Shown: in pieces, positions 1-64,000 of the stretch
How positions within the stretch are numbered: position 1 is the stretch's first letter
How the letters are laid out: the number at the start of each line of letters is the position of its first letter
DNA from: Escherichia coli
GTDB taxonomy: Bacteria > Pseudomonadota > Gammaproteobacteria > Enterobacterales > Enterobacteriaceae
NCBI RefSeq assembly: GCF_003334355.1
Contig: NZ_QOWP01000016.1
Length of the DNA stretch: 64,000 nt
Strand: one strand, 5' to 3'
Notes under the pieces: model-generated
The model's database searches: none
Told to the model about the DNA's origin: nothing
Seen by the model: the letters and a program-made list of their open reading frames with translations, nothing else
Translations under genes and position numbers: made by a program

Positions 1-9137: not shown

Positions 9138-9994
9138 ATATCGCAATTGTGACAATAAATCAGGAGAATGCCGCAATAGCAAGCTGGCTGGCGGCGCAGG
9201 ATTTCAGCGGTTGTACCCTGGCGCACTGGCAGATTGAACCTCAGCCTGTAGTGGCGGAACAGGTGCTGGATGCGTTGGTGGAACAGTGGCAGCGAACGCC
9301 TGCGGACGTTGTTCTCTTTCCGCCGGGAACGTTTGGCGATGAACTGTCGACCCGGCTGGCCTGGCGTTTACATGGTGCAAGCATCTGCCAGGTGACTTCG
9401 TTAGATATTCCAACCGTAAGCGTGCGCAAATCCCACTGGGGAAATGCGCTAACGGCGACGCTGCAAACAGAAAAACGCCCGCTATGCCTTTCCCTGGCGC
9501 GTCAGGCGGGAGCAGCGAAAAACGCCACGTTGCCCTCTGGAATGCAACAACTGAACATTGTCCCGGGTGCGCTTCCGGACTGGCTGGTTAGCACAGAGGA
9601 TCTGAAAAATGTTACTCGCGACCCATTAGCTGAGGCCAGACGGGTGCTGGTGGTGGGGCAGGGCGGAGAGGCAGATAACCAGGAAATCGCTATGCTGGCA
9701 GAAAAGCTGGGAGCCGAAGTGGGCTACAGTCGGGCGCGAGTGATGAACGGTGGCGTTGATGCTGAAAAAGTGATTGGTATTTCCGGACATCTGCTGGCAC
9801 CTGAGGTGTGTATTGTTGTTGGCGCTTCTGGCGCAGCAGCGTTAATGGCGGGCGTACGCAATAGCAAGTTTGTGGTGGCGATTAATCATGACGCCAGCGC
9901 TGCGGTATTTTCACAGGCAGATGTTGGCGTGGTTGATGACTGGAAAGTGGTGCTGGAGGCACTGGTGACAAACATTCACGCAGATTGCCAATAA
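9134..9994 (+). CDS. ygcQ: Electron-transfer flavoprotein alpha-subunit-like protein
   Basis: 286 aa; ATGA start/stop overlap with ygcR. Confidence 0.85.
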   Translation: MNIAIVTINQENAAIASWLAAQDFSGCTLAHWQIEPQPVVAEQVLDALVEQWQRTPADVVLFPPGTFGDELSTRLAWRLHGASICQVTSLDIPTVSVRKSHWGNALTATLQTEKRPLCLSLARQAGAAKNATLPSGMQQLNIVPGALPDWLVSTEDLKNVTRDPLAEARRVLVVGQGGEADNQEIAMLAEKLGAEVGYSRARVMNGGVDAEKVIGISGHLLAPEVCIVVGASGAAALMAGVRNSKFVVAINHDASAAVFSQADVGVVDDWKVVLEALVTNIHADCQ

Positions 9995-9999
9995 CGTGT

Positions 10000-10106
10000 T
10001 GCCGGATGATCCTGCCTACGGTTCTGGCCTGGGGACTTGTAGGCCTGATAAGACGCGTCAAACGTCGCATCAGGCGCTGAATGTCGGATGTGGCGTGCGG
10101 CCTACA
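10000..10106. repeat. REP-type extragenic palindromes between convergent ygcQ and ygcP
   Basis: GCCGGATG... and TGTAGGCCTGATAAGACGCG...CGCATCAGGCG motifs typical of E. coli REP elements. Confidence 0.55.
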
Positions 10107-10141
10107 AATCAAACCAAATTCAATTGGTTACGATTATCCCG

Positions 10142-10717
10142 TCAAAGTAATTTTTTCGCTAACGTCCAGACCCCGGTATTCGTGGTGGAAAGCGCCACGA
10201 CACCCGCGTTAATCGCATTACGCGCATCTTCTTCATCGCACACCAGCCCACCGGCAATCAGCGGTTGGCGGATTTTCTCTGTCACCCAGCCCAGCACTTT
10301 GGGCATACAGCCTGGCAGGATCTCAATACAATCCGGATTCGATTGCGCAACTTGCTTATCAATGTTGTGAAACGAAATTGAATCAACAATAAACAGGCGA
10401 TGAATACAGAAAAAACCTTCCGCTCTTGCCGCTTTCAACATTGAGGCTTTGGTACTGATAATGCCGTCCGCCTCGGTCACCAGTTTCAAAAACTGAATAA
10501 CGACTTCTTTATTTGACGCGCCTTCCAGCAAATCAACATGAATAAAAGCATATTTCCCGGCGTTCTTAATCTTTTTAACGATATTACTGATGGTGCAGAT
10601 ATTGCCGTACAACACGGAAATAAATTGGCATTCAGAATCGATTGCCAGTTGCAGGCTGGCATTATCTTTAACGGCAGCAATCACCGGATTCTGGCGGAGC
10701 AGGTGTAAGAGGGGCAT
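10142..10717 (-). CDS. ygcP: GlpP-family glycerol-3-phosphate-responsive antiterminator-like protein
   Basis: 191-aa ORF; family assignment recalled from annotation, not recomputed. Confidence 0.85.
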   Translation of the reverse strand: MPLLHLLRQNPVIAAVKDNASLQLAIDSECQFISVLYGNICTISNIVKKIKNAGKYAFIHVDLLEGASNKEVVIQFLKLVTEADGIISTKASMLKAARAEGFFCIHRLFIVDSISFHNIDKQVAQSNPDCIEILPGCMPKVLGWVTEKIRQPLIAGGLVCDEEDARNAINAGVVALSTTNTGVWTLAKKLL

Positions 10718-10733
10718 AAATTATCCTTATTAT

Positions 10734-10994
10734 TTATCCAAAGCGGTAGGTGATGCCGAATCCGGAAGGCGGATAGCGCCACTGTTGTAGTGTTGATTCG
10801 TCGCACAGCAAACGGCAGGTGCCACACTCCAGGCAACTGCGATAGTCAATACGTAAGTCACCTTCCGGTGTGAGCGAAAAAAGACCTGCCGGACAGGCGT
10901 TAATCAACCGTTCTGCCGTCTGGCGCTCAACGGAGTCAGCCGGAACAATGTGCGGCGCATCAGCAACGCGCCAGAGATTACGGGCTACAGACAT
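10734..10994 (-). CDS. ygcO: FixX-like 4Fe-4S ferredoxin-like protein
   Basis: Cysteine cluster CLECGTCRLLC in the translated ORF; 86-aa version from the internal Met; overlaps the ygcN stop. Confidence 0.8.
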   Translation of the reverse strand: MSVARNLWRVADAPHIVPADSVERQTAERLINACPAGLFSLTPEGDLRIDYRSCLECGTCRLLCDESTLQQWRYPPSGFGITYRFG

Positions 10995-12256
10995 CGCAGA
11001 CTCCTGATAACATCGCCCGCCAGATGCCACAGGCCGTGACGACGTAAATGATGCCAGAATAACTGGCGCAGCGGTGGAACAGGTTTATCACCCTGATCCC
11101 ATAAATCGCGGGAAATATCCTGCATTAACGCAGGCCACGTACGGTACCATCCCGGGCGTTGCAAAAGCGCCGGAACATGCTGATAACGCTGTAGAACATC
11201 CCACAGCAGGCTGCGCTCTACGTTGTGATGATAAAGCGGAAACAGATTTTGCGGCTCGCGGTGCTGGCAGGCGCTTATCAGCGTTTGTGCCGCCGCCTGC
11301 GCGCCAGTCAGCGCCATATCCATGCCGCGCACGGAAATTCCGGTATTGACGCAACTGCGCAACGCATCGCCCACCAGCAGCCAGCCGTTACCGGCGTATT
11401 GCACCGGCATACTGTGCAAGCCACCTTCTGGCACCAGATGCGCACCATACTCCAGTGATTCCGTGTTTTTGATAAGCGGGCGCACTGCCGGATGCGCTTT
11501 AAAGCGAGTCAGCAGCTCGCTTGCCGGAACACGGCTTTGCGTAAGGGAAGAGAGCGGGCAAACAATCCCTAACGAGAGCGTTTGTTGATTAGTATAAAGA
11601 AATGCGCCGCCGGGTAAGTCATCACAGATCCCGCCGCTGAACAGCAACGCTGCGCCTTCGTTATTCTCCAGATGAAAACGTTCTTCAATAGCGGATGTTT
11701 CCAGCGACAGCACTTCTTTGATCCCCAACGCCATCGCTTCGCCAGCAGGACGAGTCACTAACCCGTGACGCTCAGCCAGGACGCTGTTGGCACCTTCTGC
11801 CAGCACCACATAACGGGCGCGGAGAATATCGTCACCACAAATGACACCACACACCCTGCCGTTTTCTTCATACAGTGCATCCACCGTCGCACCAGGGATG
11901 CATTCGACACCTTCTTTTTCGGCTTCGGCAACCAGCCACGGATCGAACCGTGCACGTAATACACTCCAGGATTCACCGCCGGGCTGTAAGCTGGAAAACG
12001 TCGTTGCGCCATCCGGCGTTAACAGGGAAAGGCTTTCGTGAGTGATGCATCGTTCAAGAGGCGCGGTCAGATGAAACTGAGGGAGGAGTTCCGCGAGTGC
12101 ATGGGTATATAACCGCCCGCCGGAAAGATTTTTGCTGCCGGGGATTTCAGCGCGTTCCAGTAACAAAACGGATAAACCCGCTCGCGCGCAGCGTAACGCG
12201 CAAGCGGTGCCTGCAATACCGGCACCAATAATAATAATGTCGCAGTCGTCTTCCAT
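10985..12256 (-). CDS. ygcN: FAD-dependent oxidoreductase (FixC / ETF-quinone oxidoreductase-like)
   Basis: 423 aa from MEDDCDIIIIGAGIAGTACA, which contains the GxGxxG dinucleotide-binding motif. Confidence 0.88.
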   Translation of the reverse strand: MEDDCDIIIIGAGIAGTACALRCARAGLSVLLLERAEIPGSKNLSGGRLYTHALAELLPQFHLTAPLERCITHESLSLLTPDGATTFSSLQPGGESWSVLRARFDPWLVAEAEKEGVECIPGATVDALYEENGRVCGVICGDDILRARYVVLAEGANSVLAERHGLVTRPAGEAMALGIKEVLSLETSAIEERFHLENNEGAALLFSGGICDDLPGGAFLYTNQQTLSLGIVCPLSSLTQSRVPASELLTRFKAHPAVRPLIKNTESLEYGAHLVPEGGLHSMPVQYAGNGWLLVGDALRSCVNTGISVRGMDMALTGAQAAAQTLISACQHREPQNLFPLYHHNVERSLLWDVLQRYQHVPALLQRPGWYRTWPALMQDISRDLWDQGDKPVPPLRQLFWHHLRRHGLWHLAGDVIRSLRCL

Positions 12257-12333
12257 GTCATGCCCCAGATATCCAGAACACAACACCCTAACATAGCGTT
12301 ACTTAAGGGAAATTGACCGCCGACACACTCTTA

Positions 12334-12699
12334 TCATTCGCCGCGATAGATACAACCAGCGGTGCAGGTTTCTTTTACCATCACCGCACTTAACAGCGGC
12401 ACAACGGGTTTAACCTGATCCCAAATCCATTTTGCTAAAACTTCGCTGGTCGGGTTTTCCAGGCCTGGAATATCATTGAGATAATGGTGATCGAGGCGCT
12501 CATAAGTTGGCTTAAACGCTGCTTTCAGTTCAGCGAAATCGATAATCCAGCCCGTATGCGGATCGACTTCCCCGGTAATTTCCAGTCGCACCATAAAGGA
12601 ATGCCCGTGCAGGCGACCACATTTATGCCCTTCCGGGACGTGTGGTAAGCGGTGAGCGGCTTCGAAGGTGAAATCTTTAAATAACGTGGTGGACATCAT
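12334..12699 (-). CDS. queD: 6-carboxy-5,6,7,8-tetrahydropterin synthase (queuosine biosynthesis)
   Basis: 121 aa starting [33 protein letters not shown], as recalled for QueD. Confidence 0.9.
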
Positions 12700-13014
12700 A
12701 ATTTCTCTACAGGACGATAAAACCGCCGTAGAGTACCGGAAAGGCTGTTTTTTCGCATTATCTAAAACGACTTTGTTGCGCAAAATCGCTGATTTATCTT
12801 AATGATTGGCTAAATTCATTTGTTTTTCATTAGGTTGGTTAATCTATTTTGTTGTTAAAGACTATTGCTAAAACAGGTTAGTCGATTTGGTTATTAGTTA
12901 TCGCTATCCCGTCTTTAATCCACACCGTTCACCCCGTTAACCTTACCTTCTCTTCTGTTTTATGGGCGCTGACAGGGCGCAGAAACAGCTTTGCTTACTG
13001 GAACATAACGACGC

Positions 13015-14814
13015 ATGACGACACAGGTCCCACCTTCCGCGTTGCTTCCGTTGAACCCGGAGCAACTGGTACGCCTTCAGGCGGCCACGACCGATTTAAC
13101 TCCCACCCAGCTTGCCTGGGTTTCTGGCTATTTCTGGGGCGTGCTCAATCAGCAGCCTGCTGCGCTTGCAGCGACGCCAGCTCCCGCCGCAGAAATGCCG
13201 GGTATAACTATTATCTCCGCCTCGCAAACCGGCAATGCGCGCCGGGTTGCTGAAGCATTACGTGATGATTTATTAGCGGCAAAACTGAACGTTAAGCTGG
13301 TGAACGCGGGCGACTATAAATTCAAACAAATCGCCAGCGAAAAACTGCTTATCGTGGTGACGTCAACGCAAGGAGAAGGGGAACCGCCGGAAGAAGCCGT
13401 CGCGCTGCATAAGTTCCTGTTCTCCAAAAAAGCGCCGAAGCTGGAAAACACCGCATTTGCCGTGTTTAGCCTCGGCGATAGCTCTTATGAATTTTTCTGC
13501 CAGTCCGGGAAAGATTTTGACAGCAAGCTGGCGGAACTGGGCGGTGAACGCCTGCTCGACCGTGTCGATGCCGACGTTGAATACCAGACCGCTGCCAGCG
13601 AGTGGCGCGCTCGTGTGGTTGATGCGCTTAAATCGCGTGCGCCTGTCGCGGCACCTTCGCAATCCGTCGCTACTGGCGCGGTAAATGAAATCCACACCAG
13701 CCCGTACAGCAAAGACGAGCCGCTGGTGGCGAGCCTCTCTGTTAACCAGAAAATTACCGGGCGTAACTCTGAAAAAGACGTTCGCCATATCGAAATTGAC
13801 TTAGGTGACTCGGGCCTGCGTTACCAGCCGGGTGACGCGCTGGGCGTCTGGTATCAGAACGATCCGGCACTGGTGAAAGAACTTGTCGAACTGCTGTGGC
13901 TGAAAGGCGATGAACCTGTCACCGTCGAGGGCAAAACGTTGCCTCTGAACGAAGCGCTACAGTGGCACTTCGAACTGACCGTCAACACCGCCAACATTGT
14001 TGAGAATTACGCCACGCTTACCCGCAGTGAAACACTGCTGCCGCTGGTGGGCGATAAAGCGAAGTTACAGCATTACGCCGCGACGACGCCGATTGTTGAC
14101 ATGGTGCGTTTCTCCCCGGCACAGCTTGATGCCGAAGCGCTAATTAATCTGCTGCGCCCGCTGACGCCGCGTCTCTATTCCATTGCCTCCTCGCAGGCGG
14201 AAGTCGAGAACGAAGTACACGTCACCGTTGGTGTGGTGCGTTACGACGTGGAAGGCCGCGCCCGTGCCGGTGGTGCCTCCAGCTTCCTCGCTGACCGCGT
14301 GGAAGAAGAGGGCGAAGTCCGCGTATTTATCGAACATAACGATAACTTCCGCCTACCAGCCAATCCAGAAACCCCGGTGATTATGATTGGCCCAGGCACC
14401 GGTATCGCGCCGTTCCGCGCCTTTATGCAGCAACGTGCTGTCGATGAAGCACCGGGTAAAAACTGGCTGTTCTTTGGCAACCCGCACTTTACGGAAGATT
14501 TCCTCTACCAGGTGGAGTGGCAGCGCTACGTCAAAGAGGGCGTGCTGACACGTATCGATCTCGCCTGGTCGCGCGATCAAAAAGAAAAAGTTTACGTACA
14601 AGACAAACTACGCGAACAGGGCGCGGAGCTGTGGCGCTGGATCAATGACGGTGCCCACATTTATGTCTGCGGCGACGCTAATCGCATGGCGAAAGACGTT
14701 GAGCAGGCACTTCTGGAAGTGATTGCCGAATTTGGTGGCATGGACACCGAAGCGGCGGATGAATTTTTAAGTGAACTGCGCGTAGAGCGCCGTTATCAGC
14801 GAGATGTCTACTAA
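13015..14814 (+). CDS. cysJ: Sulfite reductase [NADPH] flavoprotein alpha subunit
   Basis: 599-aa ORF; TAATG overlap with cysI. Confidence 0.95.
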
Positions 14815-16526
14815 TGAGCGAAAAACATCCAGGGCCTTTAGTGGTCGAAGGAAAACTGACAGACGCCGAGCGCATGAAGCTTGAAAGCAACTACCTGCGC
14901 GGCACCATTGCGGAAGATTTAAACGATGGCCTGACCGGCGGCTTTAAGGGCGATAACTTCCTGCTGATCCGCTTCCACGGCATGTATCAGCAGGATGACC
15001 GCGACATCCGCGCCGAACGTGCTGAACAGAAGCTGGAGCCGCGCCACGCGATGCTGCTTCGCTGTCGTCTGCCGGGTGGGGTGATTACCACTAAACAGTG
15101 GCAGGCGATCGACAAATTTGCCGGTGAAAACACCATCTATGGCAGCATTCGCCTGACCAACCGCCAGACGTTTCAGTTCCACGGCATTCTGAAAAAGAAC
15201 GTCAAACCGGTGCACCAGATGCTGCACTCGGTTGGTCTTGATGCGCTGGCGACCGCTAACGACATGAACCGTAACGTACTCTGCACCTCGAACCCTTACG
15301 AGTCGCAGCTACACGCGGAAGCGTATGAATGGGCGAAGAAAATCTCTGAACATCTGCTGCCGCGTACCCGCGCGTATGCGGAGATCTGGCTCGATCAGGA
15401 AAAAGTCGCCACCACCGATGAAGAACCGATCCTCGGTCAGACTTATTTGCCGCGTAAATTCAAAACCACGGTAGTGATCCCGCCGCAGAACGATATCGAT
15501 CTGCATGCCAACGACATGAACTTCGTGGCAATCGCCGAAAACGGCAAGCTGGTAGGCTTTAACCTGCTGGTGGGCGGCGGGCTTTCCATCGAACACGGTA
15601 ATAAGAAAACCTACGCCCGCACGGCGAGCGAGTTTGGTTATCTGCCGCTGGAGCATACCCTGGCGGTGGCGGAAGCCGTCGTGACGACTCAGCGCGATTG
15701 GGGTAACCGTACCGATCGTAAAAATGCCAAAACCAAATACACGCTGGAGCGCGTGGGTGTTGAGACATTTAAAGCGGAAGTGGAACGTCGCGCGGGGATC
15801 AAATTCGAACCGATCCGCCCGTATGAATTTACAGGGCGCGGCGATCGCATTGGTTGGGTAAAAGGCATTGATGACAAATGGCACCTGACGCTGTTTATCG
15901 AAAATGGCCGAATCCTTGATTATCCGGGGCGTCCGCTGAAAACCGGCCTGCTGGAGATCGCGAAGATCCACAAAGGCGATTTCCGTATTACGGCGAACCA
16001 GAATCTGATCATCGCCGGTGTACCTGAAAGCCAGAAAGCGAAGATCGAGAAGATCGCTAAAGAGAGCGGGTTAATGAATGCCGTCACGCCGCAGCGTGAA
16101 AACTCAATGGCCTGCGTGTCATTCCCGACTTGCCCGCTGGCGATGGCGGAAGCGGAGCGTTTCCTGCCGTCTTTTATCGACAACATCGATAATTTAATGG
16201 CGAAACATGGTGTCAGCGATGAGCATATCGTGATGCGTGTAACAGGCTGCCCGAACGGTTGTGGTCGCGCGATGCTGGCGGAAGTGGGCCTGGTGGGTAA
16301 AGCGCCGGGTCGCTACAACCTGCATCTTGGCGGCAACCGCATTGGGACACGTATCCCACGGATGTATAAAGAAAACATCACCGAGCCGGAAATCCTGGCG
16401 TCGCTTGATGAACTGATAGGGCGCTGGGCGAAAGAGCGCGAAGCGGGCGAAGGCTTCGGCGACTTTACGGTGCGTGCGGGCATCATTCGCCCGGTGCTCG
16501 ATCCGGCGCGCGATTTGTGGGATTAA
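14814..16526 (+). CDS. cysI: Sulfite reductase [NADPH] hemoprotein beta subunit
   Basis: 570-aa ORF immediately after cysJ. Confidence 0.95.
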
Positions 16527-16542
16527 CCATCAGCCCGGTCTT

Positions 16543-16580
16543 GTAGGCCTGATAAGAACGCGTGAGCGTCGCATCAGGCA
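16543..16580. repeat. REP-type palindrome between cysI and cysH
   Basis: TGTAGGCCTGATAAGAACGCGTGAGCGTCGCATCAGGCA. Confidence 0.5.
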
Positions 16581-16600
16581 AGGCAAACAGTGAGGAATCT

Positions 16601-17335
16601 ATGTCCAAACTCGATCTAAACGCCCTGAACGAACTGCCGAAGGTAGATCGCATTCTGGCGCTGGCGGAAACTAACGCCGAACTGGAAAAACTGGACGCTG
16701 AAGGCCGCATAGCCTGGGCGCTGGATAATCTGCCCGGTGAATATGTACTTTCTTCCAGCTTTGGCATTCAGGCGGCGGTGAGCCTGCATCTGGTGAATCA
16801 AATTCGCCCGGATATTCCGGTGATCCTCACCGATACGGGTTACTTGTTCCCGGAAACCTACCGCTTTATTGACGAGTTAACGGACAAACTCAAGCTCAAC
16901 CTGAAAGTGTACCGTGCTACCGAAAGCGCAGCCTGGCAGGAAGCACGCTACGGAAAACTGTGGGAGCAGGGCGTTGAAGGCATTGAAAAGTACAATGACA
17001 TCAACAAAGTCGAACCGATGAACCGGGCTCTGAAAGAACTTAACGCGCAAACCTGGTTTGCTGGCCTGCGCCGTGAACAATCCGGCAGTCGCGCCAATTT
17101 ACCGGTGCTGGCAATTCAGCGTGGCGTATTTAAAGTGCTGCCGATTATCGACTGGGATAACCGAACTATTTATCAGTACCTGCAAAAACATGGCCTGAAA
17201 TATCACCCATTATGGGATGAAGGATATTTATCGGTCGGTGATACCCATACAACCCGTAAATGGGAATCTGGCATGTCGGAAGAAGAAACACGTTTCTTTG
17301 GCTTAAAAAGGGAATGTGGATTGCACGAAGGGTAA
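16601..17335 (+). CDS. cysH: Phosphoadenosine phosphosulfate reductase
   Basis: 244 aa from [14 protein letters not shown]. Confidence 0.93.
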
Positions 17336-17353
17336 ATATTGCCGGATAAATTA

Positions 17354-17391
17354 AACGCCTCTGTCAGAAATGATGGGGGCGTTTTTATTTT
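17354..17391 (+). terminator. Putative intrinsic terminator after cysH
   Basis: AACGCCTC pairs with GGGGCGTT (one G-U), then TTTATTTTG. Confidence 0.5.
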
Positions 17392-17693
17392 GCGAGCAGT
17401 ATTCCTGATTTTAAACGTGAACGCCGCTGGAAGAATTATCAGGTATAGAATGGCGTCGGGTGCTTGAGGCTGTCTGGCGTTAAGCATTCGCGAGGTTCCA
17501 GATGGACAAAAGCCCCAGGCGATATTTCTATCAACCTGAGGCCAGCGTTCGAACCCAAACAATTCGAATGTTAGTCTCTTCTTTGCAGGGAGGCAAGACA
17601 TGTGTATATCACTGTAATTCGATATTTATGAGCAGCATCGAAAAATAGCCCGCTGATATCATCGATAATACTAAAAAAACAGGGAGGCTATTA

Positions 17694-17825
17694 ATGGAAC
17701 CTTTTAAATATATATGCCATTACTGGGGAAAATCCTCAAAAAGCTTGACGAAAGGAAATGATATTCATCTGTTAATTTATCATTGCCTTGATGTTGCTGC
17801 TGTTGCAGATTGCTGGTGGGATTAA
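17694..17825 (+). pseudogene. cas3: cas3 5' segment: 43 codons (MEPFKYICHYWGKSSKSLTKGNDIHLLIYHCLDVAAVADCWWD) closed by an in-frame TAA
   Basis: ATG at 17694 with AGGGAGG 7 nt upstream; TAA at 17823-17825; the same frame continues into the 832-codon ORF. Confidence 0.7.
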
Positions 17826-17861
17826 TCAGTCGTACTGCAAAATACTTTTTGCCGAAATGAA

Positions 17862-20360
17862 ATGCTATCAAAACAGAGGGTGAAGGCCTGGCTGTTATTT
17901 TTCATTGCTCTTCATGATATTGGAAAGTTTGATATACGATTCCAATATAAATCAGCAGAAAGTTGGCTGAAATTAAATCCTGCAACGCCATCACTTAATG
18001 GTCCATCAACACAAATGTGCCGTAAATTTAATCATGGTGCAGCCGGTCTGTATTGGTTTAACCAGGATTCACTTTCAGAGCAATCTCTCGGGGATTTTTT
18101 CAGTTTTTTTGATGCCGCTCCTCATCCTTATGAGTCCTGGTTTCCATGGGTAGAGGCCGTTACAGGACATCATGGTTTTATATTACATTCCCAGGATCAA
18201 GATAAGTCGCGTTGGGAAATGCCAGCTTCTCTGGCATCTTATGCTGCGCAAGATAAACAGGCTCGTGAGGAGTGGATATCTGTACTGGAAGCATTATTTT
18301 TAACGCCAGCGGGGTTATCTATAAACGATATACCACCTGATTGTTCATCACTGTTAGCAGGTTTTTGCTCGCTTGCTGACTGGTTAGGCTCCTGGACTAC
18401 AACGAATACCTTTCTGTTTAATGAGGATGCGCCTTCCGACATAAATGCTCTGAGAACGTATTTCCAGGACCGACAGCAGGATGCGAGCCGGGTATTGGAG
18501 TTGAGTGGACTTGTATCAAATAAGCGATGTTATGAAGGTGTTCATGCACTACTGGACAATGGCTATCAACCCAGACAATTACAGGTGTTAGTTGATGCTC
18601 TTCCAGTAGCTCCCGGGCTGACGGTAATAGAGGCACCTACAGGCTCCGGTAAAACGGAAACAGCGCTGGCCTATGCTTGGAAACTTATTGATCAACAAAT
18701 TGCGGATAGTGTTATTTTTGCCCTCCCAACACAAGCTACCGCGAATGCTATGCTTACGAGAATGGAAGCGAGCGCGAGCCACTTATTTTCATCCCCAAAT
18801 CTTATTCTTGCTCATGGCAATTCACGGTTTAACCACCTCTTTCAATCAATAAAATCACGCGCGATTACTGAACAGGGGCAAGAAGAAGCGTGGGTTCAGT
18901 GTTGTCAGTGGTTGTCACAAAGCAATAAGAAAGTGTTTCTTGGGCAAATCGGCGTTTGCACGATTGATCAGGTGTTGATATCGGTATTGCCAGTTAAACA
19001 CCGCTTTATCCGTGGTTTGGGAATTGGTCGAAGTGTTTTAATTGTTGATGAAGTTCATGCTTACGACACCTATATGAACGGCTTGCTGGAGGCAGTGCTC
19101 AAGGCTCAGGCTGATGTGGGAGGGAGTGTTATTCTTCTTTCCGCAACCCTACCAATGAAACAAAAACAGAAACTTCTGGATACTTATGGTCTGCATACAG
19201 ATCCAGTGGAAAATAACTCCGCATATCCACTCATTAACTGGCGAGGTGTGAATGGTGCGCAACGTTTTGATCTGCTAGCTCATCCAGAACAACTCCCGCC
19301 CCGCTTTTCGATTCAGCCAGAACCTATTTATTTAGCTGACATGTTACCTGACCTTACGATGTTAGAGCGAATGATCGCAGCGGCAAACGCGGGTGCACAA
19401 GTCTGTCTTATTTGCAATTTGGTTGACGTTGCACAAGTATGCTACCAACGGCTAAAGGAGCTAAATAACACGCAAGTAGATATAGATTTGTTTCATGCAC
19501 GCTTTACGCTGAACGATCGTCGAGAAAAAGAGAATCGTGTTATTAGCGATTTCGGAAAAAATGGGGAGCGAAATGTTGGACGAATACTTGTCGCCACGCA
19601 AGTCGTGGAACAATCGCTCGACGTTGATTTTGATTGGTTAATTACCCAGCATTGTCCCGCAGATTTGCTTTTCCAACGATTGGGTCGTTTACATCGCCAT
19701 CATCGCAAATATCGTCCCGCTGGTTTTGAGATTCCTGTTGCCACCATTTTGCTGCCTGATGGCGAGGGTTACGGACGACATGAGCATATTTATAGCAACG
19801 TTAGAGTCATGTGGCGGACGCAGCAACATATTGAGGAACTTAATGGAGCATCCTTATTTTTCCCTGATGCCTACCGGCAATGGCTGGATAGCATTTACGA
19901 TGATGCTGAAATGGATGAGCCAGAATGGGTCATCAAAGGCATGGATAAGTTTGAAAGCGCTGAGTGTGAAAAGAGGTTCAAGGCTCGCAAGGTTCTGCAG
20001 TGGGCTGAAGAATATAGTTTGCAGGATAACGATGAAACCATTCTTGCGGTAACGAGGGATGGGGAAATGAGCCTGCCATTATTGCCTTATGTACAAACGT
20101 CTTCAGGTAAACAACTGCTCGATGGCCAGGTCTACGAGGACCTAAGTTATGAACAGCAGTATGAGGCGCTTGCACTTAATCGCGTCAATGTACCCTTCAC
20201 CTGGAAACGTAGTTTTTCTGAAGTAGTAGATGAAGATGGGTTACTTTGGCTGGAAGGGAAACAGAATCAGGATGGATGGTTCTGGCAGGGTAACAGTATT
20301 GTTATTACCTACACTCGGGATGAAGGGATGACCAGAGTCATCCCTGCAAATCCCAAATAA
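17862..20360 (+). CDS. cas3: Cas3 HD-nuclease/helicase, longest intact ORF (832 aa); lacks the first 56 codons of the recalled 888-aa protein
   Basis: HD motif (FFIALHDIGKF), Walker A (APTGSGKTE) and DEVH box (LIVDEVHAYD) are all present; no obvious SD upstream of ATG 17862. Confidence 0.85.
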   Translation: MLSKQRVKAWLLFFIALHDIGKFDIRFQYKSAESWLKLNPATPSLNGPSTQMCRKFNHGAAGLYWFNQDSLSEQSLGDFFSFFDAAPHPYESWFPWVEAVTGHHGFILHSQDQDKSRWEMPASLASYAAQDKQAREEWISVLEALFLTPAGLSINDIPPDCSSLLAGFCSLADWLGSWTTTNTFLFNEDAPSDINALRTYFQDRQQDASRVLELSGLVSNKRCYEGVHALLDNGYQPRQLQVLVDALPVAPGLTVIEAPTGSGKTETALAYAWKLIDQQIADSVIFALPTQATANAMLTRMEASASHLFSSPNLILAHGNSRFNHLFQSIKSRAITEQGQEEAWVQCCQWLSQSNKKVFLGQIGVCTIDQVLISVLPVKHRFIRGLGIGRSVLIVDEVHAYDTYMNGLLEAVLKAQADVGGSVILLSATLPMKQKQKLLDTYGLHTDPVENNSAYPLINWRGVNGAQRFDLLAHPEQLPPRFSIQPEPIYLADMLPDLTMLERMIAAANAGAQVCLICNLVDVAQVCYQRLKELNNTQVDIDLFHARFTLNDRREKENRVISDFGKNGERNVGRILVATQVVEQSLDVDFDWLITQHCPADLLFQRLGRLHRHHRKYRPAGFEIPVATILLPDGEGYGRHEHIYSNVRVMWRTQQHIEELNGASLFFPDAYRQWLDSIYDDAEMDEPEWVIKGMDKFESAECEKRFKARKVLQWAEEYSLQDNDETILAVTRDGEMSLPLLPYVQTSSGKQLLDGQVYEDLSYEQQYEALALNRVNVPFTWKRSFSEVVDEDGLLWLEGKQNQDGWFWQGNSIVITYTRDEGMTRVIPANPK

Positions 20361-20410
20361 CTTCGGGAATGATTGGTATCAATGACGATAACAAGACCAA
20401 TAACGGTTTA

Positions 20411-20428
20411 TCCCTACTTAAGTAGGGA
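20411..20428. other. 18-bp perfect palindrome TCCCTACTTAAGTAGGGA downstream of cas3
   Basis: Self-complementary around CTTAAG; no U-tract follows. Confidence 0.4.
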
Positions 20429-20429
20429 A

Positions 20430-20774
20430 GGTGCACAATGTACATCTTCTTTTAATTTCCCGGTATGAGATTTTATATTCGCAGTATGAATATTTTATGT
20501 AATAAAATTTATGGTAATTATTATAACTAAAAGTTTCTTTGATAATAAAACGAATAACTTGCAGATTTGAAATGCATGCATTATTGTCTTTAAACAATTC
20601 AACACATCTTAATATATGTATAGGTTAATTGTATTTAACCAATGAATATATTTTTGCAGTGAATGTGATTATTGAATTAATTACGCCGTATTTTTTCTTT
20701 GTTTTTACCGATAACGGAAGTGTGCCGACGTATAGAAATGCAGGAGAAATGTCGGAGCATATGAAGGAGAACAA
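20430..20774 (+). promoter_or_regulatory. AT-rich cas3-casA intergenic region carrying the casA operon promoter (Pcas; H-NS/LeuO control known in K-12)
   Basis: About 345 bp of visibly AT-rich non-coding DNA directly upstream of casA; promoter elements not pinpointed. Confidence 0.5.
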
Positions 20775-22283
20775 ATGAATTTGCTTATTGATAACTGGAT
20801 CCCTGTACGCCCGCGAAACGGGGGGAAAGTCCAAATCATAAATCTGCAATCGCTATACTGCAGTAGAGATCAGTGGCGATTAAGTTTGCCCCGTGACGAT
20901 ATGGAACTGGCCGCTTTAGCACTGCTGGTTTGCATTGGGCAAATTATCGACCCGGCAAAAGATGACGTTGAATTTCGACATCGCATAATGAATCCGCTCA
21001 CTGAAGATGAGTTTCAACAACTCATCGCGCCGTGGATAGATATGTTCTACCTTAATCACGCAGAACATCCCTTTATGCAGACCAAAGGTGTCAAAGCAAA
21101 TGATGTGACTCCAATGGAAAAACTGTTGGCAGGGGTAAGCGGCGCGACGAATTGTGCTTTTGTCAATCAACCGGGTCAGGGTGAAGCATTATGTGGTGGA
21201 TGCACTGCGATTGCGTTATTCAACCAGGCGAATCAGGCACCTGGTTTTGGTGGTGGCTTTAAAAGCGGTTTACGTGGAGGAACACCTATAACCACCTTCG
21301 TACGTGGGATCGATCTTCGCTCGACGGTGTTACTCAATGTCCTCACAATACCTCGTCTTCAAAAACAATTTCCCAATGAATCACATACGGAAAACCAACC
21401 TACCTGGGTTAAGCCTGTCAAACCCAATGAATCTGTGCCAGCTTCGTCAATTGGCTTTGTCCGCGGCTTATTCTGGCAACCTGCGCATATTGAATTATGC
21501 GATCCCATTGGGATTGGAAAATGTTCTTGCTGTGGACAGGAAAGCAATTTGCGTTATACCGGTTTTCTTAAGGAAAAATTTACCTTTACAGTTAATGGGC
21601 TATGGCCCCATCCGCATTCCCCTTGTCTGGTAACAGTCAAGAAAGGGGAGGTTGAGGAAAAATTTCTTGCTTTCACCACCTCCGCACCATCATGGACACA
21701 AATCAGCCGAGTTGTGGTAGATAAGATTATTCAAAATGAAAATGGAAATCGCGTGGCGGCGGTTGTGAATCAATTCAGAAATATTGCGCCGCAAAGTCCT
21801 CTTGAATTGATTATGGGGGGATATCGTAATAATCAAGCATCTATTCTTGAACGGCGTCATGATGTGTTGATGTTTAATCAGGGGTGGCAACAATACGGCA
21901 ATGTGATAAACGAAATAGTTACTGTTGGTTTGGGATATAAAACAGCCTTACGCAAGGCGTTATATACCTTTGCAGAAGGGTTTAAAAATAAAGACTTTAA
22001 AGGGGCTGGAGTCTCTGTTCATGAGACTGCAGAAAGGCATTTCTATCGACAGAGTGAATTATTAATTCCCGATGTACTGGCGAATGTTAATTTTTCCCAG
22101 GCTGATGAGGTCATAGCTGATTTACGAGACAAACTTCATCAATTGTGTGAAATGTTATTTAATCAATCTGTAGCGCCCTATGCACATCATCCTAAATTAA
22201 TAAGCACATTAGCGCTCGCCCGCGCCACGCTATACAAACATTTACGGGAGTTAAAACCGCAAGGAGGGCCATCAAATGGCTGA
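20775..22283 (+). CDS. casA: Cascade large subunit Cse1
   Basis: 502 aa, MNLLIDNWIPVRPRNGGKV... Confidence 0.95.
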   Translation: MNLLIDNWIPVRPRNGGKVQIINLQSLYCSRDQWRLSLPRDDMELAALALLVCIGQIIDPAKDDVEFRHRIMNPLTEDEFQQLIAPWIDMFYLNHAEHPFMQTKGVKANDVTPMEKLLAGVSGATNCAFVNQPGQGEALCGGCTAIALFNQANQAPGFGGGFKSGLRGGTPITTFVRGIDLRSTVLLNVLTIPRLQKQFPNESHTENQPTWVKPVKPNESVPASSIGFVRGLFWQPAHIELCDPIGIGKCSCCGQESNLRYTGFLKEKFTFTVNGLWPHPHSPCLVTVKKGEVEEKFLAFTTSAPSWTQISRVVVDKIIQNENGNRVAAVVNQFRNIAPQSPLELIMGGYRNNQASILERRHDVLMFNQGWQQYGNVINEIVTVGLGYKTALRKALYTFAEGFKNKDFKGAGVSVHETAERHFYRQSELLIPDVLANVNFSQADEVIADLRDKLHQLCEMLFNQSVAPYAHHPKLISTLALARATLYKHLRELKPQGGPSNG

Positions 22284-22758
22284 TGAAATTGATGCAATGG
22301 CTTTATATCGAGCCTGGCAACAACTGGATAACGGAGCATGTGCGCAAATTAGACGTGTTTCAGAACCTGATGAATTACGCGATATCCCTGCGTTTTATAG
22401 GCTGGTGCAACCTTTTGGTTGGGAAAACCCACGTCACCAGCAGGCTCTTTTACGCATGGTGTTTTGCCTGAGCGCAGGAAAGAATGTCATCCGACATCAG
22501 GACAAAAAACCGGAGCAAACAACAGGTATCTCGTTGGGAAGAGCTTTAGCCAATAGTGGAAGAATTAACGAGCGCCGTATCTTTCAATTAATTCGGGCTG
22601 ACAGAACAGCCGATATGGTCCAGTTACGTCGATTGCTTGCTCACGCCGAACCCGTACTTGACTGGCCATTAATGGCCAGGATGTTGACCTGGTGGGGAAA
22701 GCGCGAACGCCAGCAACTTCTGGAAGATTTTGTATTGACCACAAACAAAAATGCGTAA
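22276..22758 (+). CDS. casB: Cascade small subunit Cse2
   Basis: 160 aa; overlaps the casA end. Confidence 0.95.
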   Translation: MADEIDAMALYRAWQQLDNGACAQIRRVSEPDELRDIPAFYRLVQPFGWENPRHQQALLRMVFCLSAGKNVIRHQDKKPEQTTGISLGRALANSGRINERRIFQLIRADRTADMVQLRRLLAHAEPVLDWPLMARMLTWWGKRERQQLLEDFVLTTNKNA

Positions 22759-22770
22759 GGAAACCTTTCT

Positions 22771-23862
22771 ATGTCTAACTTTATCAATATTCATGTTCTG
22801 ATCTCTCACAGCCCTTCATGTCTGAACCGCGACGATATGAACATGCAGAAAGACGCTATTTTCGGCGGGAAAAGACGAGTAAGAATTTCAAGTCAAAGCC
22901 TTAAACGTGCGATGCGTAAAAGTGATTATTACGCACAAAATATTGGTGAATCCAGTCTCAGAACAATTCATCTTGCACAATTACGTGATGTTCTTCGGCA
23001 AAAACTTAGTGAACGTTTTGACCAAAAAATCATCGATAAGACATTAGCGCTGCTCTCCGGTAAATCAGTTGATGAAGCCGAAAAGATTTCTGCCGATGCG
23101 GTTACTCCCTGGGTTGTGGGGGAAATAGCCTGGTTCTGTGAGCAGGTTGCAAAAGCAGAGGCTGATAATCTGGATGATAAAAAGCTGCTCAAAGTTCTTA
23201 AGGAAGATATTGCCGCCATACGTGTGAATTTACAGCAGGGTGTTGATATTGCGCTTAGTGGAAGAATGGCAACCAGCGGCATGATGAGTGAGTTGGGAAA
23301 AGTTGATGGTGCAATGTCTATTGCGCACGCGATCACTACCCATCAGGTTGATTCTGATATTGACTGGTTCACCGCCGTAGATGATTTACAGGAACAAGGT
23401 TCTGCACATCTGGGAACACAGGAATTTTCATCGGGTGTTTTTTATCGTTATGCCAATATTAACCTCGCTCAACTTCAGGAAAATTTAGGCGGTGCCTCCA
23501 GGGAGCAGGCTCTGGAAATTGCAACCCATGTTGTTCATATGCTGGCAACAGAGGTCCCTGGAGCAAAACAGCGTACTTATGCCGCTTTTAACCCTGCGGA
23601 TATGGTAATGGTTAATTTCTCCGATATGCCACTTTCTATGGCAAATGCTTTTGAAAAAGCGGTGAAAGCGAACGATGGCTTTTTGCAACCGTCTTTACAG
23701 GCGTTTAATCAATATTGGGATCGCGTTGCCAATGGATATGGTCTGAACGGAGCCGCTGCGCAATTCAGCTTGTCTGATGTAGACCCTATTACTGGCCAGG
23801 TACAGCAAATGCCTACTTTAGAACAGTTAAAGTCCTGGGTTCGTAATAATGGCGAGGCGTGA
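22771..23862 (+). CDS. casC: Cascade backbone subunit Cas7
   Basis: 363 aa. Confidence 0.95.
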
Positions 23863-23864
23863 AC

Positions 23865-24539
23865 ATGAGATCTTATTTGATCTTGCGACTTGCTGGGCCA
23901 ATGCAAGCCTGGGGGCAGCCGACCTTTGAAGGAACGCGACCTACCGGAAGATTTCCGACCCGAAGCGGGTTATTAGGGCTACTCGGGGCTTGTCTTGGGA
24001 TCCAACGTGATGATACTTCTTCATTACAGGCGTTATCAGAGAGTGTGCAATTTGCAGTGCGCTGCGATGAACTCATTCTTGACGATCGTCGTGTGTCTGT
24101 AACGGGGTTGCGTGATTACCATACAGTCCTTGGAGCGCGAGAAGATTACCGTGGTTTGAAAAGTCATGAAACGATTCAAACATGGCGCGAATATTTATGT
24201 GATGCCTCCTTTACCGTCGCTCTCTGGTTAACACCACAGGCAACGATGGTTATGTCAGAACTTGAAAAAGCAGTATTAAAGCCTCGGTATACACCGTATC
24301 TGGGGCGGAGGAGTTGTCCGCTAACACAACCGCTTTTTCTCGGGACATGTCAGGCATCGGATCCTCAGAAGGTGCTATTAAATTATGAGCCCGTTGGCGG
24401 CGATATTTATAGTGAGGAATCAGTTGACGGGCATCATTTAAAATTTACGGTGCGCGACGAACCGATGATCACCTTGCCTCGACAATTTGCTTCCCGAGAA
24501 TGGTATGTGATTAAAGGAGGTATGGATGTATCTCAGTAA
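23865..24539 (+). CDS. casD: Cascade subunit Cas5
   Basis: 224 aa from ATG 23865 (MRSYLILRLAGPMQAWG). Confidence 0.93.
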   Translation: MRSYLILRLAGPMQAWGQPTFEGTRPTGRFPTRSGLLGLLGACLGIQRDDTSSLQALSESVQFAVRCDELILDDRRVSVTGLRDYHTVLGAREDYRGLKSHETIQTWREYLCDASFTVALWLTPQATMVMSELEKAVLKPRYTPYLGRRSCPLTQPLFLGTCQASDPQKVLLNYEPVGGDIYSEESVDGHHLKFTVRDEPMITLPRQFASREWYVIKGGMDVSQ

Positions 24540-25125
24540 AGTCATCATTGCCAGGGCCTGGAGCAGGGATCTTTACCAACTTCACCAGGGATTATGGCAT
24601 TTATTTCCAAACAGACCGGATGCTGCTCGTGATTTTCTTTTTCATGTTGAGAAGCGAAACACACCAGAAGGCTGTCATGTTTTATTGCAGTCAGCGCAAA
24701 TGCCTGTTTCAACTGCCGTTGCGACAGTCATTAAAACTAAACAGGTTGAATTTCAACTTCAGGTTGGTGTTCCACTCTATTTTCGGCTTCGGGCAAATCC
24801 GATAAAAACTATTCTCGACAATCAAAAACGCCTGGACAGTAAAGGGAATATAAAACGCTGTCGGGTTCCGTTAATAAAAGAAGCAGAACAAATCGCGTGG
24901 TTGCAGCGTAAATTGGGCAATGCCGCGCGCGTTGAAGATGTGCATCCCATATCGGAACGACCACAGTATTTTTCTGGTGATGGTAAAAGTGGAAAGATCC
25001 AAACGGTTTGCTTTGAAGGGGTGATCACCATCAACGACGCGCCAGCGTTAATAGATCTTGTACAGCAAGGTATTGGGCCAGCCAAATCGATGGGATGTGG
25101 CTTGCTATCCCTGGCTCCACTGTGA
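24526..25125 (+). CDS. casE: Cas6e pre-crRNA endoribonuclease
   Basis: 199 aa; 14-bp overlap with casD. Confidence 0.95.
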   Translation: MYLSKVIIARAWSRDLYQLHQGLWHLFPNRPDAARDFLFHVEKRNTPEGCHVLLQSAQMPVSTAVATVIKTKQVEFQLQVGVPLYFRLRANPIKTILDNQKRLDSKGNIKRCRVPLIKEAEQIAWLQRKLGNAARVEDVHPISERPQYFSGDGKSGKIQTVCFEGVITINDAPALIDLVQQGIGPAKSMGCGLLSLAPL

Positions 25126-25140
25126 TTAAGGTGTAATAAA

Positions 25141-26344
<1,204 letters not shown>

Positions 26345-26449
26345 AAACAAAGAATTAGCTGATCTTTAATAATAAGGAAATGTTACATTAAGGTTGGTGG
26401 GTTGTTTTTATGGGAAAAAATGCTTTAAGAACAAATGTATACTTTTAGA
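26345..26449 (+). promoter_or_regulatory. CRISPR leader (crRNA promoter and spacer-integration region)
   Basis: AT-rich 105 bp between the cas2 stop and the first repeat, ending ...ACTTTTAGA. Confidence 0.8.
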
Positions 26450-26600
26450 GAGTTCCCCGCGTCAGCGGGGATAAACCGCCAAAGCAAAAGAAGTCGTCGA
26501 TAATATGCGTGAGTTCCCCGCGTCAGCGGGGATAAACCGGGCGCACTGGATGCGATGATGGATATCACTTAGAATTCCCCGCCCCTGCGGTAGAACACCC
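26450..26600 (+). CRISPR. Cas-adjacent CRISPR array (CRISPR2.1-like): 2 intact repeats plus a degenerate terminal repeat, 2 spacers
   Basis: GAGTTCCCCGCGTCAGCGGGGATAAACCG at 26450 and 26511 (T at repeat position 13, where the distal array has C); degenerate GAATTCCCCGCCCCTGCGGTAGAACACCC at 26572. Confidence 0.93.
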
Positions 26601-26620
26601 AGCTCCCATTTTCAAACCCA

Positions 26621-27658
26621 TCAAGACGCCTTCGCCAACTCCTTCACCAGAGGTAGCATTATCCGCATAACGTCACGGCAGCGACGTTCTATTCTTCCAG
26701 GAAGTGCCTTATCAATATGCTGTTGATTATCCAGTCTTACGTCATGCCAGCTATTTCCCGCAGGGAATGCGGCTGTTTTTGCGCGTTGCTGATAACCATC
26801 CTTATTCCCAAGATTCCAGTTAGTCGCTTCCACCGAAAGTACAGCAATGCCCGCTTTGTCGAATATTTCTGCGTCATTACAACACCCAGTGCCTTTCGGA
26901 TAATTTTTATTCAAACCCGGATTGGTCGTTGCGGCTATTCCGTGACTGCGTGCAATTGCCAGCGCCCTGTCGCGCGTTAATTTCCTTACTGCTTCAGGGG
27001 TTTTTACACCGCTGTTGAAATACAATTTATCGCCAACAATTAAGTTATCGAGATTAATCACCAGCAGCGTATTTTTCTTTTCGGTGTCACTCATCCGCTT
27101 GAGTAAATTCTCAGCGCCTAATTTCCCTTCCTCTTCGCCGCTGGTCGCCACAAATCGAATACCATACTCGGTAGGCGTATTTTTCAGGCGTTCTGCCAAT
27201 TCCAGCATGACACCTAAACCTGCGGCGTTATCATCCATTCCTTGTAACGTCAGCCCGCCGAGATTGGCATCGGCGTCAGCATCGCTCAGCGGGGCGTAAG
27301 TATCCAGATGCGCCATAATGATGATCTGCTGCGGCGCTTTGCCTTCATGAGCGGCAATCACCGTACTTCCCGTCACGTTATGCCAGCTCTTACGATTATC
27401 GCGGGCGGTATAAATATACCGACTATTAAATGTCCGAATATCACTGCGATAACCCATTTGCTGAAACTGTTGGCGAATATAATCGGCAGATAACATTTCT
27501 GCAGGAGTTCCGGTCATGCGTCCCGGAAAGAAAGTAGCAATATGTCGTGCCTGAGTATTAGCAAAATCGCCAGGTTTAGGTGACGAGGCGTGTACGGGGA
27601 GAATAAAGCATACGCCGAGCGCCAGGGCAGCGGTACGGTGGCGCAATGCGGAAAACAT
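26621..27658 (-). CDS. iap: Alkaline phosphatase isozyme conversion aminopeptidase
   Basis: 345-aa ORF. Confidence 0.9.
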   Translation of the reverse strand: MFSALRHRTAALALGVCFILPVHASSPKPGDFANTQARHIATFFPGRMTGTPAEMLSADYIRQQFQQMGYRSDIRTFNSRYIYTARDNRKSWHNVTGSTVIAAHEGKAPQQIIIMAHLDTYAPLSDADADANLGGLTLQGMDDNAAGLGVMLELAERLKNTPTEYGIRFVATSGEEEGKLGAENLLKRMSDTEKKNTLLVINLDNLIVGDKLYFNSGVKTPEAVRKLTRDRALAIARSHGIAATTNPGLNKNYPKGTGCCNDAEIFDKAGIAVLSVEATNWNLGNKDGYQQRAKTAAFPAGNSWHDVRLDNQQHIDKALPGRIERRCRDVMRIMLPLVKELAKAS

Positions 27659-27909
27659 AGTGAGTCCTTAAATACCATGCAAATTTTTTTACCGCCATAG
27701 TATGAAACTGCCGCTGCGCTAAAACAATTTCAAATCTTCCTAAACGCCCGAAATCCGGTGCCTTAAGCACTTTTTGATATTAGCTTTGCCAAATCGTTAT
27801 TCCGTTAAGGAACTACTCATTCTAATTGGTAATTTCATTCGTTCTCTTACGCTCCCTATAGTCGAAACATCTGATGGCAAGAAAATAGCGGTATTGCAAA
27901 GGAACGGTT

Positions 27910-28818
27910 ATGGATCAAATACGACTTACTCACCTGCGGCAACTGGAGGCGGAAAGCATCCACATTATTCGCGAGGTGGCGGCAGAATTCTCAAATCCGG
28001 TGATGCTCTACTCTATCGGTAAAGATTCCAGCGTCATGCTGCATCTGGCGCGCAAGGCGTTTTATCCAGGTACGCTGCCTTTCCCGTTGCTGCATGTCGA
28101 TACCGGCTGGAAATTCCGCGAGATGTATGAGTTCCGCGATCGTACTGCTAAAGCCTACGGCTGCGAACTGCTGGTGCATAAAAACCCGGAAGGCGTGGCG
28201 ATGGGGATTAATCCATTCGTGCACGGCAGCGCGAAACATACCGATATTATGAAAACTGAAGGCCTAAAACAGGCGCTGAACAAATACGGTTTTGATGCCG
28301 CCTTCGGTGGTGCGCGCCGTGACGAAGAGAAATCCCGCGCTAAAGAGCGAATTTACTCTTTCCGTGACCGCTTCCATCGCTGGGATCCGAAAAATCAGCG
28401 CCCGGAGCTGTGGCACAACTACAACGGGCAAATTAACAAAGGCGAAAGCATCCGCGTCTTCCCGCTCTCTAACTGGACCGAGCAGGATATCTGGCAATAC
28501 ATCTGGCTGGAAAATATCGACATTGTTCCGCTATATCTCGCTGCGGAACGTCCGGTTCTGGAACGCGACGGTATGTTGATGATGATTGATGACAACCGTA
28601 TCGACCTGCAACCGGGCGAAGTGATTAAAAAACGGATGGTGCGTTTCCGTACGCTGGGCTGCTGGCCGCTGACCGGTGCGGTGGAGTCAAATGCACAAAC
28701 ACTGCCGGAAATCATCGAAGAGATGCTGGTTTCCACCACCAGTGAACGTCAGGGCCGCGTGATTGACCGCGACCAGGCGGGGTCTATGGAGCTGAAAAAA
28801 CGTCAGGGGTATTTTTAA
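27910..28818 (+). CDS. cysD: Sulfate adenylyltransferase subunit 2
   Basis: 302 aa. Confidence 0.95.
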
Positions 28819-28819
28819 G

Positions 28820-30247
28820 ATGAACACCGCACTTGCACAACAAATCGCCAATGAAGGCGGCGTCGAAGCCTGGATGATTGCGCAACAACATAAAAGCCTG
28901 CTGCGTTTTCTGACCTGTGGTAGCGTCGATGACGGCAAAAGTACTCTGATTGGTCGTCTGCTGCACGATACCCGCCAAATCTACGAAGATCAGCTCTCAT
29001 CGCTGCATAACGACAGTAAGCGTCACGGCACCCAGGGCGAAAAGCTGGATCTGGCTCTGCTGGTGGACGGCCTGCAAGCTGAGCGCGAACAGGGCATCAC
29101 CATTGACGTGGCCTACCGCTATTTCTCTACCGAGAAGCGTAAATTTATTATCGCCGACACCCCAGGGCACGAGCAGTACACCCGCAATATGGCGACTGGC
29201 GCATCGACATGTGAACTGGCGATCTTACTGATCGATGCCCGTAAAGGCGTGCTCGATCAAACCCGTCGTCACAGTTTTATCTCCACACTGTTGGGGATCA
29301 AACATCTGGTCGTGGCGATCAACAAAATGGATCTGGTGGATTACAGTGAAGAGACGTTCACCCGTATTCGTGAAGATTATTTGACCTTTGCCGGGCAGCT
29401 GCCGGGTAATCTGGATATCCGCTTTGTGCCGCTCTCTGCACTGGAAGGCGACAACGTGGCATCGCAAAGTGAAAGTATGCCGTGGTACAGCGGTCCGACA
29501 CTGCTCGAAGTGCTGGAAACCGTGGAGATCCAGCGAGTGGTGGATGCTCAGCCAATGCGCTTCCCGGTGCAGTACGTTAATCGCCCGAATCTCGATTTTC
29601 GTGGTTACGCCGGAACGCTGGCATCCGGTCGCGTGGAAGTCGGGCAACGTGTCAAAGTGCTGCCCTCTGGTGTGGAATCAAACGTCGCGCGGATCGTGAC
29701 TTTTGATGGTGATCGCGAAGAAGCCTTTGCCGGAGAAGCGATCACCCTGGTGCTGACGGATGAGATCGACATCAGCCGTGGCGATCTGCTGCTGGCGGCA
29801 GACGAAGCGTTACCGGCGGTGCAGAGCGCGTCGGTGGATGTGGTATGGATGGCGGAACAGCCGCTTTCTCCAGGGCAGAGTTACGACATCAAAATTGCCG
29901 GTAAGAAGACGCGCGCGCGTGTTGATGGCATTCGCTATCAGGTTGATATTAATAACCTTACCCAGCGTGAAGTTGAAAACCTGCCACTGAATGGGATCGG
30001 CCTCGTGGATCTCACTTTTGACGAGCCGCTGGTGTTAGATCGTTATCAACAAAATCCGGTGACGGGTGGGCTGATTTTTATCGATCGCCTGAGCAATGTG
30101 ACCGTGGGTGCCGGTATGGTGCACGAGCCAGTTAGCCAGGCAACTGCTGCGCCATCTGAATTCAGTGCATTCGAACTGGAATTGAATGCTCTGGTTCGTC
30201 GCCACTTTCCGCACTGGGGCGCGCGCGATTTGCTGGGGGATAAATAA
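28820..30247 (+). CDS. cysN: Sulfate adenylyltransferase subunit 1 (GTPase)
   Basis: 475 aa; GTP-binding motifs (DDGKST, DTPGH, NKMD). Confidence 0.95.
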
Positions 30248-30852
30248 TGGCGCTGCATGACGAAAACGTCGTCTGGCATAGCCATCCGGTCACTGTGCAA
30301 CAACGCGAGCTACACCACGGTCATCGTGGTGTAGTGCTGTGGTTTACCGGCCTCTCCGGGTCCGGTAAATCAACGGTCGCCGGGGCGCTGGAGGAGGCGT
30401 TACATAAACTCGGCGTCAGTACGTATCTGCTGGATGGCGACAATGTTCGCCACGGATTATGCAGCGATCTCGGTTTTAGCGATGCCGATCGTAAAGAGAA
30501 TATCCGTCGCGTCGGTGAAGTGGCGAATTTGATGGTTGAAGCCGGACTGGTGGTGCTGACCGCATTTATCTCGCCACACCGCGCCGAACGCCAGATGGTT
30601 CGCGAACGCGTAGGAGAAGGGCGCTTTATCGAAGTGTTTGTCGATACGCCGCTGGCGATTTGCGAAGCCCGCGATCCCAAAGGCTTATATAAGAAAGCGC
30701 GTGCCGGTGAACTGCGCAACTTTACGGGAATAGATTCCGTTTACGAAGCGCCTGAATCGGCAGAAATTCATCTCAATGGTGAACAATTAGTAACAAATTT
30801 GGTACAGCAATTATTAGATCTGTTGAGACAGAACGATATTATCAGATCCTGA
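30247..30852 (+). CDS. cysC: Adenylylsulfate kinase
   Basis: 201 aa; P-loop GLSGSGKST; TAATG overlap with cysN. Confidence 0.95.
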
Positions 30853-30901
30853 GACACCACCGGGTTTCCATGCCCGGTTCGTCAAAGTAACAGGATCAAA
30901 T

Positions 30902-31225
30902 ATGCGTAATAGCCATAACATTACACTAACAAATAACGACAGCCTTACTGAGGATGAAGAAACCACATGGTCACTGCCTGGTGCCGTGGTCGGTTTTATC
31001 TCCTGGTTATTTGCGCTGGCGATGCCGATGTTGATTTATGGCTCTAACACGCTGTTCTTCTTTATCTACACCTGGCCTTTCTTTCTGGCGCTGATGCCCG
31101 TCGCGGTAGTGGTGGGGATTGCGCTGCATTCATTGATGGACGGAAAGCTACGCTACAGTATTGTTTTCACCCTGGTGACAGTAGGCATTATGTTTGGCGC
31201 ACTGTTTATGTGGCTACTGGGCTAA
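30902..31225 (+). CDS. ygbE: Small inner-membrane protein
   Basis: 107-aa hydrophobic ORF. Confidence 0.8.
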   Translation: MRNSHNITLTNNDSLTEDEETTWSLPGAVVGFISWLFALAMPMLIYGSNTLFFFIYTWPFFLALMPVAVVVGIALHSLMDGKLRYSIVFTLVTVGIMFGALFMWLLG

Positions 31226-31418
31226 TTTGTACTTTCCCGTCTCCTCTGTTCATAATTCAAACCGTAACTAATAATGAGATTATGTTCTGCACGCCCTGGG
31301 TATACGTAACAATGGACAAATGTGGTACATTTGCCCGCGTTGTCGCGGTATCCCCAACAGAGGATGTAGAGTCGTCTTCGGATGCATGGGATGATGATGC
31401 CGTTTTTCAGGGGGCAGG

Positions 31419-31730
31419 ATGGGTAAACTAACGCTGCTGTTGCTGGCTATTCTGGTCTGGCTACAGTATTCGCTGTGGTTCGGTAAGAACGGTATACATG
31501 ACTATACCCGCGTCAATGATGATGTGGCGGCACAGCAAGCTACAAACGCGAAACTTAAAGCGCGAAACGATCAACTTTTTGCCGAAATTGACGATCTCAA
31601 TGGCGGCCAGGAGGCGCTCGAAGAGCGTGCGCGTAATGAACTCAGCATGACCAGGCCGGGCGAAACTTTTTATCGTCTGGTGCCTGACGCGTCGAAGCGC
31701 GCACAGTCTGCGGGGCAAAACAATCGATAA
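31419..31730 (+). CDS. ftsB: Cell division protein FtsB
   Basis: 103 aa; N-terminal membrane anchor then coiled-coil region. Confidence 0.9.
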
Positions 31731-31748
31731 ATCAGCCCGGGAATTAAC

Positions 31749-32459
31749 ATGGCAACCACTCATTTGGATGTTTGCGCCGTGGTTCCGGCGGCCGGATTTG
31801 GCCGTCGAATGCAAACGGAATGTCCTAAGCAATATCTCTCAATCGGTAATCAAACCATTCTTGAACACTCGGTGCATGCGCTGCTGGCGCATCCCCGGGT
31901 GAAACGTGTCGTCATTGCCATAAGTCCTGGCGATAGCCGTTTTGCACAACTTTCTCTGGCGAATCATCCGCAAATCACCGTTGTAGATGGCGGTGATGAG
32001 CGTGCCGATTCCGTGCTGGCAGGTCTGAAAGCCGCTGGCGACGCGCAGTGGGTATTGGTGCATGACGCCGCTCGTCCTTGTTTGCATCAGGATGACCTCG
32101 CGCGATTGTTGGCGTTGAGCGAAACCAGCCGCACGGGGGGGATCCTCGCCGCACCAGTGCGCGATACTATGAAACGTGCCGAACCGGGCAAAAATGCCAT
32201 TGCTCATACCGTTGATCGCAACGGCTTATGGCACGCGCTGACGCCGCAATTTTTCCCTCGTGAGCTGTTACATGACTGTCTGACGCGCGCTCTAAATGAA
32301 GGCGCGACTATTACCGACGAAGCCTCGGCGCTGGAATATTGCGGATTCCATCCTCAGTTGGTCGAAGGCCGTGCGGATAACATTAAAGTCACGCGCCCGG
32401 AAGATTTGGCACTGGCCGAGTTTTACCTCACCCGAACCATCCATCAGGAGAATACATAA
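31749..32459 (+). CDS. ispD: 2-C-methyl-D-erythritol 4-phosphate cytidylyltransferase
   Basis: 236 aa. Confidence 0.93.
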
Positions 32460-32938
32460 TGCGAATTGGACACGGTTTTGACGTACATGCCTTTGGCGGT
32501 GAAGGCCCAATTATCATTGGTGGCGTACGCATTCCTTACGAAAAAGGATTGCTGGCGCATTCTGATGGCGACGTGGCGCTCCATGCGTTGACCGATGCAT
32601 TGCTTGGCGCGGCGGCGCTGGGGGATATCGGCAAGCTGTTCCCGGATACCGATCCGGCATTTAAAGGTGCCGATAGCCGCGAGCTGCTACGCGAAGCCTG
32701 GCGTCGTATTCAGGCGAAGGGTTATACCCTTGGCAACGTCGATGTCACTATCATCGCTCAGGCACCGAAGATGTTGCCGCACATTCCACAAATGCGCGTG
32801 TTTATTGCCGAAGATCTCGGCTGCCATATGGATGATGTTAACGTGAAAGCCACTACTACGGAAAAACTGGGATTTACCGGACGTGGGGAAGGGATTGCCT
32901 GTGAAGCGGTGGCGCTACTCATTAAGGCAACAAAATGA
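32459..32938 (+). CDS. ispF: 2-C-methyl-D-erythritol 2,4-cyclodiphosphate synthase
   Basis: 159 aa; TAATG overlap with ispD. Confidence 0.93.
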
Positions 32939-33964
32939 TTGAGTTTGATAATCTCACTTACCTCCACGGTAAACCGCAAGGCACCGGGCTGCTGAAAGCC
33001 AATCCGGAAGACTTTGTGGTGGTGGAAGATTTGGGCTTTGAGCCTGATGGTGAAGGTGAGCATATTCTGGTTAGAATCCTCAAAAACGGCTGCAATACCC
33101 GTTTTGTGGCGGATGCACTGGCGAAATTCCTGAAAATTCATGCCCGTGAAGTCAGCTTCGCTGGGCAAAAAGACAAACATGCTGTTACGGAACAGTGGTT
33201 ATGCGCTCGCGTGCCGGGCAAGGAAATGCCCGATCTGAGCGCCTTTCAACTGGAAGGCTGCCAGGTGCTGGAGTATGCGCGGCACAAGCGCAAGCTGCGT
33301 TTAGGCGCGCTGAAAGGTAACGCCTTTACCCTGGTTCTGCGCGAAGTGAGCAATCGCGATGACGTTGAACAACGTCTGATCGATATTTGCGTAAAAGGTG
33401 TACCGAACTACTTCGGTGCCCAACGTTTTGGGATTGGCGGTAGCAACTTGCAGGGGGCGCAGCGCTGGGCGCAAACCAATACTCCGGTGCGCGATCGCAA
33501 TAAACGGAGTTTTTGGTTGTCGGCAGCCCGCAGTGCGTTGTTTAATCAGATTGTTGCTGAGCGCCTCAAAAAAGCAGACGTTAATCAAGTTGTTGACGGC
33601 GATGCGCTACAATTAGCCGGACGTGGTAGCTGGTTTGTCGCAACCACCGAAGAACTGGCGGAATTACAGCGTCGCGTCAACGATAAAGAGTTGATGATAA
33701 CCGCCGCATTGCCAGGCAGTGGCGAATGGGGAACTCAGCGTGAAGCGCTGGCATTCGAACAAGCAGCTGTCGCCGCAGAAACTGAATTACAAGCTTTACT
33801 GGTGCGCGAAAAAGTTGAAGCCGCGCGCAGAGCGATGCTGCTGTATCCGCAACAATTAAGCTGGAATTGGTGGGATGACGTCACCGTAGAGATCCGTTTC
33901 TGGCTTCCGGCGGGTAGTTTTGCAACCAGCGTTGTCAGGGAACTTATCAACACAACAGGTGATT

Positions 33965-33984
<20 letters not shown>
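32935..33984 (+). CDS. truD: tRNA pseudouridine(13) synthase
   Basis: 349 aa. Confidence 0.92.
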
Positions 33985-35346
<1,362 letters not shown>

Positions 35347-35485
35347 AACGTGAGGAAATACCTGGATTTTTCCTGGTTATTTTGCCGCAGGTCAGCGTAT
35401 CGTGAACATCTTTTCCAGTGTTCAGTAGGGTGCCTTGCACGGTAATTATGTCACTGGTTATTAACCAATTTTTCCTGGGGGATAA

Positions 35486-36625
35486 ATGAGCGCGGGAAGC
35501 CCAAAATTCACCGTTCGCCGCATTGCGGCTTTGTCACTGGTTTCGCTATGGCTGGCAGGCTGTTCTGACACTTCAAATCCACCGGCACCGGTCAGCTCCG
35601 TTAATGGCAATGCACCTGCAAATACCAATTCTGGTATGTTGATTACGCCGCCGCCGAAAATGGGGACGACATCTACAGCGCAGCAACCGCAAATTCAGCC
35701 GGTGCAGCAGCCACAAATTCAGGCTACTCAACAACCGCAAATCCAGCCAGTGCAGCCAGTAGCTCAGCAGCCGGTACAGATGGAAAACGGACGCATCGTC
35801 TATAACCGTCAGTATGGGAACATTCCGAAAGGCAGTTATAGCGGCAGTACCTATACCGTGAAAAAAGGCGACACACTTTTCTATATCGCCTGGATTACTG
35901 GCAACGATTTCCGTGACCTTGCTCAGCGCAACAATATTCAGGCACCATACGCGCTGAACGTTGGTCAGACTTTGCAGGTGGGTAATGCTTCCGGTACGCC
36001 AATCACTGGCGGAAATGCCATTACCCAGGCCGACGCAGCAGAGCAAGGAGTTGTGATCAAGCCTGCACAAAATTCCACCGTTGCTGTTGCGTCGCAACCG
36101 ACAATTACGTATTCTGAGTCTTCGGGTGAACAGAGTGCTAACAAAATGTTGCCGAACAACAAGCCAACTGCGACCACGGTCACAGCGCCTGTAACGGTAC
36201 CAACAGCAAGCACAACCGAGCCGACTGTCAGCAGTACATCAACCAGTACGCCTATCTCCACCTGGCGCTGGCCGACTGAGGGCAAAGTGATCGAAACCTT
36301 TGGCGCTTCTGAGGGGGGCAACAAGGGGATTGATATCGCAGGCAGCAAAGGACAGGCAATTATCGCGACCGCAGATGGCCGCGTTGTTTATGCTGGTAAC
36401 GCGCTGCGCGGCTACGGTAATCTGATTATCATCAAACATAATGATGATTACCTGAGTGCCTACGCCCATAACGACACAATGCTGGTCCGGGAACAACAAG
36501 AAGTTAAGGCGGGGCAAAAAATAGCGACCATGGGTAGCACCGGAACCAGTTCAACACGCTTGCATTTTGAAATTCGTTACAAGGGGAAATCCGTAAACCC
36601 GCTGCGTTATTTGCCGCAGCGATAA
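35486..36625 (+). CDS. nlpD: Murein hydrolase activator lipoprotein NlpD (LysM + M23 peptidase-like)
   Basis: 379 aa; lipobox LAGCS; Q/P-rich repeat region. Confidence 0.93.
35681..35752 (+). repeat. Three imperfect 24-bp tandem repeats inside nlpD, encoding QQPQIQ(P/A)(V/T)
   Basis: CAGCAACCGCAAATTCAGCCGGTG / CAGCAGCCACAAATTCAGGCTACT / CAACAACCGCAAATCCAGCCAGTG. Confidence 0.6.
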
Positions 36626-36687
36626 ATCGGCGGAACCAGGCTTTTGCTTGAATGTTCCGTCAAGGGATCACGGGTAGGAGCCACCTT

Positions 36688-37680
36688 ATGAGTCAGAATA
36701 CGCTGAAAGTTCATGATTTAAATGAAGATGCGGAATTTGATGAGAACGGAGTTGAGGTTTTTGACGAAAAGGCCTTAGTAGAAGAGGAACCCAGTGATAA
36801 CGATTTGGCCGAAGAGGAACTGTTATCGCAGGGAGCCACACAGCGTGTGTTGGACGCGACTCAGCTTTACCTTGGTGAGATTGGTTATTCACCACTGTTA
36901 ACGGCCGAAGAAGAAGTTTATTTTGCGCGTCGCGCACTGCGTGGAGATGTCGCCTCTCGCCGCCGGATGATCGAGAGTAACTTGCGTCTGGTGGTAAAAA
37001 TTGCCCGCCGTTATGGCAATCGTGGTCTGGCGTTGCTGGACCTTATCGAAGAGGGCAACCTGGGGCTGATCCGCGCGGTAGAGAAGTTTGACCCGGAACG
37101 TGGTTTCCGCTTCTCAACATACGCAACCTGGTGGATTCGCCAGACGATTGAACGGGCGATTATGAACCAAACCCGTACTATTCGTTTGCCGATTCACATC
37201 GTAAAGGAGCTGAACGTTTACCTGCGAACCGCACGTGAGTTGTCCCATAAGCTGGACCATGAACCAAGTGCGGAAGAGATCGCAGAGCAACTGGATAAGC
37301 CAGTTGATGACGTCAGCCGTATGCTTCGTCTTAACGAGCGCATTACCTCGGTAGACACCCCGCTGGGTGGTGATTCCGAAAAAGCGTTGCTGGACATCCT
37401 GGCCGATGAAAAAGAGAACGGTCCGGAAGATACCACGCAAGATGACGATATGAAGCAGAGCATCGTCAAATGGCTGTTCGAGCTGAACGCCAAACAGCGT
37501 GAAGTGCTGGCACGTCGATTCGGTTTGCTGGGGTACGAAGCGGCAACACTGGAAGATGTAGGTCGTGAAATTGGCCTCACCCGTGAACGTGTTCGCCAGA
37601 TTCAGGTTGAAGGCCTGCGCCGTTTGCGCGAAATCCTGCAAACGCAGGGGCTGAATATCGAAGCGCTGTTCCGCGAGTAA
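36688..37680 (+). CDS. rpoS: RNA polymerase sigma factor RpoS (sigma-38), apparently intact
   Basis: 330 aa from [24 protein letters not shown]; codon 33 at 36784-36786 is GAG (Glu). Confidence 0.95.
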
Positions 37681-37696
37681 GTAAGCATCTGTCAGA

Positions 37697-37730
37697 AAGG
37701 CCAGTCTCAAGCGAGGCTGGCCTTTTCTGT
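37697..37730 (+). terminator. rpoS intrinsic terminator
   Basis: AAGGCCAGTCTC pairs with GAGGCTGGCCTT (about 12 bp, one wobble), loop AAGC, tail TTCTGTG. Confidence 0.6.
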
Positions 37731-37736
37731 GCACAA

Positions 37737-37770
37737 TAAAAGGTCCGATGCCCATCGGACCTTTTTATTA
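37737..37770. terminator. Bidirectional intrinsic terminator between rpoS and ygbN
   Basis: AAAAAGGTCCGATG cc CATCGGACCTTTTTATT: 10-bp stem flanked by an A-tract and a T-tract. Confidence 0.6.
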
Positions 37771-37773
37771 AGG

Positions 37774-39138
37774 TCAAATTACCGCCCATACGCACCAGGT
37801 AATTAAGAATCCGGTAAAACCGAGAATGGTCGTTAACACTGTCCAGGTTTTCAGACCGTCTGCTACCGACAACCCCAGATATTTGGTCACAATCCAGAAC
37901 CCTGAGTCATTAATATGTGACGCACCAAGCCCACCAAAGCAGGCTGCCAGCGTCACCAATACGCACTGAATCGGATTCAATCCCATCACCGCTTCTGAGA
38001 GTAACCCGCCGGTTGTCAGTATTGCTACGGTTGCTGACCCCTGCGATGCACGCAGCGCCAGTGAAATAATAAATGCGGCTGGTAACAGAGGCAGGTCAAT
38101 CATTTGTAGCATGTTGGCAAGGGCTTTGCCGACGCCCGATTCCACCAGCACTTTGCCAAATACCCCTCCAGCACCAGTAACCAAAATCACTACCGCCGCA
38201 GTAGGAAGCGCTGAGCCCATAATGTCGCTGGTGTGTTGTAAGCTCCAGCCGCGACGTAAAGCCAATAACCAGAATGCCAGCACCAGCGCAATCATTAGAG
38301 CTACCATTGGTGAGCCGATCAGCTGTAGCGTACCAAGCAGGGGATGCGAAGGCGGCATCAGTGTTGCGGAAACCGTACCCGCCATGATAATCGCGATAGG
38401 AATAACAATTAGCGAGGTGACCAGCGCGACGCCCGGTGGATTTATTTTATCGCTTAATTTTGTCGCGCCTTCCTCACTGGCCGGAGCCAGTTGCATCTGT
38501 TCCAGTACTTCTACTGACATCGCATATTGGCGCTTATTGATTATTTTCGCTGCAAAGTAGCCAACAACCCCTACGGGAATAGAAATCGCAATACCGATGA
38601 TGGTTAGCCAGCCGATGTCTGCGTGGAGTAACCCCGCTGCGGCGACAGGGCCTGGATGCGGCGGTACCGCCACGTGAACAGTGAGCATGATCCCAGCGAC
38701 AGGCAGGCCAAATTTGAGTGGCGATATTTTGGCAACCTTGGCAAAACCGTAAATGATTGGCGCAAGAATAATAAAGCCGACATCAAAGAAGACGGGAATA
38801 CCGAGGAAGAACGCTGCCAGAGTCAGCGCAGCGATAGTTCGTTTGTCACCTAACTTGCGACTGAAATAATTAGCCAGTGACTCTGCACCACCAGAGTGTT
38901 CGATCATACGCCCCAGCATAGCGCCCAGACCAATAATAATAGTGACGGAACCAAGCACACCGCCCATCCCGGCGATCATCACTTTACCCACTTCGCCCGC
39001 CGGTATACCTGCCGCAAGTGCGACTAACAGGCTGACGAGGAGCAAAGCAACGAATGGTTGTACCTTTGCCTTGATGACCAGCAGCAACAGCATGATTACG
39101 CCAGCTAACGCAATGCATAACAATGTAATTGTGGACAT
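37774..39138 (-). CDS. ygbN: GntP-family acid-sugar permease
   Basis: 454-aa polytopic membrane ORF. Confidence 0.9.
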   Translation of the reverse strand: MSTITLLCIALAGVIMLLLLVIKAKVQPFVALLLVSLLVALAAGIPAGEVGKVMIAGMGGVLGSVTIIIGLGAMLGRMIEHSGGAESLANYFSRKLGDKRTIAALTLAAFFLGIPVFFDVGFIILAPIIYGFAKVAKISPLKFGLPVAGIMLTVHVAVPPHPGPVAAAGLLHADIGWLTIIGIAISIPVGVVGYFAAKIINKRQYAMSVEVLEQMQLAPASEEGATKLSDKINPPGVALVTSLIVIPIAIIMAGTVSATLMPPSHPLLGTLQLIGSPMVALMIALVLAFWLLALRRGWSLQHTSDIMGSALPTAAVVILVTGAGGVFGKVLVESGVGKALANMLQMIDLPLLPAAFIISLALRASQGSATVAILTTGGLLSEAVMGLNPIQCVLVTLAACFGGLGASHINDSGFWIVTKYLGLSVADGLKTWTVLTTILGFTGFLITWCVWAVI

Positions 39139-39226
39139 GGGAAACCCTGTCTGAAAGTTATAGTTAACCTACCCCATCCGTAGATGGGGGGATGTATGGG
39201 TACGTTGTAATTAGGGATTTAACGAA

Positions 39227-40003
39227 TTAGCGCCAGGCGTCAAACCAGCCAAGCCCTTCTTCGGTGAGGCCACGAGGTTTATATTCACAACCGATCCAGC
39301 CCTGATATCCCACCTCATCGAACAGGCGGAACAGCCACGGATAGTTGATTTCTCCATCGTCCGGTTCATGTCGATCAGGTAGTCCGGCAATTTGTACGTG
39401 CGCATATTTCCCGGCGTAGTCGCGGATTAAATGCGTCAGGTTGCCATCTACTTTTTGCGCATGAAAAGTATCTAGTTGAATAAACACGTTATCTCGCGCA
39501 ACCTCTTCAACAATAGCCAGTGCCTGATACTGGCTGGAGAAGAGATAATGAGGCTTAACGCCGGGGCTGAGTGCTTCAACTAATATTCGCTTGCCGTGTG
39601 GCGCAAAGCGGTCGGCAGCGTAGCGGATATTATCGATAAATACTGCCCGGTACCGTTCAGCATCTTCGCCAGCGGGCACGACGCCTGCCATCACATGGAC
39701 TTGTTCACAATTGAGCGCCAATGCATATTCCAGTGCCAGGTCGATGTCTGCGTGTGCTTCGTGCTCACGTCCGGGAAGGGCGGATAATCCCCATTCCCCC
39801 GCATTAATATCTCCGGGAGCGGTATTGAACAGCGCCAGTGTCAGATGGTTTTGCTCCAGTTGCTTTTGGATTTGCAGGGTGGAGTAGTTATAGGGAAACA
39901 GAAATTCCACAGCATCGAACCCGGCTTTTCGCGCTGCGGCGAAGCGTTCAATAAAAGGCACTTCGGTGAACATCATGGATAAATTAGCTGCAAAACGAGG
40001 CAT
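39227..40003 (-). CDS. ygbM: Hydroxypyruvate isomerase-like TIM-barrel enzyme (2-oxo-tetronate isomerase, OtnI)
   Basis: 258 aa. Confidence 0.88.
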
Positions 40004-40007
40004 TGCA

Positions 40008-40646
40008 TTAACTCCTTAATTCCGCAATTTCACCTGCGGTCAGATAACGGATCGGGCGGTCACCGAGAATAAAAATCAGCTTTGCCGTTTCCTCCAGCTC
40101 TTCCATATTGTTGGCGGCTTCTTGCAGGCTTTCACCGCAAACCACTGGGCCATGATTTGCCAGTAAAAAAGCCTGATTGTCTGCTGCCAGTTCCGCCAGA
40201 TCCTGTGCGATGCGTTTATCGCCCGGTCGGTAATAAGGCACCAGCGGGACATTTCCCATCCGCATCACCACGTATGGTGTGAACGGACGAATAACGTTGC
40301 TGCTGTCCAGCCCTTGCAGGCAGGAAAGCGCCGTCGACCATGTGCTGTGCAAATGCACCACCGCTTTACAGCGCGGATTGTTGCGATACAGCGCCAGATG
40401 AAAGAGCACCTCTTTCGAGGGTTTGTCACCACTTAACCATTCGCCATCCGCGGCGACTTTGGAAAGCCGCTGCGGATCGAGATTGCCCAGGCATGAACCT
40501 GTCGGTGTCGCCAGTAAATTCCCGTCAGGTAAAAGCAGCGACAGATTGCCAGCCGAACCGGTTGCATAGCCGCGCTGAAAGAATGAACTGGCAATCCGCG
40601 TCATCTCCTCTCGCAAAGACTGCTCTACTTTTGCGAAATCGCTCAT
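40008..40646 (-). CDS. ygbL: Class II aldolase/adducin-family decarboxylase (OtnC)
   Basis: 212 aa. Confidence 0.88.
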
Positions 40647-41905
40647 GATAAAAACTCTCTTTGGGCTCGTGAAAAAAAGGCGTCATCACCGAAGTTGCCA
40701 GATTTAAGGGCGAGTGAGACAGGCTTATCCAGTGCGTTTACCCACGGCACGCCGGGGGAAATGGTTGGGCCAATATGAAACCCTTTTATTCCCAGGCTCT
40801 GTGTGACTACGCCGGAGGTCTCACCGCCTGCGACAATAAAGCGTGTCACGCCTTCCGCTGCTAACCGCGCCGCTAGTTGAGAAAACAGTGTTTCTACTGC
40901 CTGACTGGCTTTTTGTGCACCGTATTGCTGTTGAATTGCTGCCAATGCGTCAGTGCTGGCGGTGGCAAAAACCAGTGGAGCAAGTACACTTTCCTGGCCC
41001 AGAACCCACTCTGCCAGTTCGTGTGCATAAGCGGCCAGAGTTTCAATTGAGAGGCAGCGTGCCACATCAACTTCACGGGCTGGTGCAATTTGACGGTAAT
41101 GTGCTACCTGGCGGTTGGTCATTTGAGAGCATGAACCGGAGAGCACTACGCCGCGCCCAGCGAGCGGACGCCCTGCTTTGCGAGCCTGGTTACCGTTTTC
41201 TTGCGCCCACTGCCGGGCCAGGCCAATCGCCAGACCAGAACCGCCCGTTACCAGTGGGGCATCGCGCAAGGCTTCTCCCTGAATTTCCAGATGGTGTTCG
41301 GTCAGCGCATCAAGCACCGCGTAGCGGTAGCCCTCTTGCTGTAAGCGAGCCAGCTCTTGACGAACGGCATCCACACCTTGTTCGAAAACATGTGCCGAAA
41401 CGACGCCGCAGCGCCCTGTGGATTGCGCTTCAACCAGACGGGGAAGATAGCTGTCGGTCATGGGATTTACCGGGTGATGGCGCATCCCGGATTCGGCCAG
41501 CAGTTGATTCATTACGAACAAATACCCCTGATAAACCGTACGTCCGTTGACCGGCAGGGCCGGAGAGAAGACCGTAAACGGCGTGTCGAGAGCATCCATT
41601 AAGGCATCGGTAACCGGGCCAATATTACCTTTCGCCGTACTGTCGAAAGTAGAGCAGTATTTGAAATAGATCTGTTTGCAACCTTGCTGTTGCAACCAGC
41701 TCAGAGCCGCCAGCGATTGCTGTGTGGCTTCAACCACTGGACAGGAGCGCGTTTTCAGGCTGATCACCAGTGCGTCGATTGCTTCCGGCATTTTACCTGT
41801 TGGAACACCGTTAATTTGTACCGTTGGTAGACCGTTTTCCACCAGAAAACTGGCGATATCCGTCGCGCCGGTAAAATCATCGGCGATAACGCCAATCTTG
41901 ATCAT
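40643..41905 (-). CDS. ygbK: Four-carbon acid-sugar kinase, DUF1537 family (OtnK)
   Basis: 420-aa ORF starting MIKIGVIADDFTGATD. Confidence 0.85.
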   Translation of the reverse strand: MIKIGVIADDFTGATDIASFLVENGLPTVQINGVPTGKMPEAIDALVISLKTRSCPVVEATQQSLAALSWLQQQGCKQIYFKYCSTFDSTAKGNIGPVTDALMDALDTPFTVFSPALPVNGRTVYQGYLFVMNQLLAESGMRHHPVNPMTDSYLPRLVEAQSTGRCGVVSAHVFEQGVDAVRQELARLQQEGYRYAVLDALTEHHLEIQGEALRDAPLVTGGSGLAIGLARQWAQENGNQARKAGRPLAGRGVVLSGSCSQMTNRQVAHYRQIAPAREVDVARCLSIETLAAYAHELAEWVLGQESVLAPLVFATASTDALAAIQQQYGAQKASQAVETLFSQLAARLAAEGVTRFIVAGGETSGVVTQSLGIKGFHIGPTISPGVPWVNALDKPVSLALKSGNFGDDAFFSRAQREFLS

Positions 41906-42810
41906 GATTTCGCTCCCGGTAGAGTGATGCCAGAGAAAATCTTGATAACTGCGCTATCGTCTTCTTTCCCGTAACCCGCGTTACTGGCGCTGGTGAACAT
42001 ATTCAATGCTGTTGAGGCCAATGGCAGCGGGAAGTGCAGGGCTTTGGCTGTATCGGCAACCAGACCAAGATCCTTAACAAAAATATCGACGGCTGAATGC
42101 GGGGTGTAATCGCCATCCACCACATGACGCATCCGGTTTTCGAACATCCAGGAATTTCCGGCGGCATTGGTCACGACGTCATACATCACATCCAGCGGGA
42201 TCCCCGCACGGGCTGCAAGTGCCATCGCTTCGGCTCCGGCAGCAATATGTACGCCCGCTAACAACTGGTGAATAATTTTTACGGTCGAACCTAGTCCCGG
42301 TTCTGCACCTATGCGATAAACTTTTCCGGCAACGGCTTCCAGCACGGGTGCCAGTCGTTCAAAGGCAATATCGCTACCGGAGGCCATGACAGTCATTTCA
42401 CCGTTAGCGGCTTTTACTGCACCACCAGAAACTGGCGCATCCAGCATTTCCAGATCGAATCCAGCCAGAGCGGTAGCAATTTCTTGCGCATCAGCACTAG
42501 CGATAGTGGAAGAAACCATTACTGCCGTACCGGGTTTCAGATGTTGTGCAACGCCTGTTTCACCAAACAGCACCTGTTTAACCTGGGCCGCATTGACCAC
42601 CAGCACCAGCAGTGCGTCCAGTTTTTCGGCAAACGTCGCGGCGTTATCAGAAACCCCGCAAGCACCTGCCTCTTTCAACGTAGCGCAGGCATTGCTGTTC
42701 AGGTCTGCGCCCCAGGTAGAAAGACCTGCGCGGACACATGACAGTGCTGCTCCCATTCCCATTGACCCTAAGCCAACGATACCGACATGAAACTCAGATC
42801 CCGTTTTCAT
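41902..42810 (-). CDS. ygbJ: NAD-dependent L-threonate dehydrogenase (3-hydroxyisobutyrate dehydrogenase family, LtnD)
   Basis: 302 aa; N-terminal GxGxxG (VGIVGLGSMGMGAA). Confidence 0.88.
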   Translation of the reverse strand: MKTGSEFHVGIVGLGSMGMGAALSCVRAGLSTWGADLNSNACATLKEAGACGVSDNAATFAEKLDALLVLVVNAAQVKQVLFGETGVAQHLKPGTAVMVSSTIASADAQEIATALAGFDLEMLDAPVSGGAVKAANGEMTVMASGSDIAFERLAPVLEAVAGKVYRIGAEPGLGSTVKIIHQLLAGVHIAAGAEAMALAARAGIPLDVMYDVVTNAAGNSWMFENRMRHVVDGDYTPHSAVDIFVKDLGLVADTAKALHFPLPLASTALNMFTSASNAGYGKEDDSAVIKIFSGITLPGAKS

Positions 42811-42975
42811 CTGCTCTCCTTGTTAATTTAAGTGATATTTTGTTTGATATTGTGAATATAAGCGCTGGAAGATAACGATATGATGATCTGATTCACATAA
42901 ATTAACATTGTGTGTTATTTTATGTGAACTAAGCGTTAGTTGCGCCGCGCACGTTTCGCAGGCAAATAGCGTAGA

Positions 42976-43773
42976 ATGTCAGCAGGACAAAGGAAGGAGC
43001 AAAAGTTGATACCCGTAGAGCGTCGCCAAATCATCCTTGAGATGGTAGCTGAAAAAGGCATTGTCAGTATTGCTGAACTAACGGACAGAATGAATGTGTC
43101 ACATATGACCATTCGTCGGGATTTACAAAAACTGGAGCAGCAGGGAGCCGTTGTGCTGGTGTCCGGAGGCGTCCAGTCTCCGGGACGCGTGGCGCATGAA
43201 CCTTCTCATCAGGTAAAAACTGCGCTGGCAATGACGCAAAAAGCGGCTATTGGCAAGCTGGCGGCAAGTCTTGTTCAGCCGGGAAGTTGTATCTATCTGG
43301 ATGCGGGAACGACCACGTTAGCGATAGCACAGCATCTGATTCACATGGAGTCACTGACTGTGGTCACAAACGATTTCGTTATTGCGGACTACTTGCTCGA
43401 CAACAGTAATTGCACAATTATTCACACTGGCGGTGCAGTGTGTCGGGAAAACCGTTCCTGTGTCGGGGAAGCCGCTGCGACCATGCTGCGCAGCCTGATG
43501 ATTGATCAGGCTTTTATTTCTGCATCGTCATGGAGTGTGCGGGGGATTTCTACGCCAGCGGAAGATAAAGTCACGGTGAAACGGGCGATTGCCAGTGCCA
43601 GCCGCCAGCGAGTTTTGGTCTGTGATGCGACGAAATATGGTCAGGTGGCGACATGGCTGGCGTTACCATTAAGCGAGTTTGATCAGATTATTACAGACGA
43701 CGGTTTGCCGGAGAGTGCCAGTCGCGCGCTGGTGAAGCAGGATCTCTCTTTGCTGGTAGCGAAAAATGAATAA
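42976..43773 (+). CDS. ygbI: DeoR-family transcriptional regulator; start uncertain (ATG 42976 or TTG 43006)
   Basis: HTH region SIAELTDRMNVSHMTIRRDL; divergent from ygbJ. Confidence 0.85.
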   Translation: MSAGQRKEQKLIPVERRQIILEMVAEKGIVSIAELTDRMNVSHMTIRRDLQKLEQQGAVVLVSGGVQSPGRVAHEPSHQVKTALAMTQKAAIGKLAASLVQPGSCIYLDAGTTTLAIAQHLIHMESLTVVTNDFVIADYLLDNSNCTIIHTGGAVCRENRSCVGEAAATMLRSLMIDQAFISASSWSVRGISTPAEDKVTVKRAIASASRQRVLVCDATKYGQVATWLALPLSEFDQIITDDGLPESASRALVKQDLSLLVAKNE

Positions 43774-43796
43774 TGGCCTGCAATAACACCGGGTTA

Positions 43797-43837
43797 CTCA
43801 TGCTTCACAGAAGAAGCATGAGACTACTTTATTTTAT
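43797..43837 (+). terminator. Intrinsic terminator after ygbI
   Basis: CTCATGCTTC pairs with GAAGCATGAG (10 bp), loop ACAGAA, tail ACTACTTTATTTTAT. Confidence 0.55.
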
Positions 43838-44480
43838 AAAATGACAGCCGCCCGCTGTTCGGCGATCCGGTATCAATATAAATCTGGTTAGCGAACGTCT
43901 GAATGTTATCAAACATCATATGTCCAAATATAAAATAATCAGCGCCGTTTATTTGTTGTAACTCGCCATTAAGCGATTTCTGCACACGATCAACAGGCCA
44001 GAGTAATTCGCTCTCCGCTATTTCTTTACCAAAGAGATATTCACTCCCCGGATAATCTGCATGTGCGATGGCATATTTTATGTTGTCGTTAGTGATTTCA
44101 ATAATATGTGGAAGGTGATGGAATTTCAGCAACAGATCTATTGCCTCTTGTTGCTCTGAATCATTTAAATCGAAAAACCAGTCACCACCGCTGGCAAGCC
44201 ACATATTGCCATCGCCAGTTTCGAATGCCTCAAGCGCCATCGCTTCGTGGTTGCCTTTAACCGACGTAAACCAGGGTTGGTTTAGCAGGCGCAGGACGTC
44301 AAGACTCTCCGGTCCACGATCAATATTATCGCCGACAGAAATAAGTAAGTCGATTTCGGGGAAAAAAGAGAGTTGATGTAAGCGGGATTGTAATAACTGA
44401 TATTCACCATGAATATCACCAACGACCCATATATGGCGATAGTGATGGGCATTGATTTTTTGATAGCGTGTAGATGGCAT
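43824..44480 (-). CDS. pphB: Serine/threonine protein phosphatase 2
   Basis: 218 aa; metallophosphatase motifs GDIHG and GDNIDRG. Confidence 0.9.
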   Translation of the reverse strand: MPSTRYQKINAHHYRHIWVVGDIHGEYQLLQSRLHQLSFFPEIDLLISVGDNIDRGPESLDVLRLLNQPWFTSVKGNHEAMALEAFETGDGNMWLASGGDWFFDLNDSEQQEAIDLLLKFHHLPHIIEITNDNIKYAIAHADYPGSEYLFGKEIAESELLWPVDRVQKSLNGELQQINGADYFIFGHMMFDNIQTFANQIYIDTGSPNSGRLSFYKIK

Positions 44481-44585
44481 GGTTTTACCCTGTAAAATAA
44501 GCTTTCCTATTATACAGGGTGTTTTTATTTTATTCGTCAGTTGTCGTTAATATTCCCGATAGCAAAAGACTATCGGGAATTGTTA

Positions 44586-47147
44586 TTACACCAGGCTCTT
44601 CAAGCGATAAATCCACTCCAGCGCCTGACGCGGGGTGAGTGAATCCGGATCAAGATTTTCCAGAGCTTCGACCGCAGGCGAAGTTTCTTCTGGTACTGAC
44701 AGCAAAGACATTTGCGTACCATCCACTTGCGTAGCGGCGGCGTTCGGCGAAATGCTTTCCAGCTCACGCAGCTTTTGCCGTGCGCGCTTAATAACCTCTT
44801 TTGGCACGCCTGCCAGAGCTGCAACCGCCAGGCCGTAGCTTTTGCTCGCCGCGCCATCCTGCACGCTGTGCATAAAGGCAATGGTGTCGCCGTGCTCCAG
44901 TGCATCGAGATGCACGTTAGCGACGCCTTCCATTTTCTCCGGTAACTGGGTCAGCTCGAAATAGTGGGTAGCAAACAGCGTCAATGCCTTAATCTTATTC
45001 GCCAGATTTTCTGCGCACGCCCACGCCAGCGACAGACCATCGTAAGTGGACGTTCCACGCCCGATCTCATCCATCAATACCAGACTGTACTCGGTGGCGT
45101 TATGTAAAATATTGGCGGTTTCGGTCATCTCCACCATAAAGGTTGAGCGCCCGGACGCTAGGTCATCTGCCGCGCCTACGCGGGTAAAGATGCGATCGAT
45201 AGGTCCAATCTCGACTTTTTGTGCCGGTACATAGCTGCCGATGTAGGCCATCAGCGCAATCAGTGCGGTCTGGCGCATATAGGTACTTTTACCGCCCATG
45301 TTCGGACCGGTGATGATCAACATGCGGCGCTGCGGCGACAGATTCAGCGGGTTGGCGATAAATGGCTCATTCAGTACTTGTTCAACTACCGGATGGCGAC
45401 CTTCGGTAATGCGAATGCCCGGTTTATCAATGAAGGTCGGGCAGGTGTAGTTCAGGGTATAGGCGCGTTCCGCCAGGTTCACCAGCACGTCGAGTTCCGC
45501 CAGCGCGCTCGCGCTCTGTTGCAACGCTTCCAGATGCGGCAACAGCAGGTCGAACAACTCTTCATAAAGCTGTTTTTCCAGTGCCAGTGCTTTGCCTTTT
45601 GAGGTGAGAACTTTATCTTCGTACTCTTTTAGCTCTGGAATGATGTAGCGCTCGGCGTTTTTCAGCGTCTGGCGACGCATGTAGTTGATGGGTGCCAGAT
45701 GGCTTTGCCCACGGCTGATTTGAATGTAGTAGCCGTGCACCGCATTAAAGCCAACTTTCAGCGTGTCCAGGCCGGTACGTTCACGCTCGCGGACTTCCAG
45801 ACGCTCCAGATAATCGGTCGCGCCGTCAGCCAGCGCGCGCCACTCATCCAGCTCTTCGTTATAGCCCGATGCGATAACACCACCGTCGCGTACCAGCACC
45901 GGCGGTGTGTCGATGATTGCTCGCTCCAGCAGATCGCGCAGCTCGGCAAACTCGCCCATCTTCTCGCGTAGCGCCTGTACCGGTGCACTATCGACAGTTT
46001 CTAACTGCGCACGCAGCTCCGGCAGTTGCTGGAAAGCGTGGCGCATACGGGCCAGATCGCGTGGGCGAGCAGTTCGTAAAGCCAGACGTGCCAGAATACG
46101 TTCCAGGTCGCCGACCTGACGCAGTACCGGCTGCAACTCGGCGGTGAAATCCTGCAATGCGCCAATAGTTTGCTGGCGCTCAAGCAACACGCGGGTATCG
46201 CGCACTGGCATATGCAGCCAGCGTTTCAGCATACGACTACCCATCGGCGTGACGGTGCAGTCGAGCACAGAAGCCAGCGTATTTTCCGCACCGCCCGCCA
46301 GGTTCTGAGTAATTTCCAGGTTACGACGTGTCGCGGCATCCATAATGATGCTGTCCTGCTCACGTTCCATGGTGATGGAACGAATATGCGGCAGAGTCGT
46401 ACGTTGGGTATCTTTCGCATACTGCAACAGACAACCGGCAGCACAAAGTCCGCGCGGCGCGTTCTCGACGCCAAAACCGACCAGATCGCGGGTCCCAAAT
46501 TGCAGATTCAACTGCTGGCGCGCGGTGTCGATTTCAAACTCCCACAGCGGGCGACGGCGCAGGCCGCGACGGCCTTCAATTAACGACATTTCAGCAAAAT
46601 CTTCTGCATACAGCAGTTCCGCAGGATTAGTGCGTTGCAGTTCTGCCGCCATCGTTTCCCGGTCAGCCGGTTCGCTCAGGCGAAAACGCCCGGAACTGAT
46701 ATCCAGCGTCGCGTAGCCGAAACCTTTGCTGTCCTGCCAGATAGCCGCCAGCAGGTTGTCCTGACGCTCCTGCAACAGGGCTTCATCGCTGATGGTGCCT
46801 GGCGTAACGATACGCACAACTTTGCGCTCAACCGGACCTTTGCTGGTCGCCGGATCGCCAATTTGTTCGCAGATGGCAACGGACTCGCCCTGATTCACCA
46901 GTTTGGCGAGGTAGTTTTCCACCGCATGGTAGGGGATCCCCGCCATCGGGATCGGCTCTCCCGCTGAAGCGCCGCGTTTGGTCAGTGAGATATCCAGCAG
47001 TTGCGACGCGCGTTTTGCGTCGTCATAAAACAGTTCATAAAAATCACCCATCCGGTAAAACAGCAGGATCTCGGGATGCTGGGCTTTCAGCTTGAGATAC
47101 TGCTGCATCATGGGCGTATGGGCGTCGAAATTTTCTATTGCACTCAT
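44586..47147 (-). CDS. mutS: DNA mismatch repair protein MutS
   Basis: 853 aa; Walker [10 protein letters not shown]. Confidence 0.96.
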
Positions 47148-47393
47148 GGGGTTATGTCCGGTTCCCTGATATTAAATGGGGTGTGATGGTTTTTATTTTC
47201 GTTGTAATCACATAAGGCGCACATGATACCGGAGTTAATCATTTCAGGGGAAGAAGCGAACGGCGAGTTCTTGATGCTGGTTCCGGGAAAGATGCTGTTT
47301 TGCAGCTTTTGCGTGATGCTTATGAAGCAAGTACGCAAAATTGCGTCGGTTGGCGAACCCTTCTTCTTTAGAGTCATAGTGCCCTTTAAGATT

Positions 47394-47416
47394 AAGATGT
47401 AATATAAATACATCTT
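47394..47416. promoter_or_regulatory. Candidate NsrR operator upstream of ygbA
   Basis: AAGATGTA-ATATAA-ATACATCTT inverted repeat, 18 bp before the ygbA ATG. Confidence 0.55.
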
Positions 47417-47433
47417 AATGAGGTGGAGGCAGC

Positions 47434-47787
47434 ATGTCCGGCAAGCGTATCTCTCGTGAAAAACTGACGATTAAAAAAATGATCGATCTTTATCAAGCGA
47501 AATGCCCGCAGGCGTCAGCGGAGCCGGAGCATTACGAGGCGTTGTTTGTTTACGCGCAAAAGCGGCTGGATAAATGTGTGTTCGGCGAAGAGAAACCAGC
47601 CTGTAAGCAGTGTCCGGTGCACTGTTACCAGCCTGCAAAGCGTGAAGAGATGAAACAGATTATGCGTTGGGCCGGGCCGAGAATGCTGTGGCGTCATCCG
47701 ATCTTAACCGTGCGTCATCTCATCGATGACAAGCGTCCGGTGCCAGAACTGCCGGAAAAATATCGTCCGAAAAAACCTCATGAATAG
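47434..47787 (+). CDS. ygbA: Nitrous-oxide-stimulated-promoter family small Cys-rich protein
   Basis: 117 aa. Confidence 0.88.
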   Translation: MSGKRISREKLTIKKMIDLYQAKCPQASAEPEHYEALFVYAQKRLDKCVFGEEKPACKQCPVHCYQPAKREEMKQIMRWAGPRMLWRHPILTVRHLIDDKRPVPELPEKYRPKKPHE

Positions 47788-47790
47788 TAT

Positions 47791-47820
47791 GCCGGACAGG
47801 CAGATCTGTCCGGCAATTTG
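47791..47820. terminator. Hairpin between convergent ygbA and fhlA, weak bidirectional terminator
   Basis: GCCGGACAG gcagat CTGTCCGGC. Confidence 0.4.
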
Positions 47821-47823
47821 CAG

Positions 47824-49902
47824 TTAAATCAATGCCGATTTATCAATTCCCAGCCGCTTCATCCGTGACAGCAGGGTCGTGCGTTTCAGCCCCAGACGTT
47901 GCGCAGCGCCTTTAGGCCCGGCAACCACGCCGTTGGTTTCTTTCAGCACGCGCACAATCAACTGATATTCATCTTCGCCCTCCTGGGCGACAACCGTTGC
48001 GGCAGGCGGCGTTTCAGGTTCCGGTAAAACAATATCTGGCAATGACAGCTGCAGCACGTTACCGCGTGTTAGCAATACCGCGCGCTCAATGACGTTTTCC
48101 AGTTCGCGTACGTTACCCGGCCACTCCATGTTGCTCAAGGTGCGCAGCGTCTCGGCAGGAATGCTGTCGATATTGCGCCCCAGACGACGGGCAATTTTGA
48201 AGGTAAAGGCTTTCGCCAGCAGCGGAATATCTTCCGGACGCTCGCGTAGTGGCGGCAGGTGAATCGGGAATACGTTCAGGCGGTAATAGAGATCGCTACG
48301 GAACTCACGGTCGGCGACCATTTTTTTCAGATCGCGGTTAGTCGCGGCGATTAGACGCACGTCCGTCTGAATGATTTTGTTGCTGCCGAGACGTTCAAAC
48401 TCCTGTTCCTGCAATACACGCAGCAACTTCGGCTGTAACTCCAGTGGCATATCGCCCACTTCGTCGAGGAACAGGGAGCTTTTATCCGCCAGTTCAAAAC
48501 GACCGATACGCTGGGCGCTGGCACCGGTAAAAGCCCCACGCTCATGACCAAACAGATCGCTTTCCAGCAATCCGGCAGGCATCGCCGCGCAGTTCATTTT
48601 GACCATGCGGCGATTATTACGCCCACTGAGATTATGGATCGCACGGGCAATCAGCTCTTTACCCGTGCCAGTTTCACCGAGGATCAGCACGGTACTGTCA
48701 CTTTGCGCCACCATTTCAACTTGTTTAAGCACGCTGTACATGGCTTCGCTGCGGCCAATAATCTCGCCAAATTCACTATCAACATTGTTGAGCTGCTCGG
48801 TCAGGGCGAGGTTTTCATCAACCAGCCGTTCTTTCAGACGATGGATTTCCTGATAGGCGAGGGCGTTATCGACAGCGATTGCCACACGTTCGGCAATCTG
48901 GCGCAGTAAATTCAGATTGGTAGTGGTAAACACTTTCTCTTCGCATTGCGCCAGTTTCAGCACGCCCAGCATGGTGTCGCCAGACATCAGCGGTAACAGG
49001 CACAAGGTTTGAATCTGGTTGCCCCAGGTGTCGAACAACATGCGTTCATAGGGGGCTAAATCGTCCCGCTCGTGGAGATTGATCAGCAGCATCTCTTTAC
49101 TTTTGAACACGCGTTCGGTGAGGGTTCCGGCTTCATCGACTTCGCTCTGTTCGTGGGCGGGATGCTGTTTATCAAGATAGTGAGTGGAGTAGATGTTGAG
49201 TTTGTTTTTACGGTGGCTGCGTAAGACGATACTGATATCGTCAATGTCGAAATAGTAATGGATTTCTTTGGCGACTTCGCTGACCAGTTCGTCCATATCC
49301 AGGCGGGAAAGCACCGCGTTGGTGATGGCGACCAGGATGCGGAAGTTATCGCGTTCCCGGCATAACAACTCATAGTCGACATTGTTAACGACGCGGCTCT
49401 GGATTTGTTCGGTGACGACAGAAACGATCTGCGTAAATGTTTGCAGACGATTGAACTCTTTTTCGCTCCAGGGGCGATCGTCATAACGAATAAATTCACA
49501 GCCACCAAAAATATGCCCTTCCGCCGCCAGTGGCATCAGGCAATAGTGACCAAATTTTGGGTATAGCCCACCTGCGGCCAGCTGCGGCCAGGTTTCACAA
49601 AATTCTTCGTAACTGCAATGCAGCGTATCAGGGCGCGACAAAATGCTGCGTACCGGACCGTGTGCCAGAACAGTTTCGTCTTCATATTTAATGGGGGTGT
49701 CTTTTTCACGCGACGCGTAATAAGACGCACGTTGAGTCTGCGCTTGCCACAACACAATAGCCGCGTTGTCGGCGAGCGCAGAACGCTTTACCAGTTGCGA
49801 AAGAGCCTCACACAGCGAGGCCAGATCGGGCTGCTGCAATAGTGTCCGAGTGATGTCGAACAACCCTTGTTGTCCGAGATCACTCATCGGTGTATATGAC
49901 AT
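47824..49902 (-). CDS. fhlA: Formate hydrogenlyase transcriptional activator (sigma-54 enhancer-binding protein)
   Basis: 692 aa from MSYTPMSDLGQQ; AAA+ motif GETGTGKE; C-terminal HTH. Confidence 0.93.
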   Translation of the reverse strand: MSYTPMSDLGQQGLFDITRTLLQQPDLASLCEALSQLVKRSALADNAAIVLWQAQTQRASYYASREKDTPIKYEDETVLAHGPVRSILSRPDTLHCSYEEFCETWPQLAAGGLYPKFGHYCLMPLAAEGHIFGGCEFIRYDDRPWSEKEFNRLQTFTQIVSVVTEQIQSRVVNNVDYELLCRERDNFRILVAITNAVLSRLDMDELVSEVAKEIHYYFDIDDISIVLRSHRKNKLNIYSTHYLDKQHPAHEQSEVDEAGTLTERVFKSKEMLLINLHERDDLAPYERMLFDTWGNQIQTLCLLPLMSGDTMLGVLKLAQCEEKVFTTTNLNLLRQIAERVAIAVDNALAYQEIHRLKERLVDENLALTEQLNNVDSEFGEIIGRSEAMYSVLKQVEMVAQSDSTVLILGETGTGKELIARAIHNLSGRNNRRMVKMNCAAMPAGLLESDLFGHERGAFTGASAQRIGRFELADKSSLFLDEVGDMPLELQPKLLRVLQEQEFERLGSNKIIQTDVRLIAATNRDLKKMVADREFRSDLYYRLNVFPIHLPPLRERPEDIPLLAKAFTFKIARRLGRNIDSIPAETLRTLSNMEWPGNVRELENVIERAVLLTRGNVLQLSLPDIVLPEPETPPAATVVAQEGEDEYQLIVRVLKETNGVVAGPKGAAQRLGLKRTTLLSRMKRLGIDKSALI

Positions 49903-49975
49903 TTTGTTCTTCCAGGAAAGCACCGCAAAGCGGTGCAAAAGGTCATTGACTAACTATAGGAGATTTAGAATTTTA

Positions 49976-50986
49976 TTAGCATATACGCGGAAGCGGTTCG
50001 GCGTGTGGTAAATCGAGGGTTCGTTTCACGCCATACAGACCGGCAAGACGAACACCTTTACGTTCCACCACTTCACCAATCAGCGCCGCGTCTTTCCCCA
50101 GTGGATGGGAATGTAACGCTGCCAGCACTTGCTCTGCCGCGTTGCGTTCAACAGCTATTACTAGTTTGCCTTCGTTGGCAAAGTTCAGGGCGTCCAGTCC
50201 CAGCAATTCGCAAACGCCACGCACGGCAGGTTTAACAGGCAGTGCCGCTTCTGAAAGTTCAATACCACAACCGCAGGCTGCCGCGAACTCATGAACCACC
50301 GCGTTTACACCACCACGGGTGGCATCACGCAGCGCTTTCACGCCGGGAATGTCACGCAGCGTCTGAATAAGCGGCGTCAGCACCGCGCAGTCGCTGACCA
50401 GTTCGCCATCCAGCCCCAGCTGCTCACGCAGGTTAAGGATAGTCGCCCCGTGGTCGCCGAGTGTACCGCTCACCAGCAATACATCGCCTGCGGTTAGCGT
50501 CTGTGCGCCCCAGTGAATATTCGCCGGAATTGCGCCCATGCCAGCGGTGTTGATAAACAGTTTATCTACCGCGCCGCGCTGCACCACTTTAGTATCGCCA
50601 GTAACGATGGCAATGCCTGCCGTGCGGGCGGTTTCTGCCATGCTGGTCACTACGGCTTTCAGTGTCTCCATCGGCAATCCTTCTTCGAGGATAAAGCCAC
50701 AGGAGAGATAGCGCGGAATAGCGCCACTGACCGCAACGTCATTCGCGGTGCCGCAAATCGCCAGCTTGCCGATATTACCGCCAGGAAAGAACAGCGGGTC
50801 AATGACGTAACTGTCGGTGGAGAACGCCAGACGATCGCCTTCTGCTACCAGCTGCGCCAGATCAAGACGTGCCTGGTCTTCCTGCTCTGCCAGCCACGGG
50901 TTGGCAAAGGCTTCCATAAACAGGCTGTTGATTAATTGCTGCATCGCCTGGCCGCCGCTGCCGTGGGCGAGTTGGATATTATTCAC
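49976..50986 (-). CDS. hypE: Hydrogenase maturation factor HypE
   Basis: 336 aa ending ...PRIC. Confidence 0.93.
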   Translation of the reverse strand: MNNIQLAHGSGGQAMQQLINSLFMEAFANPWLAEQEDQARLDLAQLVAEGDRLAFSTDSYVIDPLFFPGGNIGKLAICGTANDVAVSGAIPRYLSCGFILEEGLPMETLKAVVTSMAETARTAGIAIVTGDTKVVQRGAVDKLFINTAGMGAIPANIHWGAQTLTAGDVLLVSGTLGDHGATILNLREQLGLDGELVSDCAVLTPLIQTLRDIPGVKALRDATRGGVNAVVHEFAAACGCGIELSEAALPVKPAVRGVCELLGLDALNFANEGKLVIAVERNAAEQVLAALHSHPLGKDAALIGEVVERKGVRLAGLYGVKRTLDLPHAEPLPRIC

Positions 50987-52104
50987 GCTTCATTCTCCTG
51001 CTGACGATACTGATACCACGCGGCGCACGCTCCTTCGGAGGAGACCATCAGTGCACCAAATGCGGTTTGAGGATTACAGGTGTTACCAAACAGCGGGCAT
51101 TGATGCGGCTTACATTTGCCCGTTAATACTTCACCACAACGTGCGCGCGGGTCATCGCAGACCTGCTGCGGTGCCGGGCGGAAATGTGCTTCGGCATCGA
51201 ATCGTTGATAATCCGGCGTCAGGTGCACGCCAGAAGATTCAATCACGCCTAAGCCGCGCCATTCGCTGTCGCCGTTGACACAGAACACATCAGCAATTGC
51301 CTGTTGCGCCAGCAGGTTACCGGCATCCGGTACCACCCGACGATACTGATTCTCTACCTTGCTGTGGGCCGCTATTTTCTGCTCCACCAGCATCACCACG
51401 CCTTGCAGTAGATCAAGGGGTTCGAAACCAGCGACCACCAGCGGACGATGAAAATCGCTGGCGATAAAATTATAGGCATCAGTGCCGATAACCATACTAA
51501 CGTGGCCCGGCGCGAGGAACGCGTCGATACCGTTATCCGGCTGTTCCAGCAAACTGCGCAGCGTCGGGATAAGCGTAATATGCTGGCAGAAGAAGTAAAA
51601 ATTCTGCACATCGCGGGCTTTCGCCTGTTGCAGAGTGATGGCGGTGGTCGGCATGGTGGTTTCAAAACCTAAGCCGAAGAACACCACTTTGCGGGTTGGA
51701 TTCTCCTGCGCCAGTTTCAACGCATCCATTGGCGAGTAAACGATGCGAACATCGGCACCGCGTGCTTTTGCCTGCAACAGCGATCCCTGTTTCCCCGGCA
51801 CGCGCATGGCGTCGCCAAAGGTACAGAAGATGACTTCCGGATGGCTGGCAATCTCCACGCAGGTGTCGATTCTACCCATCGGCAGTACGCACACCGGGCA
51901 ACCCGGACCGTGGATAAACTCAACGTTTTCAGGCAGTAACTGGTCGAGGCCGAATTTAAAAATGGCGTGGGTATGACCACCGCACACTTCCATAATCCGC
52001 AGAGGGCGTTCGGCTGTGTAAGAGAGATGTGAAGCACGTTCGCGCAGATGCTCAATTAACTGCATCACCTGTTCCGGCGCGCGATATTCATCAACAAAAC
52101 GCAT
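50983..52104 (-). CDS. hypD: Hydrogenase maturation factor HypD
   Basis: 373 aa. Confidence 0.93.
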   Translation of the reverse strand: MRFVDEYRAPEQVMQLIEHLRERASHLSYTAERPLRIMEVCGGHTHAIFKFGLDQLLPENVEFIHGPGCPVCVLPMGRIDTCVEIASHPEVIFCTFGDAMRVPGKQGSLLQAKARGADVRIVYSPMDALKLAQENPTRKVVFFGLGFETTMPTTAITLQQAKARDVQNFYFFCQHITLIPTLRSLLEQPDNGIDAFLAPGHVSMVIGTDAYNFIASDFHRPLVVAGFEPLDLLQGVVMLVEQKIAAHSKVENQYRRVVPDAGNLLAQQAIADVFCVNGDSEWRGLGVIESSGVHLTPDYQRFDAEAHFRPAPQQVCDDPRARCGEVLTGKCKPHQCPLFGNTCNPQTAFGALMVSSEGACAAWYQYRQQENEA

Positions 52105-52376
52105 TATTTTTCCTCGCCATACAACAGCGCGCCGACATCCGGCTCAACGTCAAACATGTTTTGTAAGGCGTCGAGAGTGTCGCGTGCTTCGGCTTCATTA
52201 ATTACGCTCATGGCAAAGCCAACGTGTACCAGTACCCACTGGCCCACGCGCGGCTGACCGTTTTCATCGCAGCTGCCGACTAACGTTAAATCGACATCGC
52301 GCTGAATGCCGCAGACGTCGACTTTCGCCTGGTTGCCGTCAATGGTGCGGATCTGGCCGGGAACGCCTATGCACAT
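52104..52376 (-). CDS. hypC: Hydrogenase maturation chaperone HypC
   Basis: 90 aa from [12 protein letters not shown]. Confidence 0.9.
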
Positions 52377-53239
52377 CGCTGTGTCTCCAGCCAGTTCAGC
52401 CACTGGTCCATCCCTTCGCCGCTGGTGGCGGAAATAAGGATGATTTCAATTTCTGGATTGACTTCGCGGGCGCAGGCGATGCACTTCTCAACGTCAAAGT
52501 TGAGATACGGCAGCAGGTCAACTTTGTTGAGCAGCATCAGCGAGGCGGCGGCAAACATATGCGGATATTTCAGCGGTTTGTCTTCACCTTCGGTAACGGA
52601 AAGCACCGCCACTTTGTGTTTTTCACCGAGATCGAAGCTGGCCGGGCATACGAGGTTGCCAACGTTTTCGATAAACAGAATACCGTTATCGTCCAGTGGC
52701 AGGCGCGGTGCGGCGTCGGCAATCATCTGTGCGTCAAGATGGCAGCCTTTACCGGTATTCACCTGAATCGCTGGTGTGCCGGTAGCGCGAATGCGTGCGG
52801 CATCGTTCACGGTTTGCTGGTCGCCTTCAATAACTGCGCACGGAACGCTGTCTTTCAGGCGCATTAGGGTTTCCGTCAGCAGGGTGGTTTTACCGGAACC
52901 AGGGCTGGAAACCAGGTTGAGCACCAGTTGCTTGCGGGCAGCAAAGCGCGCGCGGTTGCGTTCAGCCAGACGGTTATTTTTGTCCAGCACGTCAATTTCG
53001 ACTTCCAGCATCCGACGCTGGCTCATGCCCGGTGCGTGAGTGCCCGCTTCGCCATGACCGTAATGCAGGTCGCCTTCTTCAGTCTGGCTGGGGGTAAATT
53101 CAGGCGCTTTAATGCCGGTGATTTTCATCTTCGGGCGTGCCGCCGGGGCAAATGGCGCGCTACGAAACGCGGAATGAGGGTTATGTTCATCACCCTCGAT
53201 ATACAGGTTGCCTTCACCGCAACCGCATGTTGTACACAT
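52367..53239 (-). CDS. hypB: Hydrogenase nickel-incorporation GTPase HypB
   Basis: 290 aa; His-rich N-terminus; P-loop GSGKTT. Confidence 0.93.
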
Positions 53240-53242
53240 CGC

Positions 53243-53593
53243 TCACTCCTGGTCTATTTCTATCCGCCGAATCTGTAAACCGTCGTCTGCCACAATCTGC
53301 AGCATGTCACCATGACACTGTGGACAGCGGCGGACGCGCTGGGTCAGTAGCGTCACATACTGTTGGCATGTTTCACACCAGCATTCGGCCTCTTGTTCTT
53401 CGAGGTGCAGTTTACAACCTTCCGCCACGCTGCCGCGGCAAACCAGATCAAAACAAAAGGCAAGAGAGCTGGTTTCGACACAAGAAAATGCGCCAATTTT
53501 GAGCCAGACCCCAGTTACGCGTTTTGCGCCGTGTTTTGCGGCCTGCTGTTCGATCAATTCCAGTGCCCGTTGGCAGAGGGTTATTTCGTGCAT
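53243..53593 (-). CDS. hypA: Hydrogenase nickel-insertion protein HypA
   Basis: 116 aa from MHEITLCQRALELIEQ; CxxC pairs; GGGAGG upstream. Confidence 0.92.
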   Translation of the reverse strand: MHEITLCQRALELIEQQAAKHGAKRVTGVWLKIGAFSCVETSSLAFCFDLVCRGSVAEGCKLHLEEQEAECWCETCQQYVTLLTQRVRRCPQCHGDMLQIVADDGLQIRRIEIDQE

Positions 53594-53624
53594 ATCGCCT
53601 CCCATTAACTATTGCCAGCTACAA

Positions 53625-53640
53625 GCAATAATTGTGCCAG
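53625..53640 (-). promoter_or_regulatory. Sigma-54 type promoter (-24/-12) upstream of hypA
   Basis: Minus strand reads CTGGCACAATTATTGC: GG and GC separated by 10 nt. Confidence 0.55.
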
Positions 53641-53669
53641 TGTTGATTATCCCTGCGGTGAATAATGTC

Positions 53670-53694
53670 GATGATGTCGAAATGACACGTCGAC
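53670..53694. promoter_or_regulatory. Candidate FhlA upstream activating sequence in the hypA-hycA intergenic region
   Basis: TGTCGAAATGACACGTCGACA; resembles the CGAAAATGACA motifs near 54327-54370. Confidence 0.4.
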
Positions 53695-53752
53695 ACGGCG
53701 ACGAAATTCATCTTTAGCTTAAAAATCTCTTTAATAACAATAAATTAAAAGT

Positions 53753-53769
53753 TGGCACAAAAAATGCTT
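53753..53769 (+). promoter_or_regulatory. Sigma-54 type promoter (-24/-12) upstream of hycA
   Basis: TGGCACAAAAAATGCTT: GG and GC separated by 10 nt, about 40 bp before the hycA ATG. Confidence 0.55.
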
Positions 53770-53804
53770 AAAGCTGGCATCTCTGTTAAACGGGTAACCT
53801 GACA

Positions 53805-54266
53805 ATGACTATTTGGGAAATAAGCGAGAAAGCCGATTACATCGCACAGCGGCATCGTCGCCTACAGGACCAGTGGCACATCTACTGCAATTCGCTGGTT
53901 CAGGGGATCACGTTATCGAAAGCGCGCCTGCATCACGCCATGAGCTGCGCGCCGGACAAAGAACTCTGTTTCGTCCTTTTTGAACATTTTCGCATTTACG
54001 TCACCCTGGCGGATGGCTTTAACAGCCACACCATCGAGTATTACGTCGAAACAAAAGATGGCGAAGACAAACAGCGGATTGCGCAGGCGCAACTGAGCAT
54101 TGACGGCATGATTGATGGCAAGGTCAACATCCGCGATCGCGAACAGGTTCTGGAACACTATCTCGAAAAAATCGCTGGCGTTTACGACAGCTTATACACC
54201 GCTATTGAAAACAATGTGCCGGTGAATTTAAGCCAACTGGTAAAGGGACAAAGCCCGGCAGCATGA
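53805..54266 (+). CDS. hycA: Formate hydrogenlyase regulatory protein HycA
   Basis: 153 aa. Confidence 0.92.
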   Translation: MTIWEISEKADYIAQRHRRLQDQWHIYCNSLVQGITLSKARLHHAMSCAPDKELCFVLFEHFRIYVTLADGFNSHTIEYYVETKDGEDKQRIAQAQLSIDGMIDGKVNIRDREQVLEHYLEKIAGVYDSLYTAIENNVPVNLSQLVKGQSPAA

Positions 54267-54314
54267 GCTGAGGCTTTGCCCGTTTTGCAGGCGTTACGCC
54301 TGTTTGGGGATGGG

Positions 54315-54372
54315 CGTGTCGATGAGTGTCGAAAATGACATTTCATCGGCATGTTTTCGTCAAAAATGACAA
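54315..54372. promoter_or_regulatory. Direct repeats of a CGAAAATGACA-like motif between hycA and hycB (candidate FhlA UAS)
   Basis: TGTCGATGAGTG, TGTCGAAAATGACA and CGTCAAAAATGACA. Confidence 0.45.
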
Positions 54373-54390
54373 TCACCTGAGGAATGCCTG

Positions 54391-55002
54391 GTGAATCGTT
54401 TTGTAATTGCTGACTCCACGCTCTGTATCGGCTGCCACACTTGTGAGGCCGCCTGTTCAGAGACGCATCGCCAGCACGGCCTGCAATCAATGCCGCGCCT
54501 GAGAGTGATGCTGAATGAAAAAGAATCTGCGCCGCAGCTCTGTCACCACTGTGAAGATGCACCCTGCGCGGTGGTCTGCCCGGTTAACGCCATCACCCGC
54601 GTTGATGGGGCCGTGCAGTTGAATGAAAGCCTGTGCGTAAGCTGCAAGCTGTGCGGCATCGCCTGCCCGTTTGGCGCAATTGAATTTTCCGGCAGCCGTC
54701 CGCTGGATATTCCGGCAAACGCCAATACCCCGAAAGCGCCACCGGCACCGCCTGCTCCGGCGCGTGTCAGCACATTGCTTGACTGGGTGCCAGGTATTCG
54801 CGCGATCGCCGTCAAATGTGACCTTTGTAGCTTTGATGAACAAGGTCCGGCCTGCGTGCGGATGTGCCCGACTAAAGCCCTGCATCTGGTGGATAACACT
54901 GATATCGCCCGCGTCAGCAAACGTAAGCGTGAGCTGACTTTTAACACGGACTTTGGCGATCTCACCTTGTTTCAGCAGGCTCAAAGTGGAGAGGCTAAAT
55001 GA
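54391..55002 (+). CDS. hycB: Formate hydrogenlyase Fe-S subunit HycB
   Basis: 203 aa from GTG 54391; multiple CxxCxxCxxxCP ferredoxin motifs. Confidence 0.93.
   Translation: MNRFVIADSTLCIGCHTCEAACSETHRQHGLQSMPRLRVMLNEKESAPQLCHHCEDAPCAVVCPVNAITRVDGAVQLNESLCVSCKLCGIACPFGAIEFSGSRPLDIPANANTPKAPPAPPAPARVSTLLDWVPGIRAIAVKCDLCSFDEQGPACVRMCPTKALHLVDNTDIARVSKRKRELTFNTDFGDLTLFQQAQSGEAK

Positions 55003-64000: not shown

What the first reader, a model, noticed from the sequence alone, without database searches (positions are those of the whole stretch)
12334..27909. Both CRISPR blocks sit between functionally linked genes
The cas operon, cas-adjacent array and iap lie between cysJIH (ending 17335) and cysDNC (starting 27910), splitting the sulfate-assimilation genes. 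From recalled K-12 synteny, the distal array and ygc cluster lie between queD (in window) and queE/ygcF (beyond the left edge). This suggests both blocks were inserted into older operon neighbourhoods.
Basis: partly seen in the sequence, partly recalled or inferred. Interest (0 to 1): 0.35.

Follow-up and report, generated by a model that had tools for sequence, protein, structure and literature searches.

The report
E. coli CRISPR loci at known hotspots
This is the textbook E. coli type I-E CRISPR-Cas neighbourhood: the cas genes, both repeat arrays and a sugar-metabolism cluster sit in two gaps between tail-to-tail genes of an older queuosine/sulfate-assimilation gene block, which the literature already describes.

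Summary
In the window the order is distal I-E array, ygc cluster, queD, cysJIH, cas3-cas2, a short array, iap, cysDNC. queE lies just beyond the left edge in near-identical strains.

A comparison with 80 Enterobacterales species gives the older layout: queE> <queD cysJIH> <iap cysG-cysDNC>.
- queE and queD are directly adjacent in 40 of 75 species.
- cysH and iap are directly adjacent in 28 species.
- The empty junctions hold only one terminator hairpin.
- I-E cas genes at cysH|iap occur only in Enterobacteriaceae: 7 species besides E. coli, and none of 36 species from other families.
- The cas genes have foreign composition (GC3 0.38-0.43, against 0.53-0.66 for the cys genes).

So insertion is supported, with four corrections:
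- iap is an old resident, not part of the inserted block.
- The array and the ygc cluster are independent insertions.
- No operon is split. queD and queE are convergent, and cysJIH and cysDNC are separate units.
- Both junctions also hold unrelated metabolic cargo in other genera.

All of this is essentially published (Touchon & Rocha 2010; Almendros et al. 2014; Fabre et al. 2012). Interest is low.

The parts
1..78 (.). Terminal part of an IS421 (IS4-family) copy that interrupts the distal array. The leader and queE lie beyond the left edge.
   Evidence: positions 1-78 match regions annotated as IS421 in several E. coli genomes; they align to the end of IS421 in L001.
79..900 (+). Distal orphan I-E array (CRISPR-II, CRISPR2.3): 14 repeats with a 61-bp period.
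901..1405 (.). AT-rich spacer region (27.5% GC) between the CRISPR2.3 and CRISPR2.2 units.
1406..1494 (+). Two degenerate repeats (CRISPR2.2 remnant). They are also retained in cas-less B2 strain IHE3034.
1539..12256 (.). The ygc cluster (ygcE, yqcE, ygcW, ygcU, ygcS, ygcR, ygcQ, ygcP, ygcO, ygcN). It is an accessory carbohydrate/ETF-type cluster found next to queD in only 13 of 75 species.
12334..12696 (-). queD (6-carboxytetrahydropterin synthase). It is convergent with queE in the ancestral layout.
13015..17335 (+). The cysJIH operon.
17353..17384 (+). Intrinsic-terminator-like hairpin followed by a T run, directly after cysH. It is retained to the left of the inserted block.
17458..17617 (+). 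Remnant of a hok/sok locus. The sok RNA is present, but the hok ORF is cut after 5 codons (17600-17617). This is the left junction of the cas-E2 module.
   Evidence: PMC3903273 reports hok-sok absent only in E2 strains.
17603..26609 (+). A 9,007-bp block (upstream region of cas3, eight cas genes, leader, array) that is absent from B2 E. coli IHE3034.
   Evidence: (breakpoints).
17694..20360 (+). cas3 of the K-12 (E2) type, with a premature TAA at 17823-17825 (codon 44).
20775..25125 (+). Cascade genes casA(cse1), casB(cse2), cas7, cas5 and cas6e. GC3 is 0.38-0.42.
25141..26344 (+). cas1-cas2 adaptation module.
26345..26449 (+). AT-rich leader of the cas-adjacent array (27% GC).
26450..26600 (+). 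cas-adjacent array (CRISPR-I, CRISPR2.1): two full repeats, two spacers and a degenerate terminal repeat. The units are shared with an E1-type strain.
26621..27658 (-). iap, an old resident between the two cys operons. It is convergent with cysH.
27910..30852 (+). The cysDNC operon. The cysG gene that precedes cysD in 41 of 58 other species is absent here.

Best explanation
The window is the well-known E. coli CRISPR-I/CRISPR-II neighbourhood. The older Enterobacterales layout is queE> <queD cysJIH> <iap cysG-cysDNC>.

This layout has two tail-to-tail gene junctions, queE|queD and cysH|iap. When empty, each holds only a single terminator hairpin of 23-100 bp. Accessory DNA has accumulated at these two junctions.

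In this strain the cysH|iap junction holds a K-12-type (E2) type I-E cas operon with its leader and a two-spacer array (17603-26609). The queE|queD junction holds an orphan I-E array next to queE, here cut by IS421, and a separately acquired ygc metabolic cluster next to queD.

iap is not part of any insert. Because DNA landing at a 3'-3' junction removes no promoter and breaks no transcription unit, such insertions are tolerated. That tolerance explains why both CRISPR blocks appear to split functionally linked genes.

Shown here: the layout, the junction coordinates, the presence/absence patterns, the composition, and the empty-site structure.

Inferred: the direction of the events (gain within Enterobacteriaceae), from parsimony. 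The route of gain is homologous recombination in conserved flanks or at a resident array, as proposed in PMC2886076 and PMC3903273. The idea that tolerance, rather than targeting, explains the hotspot behaviour is also inferred.
For: - Identity: the window is 99.8% identical to E. coli PSS-12, and all 30 reference proteins map at 100%.
- Within E. coli (5,426 complete genomes): 1,120 carry this block at >=80% coverage. B2 strains have cysH-hok-iap with nothing else. Others carry a divergent I-E variant or IS421 in place of cas.
- Junction queE|queD across 80 species: adjacent in 40, I-E array in 3, ygc cluster in 13, other cargo in 19.
- Junction cysH|iap across the same species: adjacent in 28, I-E cas in 7 (all Enterobacteriaceae, 0 of 36 in other families), other cargo in 26, iap absent in 10.
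- Empty sites are single hairpins between two stop codons.
- Occupancy by more than 600 bp is 34/75 and at least 21/69 at the two convergent junctions. It is 4/76 and 2/48 at the adjacent divergent junctions that carry promoters, and 0-1 inside operons.
- Composition: cas GC3 is 0.38-0.43 with codon-usage distance 0.21-0.30. The cys genes have GC3 0.53-0.66 and distance 0.12-0.18.
- The cysH terminator hairpin is retained at 17353-17384.
- Cargo at the same sites in other genera is unrelated metabolism or prophage, with no PADLOC defence hits.
- Literature: CRISPR1 lies between core genes cysD-cysJ and CRISPR2 between cysJ-ygcF, with arrays proposed as integration hotspots (PMC2886076). E1/E2 module exchange at iap-cysH is described in PMC3903273. 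Salmonella has iap-CRISPR1-cas-sopD-cysHIJ-ptpS-ORF-CRISPR2-ygcF without the ygc cluster (PMC3356390). Klebsiella I-E also lies at iap-cysH (PMC6054925).
Against: - The cas-less state in B2 E. coli is a secondary loss, not a never-occupied site. Orphan repeats persist beside ygcE, and PMC3903273 infers deletion. Empty sites elsewhere could therefore also be clean losses.
- The ygc genes have native-like composition (GC3 0.44-0.62), so gain versus repeated loss is not settled for that cluster.
- The 80 loci are the best-scoring CysI matches. They contain no Salmonella, no Morganellaceae or Budviciaceae, and no outgroup order.
- The maps come from tblastn with E. coli queries, not from curated annotation.
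- Many cysH|iap entries scored as 'cargo' are only 400-900 bp and may be long intergenic DNA or small ORFs.
- The contrast between convergent and divergent junctions rests on four junctions in one neighbourhood.
Confidence: 0.8

Rival explanations
1. Ancestral presence with differential loss. Under this reading the I-E cas block, both arrays and the ygc cluster were already at these positions in the common ancestor of Enterobacterales, or at least of Enterobacteriaceae. The short junctions seen in other species would then be clean deletions.
For: Losses do happen. B2 E. coli lack cas but keep orphan repeats. BL21-type strains have IS421 in place of cas. L005, L029, L030 and L043 keep 2-4 orphan I-E repeats without cas genes. 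Cas1 divergence between genera (82-96% amino-acid identity) is similar to that of the flanking CysH (88-93%), which fits long vertical residence within Enterobacteriaceae. ygc composition is native-like.
Against: None of 36 species of Erwiniaceae, Yersiniaceae, Pectobacteriaceae or Hafniaceae has I-E cas or I-E repeats at either junction. Empty sites contain just one hairpin and no repeat debris. cas3 to cas6e have GC3 0.38-0.42. Cas3 and Cascade proteins at the same locus in other genera are only 23-37% identical to the window's, which implies replacement by foreign modules (PMC3903273).
Confidence: 0.13
2. Functional coupling. Under this reading the CRISPR blocks sit beside cys and que genes because of co-regulation or a shared role. 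One example would be sulfur status or 7-deazaguanine metabolism feeding into phage defence.
For: Both flanks are functionally coherent gene sets, and the arrangement is conserved in Escherichia and Salmonella (PMC2886076, PMC3356390). No direct evidence was obtained here.
Against: The same two junctions carry unrelated cargo in other genera: arabinofuranosidase plus symporter, MFS transporter plus amidohydrolase, glucose-1-phosphatase, beta-glucoside PTS, cysteine desulfurase and prophage genes. Most species have nothing there. cas is separated from cysH by a terminator hairpin and a hok/sok remnant.
Confidence: 0.03
3. Coincidence. Under this reading the position between linked genes carries no information, because any insertion in a gene-dense bacterial chromosome lands between some pair of genes that may be related.
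For: Only two junctions are involved, and bacterial genomes are rich in functional clusters.
Against: The same two junctions are occupied repeatedly and independently across genera, about ten times more often than the neighbouring divergent junctions. The flanking pairs are adjacent in most CRISPR-free species.
Confidence: 0.04

Closest known systems
E. coli K-12 CRISPR-I (iap-cysH, cas-E2 variant) and CRISPR-II (ygcE-ygcF) loci, described by Diez-Villasenor 2010, Touchon & Rocha 2010 (PMC2886076) and Almendros 2014 (PMC3903273)
   Same: Same chromosomal positions, gene order, repeat sequence and E2 cas variant (98.2% nucleotide identity to K-12 over cysH-cysD). The hok ORF is missing while the sok remnant is present. 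The orphan distal array lies next to queE.
   Different: This strain has a nonsense codon in cas3 (17823-17825). Its cas-adjacent array has only two spacers. IS421 interrupts the distal array.
Salmonella enterica CRISPR1/CRISPR2 region (Fabre 2012, PMC3356390)
   Same: The backbone is the same: iap-CRISPR1-cas-cysHIJ-queD(ptpS)-CRISPR2-queE(ygcF). Both arrays flank the queD-cysJIH core.
   Different: Salmonella lacks the ygc cluster, having only one ORF between queD and CRISPR2. It has sopD between cas3 and cysH, and it carries the other cas sequence variant. This is taken from the paper. No Salmonella locus was among those fetched here.
Klebsiella pneumoniae type I-E system at iap-cysH (Shen 2017, as cited in PMC6054925)
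   Same: Same insertion site, with presence/absence polymorphism between strains. Here, Klebsiella indica (L010) has cas at this site, while K. michiganensis (L012) has other cargo.
   Different: The Cascade and Cas3 proteins at this site in other genera are only 23-37% identical to the window's.
Chromosomal integration hotspots between conserved core genes (the concept used by Touchon & Rocha, PMC2886076)
   Same: Conserved flanks, variable content across strains and species, and no integrase or tRNA required.
   Different: Here the empty state is specifically a tail-to-tail junction holding one terminator hairpin. I did not find this detail in the papers I read. It is a descriptive refinement, not a new kind of element.

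Membership tests
Type I-E CRISPR-Cas locus (E. coli CRISPR-I, cas-E2 variant) | Eight cas genes in the order cas3-cse1-cse2-cas7-cas5-cas6e-cas1-cas2 | tested here: met
   all eight map at 100% identity to PGAP-annotated proteins of strain PSS-12, in that order.
Type I-E CRISPR-Cas locus (E. coli CRISPR-I, cas-E2 variant) | 29-bp repeat with 32-nt spacers (61-bp period) downstream of an AT-rich leader next to cas2 | tested here: met
   repeats start at 26450 and 26511, and the leader at 26345-26449 is 27% GC.
Type I-E CRISPR-Cas locus (E. coli CRISPR-I, cas-E2 variant) | E2 hallmarks: K-12-like cas sequences and absence of the hok toxin gene between cysH and cas3 | tested here: met
   (98.2% identity to K-12 strains). 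(sok present, hok cut after 5 codons). Criterion taken from PMC3903273.
Type I-E CRISPR-Cas locus (E. coli CRISPR-I, cas-E2 variant) | All genes intact (needed for functional competence, not for membership) | tested here: not met
   cas3 has a TAA at codon 44. The other seven cas ORFs are intact.
CRISPR-II orphan array (CRISPR2.2/2.3) | Same repeat as CRISPR-I, no adjacent cas genes, located between ygcE and queE (ygcF) | tested here: met
   (14 + 2 repeats next to ygcE). The queE side is shown in near-identical strains L001 and L002 because it lies outside the window.
Horizontally acquired genomic island | Presence/absence polymorphism between conserved flanks | tested here: met
   for the cas block, the arrays and the ygc cluster.
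Horizontally acquired genomic island | Atypical base composition or codon usage | tested here: inconclusive
   met for the cas genes (GC3 0.38-0.43 against 0.53-0.66). Not met for most ygc genes (GC3 0.51-0.62), with only ygcW at 0.44.
Horizontally acquired genomic island | Mobility signatures: tRNA target, integrase, flanking direct repeats | tested here: not met
   (no tRNA in 1-32000). (no integrase ORF in either block). The only mobile element is IS421 inside the distal array.
Operon split by an insertion | Flanking genes form one transcription unit where the site is empty | tested here: not met
   queE and queD are convergent. cysH and iap are convergent, with iap between the cys operons in most species. 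Each empty site is a terminator hairpin. That cysJIH and cysDNC are separate CysB-regulated operons is established knowledge.

The most novel reading that the evidence does not exclude
The two tail-to-tail junctions that flank queD-cysJIH may be actively targeted rather than merely tolerated. For example, the bidirectional terminator hairpin could act as a recombination or integration substrate. That could include ectopic seeding of the orphan array next to queE by Cas1-Cas2. If so, hairpin-bearing convergent junctions would be a predictable, order-wide landing pad for CRISPR arrays and metabolic islands.
Probability: 0.08. Interest if true: 0.45.

Novelty: already known. Interest (0 to 1): 0.12.

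Why it matters
It matters little beyond housekeeping. The finding correctly recognises the classic E. coli I-E locus and its flanks, which have been described since 1987-2014. The cross-species map made here adds a modest refinement: the ancestral order queE> <queD cysJIH> <iap cysG-cysDNC. It also shows that both CRISPR blocks, and unrelated cargo in other genera, occupy the only two convergent junctions of that block. This is a tidy illustration of why accessory DNA can appear to split functional clusters without breaking any operon. It could serve as a small test case for rules on where islands are tolerated.

Tried and rejected
- Tandem Repeats Finder reported only fragments of the distal array and missed the two-repeat cas-adjacent array. 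A pattern search was used instead.
- I looked for classic island signatures. There was no tRNA, no integrase ORF, and no direct repeats at the borders.
- I tested whether the cysH|iap site is a defence island. PADLOC gave no credible hits for cargo in L012, L018, L029, L030, L033, L051 or L057. The only hits were generic ABC-ATPase-type matches for one L051 protein. NCBIfam shows metabolic or prophage genes instead.
- I compared the three AT-rich leader-like regions: the CRISPR-I leader, the CRISPR2.3 leader from L001, and window 901-1405. blastn-short found no similarity.
- I first read the 85-94% Cas1/Cas2 identity, against ~30% for Cascade, as a recent recombination breakpoint at cas6e|cas1. 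I rejected this because the E1 and E2 cas1-cas2 DNA is only 72% identical. Cas1 and Cas2 are simply far more conserved. The E1/E2 homology break on the right is at the first repeat (26452).
- An Rfam scan of 1-32000 found only sok.
- Salmonella was not among the 80 loci returned, so its layout is taken from PMC3356390 only.


Full report
**What is there.** The window is E. coli chromosome. Positions 10000-30000 match all 5,426 complete E. coli genomes, with the best match at 99.8% to strain PSS-12. The PGAP annotation of that strain was combined with a tblastn map of 30 reference proteins, all at 100% identity. Together they give this order:
- distal I-E array, 79-900, 14 repeats
- an AT-rich stretch, then two degenerate repeats at 1406-1494
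- ygcE through ygcN, 1539-12256
- queD, 12334-12696, minus strand
- cysJIH, 13015-17335
- cas3, 17694-20360
- casA to cas6e, 20775-25125
- cas1-cas2, 25141-26344
- leader, then a very short array at 26450-26600
- iap, 26621-27658, minus strand
- cysDNC, 27910-30852

queE is outside the window. It lies just left of the array in PSS-12 and in IHE3034. Window 1-78 is the end of an IS421 copy that cuts the distal array.

**Variation within E. coli.** A search with cysH to cysD found this K-12-type block at >=80% coverage in 1,120 of 5,426 genomes. Other genomes fall into three groups:
- Some carry a divergent I-E variant. The cysH and iap pieces are then reported as separate places, as in O157 strains.
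- Some have IS421 in place of cas, as in BL21.
- B2 strains such as IHE3034 and Nissle have only cysH-hok-iap.

Against IHE3034, the window carries an extra 9,007 bp at 17603-26609. The left junction falls at the second codon of hok. The sok RNA is still detected at 17458-17614 (RF01794, 103.7 bits), but the hok ORF stops after five codons. This matches the published statement that hok-sok is present in all strains except those with the E2 variant (PMC3903273). IHE3034 still has the ygc cluster and two orphan repeats next to ygcE, so its cas-less state is a secondary loss.

One scan of the species-representative genome collection with CysI returned 80 loci. They cover Enterobacteriaceae, Erwiniaceae, Yersiniaceae, Pectobacteriaceae and Hafniaceae. 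I mapped them with tblastn, searched them for I-E repeats, and tabulated the results.

At the queE|queD junction:
- The two genes are convergent and directly adjacent (23-350 bp) in 40 of 75 assessable species.
- Three species have an I-E array there, always on the queE side and in the same orientation as in E. coli.
- Thirteen have the ygc cluster, always abutting queD.
- Nineteen have other cargo. Examples are arabinofuranosidase plus symporter, MFS transporter plus amidohydrolase plus AraC regulator, glucose-1-phosphatase, and a pyrophosphatase-like gene.

At the cysH|iap junction:
- The genes are convergent and adjacent in 28 species.
- Seven species, all Enterobacteriaceae, have an I-E cas operon there.
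- Twenty-six have more than 350 bp of other DNA.
- Ten lack iap and have cysH followed by cysG-cysDNC.
- In eight, nothing was recognised up to the locus edge. Where examined, this DNA is a beta-glucoside PTS operon, amidase/GGT genes, or prophage.

The ~1.7-kb gap between iap and cysD in many genera is cysG (NF007922, 595 bits against a cutoff of 400). It is present in 41 of 58 species. The older layout is therefore queE> <queD cysJIH> <iap cysG-cysDNC>.

**What the empty sites look like.** In species with adjacent genes, the DNA between the two stop codons is a single GC-rich hairpin, often with flanking A and T runs. One example is AAAAAAGCCCGGTTAAACCGGGCTTTTTTT in Enterobacter asburiae. 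This looks like a shared bidirectional terminator. In the window, the terminator-like hairpin after cysH is retained at 17353-17384.

Occupancy by more than 600 bp differs sharply by junction type:

| Junction | Type | Occupied |
|---|---|---|
| queE\|queD | convergent | 34/75 |
| cysH\|iap | convergent | at least 21/69 |
| queD\|cysJ | divergent | 4/76 |
| iap\|cysG or cysD | divergent | 2/48 |
| inside cysJIH, cysG-cysD, cysDNC | within operon | 0-1 |

This fits a simple explanation. Insertions persist where they remove no promoter and interrupt no transcript.

**Composition.** The table below gives per-gene GC3 and codon-usage distance from the window's housekeeping genes.

| Genes | GC3 | Codon-usage distance |
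|---|---|---|
| cas3 to cas6e | 0.38-0.42 | 0.21-0.29 |
| cas1, cas2 | 0.43 | 0.22-0.30 |
| iap | 0.47 | 0.19 |
| six cys genes | 0.53-0.66 | 0.12-0.18 |
| ygc genes | 0.51-0.62 (ygcW 0.44) | 0.12-0.20 |

The sliding-window GC profile shows the same trough over 17000-25000. The cas block is therefore compositionally foreign, while the ygc cluster is not. There is no tRNA and no integrase.

**Interpretation.** Three facts back this:
- I-E cas or repeats at these junctions are confined to Enterobacteriaceae, with none in 36 species of other families.
- Empty sites are clean.
- The cas composition is deviant.

The idea needs four corrections:
- iap is an old resident found at this position across at least three families, so the two cys operons were already separated before cas arrived.
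- The array and the ygc cluster are independent. Phytobacter has the array without ygc, many species have ygc without the array, and B2 E. coli has ygc with only two orphan repeats.
- Nothing that was a single operon is split.
- For ygc, the direction (gain or loss) rests only on its patchy distribution and on YgcW/U/P being more conserved than flanking housekeeping proteins. In Mixta theicola, YgcW is 93% identical while CysJ is 76%.

The route of entry was not tested here. The literature proposes recombination in conserved flanks or at a resident array (PMC2886076) and IS-mediated deletion followed by replacement with an E2 module (PMC3903273). My comparison with an E1-type strain agrees: homology at 97.9% resumes exactly at the first repeat, 26452.

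**Comparison with what is known.**
- Touchon & Rocha (PMC2886076) define CRISPR1 as bounded by core genes cysD-cysJ and CRISPR2 by cysJ-ygcF. They propose that arrays act as integration hotspots.
- Almendros et al. (PMC3903273) describe CRISPR-I (iap-cysH), CRISPR-II (ygcE-ygcF), the E1 and E2 variants and their GC and codon usage.
- Fabre et al. (PMC3356390) give the Salmonella order iap-CRISPR1-cas-sopD-cysHIJ-ptpS-ORF-CRISPR2-ygcF.
- Klebsiella I-E systems are placed at iap-cysH (PMC6054925).

The finding is therefore already known. The only increment here is the order-wide map showing the ancestral layout and the convergent-junction pattern.

**Verdict.** Interest is 0.12.

Noticed in passing
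window 17823-17825: cas3 carries a premature TAA at codon 44, where strain PSS-12 has CAA (Gln). The next ATG at 17862 opens an 832-aa ORF. With only two spacers in the adjacent array, the system in this strain may be decaying.
   Followed up: partly
window 26450-26600; L083 8717-9965: [quoted passage not shown] It therefore holds only old trailer-end spacers and none specific to the E2 module.
   Followed up: partly
window 1-78: The left edge of the window is the terminal part of an IS421 element inserted in the distal array, as in strain PSS-12. It is not the array leader.
   Followed up: yes
window 17458-17617: A sok antitoxin RNA (Rfam RF01794, 103.7 bits) is present without its hok toxin ORF, which is cut after 5 codons. 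It marks the exact left junction of the E2 cas module.
   Followed up: yes
L004, L009, L010, L034, L037, L038, L039, L083 (cas operons downstream of cysH): Cas1 and Cas2 are 82-96% identical across genera and variants. Cas3 and the Cascade proteins are only 23-50% identical and fall into at least three effector variants at the same chromosomal site. E1 and E2 cas1-cas2 DNA is only 72% identical, so this reflects extreme constraint on the adaptation module rather than a recent breakpoint.
   Followed up: partly
window 4640-12256; ygc loci L016, L020, L025, L027, L028, L033, L035-L037, L039, L043, L052: The ygc cluster is a mosaic. YgcW, YgcU and YgcP stay 88-97% identical even in Mixta (Erwiniaceae, where CysJ is 76%). 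YgcR, YgcQ, YgcO and YgcN drop to 36-78%. Within E. coli the same four genes are also the most divergent (87-96% against 99-100%).
   Followed up: no
L005-L007, L012, L014, L015 and 35 other loci, between iap and cysD: A cysG (siroheme synthase) gene directly precedes cysD in 41 of 58 species. It is absent from this position in E. coli, Citrobacter, Cedecea, Kluyvera and a few others. The ancestral operon was probably cysG-cysDNC.
   Followed up: partly
L034 12833-13226; L038 12731-13309: Pluralibacter gergoviae and Phytobacter massiliensis have an additional I-E array between cysH and cas3, upstream of the cas operon. E. coli does not have this arrangement.
   Followed up: no
L033 15484-20124: A 1,546-aa ORF lies downstream of cysH in Entomohabitans teleogrylli. 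It has no NCBIfam, PADLOC or PHROG match.
   Followed up: partly
L030 12741-14101 and 14474-14624; L031 12752-14112: Two conserved ORFs (302 aa and 151 aa) occupy the cysH|iap site and have no informative family match. The 151-aa ORF has only a weak PHROG hit of unknown function. In L030 they lie next to three orphan I-E repeats.
   Followed up: partly
L013 between queE and queD: Klebsiella oxytoca has a lone ygcW-like SDR gene (76% identity) between queE and queD, without the rest of the ygc cluster.
   Followed up: no

Follow-up and report, generated by a model that had tools for sequence, protein, structure and literature searches.

The type I-E CRISPR-Cas locus in the window, the whole stretch of 64,000 nucleotides of Escherichia coli DNA analyzed here, raises the question of whether its cas3 gene, which is interrupted by an in-frame TAA at codon 44, still gives rise to a functional Cas3 and, if it does not, how this function was lost. 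The results described below indicate that cas3 is, with high probability, a recent nonsense pseudogene that originated from one C-to-T transition, by which the Gln44 codon CAA was converted to the ochre codon TAA, and that this change probably represents neutral decay of a silenced system.

Identification of a nonsense substitution in cas3

Translation from the ATG at 17694–17696, located six bases 3' of the AGGGAGG motif, begins with MEPFKYICHYWGK, and the 43 residues encoded before the TAA at 17823–17825 are MEPFKYICHYWGKSSKSLTKGNDIHLLIYHCLDVAAVADCWWD. Beyond this codon, the cas3 frame is open until the stop at 20358–20360. An uninterrupted frame of approximately 888 codons from the start with the linked Shine-Dalgarno (SD) sequence is thus not present, as the frame is broken by the TAA. 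The downstream ORF of 832 aa retains the motifs ALHDIGK (with H74/D75), APTGSGKT (Walker A), and DEVH as well as the C-terminal domain. The positions that the original prediction had assigned to the SD sequence, the start codon, the TAA, and the 832-codon ORF with its HD, Walker A, and DEVH motifs were all correct (Table 1).

Table 1. Features of the type I-E locus and of the associated CRISPR arrays in the window
Feature	Position	Strand	Evidence
SD sequence of cas3, AGGGAGG	17681..17687	+	read from sequence; 16S pairing energy
cas3, very probable pseudogene, 888 codon positions, in-frame TAA as codon 44	17694..20360	+	translation and comparison with 1919D3
Remnant N-terminal ORF, 43 aa and TAA	17694..17825	+	translation
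Mutated base T, C in intact alleles (CAA Gln44 to TAA)	17823	+	alignment
Downstream ORF from Met57, 832 aa, without SD sequence	17862..20360	+	translation, pairing energy
casA, casB, cas7e, cas5e, cas6e, cas1e, and cas2e, all full length	20775..26344	+	translation, comparison with 1919D3
cas-adjacent CRISPR array, two good repeats, one degenerate terminal repeat, two spacers	26450..26600	+	
Second (distal) I-E CRISPR array, 14 repeats, 13 spacers, leader cut by the window start	79..900	+	

The alignment of cas3 with the intact annotated allele of 1919D3 (WP_000433156.1, 888 aa) revealed identity at 2,666 of 2,667 positions, the sole difference being at 17823, with T in the window versus C in 1919D3. 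The gene is therefore the ortholog of an intact gene that carries a single stop-creating substitution, and the lack of any other change 3' of the stop argues for a recent event. In the section from 17400 to 20500 (3,101 nt), one mismatch to 1919D3 was found, and six complete genomes match this section with a single mismatch. The same gene is found at the same site, between cysH and casA, in E. coli K-12, where it encodes the type I-E HD nuclease/SF2 helicase Cas3 (YgcB) of 888 aa. The K-12 and window genes differ at 34 nt; both comprise 888 codon positions and encode the HD, Walker A, and DEVH motifs and the C-terminal domain, whereas codon 44 is CAA in K-12 and TAA in the window, which interrupts the frame. 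An alignment with cas3 from other E. coli had been proposed as a check in the original prediction. It gave CAA at codon 44 in both 1919D3 and K-12, and thereby bore out the single C-to-T nonsense change suggested there, with 1 of 2,667 nt altered. The properties given there for K-12 Cas3 (888 aa, Gln44 encoded by CAA) also matched the MG1655 gene, which consists of 2,667 nt and 888 codons.

Frequency of disrupted type I-E loci in E. coli

The background against which this lesion has to be judged was determined from complete genomes in which the I-E locus is of the K-12 type. The annotation was read for 21 such loci, 13 of which carry a spacer against pflB and eight of which were chosen arbitrarily. 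In 17 of these loci, an IS insertion, a deletion, or an internal stop was present in cas3 or casA–E; in one further locus, IS1 trimmed the end of cas6e, one had intact ORFs with an IS150 just upstream of cas3, and only two were intact. Most of the surveyed loci thus have a broken interference gene, which fits the long-standing view that the I-E system is silenced and decaying in E. coli. Touchon and Rocha reported in 2010 that 17 of 40 systems were partial and described cas3 pseudogenes beside apparently intact I-E genes (PMC2886076), and similar cas3 frameshifts are known from O26:H11 strains (PMC5592225). The rarity of the lesion had been overrated in the original prediction, since a broken cas3 or Cascade is the usual state of the E. 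coli locus according to both our survey and the earlier one (PMC2886076). The codon-44 stop is one more case of the documented I-E decay. As lesions of this type are so common among E. coli loci, neutral decay of a silenced system is the interpretation that suits the mutation best.

Two further observations were made in the 21 loci. The cas1 and cas2 genes were lost in only one of them, and an IS3 insertion in cas5e was found at one site common to nine genomes.

Other assemblies contain the same 832-aa ORF as a result of at least six further independent lesions within codons 1–56. These lesions include a T5-to-T4 frameshift (GCA_016678035.1, ERR2538252, and ERR1623114), a TA repeat shortened by 2 nt (SRR13131695), the gain of two A in an A run (GCA_900195715.1), an IS1 insertion (GCA_034541835.1), and a 1-nt deletion (SRR31216457). 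The downstream protein from Met57 is identical in these assemblies; unlike in the window, it results from frameshifts in short repeats or from IS1, and not from a stop at Gln44. An identical 832-aa protein is deposited in NCBI nr under the name 'Cas3' (EEZ3946997.1 and others), and many N-terminal Cas3 fragments of 40–63 aa are also on record.

Whereas most of the other surveyed lesions are IS insertions or deletions, cas3 of the window is undamaged apart from one clean nonsense substitution, which argues for a very recent event. The most similar described cases are the cas3 pseudogenes of Escherichia, Shigella, and Salmonella (PMC2886076), in which cas3 is likewise dead while the other cas genes and the arrays are kept; a further likeness is the short cas-adjacent array with two spacers.

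Self-targeting spacer against pflB

An alternative to neutral decay is that cas3 was lost under selection, as an escape from autoimmunity caused by a spacer of the strain itself. The spacer at 230–261 is identical over 32 of 32 positions to the chromosomal core gene pflB and antisense to it, and the target is nearly invariant in the species, the 32-mer being conserved in 5,410 of 5,426 complete genomes. The spacer was found in 13 distinct complete E. coli genomes; 12 of them have a lesion in cas3 or casA–E that goes back to at least four independent events, and the first five were all broken. However, the protospacer in pflB is preceded by CCG, the trinucleotide with which the repeat also ends, and a CCG PAM was reported to give no interference and to have a priming score close to zero in the E. 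coli I-E system (PMC6568314). The spacer is thus self-targeting, but its PAM is competent for neither interference nor priming. In addition, six of the eight arbitrarily chosen loci without the pflB spacer were also broken, a proportion that did not differ from that of the spacer-bearing loci (6/8 versus 12/13; Fisher's exact p = 0.53), and GmM062 has an intact locus in spite of bearing the spacer. On the basis of the inert PAM and of the breakage rate in the control loci, autoimmunity was rejected as the cause of the cas3 loss, and we consider this explanation very unlikely. Naive adaptation, which takes up self DNA and uses non-AAG PAMs (PMC10011333), accounts for the pflB spacer as an inert by-product.

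Coding capacity downstream of the stop codon

A working Cas3 might nevertheless be made in two ways: translation could restart at Met57, or the 43-aa and 832-aa fragments could reassemble. Reinitiation at a low level 37 nt 3' of a stop is possible in bacteria, and the ATG at 17862 lies only at this distance from the TAA, in front of an undamaged ORF that retains H74/D75, all helicase motifs, and the C-terminal domain. The strength of the possible SD sequences was estimated from the pairing energy of the upstream 18 nt with the 3' end of the 16S rRNA. The value was −11.1 kcal/mol at 17694 but +0.1 kcal/mol at 17862, which is weaker than the mean of −2.2 kcal/mol obtained for random positions; the view that ATG 17862 lacks an obvious SD sequence was thus confirmed. 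This ATG is the first possible start 3' of the TAA, as neither ATG, GTG, nor TTG occurs between the codon-44 stop and 17862 in the cas3 frame.

A product starting at Met57 would, moreover, lack part of the nuclease domain. Pfam analysis of the intact 1919D3 protein, from which the window differs only at codon 44, assigned residues 11–235 to Cas3_HD and identified the DEAD/ResIII, Helicase_C, and Cas3-like_C_2 domains. With residues 1–56, about a fifth of the Cas3_HD domain is missing, including His30 (in LIYHCLDVAAV), which corresponds to His37 of Thermobifida fusca Cas3 when the sequence is aligned with Cas3 proteins of known structure. His37 is an Fe(II) ligand that helps to hold the pair of Fe(II) ions in place in the HD site, and the equivalent His24 of the Thermus thermophilus enzyme also binds metal (PMC5965380). 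E. coli Cas3 loses all cleavage activity upon just one substitution in the HD motif, H74A (PMC9427990). The codon-44 stop lies between His30 on one side and H74/D75 with the motifs that follow on the other, and an HD nuclease domain with all metal-ligand motifs is hence not encoded on one polypeptide. The SF2 helicase core with Walker A and DEVH is present together with the C-terminal domain.

The organization in two ORFs resembles that of type I subtypes in which cas3 is split into Cas3'' (HD) and Cas3' (helicase). In contrast to these, the break in the window occurs within the HD domain itself (residue 44), with 13 residues between the ORFs; a split between domains with separate start signals was not found, there being no SD sequence before Met57. 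Reassembly of the fragments is further disfavored by residues 44–56, which are missing from both of them. Because of the missing His30 and the lost early part of the HD domain, the Met57 product should not cut DNA. Taken together, restart or reassembly to a working enzyme appears highly improbable, and a functional Cas3 nuclease is, as far as can be deduced from the sequence, unlikely to be formed.

We see only a very slim chance that the locus has adopted another role, in which either a helicase-proficient, nuclease-dead Cas3 is made from Met57 or no Cas3 is made at all, and in which the intact Cascade binds DNA without destroying it, as a natural CRISPRi-like system, or the truncated helicase has a role outside immunity.

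Predicted consequences for interference and adaptation

In a nonsense pseudogene of this kind, ribosomes from the strong native start would terminate after 43 residues. The remaining 2.5 kb would either not be translated or yield traces of a product from Met57, and this product, without the first part of the HD nuclease domain and its metal-binding His30, would not cleave DNA; we infer that Cas3 protein is absent. Cascade (CasA–E), CasE-mediated crRNA processing, and Cas1–Cas2 would remain encoded. In K-12, cas3 and the casA–cas2 operon are transcribed from the separate promoters Pcas3 and Pcas8e, both of which are silenced by H-NS (PMC10011333); accordingly, the codon-44 stop should not by itself block the expression of Cascade or Cas1–Cas2. 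If the H-NS-silenced operon were expressed, crRNAs could be made, targets could be bound, and spacers could be added naively, while target destruction and priming would be lost. Primed adaptation requires both Cascade and Cas3, whereas Cas1–Cas2 capture and integrate spacers in both modes, with host nucleases supplying the spacer precursors for naive adaptation (reviewed in PMC10011333). In view of this established I-E genetics, and of a Met57 restart without SD sequence and without His30, it is likely that interference and priming are lost and that crRNA processing and naive adaptation are kept, which would become apparent only where the locus is expressed.

The finding carries little weight beyond strain bookkeeping. 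Where interference, priming, or Cas3-based editing is required, a working native I-E system cannot be taken for granted in this lineage.

Reproducibility and distribution of the T allele

Queries with an 81-mer and a 30-mer did not retrieve the T allele at 17823 from any complete E. coli genome in RefSeq (5,426 genomes). The 81-mer around 17823 matched 1,066 of these genomes, with 80 of 81 positions as the best value, and the 30-mer centered on the T gave zero matches; as a control for short queries, a 32-mer did return matches in the same genome collection. A single base that is shared by none of 5,426 genomes could be a sequencing or assembly error, with CAA as the true codon. This was contradicted by an exact-protein look-up, in which the same TAA at codon 44 was identified in three public datasets. 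Logan ERR4578542 is 100% identical to the window from 7694 to 30360 (~22.5 kb), Logan SRR3823860 is 100% identical from 17573 to 26750 (9.2 kb), and GenBank GCA_002190165.1 matches the window over 12.8 kb with two mismatches, both at the end of its contig. In the two Logan datasets, the 43-aa remnant is annotated as a Cas3_HD fragment. The base call is therefore reproducible in independent data, and site 17823 is located outside any homopolymer, which leaves a marginal probability for an error. The three datasets could represent one strain sequenced repeatedly, and they give little information on the spread of the allele in nature; even in this case, a base-calling error is ruled out. The T allele belongs to a small clonal lineage. 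The closest complete RefSeq genome is that of PSS-12, with 99.7% identity over the first 25 kb of the window, and none of the complete RefSeq genomes matches the window throughout.

Full-length Cas3 formed by readthrough or suppression of the stop, for example, by an ochre suppressor tRNA, has a practically negligible probability, as nothing in the 64-kb window speaks for it, the TAA is followed by T, which is a strong terminator context in E. coli, and no UAA recoding mechanism is known for this organism.

The look-up retrieved the 43-aa remnant from 14 contigs and the 832-aa product from at least 24 contigs. Eight short public contigs have their ends exactly at position 17823 (...GGGATC). 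The possibility that recombination or an IS had caused a break there was considered and rejected, since all eight contigs have the wild-type C or stop just before it and since the point at which homology between the cas variants of E. coli really breaks off is approximately 17602. The eight contig ends are a selection artefact, as a 43-aa product was used as the query against a very large collection. At approximately 17602, ~4,250 complete E. coli genomes lose homology to the window, and this break marks the boundary of alternative cas variants; it lies in the region around ~17450–17602, just upstream of cas3, in a stretch for which a Hok/Gef family gene is annotated elsewhere.

Neighboring genes and CRISPR arrays

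The cas3 gene adjoins casABCDE, cas1, cas2, and an I-E CRISPR array. The claim that these genes are full length held upon translation, which gave products of 502 (CasA), 160 (CasB), 363 (Cas7e), 224 (Cas5e), 199 (Cas6e), 305 (Cas1), and 94 aa (Cas2), and casA to cas1 showed 100% nucleotide identity with the intact annotated alleles of 1919D3. In the corresponding regions of 1919D3, 64 CDS are annotated; 58 of them were located in the window, and each was translated from its start; cas3 was the only disrupted gene among these 58 reference CDS.

The block from cas3 to cas1 (17400–26058) differs from 1919D3 by one base, whereas the flanking cysI, cysH, iap, and cysD are only 96.6–99.1% identical to their counterparts. 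This difference suggests that the cas module may have been exchanged between backgrounds by recombination. The codon-44 stop would have arisen after such a transfer.

The spacers at 291–322 and 596–627 are near matches to temperate phages. For one of the two, 29 of 30 positions agree with eaA of Salmonella phages such as SETP13; for the other, 30 of 32 agree with hypothetical genes of phiV10 and HK629. A gene labeled flhA (formate hydrogenlyase activator) is annotated as frameshifted at 9117–11194 of the 1919D3 region examined; its copy in the window, which starts at 49902 on the minus strand, is uninterrupted and encodes 692 aa.

Follow-up and report, generated by a model that had tools for sequence, protein, structure and literature searches.

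What does a perfect palindrome do between cas3 and casA of the Escherichia coli type I-E CRISPR locus? In the 64,000-nucleotide stretch of E. coli DNA that we analysed (the window), TCCCTACTTAAGTAGGGA at 20411-20428 is a perfect 18-bp palindrome, and 50 nt separate it from the cas3 stop codon, which ends at 20360. A first-pass annotation had described it in these terms, and our sequence check agrees. That annotation favoured a protein-binding site or an RNA processing element over a terminator, an interpretation that our results partly support: RNA processing was close to the mark, and the protein operator did not hold up because pairing, not sequence, is what is conserved. The annotation had read the plus strand; the repeat and its handle ATAAACCG lie on the minus strand, so the relevant RNA is antisense and is not the 3’ UTR of cas3. 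The reading that we favour, with a probability of about 0.8, is that the palindrome is the hairpin of a degenerate CRISPR repeat on the strand opposite cas3 and casA, and that the RNA of the mini-array containing it guides Cascade to the cas promoter, shutting off its own expression.

The bare palindrome is statistically unremarkable. Markov-1 shuffles of the 64-kb window yield 0.34 perfect palindromes whose arms are 9 nt or longer, and 29% of the shuffles contain one or more; the window has two, the other at 22662-22679 within casB. We found no link between that second site and the phage CasPR repressor, whose paper concerns I-B and II-A systems only. It is the context of the intergenic palindrome, and not palindromy itself, that lifts it above chance. 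The surrounding DNA is low in GC (0.22-0.27 over 20400-20700 vs about 0.45 in the flanking genes). The spacer at 20361-20774 is identical to that of K-12 MG1655 at 408 of 414 positions (98.6%), with none of the six differences in the palindrome. Conservation in related strains, which the first-pass annotation had left as a check, is nearly complete: among the 1132 complete E. coli genomes having the same cas allele as the window, 1126 carry a 48-nt segment, with the palindrome at its centre, at 99% identity or more, and it is always single-copy and chromosomal. A REP/BIME-type repeat can be dismissed, given one site per genome and a single match in the window with up to three mismatches allowed. 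Variation within the species offers no further help. A blastn search in ‘distant’ mode recovered no E. coli spacer alleles below 90% identity, which indicates that the second I-E allele of E. coli has diverged too far for alignment; the spacer essentially comes in two haplotypes, and within-species variation is uninformative. The Rfam scan of 19800-21200 (E <= 10) gave four sub-threshold chance matches of snoRNA type and nothing else, neither CRISPR-DR nor any other family; among the records listed, no annotated feature underlies the match, and our full-text literature search found no paper that prints the palindrome sequence.

Read on the minus strand, the palindrome becomes part of a recognisable unit. 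The 29 nt from 20432 down to 20404, ACCTTCCCTACTTAAGTAGGGATAAACCG, form a degenerate type I-E repeat, which we call PsiR1. It is identical at 19 of 29 positions to the repeat GAGTTCCCCGCGCCAGCGGGGATAAACCG of the window’s own arrays (taken on the plus strand), a level reached by none of 2000 shuffled intergenic regions, and the identity lies chiefly in TTCCC, in the basal stem and in 11 consecutive nt that match exactly, GGGATAAACCG. The crRNA 5’ handle is formed by its final 8 nt, ATAAACCG, which match the array repeat at 8 of 8 positions. Within PsiR1 the palindrome supplies the 7-bp stem and a UUAA tetraloop (UCCCUAC-UUAA-GUAGGGA), and it is perfect only because the E. coli tetraloop happens to be TTAA. 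The ten substitutions spare all eight handle positions and the basal stem. Four of them fall in the stem as two complementary pairs, an arrangement expected by chance in an estimated 2% of cases (21/1001, for four changes over 14 stem positions). Pairs 9/18 and 10/17 have changed from C-G and G-C to U-A and A-U, and all seven stem pairs are kept, two of them by double substitution. Folded alone, PsiR1 gives -10.3 kcal/mol and the same bracket pattern as the array repeat.

Downstream on the minus strand comes a 31-nt spacer-like guide, PsiS (20373-20403; TTATTGGTCTTGTTATCGTCATTGATACCAA), whose K-12 counterpart departs from it at just two guide positions, 12 and 28, and then a strongly degenerate second repeat, PsiR2 (20344-20372; TCATTCCCGAAGTTATTTGGGATTTGCAG), matching the array repeat at 14 of 29 positions. 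PsiR2 extends across the stop codon of cas3 (20358-20360) and its final codons, still has TTCCC...GGGAT and a tetraloop on a 7-bp stem, and includes a region, CCCAAA..TTTGGGAAC, that is conserved in relatives. It starts 60 nt from the start of PsiR1, compared with 61 nt in the arrays. Two repeat-like units at array-like spacing, outside an array and inside the cas locus between cas3 and casA, make up a mini-CRISPR. One PsiR2 stem pair, as read from the sequences, is G-U on the minus strand and an A-C mismatch on the plus strand, which counts for a structure specific to the minus strand. Directly after PsiR2, inside the last cas3 codons, lies a strong minus-strand hairpin (20321-20348, inverted repeat I4). 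It lacks the U-tract looked for by the terminator scan and is a candidate for the 3’ end, or the terminator, of the antisense transcript. Counterparts lie behind PsiR2 in Citrobacter, both Pantoea loci, Edaphovirga and the Methylobacter-type loci, and such hairpins are absent at the cas3 ends of the compared loci that lack a mini-array. The predicted fold of the minus-strand RNA from 20540 to 20300 has an energy of -64.1 kcal/mol (z = -4.7), and both the MFE and the centroid structure contain the three hairpins.

The comparison across genera shows what is being conserved. A minus-strand PsiR1 occurs just after cas3 in six further loci: those of Citrobacter amalonaticus, two Pantoea, Edaphovirga and Methylobacter marinus, and a related metagenome contig. 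The guides share no sequence relationship. For every locus, the best AAG-flanked match of the guide is found on the same strand, in the stretch from the mini-array to casA, and shuffled guides reach such a match only 0 to 40 times in 5000. Position is conserved, in other words, and guide and target co-vary across four named genera and the metagenome contig. Over 12 repeat and pseudo-repeat sequences, 96.4% of the stem cells are paired, vs 39-62% when the partner is slid; three stem pairs have changed on both sides, and none of 500 shuffles reached the covariation score. Pairing is conserved between genera and stem sequence and loop are not, and the strictly conserved flank is one-sided, namely the handle. 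Changes of stem and loop sequence that keep the pairing are the signature of an RNA, not of DNA recognition.

The guide has a predicted Cascade target within the same spacer. On the minus strand at 20526-20560, an AAG PAM (20560 to 20558) precedes a protospacer (20557 to 20526) about 215-218 nt upstream of the casA start codon and coinciding with direct repeat D2 of our repeat scan. PsiS matches it at 7 of 7 seed positions and at 14 of 15 positions when every sixth is set aside; mismatches fall at 6, 12, 18 and 9, and effective pairing covers guide positions 1-17, with none beyond 17. Apart from PsiS itself, no other site in the 64-kb window attains a seed of at least 6/7 together with at least 12/15, and not one of 20,000 shuffled intergenic regions or of 5000 shuffled guides equalled the match. 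No PAM-flanked seed match was found within the window for the other degenerate repeats (1355-1493) or for the two CRISPR-1 spacers. Partial complementarity to a site with a canonical PAM is what the CreR/CreA class of Cas-regulating RNAs displays; here, the adjacency of that site to a promoter comes from consensus matches and from a statement by Shmakov et al.

The promoters around this target suggest where the mini-array RNA would arise. By orthology and AT-richness the remainder of the spacer (20433-20774, GC 0.22-0.32) is the K-12 Pcas/anti-Pcas region, as the first-pass annotation had proposed; the 98.6% identity and the descriptions in PMC10011333 and PMC7074321 bear it out. Sites for H-NS, LeuO, LrhA and CRP are described in this region (PMC10011333, PMC12968389, PMC10120712). 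Promoter prediction, a further check left by that annotation, produced three consensus matches. Two overlapping sigma-70-like candidates lie on the minus strand at 20517-20571, one with its -35 at 20571-20566 and its -10 at 20547-20542, the other with its -35 at 20545-20540 and its -10 at 20522-20517. They overlap the target and are candidates for anti-Pcas, the promoter of the mini-array. A third candidate (20559-20587, plus strand) points toward casA, with the -35 TTGCAG at 20559-20564, a 17-nt spacer and the -10 TATTGT at 20582-20587; it may be Pcas. The TT of its -35 is the complement of the target PAM, and the same overlap of PAM and -35 recurs in Edaphovirga (CTTGCAG) and Citrobacter (CTTGATT). 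A transcript from the minus-strand candidates to the hairpin, ending near 20318, would be about 190-220 nt long, and the anti-Pcas RNA is put at 150-200 nt in the literature (PMC7074321). In K-12, anti-Pcas is a divergent H-NS-repressed promoter that gives a structured RNA, as far as its published descriptions go; its position, orientation and approximate length fit the predicted mini-array precursor, and the two are probably the same transcript. The anti-Pcas RNA overlaps the 3’ end of cas3 and is given no function in PMC7074321 and PMC10011333, which relate a proposal that it interferes with cas3 termination or translation (Pul et al. 2010).

Taken together, the anatomy points to a simple feedback circuit, whose transcription, processing, loading and repression steps we infer. 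The divergent anti-Pcas promoter would drive an RNA of about 200 nt through PsiR1, PsiS, PsiR2 and the terminal hairpin in the 3’ codons of cas3. Cas6e (CasE) would cut at the base of both hairpins and release a crRNA-like RNA of about 60 nt, consisting of the 5’ handle AUAAACCG, the 31-nt guide and the PsiR2 hairpin. This RNA is predicted to begin AUAAACCG-UUAUUGG, with the 5’ end AUAAACCGUUAUUGG. Efficient processing is not assured, since the upper stem and loop of PsiR1 are non-canonical and PsiR2 matches at only 14 of 29 positions. Cascade carrying the RNA would bind the AAG-flanked site at 20526-20560, and because pairing is limited to the seed and about 17 nt it would do so without recruiting Cas3. 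Lodged on back-to-back promoters, it would repress transcription toward casA, and probably the promoter of the mini-array as well. The outcome would be negative feedback of Cascade on its own synthesis, and titration of Cascade by ordinary crRNAs or by anti-CRISPRs would lift it.

The idea is not new. The class has been validated by experiment in systems of types I-E (Salmonella), I-F1 (Pseudomonas aeruginosa; PMC10120712), V-A (Moraxella) and I-B (haloarchaea), and a study of 2023 predicted an instance for E. coli. In that study, Shmakov et al. (PMC10120712) predict an I-E mini-array between cas3 and cas8, opposite to cas3, with an AAG-flanked target that overlaps an H-NS site a short way upstream of Pcas. 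Its location between cas3 and cas8e, the opposite orientation, the AAG PAM, the tolerance of sixth-position mismatches and the H-NS-bound target are all shared with the mini-array described here, which is very probably their element; we equate the two by description and not by sequence. The preprint text available to us does not name the anti-Pcas transcript, and we found in it no mention of a hairpin in the 3’ codons of cas3 or of a small peptide ORF accompanying the element in relatives of this allele.

The closest precedent for the mechanism is the CreR of Salmonella. With MG1655 Cascade, the Salmonella I-E CreR represses its own casA promoter about 8.6-fold, and repression is relieved by crRNA overexpression or by AcrIE8 (Liu et al. 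2023, bioRxiv 10.1101/2023.03.10.532045). Promoter repression that depends on Cascade and not on Cas3 has been demonstrated both there and for the P. aeruginosa I-F1 mini-array (PMC10120712). The CreR of Salmonella enterica ATCC 51960 resembles the E. coli element in being a degenerate mini-CRISPR in an I-E cas locus, in the 8-nt handle of PsiR1, in the base of the PsiR2 hairpin, and in a guide that pairs partly with an AAG-flanked site upstream of casA. It differs in that its PsiS starts with TAG and has 15 consecutive nt in common with its own target, in the guide and target sequences themselves, and in the distance of the target from casA (about 140 bp vs about 215 bp in E. coli); a further difference is that the upper stem of the E. 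coli PsiR1 is A-U rich. On these sequence features, the E. coli element fits the known CreR/CreA class.

Other explanations of the palindrome have to be weighed against this one. It is possible, though unlikely, that the mini-array is a relic, a decayed orphan pair of repeats that is neither processed nor used, and that the palindrome has no present function in E. coli. The E. coli PsiR1 is indeed the most diverged of the copies compared (19/29, vs 20-25/29 in four enterobacterial loci), and PsiR2 retains only 14 of 29 positions. Under laboratory conditions the cas locus is silent, and damage to it is frequent: cas3 in the window has Q44*, casA is a pseudogene in strains L73 and H9Ecoli, and an IS1 splits PsiS in H9Ecoli. 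The literature searched also contained no experimental test of the E. coli element. Decay, however, would have had to pass over the handle and the basal stem, to strike the stem only in compensatory pairs (the estimated 2% chance given above), and to leave the PAM, the seed and 14 of 15 positions of target complementarity in place, and the element is invariant in 1126 of 1132 genomes. A perfect palindrome also folds into the same hairpin in both transcripts, and on the plus strand it could instead serve as a hairpin at the 3’ end of the cas3 mRNA, which it would stabilise against exonucleases, or as a signal ending transcription before casA with or without Rho. Its place 50 nt past the cas3 stop would suit such a role, as would the report that cas3 and casABCDE are separate transcription units (PMC10011333). 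This we consider improbable. In agreement with the first-pass annotation, no U-tract or T-run follows the palindrome on either strand and the terminator scan calls nothing at 20411-20428, so that an intrinsic terminator lacks its hallmark; the conserved flank ATAAACCG makes sense on the minus strand only, and the G-U pair of PsiR2 turns into an A-C mismatch on the plus strand. In relatives that lack the element, cas3 and casA share a 4-nt overlap, and a terminator is therefore not generally needed at this junction. Least credible of all is an operator for a dimeric DNA-binding protein, for which the perfect twofold symmetry over 18 bp and a region dense in regulator sites would speak. As a lead only, the palindrome has what we take to be a resemblance to the layout of the trp operator (CTAG-TTAA-CTAG vs CTAC-TTAA-GTAG). 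An operator would be expected to show conserved, symmetric sequence and further copies; the palindrome is single-copy in the window and has one site per genome, the loops of its relatives are not self-complementary, and conservation is asymmetric, with the handle on one side only. The reported LeuO and LrhA sites flank the Pcas start, and no site for any regulator is reported at the palindrome (PMC12968389).

A different alternative takes the mini-array for a CreA antitoxin that represses a toxin gene between the target and casA, instead of or besides regulating cas. Its model is CreTA. In the I-E locus of Citrobacter rodentium, creA and a translated 96-bp creT occupy the cas3-casA spacer, with a target overlapping the creT promoter’s UP element (PMC12055562). 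There and in the I-B system of Haloarcula hispanica, as at the E. coli locus, a crRNA-like RNA lies in the cas3-casA spacer opposite the promoter it regulates, with a target abutting the promoter’s upstream element. The six loci related to that of E. coli have a small ORF at the creT position: a single-helix hydrophobic peptide of 35-42 aa, starting 57-74 nt beyond the target and in most cases preceded by a visible Shine-Dalgarno sequence. A database search brought up 12 such peptides, four identical to ORFs of these loci and eight being additional variants of the Methylobacter type. For one of them three contigs were examined, and in all three it lies between cas3 and cse1; two members differ by 11 synonymous and 5 non-synonymous codon changes. 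The E. coli target lies 218 nt from casA, within the range of the related loci. The stretch between them, however, contains only TTG- or GTG-initiated frames, none with a Shine-Dalgarno sequence, and hence no ATG/Shine-Dalgarno small ORF of the relatives’ family; the profile HMM of the peptide family finds no match in the six-frame translation of the window (best E-value 0.85, elsewhere). The toxicity of the relatives’ peptides is itself putative, and C. rodentium differs from E. coli in its ATG PAM, its 495-bp spacer and a toxin ORF of a kind that is not recognisable here. Deletions of cas genes in K-12 are viable and the spacer has been cloned, which also counts against a toxin. We regard a working CreTA module at this locus as very improbable; a toxin of some other, unrecognised type is conceivable.

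The peptides of the relatives merit notice in their own right. These 35-42-aa single-helix predicted membrane peptides, of which that of Citrobacter amalonaticus is MDLKRIIDSLNRITPLAITFIALVIAMLALVVVLRSQ, form an unannotated and uncharacterised family without credible matches in Pfam, NCBIfam, PADLOC or PHROGs, and their ORF sits exactly between target and casA, the position of a Cascade-repressed toxin. We looked for a decayed creT in the E. coli frame at 20629-20778, in which an ‘ITP’ motif and a hydrophobic stretch had been noticed by eye; MAFFT identity was 11% and the family HMM found nothing, leaving the suggestion unsupported. It is tempting to speculate that the K-12-type cas3-casA spacer is a former CreTA addiction module that lost its toxin and kept the RNA, the target and the promoter, a history that we hold only tentatively and rate as somewhat doubtful. 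Were it true, Pcas would once have driven the toxin, and the anti-Pcas RNA would give rise to a regulator of Cas autoregulation alone, which would repress its own promoter too.

If, as we favour, the mini-array RNA directs Cascade to the cas promoter, the consequences concern a system that has served as a reference. Work on Cascade takes the type I-E system of E. coli K-12 as its standard, and the silence of the cas operon there is well known. The locus is silenced by H-NS under laboratory conditions, and the circuit could therefore matter only once that silencing is lifted. Experiments that delete hns or replace the spacer with a synthetic promoter may be affected, because such constructs would remove the feedback if it is functional. 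Genome annotation leaves the spacer empty in the records listed, and the mini-array is worth annotating. A functional element would add RNA-guided feedback on Cascade synthesis to the control exerted by H-NS, LeuO, LrhA and CRP, and it would give a function to the anti-Pcas transcript, unexplained since 2010.

The cas locus of this E. coli window is of the K-12 type I-E: cysI and cysH lie upstream of cas3 (17694-20360), a 414-bp spacer follows, and casA (20775-22283) opens the remainder of the operon, with casB and cas7 next. The first-pass annotation had singled out TCCCTACTTAAGTAGGGA at 20411-20428, which is a perfect palindrome beginning 50 nt past the cas3 stop; it was correct that the element lacks a U-tract and is not a terminator, as no T-run flanks it on either side. 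The remainder of the spacer is AT-rich as described (GC only 0.22-0.27 over 20400-20700) and is the K-12 Pcas region. Over all 414 positions of the spacer there are 6 differences from MG1655, and the palindrome contains none of them. Of the 5426 complete E. coli genomes, about 1130 carry the spacer, in a single chromosomal copy in every case. Shuffles yield on average 0.34 perfect 18-bp palindromes per window, so the two observed are unusual; a bare 18-bp palindrome is nevertheless not rare, and its significance must therefore come from context. The second, CTGGCCATTAATGGCCAG in casB (22662-22679), likewise has 7-bp arms around TTAA; K-12 carries the identical sequence, which codes for ..DWPLMAR.. 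and lacks repeat-like features.

The context of the cas3-proximal palindrome marks it as part of a degenerate CRISPR repeat. Its suspected role as an RNA processing element thus appears right, although it had been read on the wrong strand and its repeat identity overlooked. The first degenerate repeat, PsiR1 (minus strand, 20432->20404, ACCTTCCCTACTTAAGTAGGGATAAACCG), is identical at 19 of 29 positions to the repeat of the window's own plus-strand CRISPR arrays at 79-900 and 26450-26539, GAGTTCCCCGCG(C/T)CAGCGGGGATAAACCG, including TTCCC and the three basal C-G pairs; no shuffled spacer attains this score. The two share an unbroken GGGATAAACCG; in type I-E crRNA processing this stretch holds the point at which Cas6e cuts and the 8-nt 5' handle. 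Both pairs of the upper stem are substituted on both sides (C-G to U-A, G-C to A-U), so the geometry of a 7-bp stem and tetraloop is kept. A 31-nt spacer-like segment, PsiS (minus, 20403->20373), leads into a second and far more degenerate repeat, PsiR2 (minus, 20372->20344), in which TTCCC..GGGAT and a 7-bp stem survive; read from the sequence, its one G-U wobble would be an A-C mismatch in plus-strand RNA. A strong hairpin (minus, 20348->20321) follows within the final cas3 codons. Folding of minus-strand RNA from 20540 to 20300 gives z = -4.7, and the MFE and centroid structures alike contain the three hairpins. A strong antisense-strand hairpin directly follows PsiR2 in every mini-array locus (the window and the retrieved loci L003, L005, L006, L021, L028 and L031), and none is seen where cas3 ends in loci that lack a mini-array. 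The hairpin resembles an RNA 3'-end element forced upon protein-coding sequence. The last cas3 codons contain it in E. coli, Citrobacter and Pantoea, where its arms GGGATG..CATCCC are G-M and I-P codons.

PsiS begins at its 5' end with TTATTGGTCTTGTTATCG, and its predicted target on the minus strand (20560->20526) reads AAG, the canonical type I-E PAM, followed by TTATTCGTTTTATTATC. Guide positions 1-5, 7-8, 10-11 and 13-17 match. The mismatches fall at 6, 12 and 18, plus 9, and Cascade leaves every sixth guide base unpaired (Shmakov et al. 2023, PMC10120712). Excepting PsiS itself, no other site in the 64 kb of the window reaches a seed of at least 6/7 together with at least 12/15 informative positions; an equivalent arose in 0 of 20000 shuffled spacers and with 0 of 5000 shuffled guides. 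In K-12, guide position 12 and target position 17 are changed, with PAM, seed and 13/15 matches still intact. Two minus-strand sigma-70-like promoter candidates overlap the target, and a plus-strand candidate toward casA, TTGCAG-17-TATTGT, starts with the TT of the PAM complement; all are consensus matches. The window has three plus-strand repeat clusters: the 14-repeat array at 79-900, a short degenerate cluster at 1355-1493 in which a unit ending AGGGATAAACCG is separated from the following repeat by just 20 nt, and the two-spacer CRISPR-1 at 26450-26600, which ends in a decayed repeat. Neither the spacers of the degenerate cluster nor those of CRISPR-1 gave a PAM-flanked self-target in the window.

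Some relatives share the arrangement. A CasA protein scan, taking one genome per species, gave 27 loci, 23 of them analysable. In most of these cas3 and casA overlap by 4 nt (an ATGA stop/start overlap and no spacer in L004, L007, L008, L010, L012, L014, L016-L019, L022 and L025), and a long spacer co-occurs with a mini-array. Spacers exceed 300 bp in seven loci. In six of these, from Citrobacter amalonaticus, two Pantoea, Edaphovirga cremea, Methylobacter marinus and a Thiotrichaceae MAG, a minus-strand repeat-like unit lies a short way past the end of cas3, and the handle (A/G)TAAACC(G/A) or ATGAACCG is kept in five of the six. The seventh, a Methylobacter sp. MAG (L028), has a handle-bearing unit in a 604-bp spacer, and this unit also occurs in L031, a related metagenome contig found later. 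The relatives' guides are unrelated to that of E. coli and to one another, and in 6/6 handle-bearing loci the best AAG-flanked guide match lies on the same strand between mini-array and casA, with 10-15 of 15 informative positions matched (equalled 0-40 times by 5000 shuffled guides). In a comparison of 12 repeats and pseudo-repeats, 96.4% of stem cells are paired, against 39-62% with slid partners, and three stem pairs show double changes. Taken together, pairing that outlasts sequence change, an invariant flank on one side only and co-varying guide and target are what is expected of a functional crRNA-like RNA, and not of a DNA operator.

These observations bear on the other explanations. 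The protein-binding site proposed in the first-pass annotation is unsupported: the palindrome is single-copy and pairing alone is conserved, which makes an operator extremely improbable. A 3' hairpin of the cas3 mRNA would leave the one-sided handle, the G-U pair of PsiR2 and the target unexplained, and is very unlikely. It is less far-fetched, but still unlikely, that the mini-array is a relic without function, since its substitution pattern is non-random and PAM and seed are retained.

It could also be the crRNA-like antitoxin (CreA) of a hidden toxin. In the type I-E locus of C. rodentium, a translated 96-bp creT in the cas3-casA spacer is repressed by a crRNA-like CreA encoded on the opposite strand (PMC12055562). 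Every related locus studied has an unannotated ORF for a 35-42-aa hydrophobic single-helix peptide (L003 3367-3480, L005 3326-3454, L006 3354-3473, L021 3381-3491, L028 3147-3254, L031 3001-3108), starting 57-74 nt beyond the target and ending shortly before casA, which is the position of a Cascade-repressed toxin. A database search recovered 12 such peptides, 4 identical to locus ORFs and 8 further Methylobacter-type variants; for one such peptide three contigs were examined, and in each it lies between cas3 and cse1. Between two members compared, 11 codon changes are synonymous and 5 non-synonymous, and the family has no match in Pfam, NCBIfam, PADLOC or PHROG. The E. coli stretch from target to casA holds no ATG/Shine-Dalgarno ORF, and the peptide-family HMM gave no hit in the window. 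The E. coli element therefore looks like a stand-alone Cas-regulating RNA of the CreR type, and a hidden toxin is a shade less probable even than the cas3 mRNA hairpin. Two Methylobacter-type I-E loci (L031 5165-5688, L032 3067-3590) carry a DUF4160/DUF2442 gene pair (85 and 86 aa) between cse2 and cas7, which may be small toxin-antitoxin-like cargo within the Cascade operon.

Antisense crRNA-like autoregulation of Cascade is the best-supported explanation of the element; all four of its steps are inferred, with support from precedents. An antisense promoter in the AT-rich spacer would produce an RNA covering PsiR1, PsiS, PsiR2 and the terminal hairpin, and Cas6e cleavage at both pseudo-repeats would release an RNA of about 60 nt. 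Cascade loaded with this RNA would bind the partial target without licensing Cas3, and would thereby block the back-to-back promoters, a negative feedback on its own expression. With MG1655 Cascade, the Salmonella I-E CreR represses its own casA promoter about 8.6-fold, and repression is lifted by crRNA overexpression or AcrIE8 (10.1101/2023.03.10.532045). A P. aeruginosa I-F1 mini-array represses its own Cascade promoter without Cas3 (PMC10120712). The K-12 spacer contains a divergent, H-NS-repressed promoter, anti-Pcas, whose structured 150-200-nt RNA overlaps the cas3 3' end and is given no function in that literature (PMC7074321, PMC10011333). At some 190-220 nt, starting about 20510-20535 and ending about 20318, the predicted precursor agrees with it in position, orientation and approximate size, and the mini-array transcript is probably anti-Pcas.

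The state of the cas genes varies among close relatives. Relative to K-12, cas3 codon 44 (17823-17825) is changed from CAG to TAG; this premature stop, Q44*, splits the annotated 888-aa gene into 43-aa and 832-aa frames in the same register, and interference in this strain is probably defective. The Cascade genes, casA included, and the mini-array are intact. Near-identical loci are knocked out in different cas genes: casA is an annotated pseudogene with an internal stop in strains L73 (L002) and H9Ecoli (L030, NZ_CP029180.1), whose spacers are 100% identical to that of the window. In H9Ecoli an IS1 inside PsiS, at the equivalent of about 20378/20379, leaves PsiR1 and the seed on one side and PsiR2 with the hairpin on the other; the H47 and H67 genomes have an IS1 somewhere within 19900-21100.

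Shmakov et al. (2023) described an E. coli I-E mini-array between cas3 and cas8, transcribed opposite to cas3, with an AAG-flanked target overlapping an H-NS site just upstream of Pcas and a transcription start region overlapping LeuO and CRP sites (PMC10120712). Matched by its description in the preprint text, where the name anti-Pcas is not used, the element derived independently here is very probably the same. Full-text literature search found no paper that prints the palindrome, and the literature searched held no experiments on the E. coli mini-array. The element thus belongs to a class already known and validated by experiment, and has been predicted computationally for E. coli before. 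Of continuing interest are the proposed E. coli circuit, the probable identity of its RNA with anti-Pcas, and a candidate family of toxin-like peptides in relatives.

Follow-up and report, generated by a model that had tools for sequence, protein, structure and literature searches.

The subject here is the Gln/Pro-rich octapeptide repeat of the cell-division lipoprotein NlpD, as it stands in a stretch of 64,000 nucleotides from Escherichia coli (assembly GCF_003334355.1, contig NZ_QOWP01000016.1), hereafter the window. An initial annotation of its letters had placed three imperfect 24-bp copies at positions 35681-35752, coding for QQPQIQ(P/A)(V/T) in the NlpD linker, and regarded them as prone to length variation between strains. 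The coordinates of the features discussed here are collected in the table.

The open reading frame 35486..36625 is identified as nlpD by the NCBIfam equivalog NF008123, which covers residues 4-379 with 679 bits where 311 is the cut-off, and the order pcm - nlpD - rpoS found among the window reading frames agrees with the annotated neighbours in E. coli genomes. The translation reads as a lipoprotein precursor in which an n-region containing K/R and a hydrophobic core precede a lipobox at residues 23-26, whose Cys26 is invariant among 36 Enterobacteriaceae homologues. Window DNA matches annotated nlpD in 5,422 of 5,426 complete E. coli genomes; the best full-length match among them is 99.9%, not 100%, and identity to K-12 strains is 99.6%. 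At positions 35190, 35280, 35307, 35614, 35671 and 35971 the window carries bases that differ from all other E. coli alleles compared (9 to 14 per site). In APEC37 (NZ_CP127303.1) the nlpD match has 1139 bases versus 1140, which suggests a 1-bp deletion, either a frameshift or a sequencing error. The adjacent rpoS gene (36688-37680) is intact and has Glu at codon 33; K-12 MG1655 has Gln at this codon, and some laboratory strains have an amber codon there. Together with the nlpD identity of 99.6%, this suggests that the window is not of K-12 origin.

The current RefSeq annotation starts nlpD at a TTG at 35531, 45 nt inside the ATG reading frame. This leaves only 10 residues before the lipobox Cys, with no basic n-region. 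With the ATG at 35486 as start, the product is the classical 379-aa NlpD, whose signal peptide is of ordinary lipoprotein type (K7, R11, R12), and a GGGGGA stretch that precedes this ATG could act as ribosome-binding site. From these sequence features the TTG start looks like a mis-call.

Features of the nlpD repeat region (window positions)
Feature	Position	Strand	Basis
nlpD CDS, 379 aa + stop; murein hydrolase (AmiC) activator lipoprotein	35486..36625	+	NF008123
Signal peptide with lipobox L-A-G-C; Cys26 codon TGT at 35561-35563	35486..35563	+	translation
N-terminal linker, residues 27-122	35564..35851	+	bounds are the lipobox and the Pfam LysM start (residue 123)
Repeat unit 1, QQPQIQPV	35681..35704	+	sequence
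11-nt exact repeat CAACCGCAAAT, copy 1, inside unit 1	35684..35694	+	longest exact repeat
8-nt CAGCCGGT, left copy	35696..35703	+	end microhomology of the 72-bp deletion of Z142-6
Repeat unit 2, QQPQIQAT; DNA most diverged of the three	35705..35728	+	unit comparison
Repeat unit 3, QQPQIQPV	35729..35752	+	sequence
11-nt exact repeat CAACCGCAAAT, copy 2, inside unit 3, 48 bp from copy 1	35732..35742	+	
9-bp tandem sub-repeat CAGCCAGTG CAGCCAGTA (QPV QPV); site of the +9/-9 bp alleles	35744..35761	+	
Degenerate array tail, QPVAQQPVQ	35753..35779	+	sequence and species comparison
8-nt CAGCCGGT, right copy, 72 bp downstream of left copy	35768..35775	+	
LysM domain, residues 123-165	35852..35980	+	Pfam PF01476, E 4.2e-12
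LytM / Peptidase_M23 domain, residues 279-372	36320..36601	+	Pfam PF01551, E 4.6e-33

The array consists of three head-to-tail, in-frame units spanning nlpD codons 66-89. Their DNA reads, in order, CAGCAACCGCAAATTCAGCCGGTG, CAGCAGCCACAAATTCAGGCTACT and CAACAACCGCAAATCCAGCCAGTG, and in the frame of the nlpD gene units 1 and 3 code the same octapeptide. Tandem Repeats Finder reports a single array at 35679-35748 with period 24, 2.9 copies, 71% matches and 0 indels, and 34 of 48 positions match at a lag of 24. Codon shuffling never attained this score, whether applied to the whole gene (2000 shuffles, highest 28) or to the Q/P-rich stretch alone (5000 shuffles, highest 32), showing that the 24-bp periodicity is real and not a by-product of composition. 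Sequence, repeat finder and shuffles bear out the three imperfect copies first described at this place; the peptide formula proposed for them is exact and the array lies, as had been indicated, in the linker between Cys26 and LysM. The units are not equally related. Units 1 and 3 are identical at 21 of 24 positions and their three differences are all synonymous, while unit 2 shares 17 of 24 positions with unit 1 and 15 with unit 3.

NlpD activates the amidase AmiC and its own LytM active site is degenerate, hence non-catalytic (PMC5533458). Its N-terminal linker is predicted to be disordered by DISOPRED, and a fusion carrying this linker alone has some weak affinity for midcell (PMC5533458). 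An AlphaFold model built from a 36-sequence alignment is poor (mean pLDDT 34.9, LysM itself only 52-62). It gives residues 27-119 a pLDDT of 25-30, with no secondary structure along residues 27-98 and two short strand marks near 99-103, and at this low confidence is not inconsistent with disorder. The second linker, between LysM and LytM (residues 166-278, approximately 35981-36319), is also of low complexity, rich in Thr, Ser, Pro and Val, but is not built of clean tandem units. Signs of an RNA or regulatory element within the octapeptide array are lacking: a search of 34000-38000 against Rfam returned nothing credible (two matches with E 0.37 and 0.92, both outside nlpD), and a scan of 35340-36700 found no sigma-70-like promoter and terminator-like sites only at chance level.

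The age of the array can be read from its relatives. A scan of species-representative genomes yielded 80 NlpD loci from Enterobacteriaceae. Escherichia sp. E1V33, E. whittamii and Escherichia sp. MOD1-EC7003 have three units that match those of E. coli copy by copy, including the codon signature of unit 2, and E. albertii has four, ending in PI, PA, SA and PV. Citrobacter, Salmonella, Enterobacter, Kosakonia and others carry a degenerate PQIQPV...QIQPV version, e.g. QQTPQIQPVQRPATQPTQVQPV; the Enterobacteriaceae isolate RIT693 has three octapeptides of its own and Kosakonia cowanii has runs of QPV. Most Enterobacteriaceae NlpD linkers contain the PQIQPV motif, with P68 and Q71 conserved at 90% or more. 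A pattern search located both the Cys and the LysM boundary in 73 of the 80 loci; between them lie 82-106 aa, with 91 the commonest length. Some E. coli strains (e.g. E400634) have QQPQIQSA as unit 2 (CAATCTGCA), the same peptide as in E. whittamii; judged from the sequences, it may be a long-standing polymorphism or have come in by introgression.

Variation inside the units is strongly structured. Across 19 units, drawn from six Escherichia alleles, differences in the QQPQIQ core are confined to third positions: all 6 of these are variable and the 12 first and second positions are constant, even though 45 of the 54 conceivable single changes to this core would be non-synonymous. Codons 7 and 8 of the unit are free to vary (P/A/S and V/T/A/I, respectively). 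On this comparative evidence, the sharing copy by copy between species together with the synonymous-only variation of the core shows that the array is old and that the core peptide is under purifying selection within Escherichia.

Conservation of QQPQIQ goes somewhat beyond the needs of a pure spacer, and the weak midcell affinity of the linker alone (PMC5533458) hints at a sequence-specific role, which also counts against a pure spacer. The units might be short linear binding motifs that provide weak septal affinity or dock a partner, their copy number tuning avidity. The exclusively synonymous variable sites of the 18-nt core, the recurrence of PQIQPV in most family members with its conserved P68 and Q71, and the localisation of the isolated linker are what such motifs would lead one to expect. 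The reading is nevertheless unlikely: copies 2 and 3 are degenerate outside Escherichia, the region is wholly absent from Yersinia NlpD (PMC2736372), the NlpD linker has no known partner, and successful lineages, among them the O157:H7 group of TW14359, continue to carry alleles with a single unit. Its more specific form, in which QQPQIQ units are selected docking motifs behind the septal affinity and the recurrent loss of two units, fixed in the O157:H7 group of TW14359, EC4115 and SS17, measurably alters amidase activation, the envelope or nlpD-rpoS read-through, derives entirely from the synonymous-only variation and the weak localisation reported in the literature, and is clearly less probable still.

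Counting units among strains needs queries suited to the purpose. A native 192-bp query sorted into bands of identity and coverage is blind to changes of whole units when the split BLAST pieces are rejoined: the lone unit of a one-unit allele aligns to units 1 and 3, so that 61 genomes with a deletion fall inside the class covered over at least 80%. With a query taken from the strain with a 72-bp deletion the true variants are likewise not ranked first, again after rejoining of split pieces; this search leaves a group of 61 genomes at 80-90% identity, and the equal counts, a match of numbers and not of genome lists, suggest that these are the carriers of the -48 bp allele. Alleles were therefore counted by megablast of synthetic alleles with 150-bp flanks on each side against the 5,426 complete E. 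coli genomes, using E-value cut-offs set so that only unbroken alignments pass and split ones are excluded.

Counted in this manner, a one-unit allele (-48 bp) is found in 61 genomes and a five-unit allele (+48 bp) in one, PapRG-04-4. Seven genomes have lost one QPV (-9 bp), four have gained one (+9 bp), and a single genome, Z142-6, has a -72 bp allele that also leaves one unit. Neither the two-unit (-24 bp) nor the four-unit (+24 bp) allele occurs in any of the 5,426. Length variants amount to 74 genomes or 1.4%, and three units are kept in about 98.6%, a figure subject to variant classes that had no designed query and that the native-query search bounds to at most a few tens of genomes. The one-unit and -72 bp alleles have linkers of 80 and 72 aa, just under the 82-106 range of the 73 loci. 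Exact matches of synthetic proteins were also looked up in a collection of 15 billion proteins, each in one protein background and with one start codon only. Under these terms the native NlpD is present on at least 1000 contigs, the one-unit protein on 160, the -72 form on 20 and the five-unit protein on 6; two- and four-unit proteins do exist, rarely, as PV-PV (25 contigs), AT-PV (1 contig, a Shigella flexneri record) and PV-PV-AT-PV (3 contigs).

An identical repeat number in all strains would have overturned the expectation of length variation; instead, one-unit, five-unit, -72 bp and ±9 bp alleles are all present in complete genomes. That expectation stands insofar as alleles of one to five units and of ±9 bp exist, but with only 1.4% of the genomes varying it overstates how prone the array is to change. 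The usual step, moreover, is 48 bp and not one 24-bp unit: changes of ±24 bp are missing from the 5,426 genomes, even if two- and four-unit proteins exist rarely elsewhere. None of the changes seen (9, 48 and 72 bp) disturbs the reading frame, and every allele examined has an annotated intact nlpD; NlpD therefore retains both domains.

The same counts bear on the idea of a fast-switching contingency locus, a VNTR that would generate adaptive or antigenic diversity in length. Alleles ranging from one to five units, the -72 bp form and the recurrence of the -48 bp change on several haplotypes would suit such a locus, and its units do lie head to tail (period 24, 2.9 copies, no indels). Near-identical units, frequent differences between strains and switching of expression are, however, not what is found here. 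The copy number is the same in 98.6% of the 5,426 genomes, the units are just 71% matched in DNA with a longest exact match of 11 nt, each of the three units has its orthologue in other Escherichia species, and a unit that is a multiple of three bases allows no on/off switching. A contingency function is accordingly very improbable.

The junctions indicate how the rare variants come about. In most one-unit alleles compared (ECCWS199, P276M, HS-01, 2013C-3342, TW14359, PK8566 and Z1322HEC0006) the surviving unit is a chimera that follows unit 1 at position 3 and unit 3 at positions 15 and 21, so that the crossover falls within the 11-nt exact repeat CAACCGCAAAT. In PEC145 the whole of unit 1 is intact instead, so that the crossover took place at the GTGCAGC shared by the unit ends. 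The middle unit of the five-unit allele in PapRG-04-4 is the reciprocal unit-3/unit-1 chimera, and both its copies of unit 2 have the same private GCC codon, showing that the duplication is recent. The 72-bp deletion of Z142-6 is bounded by CAGCCGGT at 35696 and 35768, and in the ±9 bp alleles the CAGCCAGTR doublet has gained or lost a copy. These junctions agree with misalignment between short direct repeats, and the variants would have arisen by replication slippage or unequal exchange.

Such junctions also speak to the suspicion that the variant alleles are artefacts of assembly or sequencing in a repetitive stretch. Assemblers sometimes collapse short tandem repeats, and the -72 and +48 bp variants are singletons among the complete genomes. 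Yet the array, at 72 bp, is short and has units that can be told apart, the -48 bp allele comes from 61 complete genomes of many laboratories, variant proteins occur on 160, 25, 20, 6 and 3 independent contigs, and each variant junction falls at an exact microhomology and in frame. An artefactual origin is scarcely credible.

The -48 bp alleles reside on at least five flanking SNP haplotypes, which also differ from one another at the adjoining 35680 and 35752, and the -48 bp allele of O157:H7 has the same flanking SNPs as the three-unit O157:H7 strain BB24-1. Because of these several backgrounds and shared flanks, the simplest reading of the sequences is that there were several independent -48 bp deletions; the haplotype diversity could in part reflect recombination that moved one deletion allele between backgrounds.

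Loss of 48 bp makes NlpD 16 aa shorter. By score and genome size about 28 of the genomes with this allele appear to form a single O157:H7 lineage, and 11 of the 28 bear the O157:H7 label; the O157:H7 carriers include TW14359, EC4115, SS17, SS52, JEONG-1266 and two Argentine strains; other O157:H7 strains, BB24-1 among them, retain three units. SS17 belongs to clade 8 and clusters with spinach-associated outbreak strains (PMC4321836). Since this carrier is placed there, the -48 bp allele may mark the SS17 clade 8 lineage. A literature search found no mention of a -48 bp nlpD allele, no link between an nlpD in-frame deletion and O157, and no paper that names nlpD along with at least three of clade 8, TW14359, EC4115 and SS17.

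Taken together, the repeat is probably the known Gln/Pro octapeptide array acting as a flexible tether, an old duplication with a selected core whose length changes rarely and at microhomologies. It is part of a linker of about 96 residues, predicted to be disordered, that would tether LysM and LytM to the lipid anchor in the outer membrane; the tether function is itself deduced from sequence, and the repeat would serve mainly as a spacer that tolerates changes of length. The comparison of species suggests that an older PQIQPV-type motif was duplicated in tandem within the Escherichia lineage to give the three units; purifying selection has since preserved the QQPQIQ peptide while synonymous sites drifted. 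Divergence of the DNA copies, above all of unit 2, leaves scant substrate for slippage, and the copy number is stable in approximately 98.6% of E. coli. What substrate is left would direct the changes: the 11-nt match of units 1 and 3, 48 bp apart, to recurrent -48 bp and rare reciprocal +48 bp events, the QPV 9-bp doublet to ±9 bp and the 8-nt CAGCCGGT pair to -72 bp. Divergence of unit 2 makes the effective period 48 bp, which would explain why one and five units outnumber two and four.

The overall significance is small, as the repeat is long described, its linker predicted disordered and the region absent from Yersinia NlpD. The array nevertheless provides an example of a repeat whose nominal period of 24 bp has become 48 bp in effect once the middle unit diverged, favouring 1, 3 and 5 units over 2 and 4. 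The natural alleles cover 72 linker residues (the -72 bp form) to 112 (five units). They are a ready test of tether length in an outer-membrane amidase activator, which bears on the 'reach' model (PMC5533458).

The Gln/Pro-rich octapeptide repeat is an ordinary feature of NlpD, known since 1994: the title of Ichikawa et al., as it appears in the reference list of PMC2736372, already has repeats in NlpD as its headline. The P/Q-rich repeat region is present in NlpD of E. coli and Salmonella and absent from that of all Yersinia (PMC2736372). A related change of length has been published for Salmonella Typhimurium UK-1, where the nlpD passages of PMC3391293 describe a strain-specific 12-bp in-frame deletion upstream of the internal rpoS promoter. 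Its authors consider an effect on the nlpD-internal rpoS promoter improbable, and in those passages the indel is treated apart from the VNTR section (PMC3391293). The reverse complement of the deleted string as given there, CGCCGCAACAAG, reads as coding for part of a Q-rich stretch. Like the E. coli alleles this is a strain-specific in-frame nlpD indel (PMC3391293); as described there, it differs from them in its species and in its 12 bp, which is no change of a whole unit.

With the VNTRs used in MLVA the NlpD array has in common in-frame units of a multiple of three bases and alleles of different copy number; unlike them, its variation is rare (1.4%) and its units are diverged. The FtsN linker and the TonB proline-rich spacer are Gln/Pro-rich flexible periplasmic linkers that run from a membrane anchor to a peptidoglycan-binding or functional domain. 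The NlpD linker would resemble them in its low-complexity Q/P-rich composition, and it differs from both by the clean octapeptide tandem repeat that it has in Escherichia.

Follow-up and report, generated by a model that had tools for sequence, protein, structure and literature searches.

Our analysis indicates, with a probability of roughly 0.97, that the rpoS gene in the window, by which we mean the whole stretch of 64,000 nucleotides of Escherichia coli DNA analysed here, is an ordinary full-length gene, predicted to be functional, of a natural strain that is close to K-12 but is not K-12. We predict function because the reading frame is intact and identical to widespread natural alleles; the sequence shows no sign of a defect and nothing in it speaks against this reading.

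The product of rpoS, sigma-S (sigma-38), is an alternative sigma factor of RNA polymerase in charge of the general stress and stationary-phase regulon. Its coding sequence occupies positions 36688..37680 on the plus strand, 330 codons followed by TAA, as judged from translation, from the NCBIfam equivalog models and from identity to annotated rpoS genes. The original prediction held that this 330-codon frame is intact and that codon 33 is GAG. Indeed, translation from the ATG at 36688 to the TAA ending at 37680 yields 330 residues with no internal stop, and re-reading of the local sequence, ...GCC TTA GTA GAA GAG GAA CCC..., returns GAG (Glu) at the same position and base, 36784..36786 on the plus strand, with G as its first base; at this base MG1655 carries C (CAG, Gln) and W3110 carries T (TAG, amber). 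The list of open reading frames also offers a longer frame of 342 amino acids that begins at an in-frame ATG at 36652. We rejected this as the true start, since both the NF004207 profile and the annotated homologues begin at 36688; the equivalent start is annotated in MG1655 and in PSS-12 as well.

Family membership is clear from the profile searches. With the NCBIfam RpoS equivalog NF004207 the 330-residue product reaches 604.6 bits (cut-off 394), and its residues 1-329 align to positions 1-329 of a profile of length 329, which makes 36688 the family-consistent start. A further RpoS equivalog, TIGR02394, scores 480.7 bits (cut-off 378.7), and in the same kind of search every RpoD and RpoH model falls under its own cut-off on this protein. 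The sigma-S chains of the E. coli holoenzyme structures 6kj6_F, 5ipl_F and 6omf_F in the PDB match residues 1-330 with E values of about 1e-210. The chain in 6kj6_F, which is the crystallised K-12 sigma-S, differs from the protein of the window at a single residue, having Gln at position 33 where the window has Glu. This residue sits within the acidic N-terminal stretch of the protein; the alignment to TIGR02394 begins only after it, at residue 48. With 99.9% identity to the annotated MG1655 gene and 100% identity to the gene in many other genomes, chance resemblance is not an issue.

The surroundings of the gene are those expected for rpoS, whose position directly downstream of nlpD is conserved in the Enterobacteriaceae. 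In the window nlpD (35486..36625, plus strand, 379 amino acids) lies directly upstream of rpoS on the same strand, as it does in MG1655, from which it differs at four positions, all synonymous. The 3' part of nlpD together with the nlpD-rpoS spacer (35972..36687, plus strand) is identical to MG1655 in a base-by-base comparison; we take this segment to contain the long regulatory 5' leader as well as the main promoter of rpoS, which would lie inside nlpD. On the other side, rpoS is adjoined by the convergent gene ygbN, which encodes a GntP-family transporter (37774..39138, minus strand) and is 100% identical to its MG1655 counterpart. From there the MG1655 gene order is kept through ygbN-M-L-K-J-I, pphB and mutS (37774-47147), so that the upstream leader, the ygbN sequence and the order from nlpD through rpoS and ygbN to mutS are the same in the two genomes. 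A scan of the whole window with Rfam models at their gathering thresholds found no family near rpoS.

How unusual is GAG at codon 33? We searched 5,426 complete E. coli genomes with three versions of a 61-mer that has the first base of the codon at its centre. The exact GAG version is present in 4,822 of the 5,415 genomes with a match, many of them natural isolates. The exact CAG version occurs in 173 genomes, which among the matches listed include MG1655 and its derivatives, BW25113, MC4100, BW2952, DH10B, RV308 and DHB4. The exact TAG version occurs in 121, among whose listed matches are W3110, EMG2, WG1, J53, NCM3722, AG100, HMS174, RR1, S17-1, ER-series strains and BLR(DE3). The remaining genomes, about 300, have differences elsewhere in the 61-mer and stand outside the three allele counts. 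Among the matches listed, the strains with CAG or TAG are K-12 derivatives or carriers of K-12 DNA; BLR(DE3), for example, is a B strain whose recA-queE segment, and with it the nonsense mutation at codon 33, came from K-12 (PMC5454202). The original prediction had named CAG for MG1655 and TAG for several K-12 lineages. The first of these is borne out by direct comparison with NC_000913.3, and the second holds for W3110, EMG2, WG1, J53, NCM3722, HMS174 and AG100 on the evidence of the 61-mer and of published accounts (PMC2700278, PMC5454202).

The gene as a whole is equally common. When 60 evenly spaced rows are taken from the ranking of 5,415 genomes, the 993-nucleotide rpoS sequence is 100% identical in rows 1-15, which implies that about 1,300 genomes, or about a quarter, carry an identical gene. 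In two clinical strains, CAVP879 and CAVP880 (NZ_CM176324.1 and NZ_CM176323.1), the same rpoS sequence is split by an insertion of IS1A, so that the match falls into two pieces spanning 1,770 bp, an instance of natural rpoS inactivation. Published surveys agree with the genome counts: all the VTEC strains tested had GAG at codon 33, as against CAG in MG1655 (PMC2700278), and Glu33 was found in all of the pathogenic and probiotic isolates studied in PMC1852560. Judged by sequence, then, GAG (Glu33) is the species-wide wild-type allele of rpoS and an expected state. Both the polymorphism and the allele found in the window are already known biology. Reports of the polymorphism, of where it occurs and of what it entails go back more than 20 years, to Atlung et al. 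(2002) and to Subbarayan and Sarkar (2004) as they are cited in PMC2700278, and the nonsense mutation at codon 33 lowers sigma-S activity according to Subbarayan and Sarkar (2004) as cited in PMC5454202.

While the rpoS locus itself is nearly that of MG1655, the window at large is not. We aligned the window with positions 2,835,000-2,909,000 of the MG1655 reference, NC_000913.3, and found it collinear with the reverse complement of approximately 2,840,240-2,904,100, with 573 mismatches and in addition indels. An exact full-window match to MG1655, the outcome that would have spoken against a source other than that strain, is therefore absent, and the earlier claim that the window does not come from MG1655 stands. 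Identity is 98.34% over window positions 813-26539 (25.7 kb, 409 mismatches and 16 gap openings) and 99.557% over positions 26513-64000 (37.5 kb, 164 mismatches and 2 gap openings); the first 800 bases or so, which belong to a CRISPR array, can hardly be aligned at all. Within this background rpoS shares 992 of its 993 nucleotides with the MG1655 gene (b2741, NP_417221.1), the sole difference being nucleotide 97, which is C in MG1655 and G in the window and gives Q33E. In fact, over the roughly 3.2 kb that start 716 nucleotides before the ATG and run through ygbN (35972-39138), this one base of codon 33 is the only difference from MG1655. The amber allele of W3110, EMG2 and WG1 is likewise the same gene altered at the same polymorphic base, with the rest of the 61-mer identical to the window, but those strains meet a stop at codon 33 where the gene of the window reads through to the full 330 amino acids; the version with Gln33 is full length as well.

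The similarity to MG1655 is a mosaic. Some 20 genes show 100% nucleotide identity, among them cysN, cysC, ftsB, ispF, truD, umpG, ygbN/M/L/I, hypA/C, hycA/H/I and ascB, and they lie between blocks at 96-98.8%. The more divergent genes include cysI (14814-16526, 96.0% identity), hypD (50983-52104, 97.0%), mutS (44586-47147, 98.8%) and the cas genes (97.3-98.8%). Such a pattern is consistent with recombination patches in what would be a natural close relative of K-12. Moreover, ygbK/otnK, which encodes a 3-oxo-tetronate kinase (40643..41905, minus strand), specifies 420 amino acids in the window, as in PSS-12, whereas a 1-nucleotide indel near the 3' end leaves 388 in MG1655; from the sequences, the window appears to have the full-length form and K-12 a truncated one. 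The window thus carries neither K-12 allele of rpoS, CAG or TAG, nor the 388-residue ygbK.

Comparison with complete genomes points away from K-12 too. The central 25 kb of the window (25000-49999) has no exact match among the 5,426 complete E. coli genomes, and the best matches, at 99.7-99.8%, are E41, PSS-12, OW1E2 and several ST361 strains, with K-12 genomes absent from these best matches. The rpoS of PSS-12 (protein WP_000081550.1, the Glu33 form that natural isolates carry) is 100% identical to that of the window in both nucleotides and protein, although the 25 kb flanking it differ from the window by approximately 0.1-1.3%.

The CRISPR arrays show the same distance from K-12. The distal array (81..900) has 14 repeats and 13 spacers, as compared with 7 repeats and 6 spacers in MG1655, and a lone degenerate repeat lies beyond it at 1406-1432. 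Spacer 12 of this array (GAGCCTGACGAGACTACTGAGGCCGTTCTGTC) is the only one found in the distal array of MG1655, where it is the oldest; one spacer older than this is present in the window and missing from MG1655. The distal array, taken as the first 1.5 kb of the window, occurs in none of the 5,426 complete genomes searched, the best matches being PSS-12 at 95% and LR-64-1 at 89%. The array next to the cas genes, between cas2 and iap (26452..26539), consists of 2 canonical repeats and 1 spacer, as against 13 and 12 in MG1655, and its sole canonical spacer, CCAAAGCAAAAGAAGTCGTCGATAATATGCGT, was not found in MG1655. After this array the cas2-iap region (26452-26602) continues with an ancestral terminal spacer (GGCGCACTGG...), also present in MG1655, and then with a degenerate repeat. 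Apart from that terminal spacer by the degenerate repeat, the canonical spacers in common with MG1655 number one (GAGCCTGACGAG...), so that the K-12 complement of 12 + 6 spacers between canonical repeats is not that of the window. The spacer counts, 13 + 1 as against 6 + 12, had been invoked in the original prediction as an argument against MG1655, and they bear that argument out.

We made two further observations. The cas3 gene (17694..20360, plus strand) has a premature TAA at codon 44 (17823-17825) in place of the CAA (Gln) of MG1655, and its longest frame after the stop runs from Met57 (17862..20360) over 832 amino acids. The T at 17823 is absent from all 1,066 complete E. coli genomes with a match to the corresponding 61-mer, the matches listed all having exactly one mismatch; the stop reflects either a sequencing error or a knockout private to this strain. 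Between cysH and cas3, at 17458-17614 on the plus strand, lies a sok antitoxin RNA (RF01794; 103.7 bits, gathering score 59), the counterpart of the annotated sokX locus of MG1655 and the only Rfam family match in the whole window at gathering thresholds.

Could the source of the window nevertheless be a K-12 lineage with GAG at codon 33? Some K-12 strains have been reported with Glu at this codon (PMC2700278), and many genes of the window, as we saw, have 100% nucleotide identity with MG1655. Since approximately 89% of genomes carry GAG and Glu33 is also reported in some K-12 stocks, codon 33 taken alone is weak evidence on the strain; it is the comparison over the whole window that excludes K-12. 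The 573 mismatches and the indels, cysI, hypD and cas genes that are too divergent for a laboratory lineage, the single canonical spacer in common, the longer otnK/ygbK and the want of any K-12 genome among the best matches to positions 25000-49999 all run counter to such an origin. We consider a K-12 stock with Glu33 to be refuted as the source by this divergence, and its probability to be close to nil. A similarly negligible probability attaches to the proposal that the G at 36784 was not inherited as a wild-type base but came in through faulty sequencing or assembly, or through a recent private mutation that turned CAG or TAG into GAG. Nothing specific speaks for it, the nearest point in its favour being the apparently private change at codon 44 of cas3 elsewhere in the window. 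The exact 61-mer with G, on the other hand, is common to thousands of complete genomes, the whole gene is identical in approximately 1,300, and CAG and TAG are seen, among the matches listed, in K-12-related strains only, to which the window does not belong.

A rather different alternative grants that the frame is intact and proposes that some defect elsewhere, either beyond the coding sequence or beyond the window, attenuates sigma-S in this strain. RpoS is controlled also by loci that lie beyond the window, namely rssB, crl, hfq and small RNAs, and an intact frame is therefore no proof of a normal level or activity of RpoS. Moreover, phenotypes related to rpoS vary among isolates that all have Glu33 (PMC1852560), and selection commonly favours the loss of RpoS function (PMC2700278). 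Against this, the coding sequence, the nlpD-rpoS spacer and the 716 nucleotides upstream equal those of MG1655 except at codon 33, and the protein is identical to that of many natural isolates. We regard attenuation as unlikely and retain the reading of an ordinary, predictably functional rpoS in a natural strain near K-12.

How would the K-12 alleles then be related to the one in the window? They would be laboratory-lineage derivatives of the GAG sequence. In a first step GAG would have become TAG (amber) in early stocks such as EMG2, WG1 and W3110, which takes one transversion; in a second step, one transition would have turned TAG into CAG (Gln) in MG1655 and its relatives. We infer this order because EMG2 and WG1, which are the earliest K-12 stocks, have TAG, and it agrees with Atlung et al. 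(2002) as cited in PMC2700278. Since the rest of the rpoS locus equals that of K-12, the allele of the window looks like the form from which the K-12 allele arose. A more far-reaching version, to which we give very little credence, is that the strain holds the exact ancestral K-12 rpoS locus and, as a separate matter, that its type I-E CRISPR-Cas system is perhaps in early decay, the latter suggested by the private nonsense codon in cas3 and by a cas-adjacent array that is down to one canonical spacer. If the locus were exactly ancestral, the strain could possibly serve as a natural isogenic reference for the gain by K-12 of the amber and then of the Gln33 allele.

More generally, codon 33 of rpoS is a classic marker for telling K-12 stocks apart, and the allele in the window matters only as a strain marker; it neither opens nor resolves a scientific question and adds nothing novel about rpoS. 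For the source strain, an intact Glu33 allele would predict a normal general stress response, and its Glu33 status is useful for reading the stress, biofilm and stationary-phase phenotypes of that strain.

Follow-up and report, generated by a model that had tools for sequence, protein, structure and literature searches.

A proposed base-level model of the YgbI operators and the CRP site between ygbI and ygbJ in Escherichia coli

Background

The ygb locus is an already known part of the 'y-ome' of E. coli, with L-threonate, a breakdown product of ascorbate, or tartrate as candidate substrates, and the question that it raises is which bases between the divergent ygbI and ygbJ genes are read by the repressor YgbI. 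ChIP-exo has located a single YgbI peak in this spacer in vivo, and in the ygbI deletion the log2 fold changes from ygbJ to ygbN are 5.6, 5.2, 5.1, 4.6 and 4.0 (16- to 47-fold; ygbJ +5.55, ygbN +3.95) (Gao et al. 2021 NAR, PMC8464067). Mutants with loss of ygbI function overexpress both ygbI and ygbJKLMN (Guzman et al. 2019, PMC6452873). The phenotypes published for E. coli were all obtained with ygbI mutants and relate to m- and L-tartrate, not to L-threonate; in the literature searched, no published demonstration of E. coli growth on L-threonate via ygbJKLMN was found. The published E. coli papers that could be searched give no operator sequence for YgbI, and an unpublished 'YgbI box' at dgcZ is mentioned, where YgbI was without effect (PMC13131220). 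An initial annotation had called the operator region uncharacterised, a description that does not hold, since YgbI ChIP-exo, RNA-seq and growth data as well as a CRP site have already been published. Here, we analyse the locus within a 64-kb stretch of E. coli DNA (the window, to which all coordinates refer).

Methods

Gene identities were taken from NCBIfam models with curated cut-offs. Orthologous loci were gathered by protein search and exact-sequence contig look-ups, and the comparative footprint was E. coli-seeded, position-blind and computed against 11-12 orthologous spacers. The position weight matrix (PWM) was trained without the Escherichia sites. A scan for YgbI in species-representative genomes returned four loci only; one of them came from an E. 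coli contig that had been mis-binned into an Oscillospiraceae MAG, another was an unrelated 35% homologue.

Results and discussion

Gene content of the locus

The locus corresponds to the L-threonate-type sugar-acid operon ygbI <> ygbJKLMN, described earlier in E. coli, and all six products score above the model cut-offs:

37774-39138, minus strand: ygbN, GntP-family transporter, last gene of the operon (NF007332, 828 bits, cut-off 524; RefSeq annotation)
39227-40003, minus strand: ygbM / otnI, 2-oxo-tetronate isomerase (NF043033, 394.5 bits, cut-off 325)
40008-40646, minus strand: ygbL / otnC, 3-oxo-tetronate 4-phosphate decarboxylase, class II aldolase fold (NF043034, 334.8 bits, cut-off 250)
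40643-41905, minus strand: ygbK / otnK, 3-oxo-tetronate kinase, DUF1537 (NF043035, 598 bits, cut-off 350)
41902-42810, minus strand: ygbJ / ltnD, L-threonate dehydrogenase, first gene of the operon (NF043037, 473.6 bits, cut-off 350)
43006-43773, plus strand: ygbI, DeoR-family repressor of 255 aa with a TTG start (NF040890, 481.9 bits, cut-off 400; RefSeq start)

The open reading frames and NCBIfam identities thus bear out the cluster identity, the gene order and the divergent DeoR regulator that had been proposed. By its coordinates, ygbK overlaps each of its two neighbours by 4 nt; its orthologues carry PF07005 and PF17042, and the D-threonate kinase model gives it just 131.7 bits against a cut-off of 450. 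Orthologues of ygbM contain PF01261 (AP_endonuc_2), and the RefSeq label 'HPr family phosphocarrier protein' for this gene appears to be a misnomer. The LtnD, OtnI, OtnK and OtnC equivalog models are all satisfied, making the set for the pathway from L-threonate to DHAP complete. The earlier match to an L-threonate/D-erythronate pathway accordingly stands for the L-threonate branch; for D-erythronate, no separate dehydrogenase gene is present in the cluster. PF08220 (HTH_DeoR, N-terminal) and PF00455 (DeoRC, C-terminal) are found on YgbI orthologues, including a 99%-identical E. coli YgbI, and the recognition helix VSHMT[IV]RRD is invariant in 12 orthologues. The complete cluster occurs in 4577 of 5426 complete E. 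coli genomes and, as judged from the contigs of orthologues, is kept across the Enterobacterales; the DNA of ygbI and ygbJKLMN in the window is ~99.9% identical to the K-12 locus.

Limits of the spacer and the start of ygbI

The divergent region had been set at 42811-42975, of which the left edge is right and the right edge falls 30 nt short. RefSeq places the start of ygbI at TTG 43006, the NCBIfam YgbI model begins at residue 11 of the frame that opens at ATG 42976, and the ygbI transcription start has been mapped to ~42985, 21 nt ahead of the TTG and downstream of that ATG (PMC2760140); together, these point to a true spacer of 42811-43005, the GC content of which is 33-36%. The mapped promoter includes the following element:

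42972-42977, plus strand: ygbI -10 hexamer TAGAAT (PMC2760140), with a footprint peak at 42963

GCGTAGAAT / ACGTAAAAT is present in 10 of 12 orthologues, and in distant genera an operator-like TCACAATnnTTATCA lies directly 3' of the ygbI -10.

Conserved 15-bp sites in the spacer

Motif search across orthologous ygbJ-ygbI spacers, the check that the initial annotation had named, yielded conserved 15-mers. The footprint peaks at 42821, 42893 and 42913 (z 12.7-15.3) over a spacer background of z ~0, and the YgbI operators are most likely four 15-bp sites, of which the TGTGAA repeats would be pieces:

42821-42835: site A, TGTTAATTTAAGTGA, proposed YgbI operator (footprint z=14.9; 24.3 bits; 13/13 genera at a fixed position)
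42841-42855: site A2, TGTTTGATATTGTGA, weaker tandem copy of A (9.8 bits, among the top 16 of 128,000 positions)
42893-42907: site B, TCACATAAATTAACA (TGTTAATTTATGTGA as reverse complement), proposed YgbI operator in the opposite orientation to A (z=15.3; 24.4 bits)
42913-42927: site C, TGTTATTTTATGTGA, third strong copy (20.6 bits, though outside the PWM training set)

From these we infer an operator unit TGTTAA-N4-WGTGA, i.e. two TGTKA pentamers 10 bp apart. After sites A, B and C, the next best PWM match in the 64 kb has 12.5 bits. Site B is present in all 13 genera, always 72-73 bp from A, and site A2 retains TGTT-N6-TGTKA in each of them, exactly 20 bp from A; this layout, with a CRP site overlapping B, is fixed in 13/13 genera while the DNA between is unconserved, and the conservation is partly inherited rather than independently selected, the 13 spacers being of common ancestry. 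Within the species, SNPs in the sampled strains avoid the conserved pentamers. Sites B and C form a 35-bp palindrome with a 5-bp spacer, recovered by a repeat search as 16-nt arms of 94% complementarity. Site C is found only in Escherichia, Salmonella, Entomohabitans, L008 and L009, and in E. coli lies ~57 bp from the mapped ygbI promoter.

The region had first been noticed for TGTGAA/TGTGTG-type motifs, a guess that survives in part. A stretch of 78 bp holds three copies of TGTGAA, at 42851(+), 42892(-) and 42923(+), against ~0.09 expected in 195 bp, so that the local clustering is real; over both strands of the window it is under-represented (28 matches against 36 expected). Comparative footprinting over 13 genera supports the assignment of TGTGAA to the YgbI operator, albeit as the ends of 15-mers, the hexamer being informative only by its local clustering, and one TGTGA (42893-97) doubles as a CRP half-site. 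TGTGTG, found once in the spacer (42908-13), combines the first bases of site C with unconserved spacer DNA, and was rejected as an element because it is not conserved across orthologues.

The sole experimental coordinate for YgbI binding is the 31-bp ChIP-exo interval, which corresponds to 42928-42958 of the window (conversion checked), covers the -35 region of the mapped ygbI promoter and overlaps none of the proposed sites. The true operator might then be the GC-rich DNA of this interval, with its small palindromes such as TGCGCCGCGCA, and the AT-rich 15-mers would serve otherwise. However, the interval is unconserved DNA (z ~0) in orthologues whose YgbI recognition helix is invariant, and it overlaps no plausible ygbJ promoter, yet ygbJ is derepressed ~47-fold; the ChIP-exo authors themselves place the YgbI site over the ygbJ promoter. 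The interval abuts site C, meeting it exactly at its end, which suggests a peak-calling offset, and we regard this alternative as very improbable. The palindromes were rejected as a conserved element, their sequence and position varying between species (by eye).

An RNA element in the spacer or leader was also rejected: no Rfam family reached threshold over 36500-44700, and the occurrence of the same motif in both orientations and on both sides of the promoter argues for DNA recognition.

In ~81 kb of orthologous loci, PWM matches of at least 15 bits sit in ygbI-adjacent spacers, with one exception inside a coding region. In Yersinia massiliensis, an MFS-transporter/dehydrogenase operon that adjoins ygbI is preceded by a second full module (B-like, CRP-like, -10-like, A2-like and A-like elements, 73 bp apart). 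Between 37774 and 42810 there are no PWM matches of at least 8 bits. No operator-like site or terminator-like hairpin was found upstream of ygbL, ygbM or ygbN, and the 88-bp ygbM-ygbN gap holds neither a terminator-like hairpin nor a minus-strand promoter-like site; separate operators or promoters for ygbLM and ygbN were rejected on these grounds.

The CRP site and the ygbJ promoter

Two further elements lie between or beside the proposed operators:

42882-42897: CRP site, centre 42889/90, with TGTGAatcagaTCATC in the window and TCACC in K-12, both read on the sense strand of ygbJ
42857-42862, minus strand: predicted ygbJ -10 hexamer TATATT (reverse complement), with a predicted start near 42848

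The K-12 allele of the CRP site was assigned an inferred in vitro Kd of 8.4 nM by Footprint-seq in a 2026 preprint, among novel sites below 10 nM (PMC12871828). A GTGA-N6-TCACA-type site is present in 13/13 orthologues; of the core TGTGA-N6-TCACA, 9/10 bases are matched in K-12 and 8/10 in the window, where a rare A at 42883 would weaken one half-site. The five bases TCACA are common to site B and to this site, where they belong to the half that lies farther from the promoter. A TAnAtT hexamer is conserved in orthologues 30-35 nt downstream of the CRP-site centre, the class II spacing, and the footprint has a shoulder at 42848-52; from this geometry, the CRP site appears to be positioned as for a class II activator (-41.5) relative to the predicted ygbJ start. 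Site A2 abuts the predicted -10 hexamer and covers the predicted start (-7 to +8), and site A, at +14 to +28 of the predicted transcript, adjoins the ygbJ Shine-Dalgarno upstream.

Different promoters were predicted by Shimada et al., inside the B/C palindrome. The palindrome might accordingly be kept mainly as a pair of divergent sigma-70 promoters that overlap (ygbI, TTCACA-18-TATTTT; ygbJ, TTCACA-16-GTTAAT), and not as an operator; an RNA polymerase holoenzyme gSELEX peak lies in the spacer, with those predicted hexamers, and our promoter scan returned TTCACA-18-TATTTT with a TG extension. Yet site C is absent beyond the Escherichia/Salmonella clade, whereas site B is universal, as is the CRP/-10 geometry; the other conserved -10, at 42972-77, serves the mapped ygbI start; and the same 15-mer recurs at site A beside the ribosome-binding site, where no promoter is expected. 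We consider this reading unlikely as a replacement for the operator; the two are compatible, and the operator may overlap a secondary promoter.

The repeats could also be sites of global factors instead of YgbI: ArcA, by way of direct TGTTA repeats, CRP at additional half-sites, or H-NS, which would nucleate in the AT-rich DNA. TGTTAATT resembles the ArcA box, the spacer is AT-rich and is flagged for H-NS in gSELEX tables, and one TGTGA is a real CRP half-site. Nevertheless, ArcA repeats are spaced by 11 bp, against 10 bp for the pentamers here, the conserved TTAACA of site B falls outside the 22-bp CRP site, and sites A and C are without a CRP partner half-site. Moreover, the 15-mer motif is essentially limited to ygbI-adjacent spacers in the ~145 kb scanned, and it was the entire module that was duplicated at the second pathway operon in Yersinia. 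ArcA and YgbI were both enriched on a dicC promoter bait in Reg-Seq, which would favour global factors, and taking all this together we give them very little weight. The dicC promoter was itself rejected as independent support for the motif despite this enrichment: the dicC-dicA spacer has no PWM match of at least 5 bits, just isolated pentamers (TGTTAG/TGTTAA).

A proposed mechanism of repression

The best explanation as a whole, which we hold to be probable, is a YgbI operator/CRP model of the ygbJ control region. Oligomeric YgbI at A2 and A, which in tandem would reach from the ygbJ -10 and transcription start as far as the ribosome-binding site, would block RNA polymerase, YgbI at B (and C) would exclude CRP-cAMP, and a bridge may form between A and A2 on one side and B on the other, over a distance of ~7 helical turns. 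Repression would be relieved by a metabolite of the pathway; by analogy with other DeoR-family members, the inducer is probably a phosphorylated intermediate, e.g. 3-oxo-tetronate 4-phosphate. One regulated promoter would give a single transcript of the whole operon, with which the steadily falling fold changes from ygbJ to ygbN are in agreement, and which would explain the joint derepression of all five genes.

A more far-reaching reading, plausible to us though we lean slightly against it, is that YgbI and CRP read the same TGTGA in a compact, rigid module, the repressor both occluding the promoter and evicting the activator; that this module was kept throughout the history of the Enterobacterales and copied whole to the second Yersinia operon; and that in Escherichia/Salmonella the autoregulatory operator moved from the ygbI start to site C. 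The layout of the module would be TGTTAA-N4-[TGTGA-N6-TCACC]-N20/21-(-10)-A2-N5-A.

As the system is known, the base-level operator model is an incremental refinement and not a conceptual gain. With it, the vague picture from ChIP-exo becomes specific enough for mutations, footprints and reporter fusions to be made at once; the model also predicts catabolite control of ygbJKLMN via CRP, and the motif can be used to find members of the YgbI regulon, e.g. transporters, in other Enterobacterales.

Comparison with known systems

The locus shares its genes and gene order with K-12 ygbI / ygbJKLMN, where YgbI is a single-target repressor acting in the same spacer (Gao et al. 2021 PMC8464067; Sastry et al. 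2019 PMC6892915; Guzman et al. 2019 PMC6452873); in those papers, unlike here, ygbLM and ygbN are treated as indirectly controlled and the function is framed as tartrate use. The strain of the window differs from K-12 by the rare A in its CRP half-site.

Catabolic pathways for L-threonate and D-erythronate that employ DUF1537 kinases have reportedly been described. LtnD, OtnI, OtnK and OtnC of those pathways are matched here, and only the L-threonate-type dehydrogenase is in the cluster.

GlpR, DeoR, AgaR and UlaR are DeoR-family repressors with several repeated operators and sugar-phosphate inducers. YgbI resembles them in its HTH_DeoR and DeoRC domains and its divergent regulator gene and, as proposed here, in repeated sites that overlap a promoter, some of them in tandem at about two helical turns and others far enough apart for putative looping; it differs from them in the motif TGTTAA-N4-WGTGA, which is specific to YgbI orthologues. 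At some CRP-dependent promoters, repressor operators overlap the CRP site and the repressor blocks the activator. The CRP site, in what is predicted to be a class II position, likewise overlaps a proposed repressor site by five base pairs, but in this case these make up one pentamer, common to both sites and kept in 13 genera, over which we propose that YgbI and CRP compete.

Genes and genomic setting of the ygb cluster

The open reading frames of the ygb cluster were found at exactly the coordinates proposed in the initial annotation, and their identities were assigned with NCBIfam equivalog models, whose curated cut-offs are exceeded for every gene.

Genes of the cluster (window coordinates, strand, product, NCBIfam score and cut-off in bits)
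37774-39138, minus: ygbN, GntP transporter (828; 524)
39227-40003, minus: ygbM/otnI, 2-oxo-tetronate isomerase (394.5; 325)
40008-40646, minus: ygbL/otnC, 3-oxo-tetronate 4-phosphate decarboxylase (334.8; 250)
40643-41905, minus: ygbK/otnK, DUF1537 3-oxo-tetronate kinase (598; 350)
41902-42810, minus: ygbJ/ltnD, L-threonate dehydrogenase (473.6; 350)
ending at 43773, plus: ygbI, DeoR-family repressor YgbI (481.9; 400)

The cluster had been matched to the L-threonate/D-erythronate pathway; since its sole dehydrogenase is of the L-threonate (LtnD) type, it matches the L-threonate branch. The locus is flanked by rpoS on one side and by pphB and mutS on the other, and the 6.1-kb stretch is nearly identical to E. 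coli chromosomes; 4577 of 5426 complete genomes contain it in full.

The ygbM product is labelled 'HPr family phosphocarrier protein' by RefSeq and by NCBIfam NF007441. YgbM passes the 2-oxo-tetronate isomerase equivalog NF043033 and is similar to hydroxypyruvate isomerase, and its orthologues carry the domain PF01261 (AP_endonuc_2). The HPr name is apparently an erroneous annotation now propagated to thousands of genomes. A contig from a metagenome-assembled genome labelled 'Oscillospiraceae bacterium' (L002, RKCM01000024.1) encodes a YgbI 100% identical to that of E. coli; almost certainly the contig belongs to E. coli and was mis-binned. Several papers on IncX3 and other resistance plasmids with blaSHV-12 or blaNDM also mention ygbI/ygbJ. 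Our search of E. coli genomes returned one weak match (60-80% identity), which may be the single plasmid match found there; the plasmid fragments probably originate in the chromosomal surroundings of blaSHV in Klebsiella.

Published regulation of the ygbI-ygbJ spacer

The divergent region had been described as an uncharacterised operator region, which no longer holds. A single YgbI ChIP-exo site in the genome has been located in the ygbI-ygbJ interval, and deletion of ygbI derepresses the operon, with log2 fold changes of 5.55 for ygbJ, 5.15 for ygbK, 5.09 for ygbL, 4.62 for ygbM and 3.95 for ygbN, and allows growth on L-tartrate (Gao et al. 2021, PMC8464067). During evolution on m-tartrate, ygbI mutations were tied to activation of ygbJKLMN and of ygbI itself (Sastry 2019, PMC6892915; Guzman 2019, PMC6452873). 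A 2026 Footprint-seq preprint (PMC12871828) reported a CRP site, 'taTGTGAatcagaTCACCata', in the same interval, with an inferred Kd of 8.4 nM, in its table of novel sites below 10 nM. In the data of Shimada et al. (2014) the spacer is bound by RNA polymerase sigma-70 and is flagged for H-NS. A weak FlhDC gSELEX peak has been reported there too. Given the published binding, repression and CRP site, the region is not uncharacterised, although the operator is still undefined at base level; no YgbI operator sequence was found in the literature searched.

The ygbI start codon and the limits of the spacer

The longest ygbI ORF begins at ATG 42976, and the YgbI model match begins only at its residue 11; RefSeq places the start at TTG 43006 (255 aa), which is preceded by a strong Shine-Dalgarno sequence, AGGAAGGAG. 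The ygbI transcription start mapped by Mendoza-Vargas et al. (PMC2760140) precedes the corrected start codon by 21 nt and has the -10 hexamer TAGAAT at 42972-77. Because this transcription start falls downstream of ATG 42976, the spacer extends over 42811-43005, and the earlier limit of 42975 falls 30 nt short. TTG or GTG is the start codon in most YgbI orthologues, which fits low repressor synthesis.

Candidate YgbI operators in the spacer

A repeat search identified a 16-nt inverted repeat, 42892-42907 versus 42913-42928 (94% complementary, 5-nt gap), with a third copy at 42821-35. Allowing at most one mismatch, TGTTAANNNNWGTGA matches four places in the 64-kb window; three of these lie in the spacer, including both exact ones. 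The TGTGAA repeats noted earlier (42851; 42892, minus strand; 42923) are present, but these hexamers are the ends of 15-bp units (TGTTAA-N4-WGTGA, with two TGTKA pentamers each) rather than units themselves, and the supposed TGTGTG motif is the gap between two such units, B and C, running into C.

Candidate operator sites (window coordinates, weight-matrix score)
A, 42821-42835: 24.3 bits
A2, 42841-42855: 9.8 bits
B, 42893-42907, inverted: 24.4 bits
C, 42913-42927: 20.6 bits

The weight matrix was trained only on A and B sites from outside Escherichia, and site C was never included. Elsewhere in the 64 kb the best score is 12.5 bits, and a scan of orthologous loci (about 81 kb) places the matches of at least 15 bits in ygbI-adjacent spacers, with one exception in a coding region. 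The 12.5-bit match, TGTGAATAATTGTGC at 43412-43426 (minus), lies inside the ygbI coding region and is kept at the equal codon position in the five orthologues nearest to E. coli, differing by one base in Salmonella; this probably reflects coding constraint, an internal weak operator being the less favoured reading.

Conservation across orthologous loci

Twelve orthologous ygbI-ltnD loci (YgbI identity 64-96%) were fetched, from E. albertii, Entomohabitans, Salmonella, Serratia, Yersinia massiliensis, Dickeya, Pectobacterium, Citrobacter portucalensis, Pantoea ananatis and three other Enterobacterales. Each 15-mer of the E. coli spacer was compared with its best match in 11 other spacers, at any position and on either strand, against a background of 100 dinucleotide shuffles.

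Conservation of spacer 15-mers (window position, element, z-score)
42821, site A: 14.9
42893, site B: 15.3
42913, site C: 12.7
42848-52, predicted ygbJ -10: 8-10
42963, ygbI -10: 6.5
around 42985, ygbI Shine-Dalgarno region: about 5.8
rest of the spacer, including 42928-58: about 0

The search yielded a conserved motif, whose layout is constant in 13/13 genera. In all of them site A (TGTTAAnnnnAGTGA) adjoins the ltnD Shine-Dalgarno sequence, A2 (TGTT-N6-TGTKA) lies exactly 20 bp beyond A, and beyond A2 follow a TAnAtT hexamer on the ltnD sense strand and a GTGA-N6-TCACA site, which shares its TCACA with the inverted site B. The A-B distance is always 72-73 bp despite unconserved DNA in between. 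YgbI keeps its recognition helix, VSHMT[IV]RRD, unchanged in 12/12 aligned orthologues, and in sampled E. coli strains SNPs fall in the variable centres or spacers and none in the pentamers.

Near the ygbI start, TCACAATnnTTATCA occurs in Serratia, Yersinia, Dickeya, Pectobacterium and Citrobacter; in the first three it directly follows the ygbI -10 TAAAAT, in the register of A2 after the ltnD -10. Site C is limited to the clade of Escherichia, Salmonella, Entomohabitans and two further loci (L008, L009), which is without this start-site operator. In the Yersinia massiliensis locus (L011), where ltnD and ygbN are missing from the cluster, a second full regulatory module lies next to ygbI (3985-4072), before an operon of MFS-transporter and NAD-dependent epimerase/dehydrogenase genes. 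It comprises a B-like site, a CRP-like TGTGA-N6-TCGCA, a -10-like TAGATT, an A2-like and an A-like site, its two strong sites being 73 bp apart. These transporter and dehydrogenase genes are likely members of the YgbI regulon standing in for the missing functions. The second module and the start-site copies point to a local regulator. There is some support for a global factor (ArcA, extra CRP or H-NS) binding the repeats, as there is for the B/C palindrome being a pair of divergent promoters, the latter being compatible with the operator model; both leave this regulator-linked, module-level conservation unexplained.

Predicted geometry of the ygbJ promoter and the CRP site

The CRP site is centred at 42889/90 and has the sequence TGTGAatcagaTCATC on the sense strand of ygbJ. 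A conserved hexamer, TATATT (42857-62 in reverse complement), follows 30-35 nt downstream of this centre. If CRP is placed at -41.5, TATATT would occupy -12 to -7, and a ygbJ start is predicted near 42848.

Elements relative to the predicted ygbJ start
A2: -7 to +8
A: +14 to +28
CRP core: -34 to -49
B: -45 to -59
C: -65 to -79

Window base 42883, in the promoter-proximal CRP half-site, is A, changing the sense TCACC to TCATC (42878 is flagged too); it is G in K-12 and every other sampled strain. Among 4134 complete E. coli genomes with a match to the 70-mer 42860-42929, one alone (PSS-12, human faeces, Ecuador) matches it exactly. The A may reduce the activation of ygbJ by CRP in the window's strain.

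The ChIP-exo interval

The published YgbI interval, 2859304-2859334, is in NC_000913.2 numbering (PMC8464067). The +1978 offset was checked with the exact FliA (sigma-28) motif of Fitzgerald et al. (2014), which lies inside ygbJ, upstream of ygbK, and falls at window 42049-42076 (minus) as predicted; the dhaK sites in the same ChIP-exo dataset confirm the older numbering. The interval then maps to 42928-42958, unconserved GC-rich DNA that touches site C and overlaps none of A, A2, B and C. A YgbI operator inside this interval has some support, and likewise leaves the regulator-linked conservation of the module unexplained. We consider the mismatch most likely to come from a peak-calling offset, since in the authors' description the YgbI site overlaps the ygbJ promoter. 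Between site C and the ygbI -10 (42928-42965) lies a short GC-rich palindrome that is different in each species of the Escherichia clade: TGCGCCGCGCA in E. coli, AACAAACCGTTTGTT in Salmonella and GTAGCCCGGCTAC in L009. Inspection by eye at the same position in the fetched loci L007, L008 and L009 found no sequence or position common to these palindromes. In E. coli about 57 bp separate site C from the mapped ygbI promoter, a spacing from which a route to autoregulation is not evident.

Proposed mechanism of repression

Binding of YgbI in the spacer and the resulting repression have been shown in the literature; comparative evidence suggests that sites A, A2, B and C are its operators. YgbI, presumably oligomeric like other DeoR-family repressors, would block RNA polymerase by binding the tandem A2 and A, and on B (and C) would exclude CRP-cAMP. 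With about seven helical turns (always 72-73 bp) between them, the A/A2 and B groups might be bridged by looping. YgbI would be released by an effector, which is probably a phosphorylated intermediate of the pathway.

The ygbJKLMN operon is most simply explained by one regulated promoter, since its genes overlap or nearly abut, weight-matrix and hairpin scans found no operator-like or terminator-like elements before ygbL, ygbM or ygbN, and the fold changes in the ygbI deletion fall smoothly along it. Gao et al. placed ygbLM and ygbN under indirect control, whereas we propose a single-promoter operon. The outline of the locus was already published; what is new here is a specific, testable map of operators and promoters. 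The locus had been correctly identified; as a catabolic operon with a CRP site and a DeoR-type repressor, it is nothing out of the ordinary.

Follow-up and report, generated by a model that had tools for sequence, protein, structure and literature searches.

A conserved palindrome that is very probably the NsrR operator of ygbA, and its overlap with a predicted promoter in Escherichia coli

The mutS-ygbA-fhlA locus

The stretch of DNA analyzed here (the window) comprises 64,000 nt from Escherichia coli (RefSeq assembly GCF_003334355.1, contig NZ_QOWP01000016.1). It includes the small gene ygbA, which lies between mutS and fhlA and is preceded by a palindrome. The features of the locus are as follows.

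44586..47147, minus strand: mutS, divergent from ygbA, the two sharing a common 286-bp intergenic region
47391..47419, no strand assigned: full perfect palindrome with the spacer ATATAAA, reaching 3 bp past the operator on each side
47394..47416, no strand assigned: very probable NsrR operator of the 11-1-11 type, with left half AAGATGTAATA (47394-47404), centre T (47405), and right half AAATACATCTT (47406-47416)
47434..47787, plus strand: ygbA coding sequence, the regulated gene, encoding a Cys-rich protein of 117 aa in the YgbA_NO family
47790..47815, no strand assigned: probable terminator of the ygbA transcript, judged by its form, a 10-bp perfect GC-rich inverted repeat and then ATTT
47824..49938, minus strand: fhlA, convergent with ygbA

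RefSeq annotates the open reading frame (ORF) at 47434..47787 as ygbA. Its product matches NCBIfam NF007713, "nitrous oxide-stimulated promoter family protein" (the PRK10410 equivalog), at 274 bits, where the cut-off is 234, and Pfam PF11756 (YgbA_NO) with E = 1.4e-40. Several complete E. coli chromosomes carry the region with 100% identity, and 5408 of the 5426 complete E. coli genomes contain at least 80% of it. The gene and its surroundings do vary: in E. coli THO-006, STLEFF_47, and WCHEC000837 (loci L003, L004, and L005), YgbA has 114 aa instead of 117, the gene convergent with ygbA encodes a TOBE-domain protein instead of fhlA, and the adjacent gene order differs.

The PGAP annotation also places a 59-aa "hypothetical protein" at 47223..47402 on the plus strand, whose stop codon would fall within the NsrR operator. 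This ORF was judged to be probably spurious because its length and annotation vary (in other strains it has 44 aa, is frameshifted, or is unannotated), the K-12 RefSeq omits it, it has no NCBIfam match, and the region shows no conservation across species.

Two further elements lie elsewhere in the window. The stretch 17458..17614 (plus strand) scores 103.7 bits with the Rfam sok antitoxin family (CssrC, RF01794; gathering score 59). An 832-aa ORF (17862..20360) begins shortly downstream, and the match indicates a putative remnant of a hok/sok-type toxin-antitoxin system. In addition, a direct-repeat search found two copies of GAGTTCCCCGCGTCAGCGGGGATAAACCG, 61 bp apart, at 26439..26539, downstream of a run of plus-strand ORFs (20775..26344), while Tandem Repeats Finder gave nothing at 25900..27000. 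The pair presumably resembles a minimal type I-E CRISPR array beside a putative cas operon.

A perfect palindrome upstream of ygbA

Read directly, positions 47394..47416 are AAGATGTAATATAAATACATCTT. A repeat search places this 23-mer within a perfect inverted repeat whose 11-nt arms, ATTAAGATGTA (47391-47401) and TACATCTTAAT (47409-47419), are separated by a spacer of 7 nt. The original prediction had described a perfect inverted repeat with 8-bp arms; the pairing it described is correct, but the arms are longer than it stated. Its division of the sequence into 8-6-9 was slightly off, the 23-mer splitting as 8 + 7 + 8, which in the NsrR format is read as 11-1-11. The distance to the ygbA start had been put at 18 bp, but the gap between the operator and the ATG at 47434 is 17 nt (47417..47433).

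The palindrome exceeds chance expectation. The window contains 4 perfect inverted repeats whose arms measure 11 nt or more and whose spacer is no longer than 10 nt, compared with a mean of 0.07 in 30 dinucleotide-preserving shuffles of the same sequence. Furthermore, it differs in character from two other perfect repeats of this count, which are terminator-like and lie past the ends of mutS and ygbA, since it is AT-rich, stands upstream of a gene, and is not followed by a run of T residues. Of those other repeats, the one past mutS is an 11-bp perfect repeat at 44552..44580, just beyond the end of the gene, and the one between ygbA and fhlA (47790..47815) reads TGCCGGACAG-GCAGAT-CTGTCCGGCA.

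Match to the NsrR motif

NsrR is an iron-sulfur, NO-sensing repressor of the Rrf2 family, whose gene lies elsewhere on the chromosome. It has been described as an [Fe-S], NO-sensitive repressor that recognizes 11-1-11 repeats, and 27 predicted sites of this type in strain CFT073, the CFT073 allele of the ygbA site among them, are given by Mehta et al. 2015 (Table 4 in PMC5320621). From this table, a symmetrised weight matrix was built using 15 distinct ChIP-seq-positive sites, with both ygbA and hycB left out. When the window was scanned with this matrix, a check that the original prediction had suggested, the ygbA site ranked first among 63,978 positions, with a score of 22.6 bits. The probability of a score this high or higher is 8e-9 per position, which corresponds to 5e-4 expected sites in 64 kb and 2e-6 in the intergenic region. 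The published ChIP-seq-positive sites score from 12.4 to 31.2 bits, a range within which the ygbA site falls.

The runner-up in the window, at 54333..54355 and 13.9 bits, is the published ChIP-seq-positive hycB NsrR site. Thus, the matrix works, because an independent true site that had been left out of its training was recovered as the second-best match. The sequence of this second site, AAATGACATTTCATCGGCATGTT, is identical to the CFT073 "hycB" entry (PMC5320621, Table 4), and it sits between the ORFs 53805..54266 and 54391..55002, taken here as hycA and hycB.

Comparison with consensus sequences gives a similar picture. The operator has 4 mismatches in 22 positions relative to AAGATGCATTT-N-AAATGCATCTT, and its left half, AAGATGTAATA, departs from the consensus AAGATGCATTT at positions 9 and 11. 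The site shares the 23-bp architecture of the E. coli 11-1-11 operators of ytfE, hcp, hmp, yeaR, and tehA and carries their consensus bases, AAgaTGyAttt-N-aaATrCAtCTT. In addition, GATGTAA-TATAA-ATACATC fits, by eye, 13 of the 14 specified positions of the NsrR motif gATGyAT-N5-ATrCATc (Rodionov et al. 2005, PMC1274295). Relative to the published ygbA operator, nothing essential is different; the present allele is a perfect palindrome with 11-bp arms that includes 3 flanking bases.

Conservation of the site

Within E. coli, the operator is identical in K-12 MG1655. Over a 306-bp stretch spanning the mutS-ygbA intergenic region, there are 4 differences between the window and MG1655, none of them in the palindrome. 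The intergenic region itself (47148..47433) is unusually polymorphic in the species, with 1048 genomes 80-90% identical to it and 1423 at 90-95%. Identity falls to 87.5% in some of the strains examined, yet the operator alleles keep their format. Four alleles were seen, AAGATGTAATATAAATACATCTT, AAGTTGTAATATAAATGCATCTT, AAGTTGTAATATAAATACACCTT, and AAGTTGTAATATAAATGCACCTT, all of which score between 21.3 and 22.9 bits. Only the K-12-type allele forms a perfect palindrome; in the remaining E. coli alleles and in other species, the symmetry is lost at position pairs 4/20 and 7/17. The CFT073 allele differs from that of the window by 3 substitutions and has an equal matrix score; the "ygbA" entry in Table 4 of PMC5320621, AAGGTGCATTTATATTACAACTT, gives the site as read on the opposite strand, with these three substitutions. 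The nsrR gene, which lies outside the window, was found in all 5426 complete E. coli genomes, and one nsrR-carrying genome has a ygbA region 100% identical to that of the window.

Beyond E. coli, a footprint was compiled from 80 loci, one per species, taken from species-representative genomes with YgbA. The genera covered are Escherichia, Citrobacter, Salmonella, Enterobacter, Klebsiella, Raoultella, Kluyvera, Leclercia, Lelliottia, Hafnia, Rahnella, and others. Within the 300 bp upstream of the ygbA orthologue, the best matrix match lies 12-22 bp from the start codon in 79 of the 80 species, and the sites have a median score of 19.3 bits, with 70 of the 80 reaching at least 15 bits. As a control, the strongest match anywhere else was taken across about 3 kb of these loci; the control scores have a median of 6.0 bits and reach 15.3 at most. 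Both the matrix score and this conserved placement bear out the earlier assignment of the repeat to the general form of NsrR operators.

Aligned on the site, the 80 species show flanks in which change has reached saturation, whereas the site itself is retained. The 23-bp site averages 1.41 bits of information per position, the 70 bp upstream of it 0.20, and the leader 0.41. Each of the bases A1, A2, G6, T7, A8, T16, C18, A19, T22, and T23 is found in 77 to 80 of the 80 species. Strong purifying selection acts on the site, whose position is fixed across Enterobacterales. Two loci are unusual. In Hafnia paralvei (L086), the exception to the placement, a 15.3-bit site stands 41 bp from the ATG, and in Enterobacteriaceae bacterium UBA5654 (L065), a degenerate site, AAGAGGTAACATTCAAGCCTCTT, scoring 3.9 bits, is present at the usual distance.

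A predicted promoter within the operator

The same alignment suggests where the ygbA promoter may lie. The predicted elements, together with the ribosome-binding site, are as follows.

47377..47382, plus strand: predicted weak -35 element, TAGTGC, 17 bp upstream of the -10
47400..47405, plus strand: predicted sigma-70 -10 hexamer, TAATAT, occupying part of the left half-site and the operator centre
47412, plus strand: predicted transcription start, an A 7 nt after the -10, placed from the -10 geometry
47425..47429, plus strand: Shine-Dalgarno sequence GGAGG, 4 nt before the ATG, read from the sequence

Positions 7, 8, 11, and 12 of the site (T, A, A, and T) are kept in 80, 80, 79, and 80 of the 80 species. 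Taken together, positions 7-12 spell TAATAT in the window; most of the other species have TATTAT, TAAAAT, or TAGAAT. The hexamer agrees with TATAAT at 5 of 6 positions in 70 species and at 4 of 6 in the remaining 10. The centre base, position 12, is T in every species of the footprint, whereas it varies among published NsrR sites (PMC5320621). NsrR leaves this position unspecified, and its invariance is as expected if the base were the -7 T of a -10 hexamer.

Evidence for the -35 element is of the same kind. Within the upstream flank, conservation is confined to a ttG at the -35 offset, in which the G carries 1.5 bits, and the mean number of matches to TTGACA is 2.8 at a spacing of 17 bp, compared with 1.4-1.6 at 16 or 18 bp and 1.5 at control offsets. 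Scanning 47100..47900 for consensus sigma-70 promoters gave no call, owing to the weakness of the -35; the promoter assignment thus rests on cross-species conservation. Positions 18-19 of the site are C-A in 76 of the 80 species. The predicted promoter would give ygbA a leader of 22 nt, and a motif like the Shine-Dalgarno sequence is found in the short leader of 53 of the 80 orthologues.

With these placements, the operator would cover about -18 to +5 of the predicted promoter. Like the E. coli 11-1-11 operators, the ygbA site would then lie in the core promoter of an NO-induced gene, and the departures of the left half-site from the consensus at positions 9 and 11 would apparently reflect its second role as the -10 hexamer. 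Bodenmiller and Spiro (2006) are reported to place the inverted repeat over the -10 element of the ytfE, hmpA, and ygbA promoters, and the placement that we infer agrees with this.

Alternative explanations

Several other accounts of the palindrome were considered, the first of which would be an addition to NsrR control of ygbA rather than a replacement for it. Because mutS shares the 286-bp intergenic region and is read away from ygbA, the operator might also modulate mutS. However, the site lies 247 bp from the mutS ATG but only 17 bp from that of ygbA, nothing between the site and mutS is conserved across species, and mutS is absent among the NsrR targets in PMC5320621. Such a second role is therefore very unlikely.

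A regulator other than NsrR might instead bind the palindrome, with the effect of NsrR on ygbA being indirect; the candidates considered were NorR (with a sigma-54 promoter), FNR, Fur, NarL/NarP, and IscR. AT-rich palindromes are, after all, common in promoters. IscR, with its type 1 and type 2 operators, is an Rrf2 paralogue of NsrR; these regulators are dimeric winged-helix Fe-S proteins that bind AT-rich inverted repeats of about 25 bp that overlap promoters. However, the ygbA site shows no match to the IscR type 1 consensus with up to 8 mismatches allowed, and a search of the 286-bp intergenic region (47148..47433) at permissive mismatches gave no match to NorR-type, sigma-54, Fur, NarL heptamer, or IscR type 1 sequences. 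The GATGT...ACATC core is superficially like the Vibrio NorR2 motif GATGT-N7-ACATC (PMC1274295), but the GATGT and ACATC arms are 9 bp apart here rather than 7. A NorR enhancer has GT-N7-AC repeats lying upstream of a GG-N10-GC sigma-54 promoter. The only FNR-like match is GTGATGCTTATGAA at 47313..47326, which has 2 mismatches to TTGAT-N4-ATCAA. It stands about 70 bp upstream of the site, has its centre some 92.5 bp before the predicted ygbA start, and, lying in sequence that is not conserved across species, is probably not meaningful. In contrast, the NsrR consensus fits with the few mismatches given above, and the score is typical of ChIP-confirmed sites. Thus, it is most unlikely that another regulator accounts for the palindrome.

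Selection on the palindrome could also act on a structure, either an RNA hairpin in the ygbA leader (an attenuator, stabilizer, or terminator) or a DNA cruciform, and not on a protein-binding site. Folded as RNA, 47385..47433 does form an 11-bp stem of -10.7 kcal/mol, with z = -4.0 relative to shuffled sequences. However, complementarity at the pairs 7/17, 4/20, and 11/13 holds in just 13, 19, and 33 of the 80 species, no compensatory, pairing-preserving changes were seen in the orthologues, and the individual bases are instead conserved to the NsrR consensus. The identity of the bases is conserved and the pairing of the arms is not; consequently, selection acts on the bases of the half-sites, as expected of a protein site and not of a hairpin. 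Furthermore, the stem is AT-rich with no T-run after it, a terminator scan made no call, and Rfam has no family match at the palindrome even at E <= 1. The predicted transcription start also lies inside the right arm, so that transcripts made from the ygbA promoter would lack the left arm. A hairpin or cruciform is thus extremely improbable.

Finally, the view that the conserved block is simply the -10 region of the ygbA core promoter, with a fortuitous likeness to NsrR sites, deserves almost no credence: although the most invariant bases, T7, A8, A11, and T12, are those of the -10 hexamer, A1, A2, G6, T16, C18, A19, T22, and T23 are retained too, in 77 to 80 of the 80 species, and make up the outer bases of the NsrR half-sites, AA..G / ..T.CA..TT, the matrix probability is as low as 8e-9 per position, and published genetics show nsrR dependence (PMC5320621, PMC2884951).

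NsrR control of ygbA

Taken together, these results make it very probable that the palindrome is the NsrR operator at the ygbA promoter, at which NsrR would exclude polymerase until NO nitrosylates its cluster. In this model, a dimer of holo-NsrR would bind the 23-bp 11-1-11 site at 47394..47416. The bound protein would cover both the -10 (47400..47405) and the start (about 47412), and, given this geometry, may thereby bar sigma-70 RNA polymerase. Nitrosylation of the cluster by NO would cause NsrR to leave the DNA, and a monocistronic ygbA mRNA with a short leader could then be made.

The ygbA operator is already known, being present both in the literature and in regulon databases, and it is from the literature that NsrR binding and repression are taken. 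In E. coli, ygbA is NsrR-regulated according to Bodenmiller & Spiro 2006, and its promoter was bound by NsrR in the K-12 ChIP-chip work of Partridge et al. 2009, both as cited in PMC5320621. Repression of hmp, ytfE, and ygbA by NsrR/YjeB has been ascribed to a common inverted repeat (PMC1274295), and in a Salmonella nsrR mutant, ygbA mRNA is up 31.8-fold (PMC2884951). The membership of ygbA in the NsrR regulon, which the original prediction had named, is thus upheld by the K-12 work, as cited in PMC5320621, and by the Salmonella data. In CFT073, NsrR ChIP-seq gave no peak at ygbA, a result that the authors deem a false negative (PMC5320621), and ygbA is named among the genes upregulated in nitrate-grown cells of this strain.

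Implications

Since ygbA was an established member of the NsrR regulon, the present analysis changes little in that respect. What it adds is an independent confirmation, by way of a leave-one-out matrix and a footprint of 80 species, and a clear case for a left half-site that serves at the same time as the -10 element, a double role that would explain both the conserved departures from the consensus and the invariant centre base.

The within-species variation invites a more speculative proposal. If the operator and the -10 hexamer share the same bases, the K-12-type allele, with A4/T20 and A17 and perfect symmetry, might bind NsrR measurably better than the B2/CFT073-type allele (T4/C20, G17). 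This idea is tentative and is, on balance, doubtful. If it were true, however, the difference between alleles would account for the positive ChIP-chip result at ygbA in K-12 versus the negative ChIP-seq result in CFT073, and it would imply strain-specific levels of basal ygbA expression and strain-specific NO thresholds.

As for the gene product, YgbA is a small Cys-rich protein that probably acts in NO stress, a role that is underlined by the strict conservation of NsrR control across Enterobacterales.

Follow-up and report, generated by a model that had tools for sequence, protein, structure and literature searches.

Divergent sigma-54 promoters and predicted FhlA enhancer sites in the hyp-hyc control region of Escherichia coli

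The DNA from hypA to hycB in a 64,000-nucleotide stretch of an E. coli genome (hereafter the window, meaning the whole stretch that was analysed) is, with high confidence, the hyp-hyc control region of the formate regulon, comprising divergent sigma-54 promoters and FhlA enhancers (Table 1). Window positions 53560–54420 are 100% identical, base for base, to hypA-hycA-hycB of E. coli K-12 MG1655, and all 5426 of the 5426 complete E. coli genomes carry the region. The two promoters drive hyc, the hydrogenase-3 operon, and hyp, the operon for hydrogenase maturation, and FhlA is their formate-sensing activator. This control region is already known, and confirming it brings no new biology. What we add to the knowledge from K-12 is comparative: conservation of the elements in 80 species, indels by whole helical turns, and a near-invariant FhlA site (site B).

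Regulation of hyp and hyc was reportedly dissected by the Böck laboratory between 1990 and 2000, in papers that include Lutz et al. 1990 (Mol Microbiol), Schlensog et al. 1994 and Hopper et al. 1994 (J Biol Chem), and Leonhartsberger et al. 2000 (Eur J Biochem). FhlA footprints on the hyp-hyc and hycA-hycB spacers are reportedly found in Schlensog et al. 1994 and Leonhartsberger et al. 2000; our full-text search of open-access papers returned no description of FhlA footprints in the hyc/hyp region.

The gene names hypA, hycA and hycB, given in an earlier note made from the letters of this DNA, proved right by RefSeq annotation of identical DNA and by NCBIfam equivalog matches. The annotated hypA start is the ATG at 53593, which differs from that of the longer open reading frame reaching 53605. 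The hycA gene stands between the two enhancer clusters. For comparison across species, we used a set of 80 Enterobacteriaceae species with conserved hypA-hycA-hycB order, in which the only conserved spacer sequence consisted of the promoter and FhlA blocks, an IHF-like box, the ribosome sites and the start codons.

Table 1. Features of the hyp-hyc control region, with positions counted from the first letter of the window.
Feature	Position	Strand	Basis
hyp operon sigma-54 promoter, -24/-12 element TGGCACAATTATTGCT, GG-N10-GC	53624–53639	minus	RpoN matrix 18.8, ChIP-seq peak OS28, conservation
hyc operon sigma-54 promoter, -24/-12 element TGGCACAAAAAATGCT	53753–53768	plus	RpoN matrix 15.1, ChIP-seq peak OS27, conservation
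Predicted FhlA enhancer (upstream activating sequence), array TGTCGATGATGTCGAAATGACACGTCGACA of TGTCG/CGACA-type half-sites	53666–53694	.	FhlA matrix, conservation
IHF-like box TAACAATAAATTA	53735–53747	plus	One mismatch to WATCAANNNNTTR; in A/T-rich tract abutting hyc -24 element
Predicted FhlA enhancer site A, TGTCGATGAGTGTCGAAAATGACA	54317–54340	.	FhlA matrix, conservation
Predicted FhlA enhancer site B, TTTCGTCAAAAATGACA	54355–54371	.	FhlA matrix, conservation, core common with fdhF upstream region
hypA CDS, first gene of hypABCDE-fhlA	53246–53593	minus	K-12 annotation of identical sequence; NCBIfam HypA match 9.5e-73
hycA CDS, anti-activator of FhlA	53805–54266	plus	NCBIfam HycA equivalog 1.3e-90; K-12 annotation
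hycB ribosome-binding site (TGAGGA) and GTG start codon	54378–54393	plus	K-12/RefSeq annotation; conservation
fhlA, activator gene, in the same 64 kb window	47827–49902	minus	NCBIfam equivalog, 1548 bits vs cut-off 830

Two divergent sigma-54 promoters

The two promoter elements were the best matches in the window to a published RpoN matrix built from 186 promoters (PMC7658346 Table 2), TGGCACAATTATTGCT and TGGCACAAAAAATGCT taking ranks 1 and 2 of 128,000 window positions. From the exact score distribution, 0.015 matches would be expected in the whole window at scores of at least 18.8, and 0.5 at scores of at least 15.0. Both elements carry a -24 GG and a -12 GC, 10 nt apart in TGGCAC-N5-TTGCW, and at both hycA and hypA the orientation and the short distance to the gene fit a sigma-54 promoter. 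The hycA-facing element, TGGCACAAAAAATGCT(T), lies exactly where it had been read from the letters (53753–53769, plus strand). The element facing hypA is present on the minus strand as claimed, although it had been placed one base off (at 53625–53640). The bare 9-base core TGGCAC-N6-TGC, allowing at most one mismatch, is not rare in the window (23 found vs 24.6 expected), so the significance of the two elements rests on the full matrix score together with placement and conservation. A scan of 53200–54700 for sigma-70 promoters and terminators gave nothing above shuffle expectation.

Occupancy of both elements by sigma-54 is supported by ChIP-seq (Bonocora et al, 2015, PMC4591121), with peak OS27 at hycA 91-fold above threshold and OS28 at hypA 201-fold, and the table of that paper flags both as experimentally confirmed in EcoCyc. 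Our elements coincide with the OS27 and OS28 motif centres, which are 128 bp apart in the ChIP-seq table and in the window alike. Transcription is predicted to start near 53779 for hyc and near 53613 for hyp, leaving 26 nt to the hycA ATG and 20 nt to the hypA ATG; these distances equal those in the same table (Bonocora et al, 2015, PMC4591121). Genomic SELEX agrees on sigma-54 at the hycA and hypA promoters, and in Salmonella, ChIP-chip with microarray data showed that the orthologous promoters bind sigma-54 and assigned them to FhlA.

Among the 80 species, every one (80/80) kept the hyc promoter at a score of at least 13.4, with the -12 GC 36–39 nt from the ATG, and every one (80/80) kept the hyp promoter at a score of at least 15.1, with the -12 GC 29–36 nt from the ATG (44 in one species). 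In the alignment, GCAAT and TGCCA, as well as TGGCA and TGCTT, were conserved at 95% or more. Matrix scores, K-12 ChIP-seq motifs and conservation agree on the divergent pair that the earlier note had proposed. The primary mapping of transcription starts at these promoters is reportedly that of Lutz et al. 1990.

The hyc -24 element is abutted by an IHF-like box, whose consensus in the 80-species alignment is AATCAAnnnnTTAAAA. The strict consensus was present in only 26/80 species and a relaxed form in 31/80; the remaining 23 had none, while the tract was always A/T-rich and always abutted the -24 element. The K-12 hydN promoter is abutted by the same IHF-like box. IHF is reported to bind at the hyc promoter region (Hopper et al. 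1994).

A further candidate, a sigma-54-like motif inside hycA (53874–53889), was considered as an internal promoter that would transcribe hycB-I without the anti-activator, and was rejected as a selected feature. Its -12 GC is lost in 18/80 species, TGC and TGT are used at its Cys codon in a ratio (62:18) equal to that at the other Cys codons of hycA (60:20 and 41:12), and ChIP-seq shows no separate peak for it; the motif looks like a coding by-product. The hyp operon has a known internal promoter, for which we sought an FNR box (TTGAT-N4-ATCAA, at most 2 mismatches) in hypA, finding none within 53243–53605.

FhlA sites between the promoters and in the hycA-hycB spacer

Scanning the window with a published FhlA matrix placed its top two matches at 54327–54340 (17.3), within site A, and at 53666–53679 (16.0), within the array between the promoters; the matrix was made from 13 characterised sites, very probably including these, and the top scores are therefore partly circular. 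Site B scored 12.0 on both strands (54358–54371). The TGTCG...GACA motifs fit the published palindrome TG(A/T)C-(A/G)A(A/T)(A/G)AT-G(A/T)CA. The 16-mer CATTTCGTACGAAATG, which PMC4987338 quotes as the consensus of Leonhartsberger et al. 2000, is, taken literally, a poor descriptor that fails to discriminate the sites: its best local match was GTTTTCGTCAAAAATG at 54353–54368, with 5 mismatches, and the window held 15 such matches. This has no bearing on the footprints themselves.

TGTCG/GACA motifs between the two promoters, as the earlier note had stated, are present at 53666–53694. Lying upstream of both promoters, the array has its centre ~98 bp from the predicted start of hyc and ~68 bp from that of hyp. 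Within it, the 13-mer palindrome TGTCGAAATGACA at 53675–53687 is the sole exact copy in the window, other matches having 2 mismatches (3 in total vs 1.8 expected). Its centre was misjudged at 6 nt and is actually 5 nt; both spacings were seen at the orthologous site in other genera. Nor are the sites 11–13-mers, as had been thought: each is larger, and both spacers carry the composite TGTCGATGA(G)TGTCGAAA(A)TGACA.

The direct repeats claimed for the hycA-hycB spacer (54315–54372) are borne out as sites A and B, with GTCGAAAATGACA at 54328–54340 and GTCAAAAATGACA at 54359–54371, 31 bp apart. These two were the only matches to GTCRAAAATGACA with at most one mismatch in the 64 kb (0.17 expected), and two such matches were reached in 0/100 shuffles. 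Loose matches to the 13-mer, with 3 mismatches, were near expectation (27 vs 20). Site A differs from the composite of the hypA-hycA spacer by two single-base insertions and is the core of an imperfect palindrome of 37 nt (54316–54352). Counted from the hyp -24 element, site B is ~720 bp upstream; counted from the hyc start, it is ~580 bp downstream.

All three blocks are conserved in the 80 species, the array as a block and site A as TGTCGA-N4-TGTCG(A)AAaTGACA. The core of site B, TCGTCAAAAATGAC (54357–54370), was exact in 78/80 species; by position, conservation was at least 95% over 54357–54370, 80–95% at T54356 and 60–80% at T54355. The full TTTCGTCAAAAATGAC of site B, a near-invariant 16-nt block, was unchanged in 19/20 sequences of one alignment set. 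This conservation is stricter than that of either promoter. From the start of site B to the hycB start codon the distance is 34 nt, held in 67/76 species, and the hycB start region itself is conserved as CCTGAGGA...GGTGAA in the 80-species alignment.

Spacer lengths fell into classes ~11 bp apart (45–47/56–58; 48/59–62/70–71; 27–31/39–40), as expected for proteins confined to one face of the helix. The distance from the array to the -24 element of either promoter varies only in such ~11 bp steps, and site A is separated from site B by either 39–40 or 27–31 bp. The length classes follow clades, so the independent indel events are few, perhaps five or six rather than 80. Long-range phasing of the hycA-hycB sites with either promoter was not seen in the 80-species set, where their distance to the hyp promoter ranged over 657–742 bp.

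Sequence related to these sites also precedes other FhlA targets. The core TTTCGTCA / CGTCAAAAnTGAC is common to the site motifs and the upstream region of fdhF, where TTTCGTCACGTCAAAACTGACGA and TTTTTCGTCA lie ~70–95 bp upstream of the -24 element; hydN carries TGTCGATGACA-type repeats, and the match at hyfA is weaker (TGATCAAGATCACA). The matrix matches, the 80-species conservation and the core shared with fdhF together support the idea, raised in the earlier note, of FhlA enhancer sites that act at a distance.

Assignment of the sites and alternative readings

In the mechanism that we propose, partly from the literature, sigma-54 RNA polymerase would sit in closed complexes on the two divergent -24/-12 promoters, 128 bp apart. 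FhlA, whose gene closes the hyp operon, would bind TGTCG/CGACA-type half-sites at the one inter-promoter array and at the two hycA-hycB sites, and formate-bound FhlA would then open the promoter complexes through ATP hydrolysis and DNA looping. At hyc, looping over ~100 bp from the spacer array may be aided by an IHF-type bend beside the -24 element, while the hycA-hycB sites would form a remote enhancer ~720 bp from the hyp promoter. With fhlA as the last gene of hyp and the anti-activator gene hycA as the first of hyc, the region would form one positive and one negative loop.

That the hycA-hycB sites serve the hyp promoter is not derivable from sequence. It is possible, though on the whole doubtful, that these sites instead act on hyc, from a place downstream of its promoter, or join the spacer array in acting on both promoters, in which case the array would also serve hyp from ~68 bp. 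It is an established property of enhancers for sigma-54 activators that they function whatever their orientation and on whichever side they lie, and the array is in as strict a register with the hyp -24 element (45–47 or 56–58 bp) as with that of hyc. In every species, moreover, the hycA-hycB sites are nearer to the hyc promoter (~540–625 bp) than to the hyp promoter. On the other hand, an activator centred ~45–57 bp from a -24 element is unusually close for looping unless the DNA is strongly bent. The division of labour reported by Schlensog et al. 1994 and by Leonhartsberger et al. 2000 also speaks for separate enhancers, the hycA-hycB site reportedly being needed for activation of hyp and the hypA-hycA spacer site for that of hyc.

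As the spacer array is in register with both promoters and TTTCGTCAAAAATGAC is fixed 34 nt before hycB, the architecture may go beyond one enhancer per promoter. We think it unlikely that the TTTCGTCAAAAATGAC block serves twice, on the DNA as an FhlA site and in the hyc mRNA as an element for translation or stability; if true, activator occupancy and hycB expression would be coupled in one sequence.

It is in our judgement also quite unlikely that the conserved hycA-hycB blocks act mainly at the RNA level, as a hairpin or linear element for hycB translation, mRNA processing or stability, with an enhancer role that is secondary or absent. The blocks do sit within the hyc transcript, and site B has both its stricter-than-promoter conservation and its fixed distance to the start of hycB. 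The spacer RNA of E. coli is more stable than its shuffles (z = -4.2; 0/200 as stable) and can form a 15-pair hairpin over 54316–54352, and two-sided changes in the palindrome affected 5 pairs vs 2.3 in shuffles, a value reached by 1/500 shuffles. However, the RNAalifold consensus showed essentially no covariation (term -0.28; one compensatory pair), only 74% of the palindrome cells pair, and the right arm is deleted in the Enterobacter/Lelliottia group. That deletion, of ~11 bp, keeps sites A and B on the same face of the helix, which points to a constraint at the DNA level. In addition, the same composite stands untranscribed between hypA and hycA, where it precedes both predicted starts, fdhF is preceded by a related core, and site B has no partner strand in conserved sequence. 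With so little covariation, and an E. coli hairpin weakly supported across genera, we rejected RNA structure as the explanation of the hycA-hycB spacer.

That the motifs are functionless chance matches in A/T-rich intergenic DNA has next to no probability, since the near-expectation counts of the one-mismatch sigma-54 core and the 3-mismatch 13-mer are set against full-matrix scores far in the tail and a repeat pair absent from all shuffles, and the idea is refuted by the conservation of all elements in 80 species, where the surrounding spacer is not conserved, and by the ChIP-seq data showing sigma-54 at both sites in vivo (Bonocora et al, 2015, PMC4591121).

Relation to known systems and meaning

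Read as divergent sigma-54 promoters with FhlA enhancers, the region matches the K-12 hycA/hypA promoters of the formate regulon in locus, genes, sigma-54 motifs and 128-bp spacing, with no sequence difference. Two other FhlA/sigma-54 units share parts of its layout: fdhF has the promoter TGGCATAAAAGATGCA and, in its upstream TTTCGTCACGTCAAAACTGACGA and TTTTTCGTCA, the core of site B, and hydN-hypF combines TGTCGATGACA-type repeats with the arrangement TAAATAACAGTAAATTAAAAACTGGCA, in which an IHF-like box abuts the -24 element as at hyc. Unlike hyp-hyc, both have a single promoter and one upstream enhancer, with neither a divergent partner nor a remote enhancer in a neighbouring operon. The norR-norVW, zraP-zraSR and glnA NtrC enhancers resemble hyp-hyc in that activator sites are shared between or near divergent promoters and the activator loops in from a distance. 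Their activators and motifs differ (the NorR motif, for example, is GT-N7-AC), and in none of them is the enhancer known to lie across a whole gene inside an oppositely transcribed operon, as it does at hyp-hyc.

Formate hydrogenlyase and the maturation proteins of all E. coli hydrogenases are made under the control of this region, a classic case of a bacterial promoter activated by an enhancer on the far side of a gene. Raw sequence sufficed to recognise its sigma-54 promoters and activator sites with an error of no more than one base. The helical-turn indels, a site under stricter conservation than the promoters, and the IHF-like box common to hyc and hydN could help to engineer hyc and hyp expression for hydrogen production.

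Sigma-54 promoters facing hypA and hycA

Both GG-N10-GC elements that an earlier note placed facing hypA and hycA are present, its coordinates being right to within one base. When both strands of the 64-kb window were scanned at every position with an RpoN matrix derived from 186 promoters (PMC7658346, Table 2), as that note had proposed, the hypA-facing element ranked first (18.8) and the hycA-facing element second (15.1); the exact score distribution gives 0.015 expected matches in the window at the former threshold and about 0.5 at the latter. As the bare sigma-54 core is not rare in the window when one mismatch is tolerated (23 observed, 24.6 expected), the case for the promoters rests on the full matrix score, placement and further evidence. 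Window positions 53560-54420 are identical at every base to K-12 MG1655 (K-12 coordinate = 2904240 minus window coordinate), and a 1.6-kb query around the control region found a match, annotated hypB-hypA / hycA-hycB, in 5426/5426 complete E. coli genomes. Bonocora et al (2015) reported the sigma-54 ChIP-seq peaks OS27 (TTGGCACAAAAAATGCT, hycA, 91-fold above threshold) and OS28 (CTGGCACAATTATTGCT, hypA, 201-fold above threshold), both flagged as experimentally confirmed in EcoCyc, with motif centres 128 bp apart and predicted starts at a distance of 26 nt (hycA) and 20 nt (hypA). The motif centres in the window (53760 and 53632) are likewise separated by 128 bp, and the predicted starts lie at 53779, 26 nt from the hycA ATG, and 53613, 20 nt from the hypA ATG. 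Genomic SELEX recovers the same hypA-hycA spacer, and in Salmonella the orthologous promoters are bound by sigma-54, with the operons being sigma-54-dependent and assigned to FhlA. The identities of HypA, HycA and FhlA are backed by NCBIfam.

The two promoters also form a 27-nt inverted repeat (53613-53639 and 53753-53779, 81% complementarity). Their likeness extends beyond the -12 element and takes in a second copy of TGGCA (AGCTGGCA) at each of the predicted starts, an extension seen in Escherichia and not in Salmonella or beyond.

Features of the control region and its genes, in window coordinates
Feature	Position	Strand	Sequence or length	Remark
fhlA	47827-49902	minus		last gene of hyp operon; NCBIfam match
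hypA	annotated ATG at 53593	minus		direct sequence reading
hypA-facing GG-N10-GC element	53624-53639	minus	TGGCACAATTATTGCT	
hypA-hycA spacer			211 bp	direct sequence reading
Motif in hypA-hycA spacer	53675-53687		TGTCGAAATGACA	sole exact copy in window
hycA-facing GG-N10-GC element	53753-53768	plus	TGGCACAAAAAATGCT	
hycA	53805-54266	plus		direct sequence reading
Third sigma-54-like element, inside hycA	53874-53889	plus	TGGCACATCTACTGCA	RpoN score 15.1, equal to hycA promoter
hycA-hycB spacer			124 bp	direct sequence reading
Direct repeat, first copy	54328-54340		GTCGAAAATGACA	31 bp from second copy
Direct repeat, second copy	54359-54371		GTCAAAAATGACA	31 bp from first copy
hycB	GTG start at 54391			direct sequence reading

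Conservation across species and other sigma-54-like elements

HycA homologues are widespread in Enterobacteriaceae. Fourteen of them were aligned, and from this alignment we retrieved 80 loci from as many species, belonging to Escherichia, Salmonella, Citrobacter, Enterobacter, Lelliottia, Klebsiella, Raoultella, Kluyvera, Kosakonia, Pseudocitrobacter and other genera. Of these loci, 79/80 proved to have the hypA-hycA-hycB order, with spacers of 188-223 bp (hypA-hycA) and 67-146 bp (hycA-hycB); the remaining locus was left out as its start-peptide pattern was not found, and the analysed set of 80 comprises these 79 and the window. Both promoters are kept in 80/80 species, the hyc promoter scoring at least 13.4 and the hyp promoter at least 15.1 on the RpoN matrix, at a near-constant distance from the start codons. 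In these alignments, conservation of at least 95% within the hypA-hycA spacer is confined to the ribosome site and start of hypA, GCAAT...TGCCA (hyp promoter), the array of TGTCG/CGACA-type half-sites at about 53666-53692, part of the A/T-rich AATCAAnnnnTTAAAA box and TGGCA...TGCTT (hyc promoter); in the hycA-hycB spacer it is confined to TGTCGA-N4-TGTCG(A)AAaTGACA, the greater part of the block TTTCGTCAAAAATGAC and the ribosome site of hycB. The core of site B, a putative FhlA site (TCGTCAAAAATGAC, 54357-54370), is exact in 78/80 species, which is stricter than either sigma-54 promoter, with less strict conservation of its two leading Ts (54355-54356); in 67/76 species the block begins 34 nt upstream of the GTG of hycB. 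The first ~50 nt of the E. coli spacer directly after the hycA stop (54267-54315) are not conserved, being confined to the Escherichia, Salmonella and Citrobacter group. In E. coli this stretch contains a GC-rich hairpin (54288-54309, CAGGCG-tta-CGCCTG then TTTGGGG), which a terminator scan did not call.

The third element, made by hycA codons W24-H-I-Y-C28-N, looks like a coding by-product: it is without a peak of its own in the published sigma-54 ChIP-seq, its -12 GC is lost in 18/80 species, and its TGC:TGT ratio is that of other hycA Cys codons. Inside hycC, GTGGCGCGTTTGTTGCC (56209-56225, plus strand) is the intragenic ChIP-seq site IS31 (Bonocora et al, 2015), with a matrix score of only 11.0. 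Further exact TGGCAC-N6-TGC cores lie at 2724-2739 (minus strand, TGGCACGCCAGCTGCG, 14.5) and 58811-58826 (plus strand, TGGCACAACAGATGCG, 13.1); neither sequence was found in the tables of Bonocora et al, and about two matches scoring at least 13 are expected by chance in the window.

Putative FhlA sites, their spacing and an RNA alternative

The related motifs noted earlier between the promoters, and the direct repeats in the hycA-hycB spacer, proved to be there. TGTCGAAATGACA has 3 matches in the window against 1.8 expected, those other than the exact copy all with two mismatches, while GTCRAAAATGACA at up to one mismatch matches only the two direct-repeat copies (0.17 expected; 0/100 shuffles reached two). 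Scanning with the published FhlA matrix (13 sites), likewise proposed earlier, placed the two top window scores in the two spacers, at 54327-54340 (17.3) and 53666-53679 (16.0), with 12.0 for 54358-54371, scores that are partly circular, since characterised FhlA sites went into the matrix. The FhlA-type sites are bigger than the motif first noted, and the composite TGTCGATGA(G)TGTCGAAA(A)TGACA is common to both spacers. Across the 80 loci, the 13-mer and 14-mer palindrome versions both occur at the orthologous hycA-hycB site, so the two variants can be treated as one kind. An alternative 16-mer consensus, CATTTCGTACGAAATG, as quoted from Leonhartsberger et al (2000) in PMC4987338, needs five mismatches to fit at 54353-54368, and 14 other places in the window match it at least as well.

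Anchor-to-anchor distances across the 80 species form discrete classes that differ by roughly one turn of the helix: 45-47 or 56-58 bp between the hypA-hycA spacer array and the hyp -24 element, 48, 59-62 or 70-71 bp between this array and the hyc -24 element, and 27-31 or 39-40 bp between site A (54317-54340) and site B. Klebsiella carries a 12-nt insertion within the array. Such classes are what would be expected of bound proteins needing the same side of the DNA, which is suggestive rather than proven, and as they follow clades they amount to perhaps five or six separate events. Between the hycA-hycB sites and either promoter, the long separation varies and shows no phasing, which is what loops exceeding 500 bp would lead one to expect.

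Conservation of the hycA-hycB spacer might instead reflect RNA structure, since the spacer is transcribed. The E. coli RNA shows unusually good folding (z = -4.2) and contains a 15-pair hairpin (54316-54352) in which two-sided changes are modestly over-represented (5 pairs vs 2.3 in shuffles). However, a 20-genus consensus fold has almost no covariation, no more than 74% of the cells in the hairpin pair, and Enterobacter and Lelliottia have lost its right arm through a deletion that keeps the DNA phasing. The same motif is also present in untranscribed DNA, and together these results leave an RNA role as only a minor possibility. The hairpin interval forms an imperfect palindrome of 37 nt with site A as its core (TGTCGATGAGTGTC / GACATTTCATCGGCA), and the two arms covary weakly across genera; the palindrome could offer four symmetric half-sites to an FhlA tetramer or form an RNA hairpin.

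Regulation of the hyp and hyc operons

Among other FhlA targets in K-12, TTTCGTCACGTCAAAACTGACGA and TTTTTCGTCA lie some 70-95 bp upstream of the TGGCATAAAAGATGCA promoter of fdhF, repeats of the TGTCGATGACA type occur at hydN, and hyfA has a weaker motif match. hydN and hyc share almost the same TAAATAACAGTAAATTAAAAACTGGCA junction, in which the same IHF-like box abuts the -24 element; over 27 nt, the hydN upstream sequence TAAATAACAgTAAATTAAAAacTGGCA is near-identical to TTAATAACAaTAAATTAAAAgtTGGCA in the comparison with hyc (window 53731-53757), suggesting from sequence a common IHF-box-plus-promoter module in the formate regulon.

The hyp-hyc control system is already known, and the sigma-54/FhlA interpretation of the region is supported. 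In work of the Böck laboratory, FhlA and IHF reportedly bind in the control region, and the hycA-hycB sites are reported to belong to hyp. The established sigma-54/FhlA mechanism is the best explanation of the sequence elements, their rarity, conservation and phasing, together with the sigma-54 occupancy shown in the literature on identical DNA. Under it, sigma-54 holoenzyme would occupy the two divergent promoters, formate-activated FhlA on the spacer array and the remote hycA-hycB sites would open them through ATP-dependent looping, an IHF-type bend would assist at hyc, and feedback would run via fhlA at the hyp end and hycA at the hyc start.
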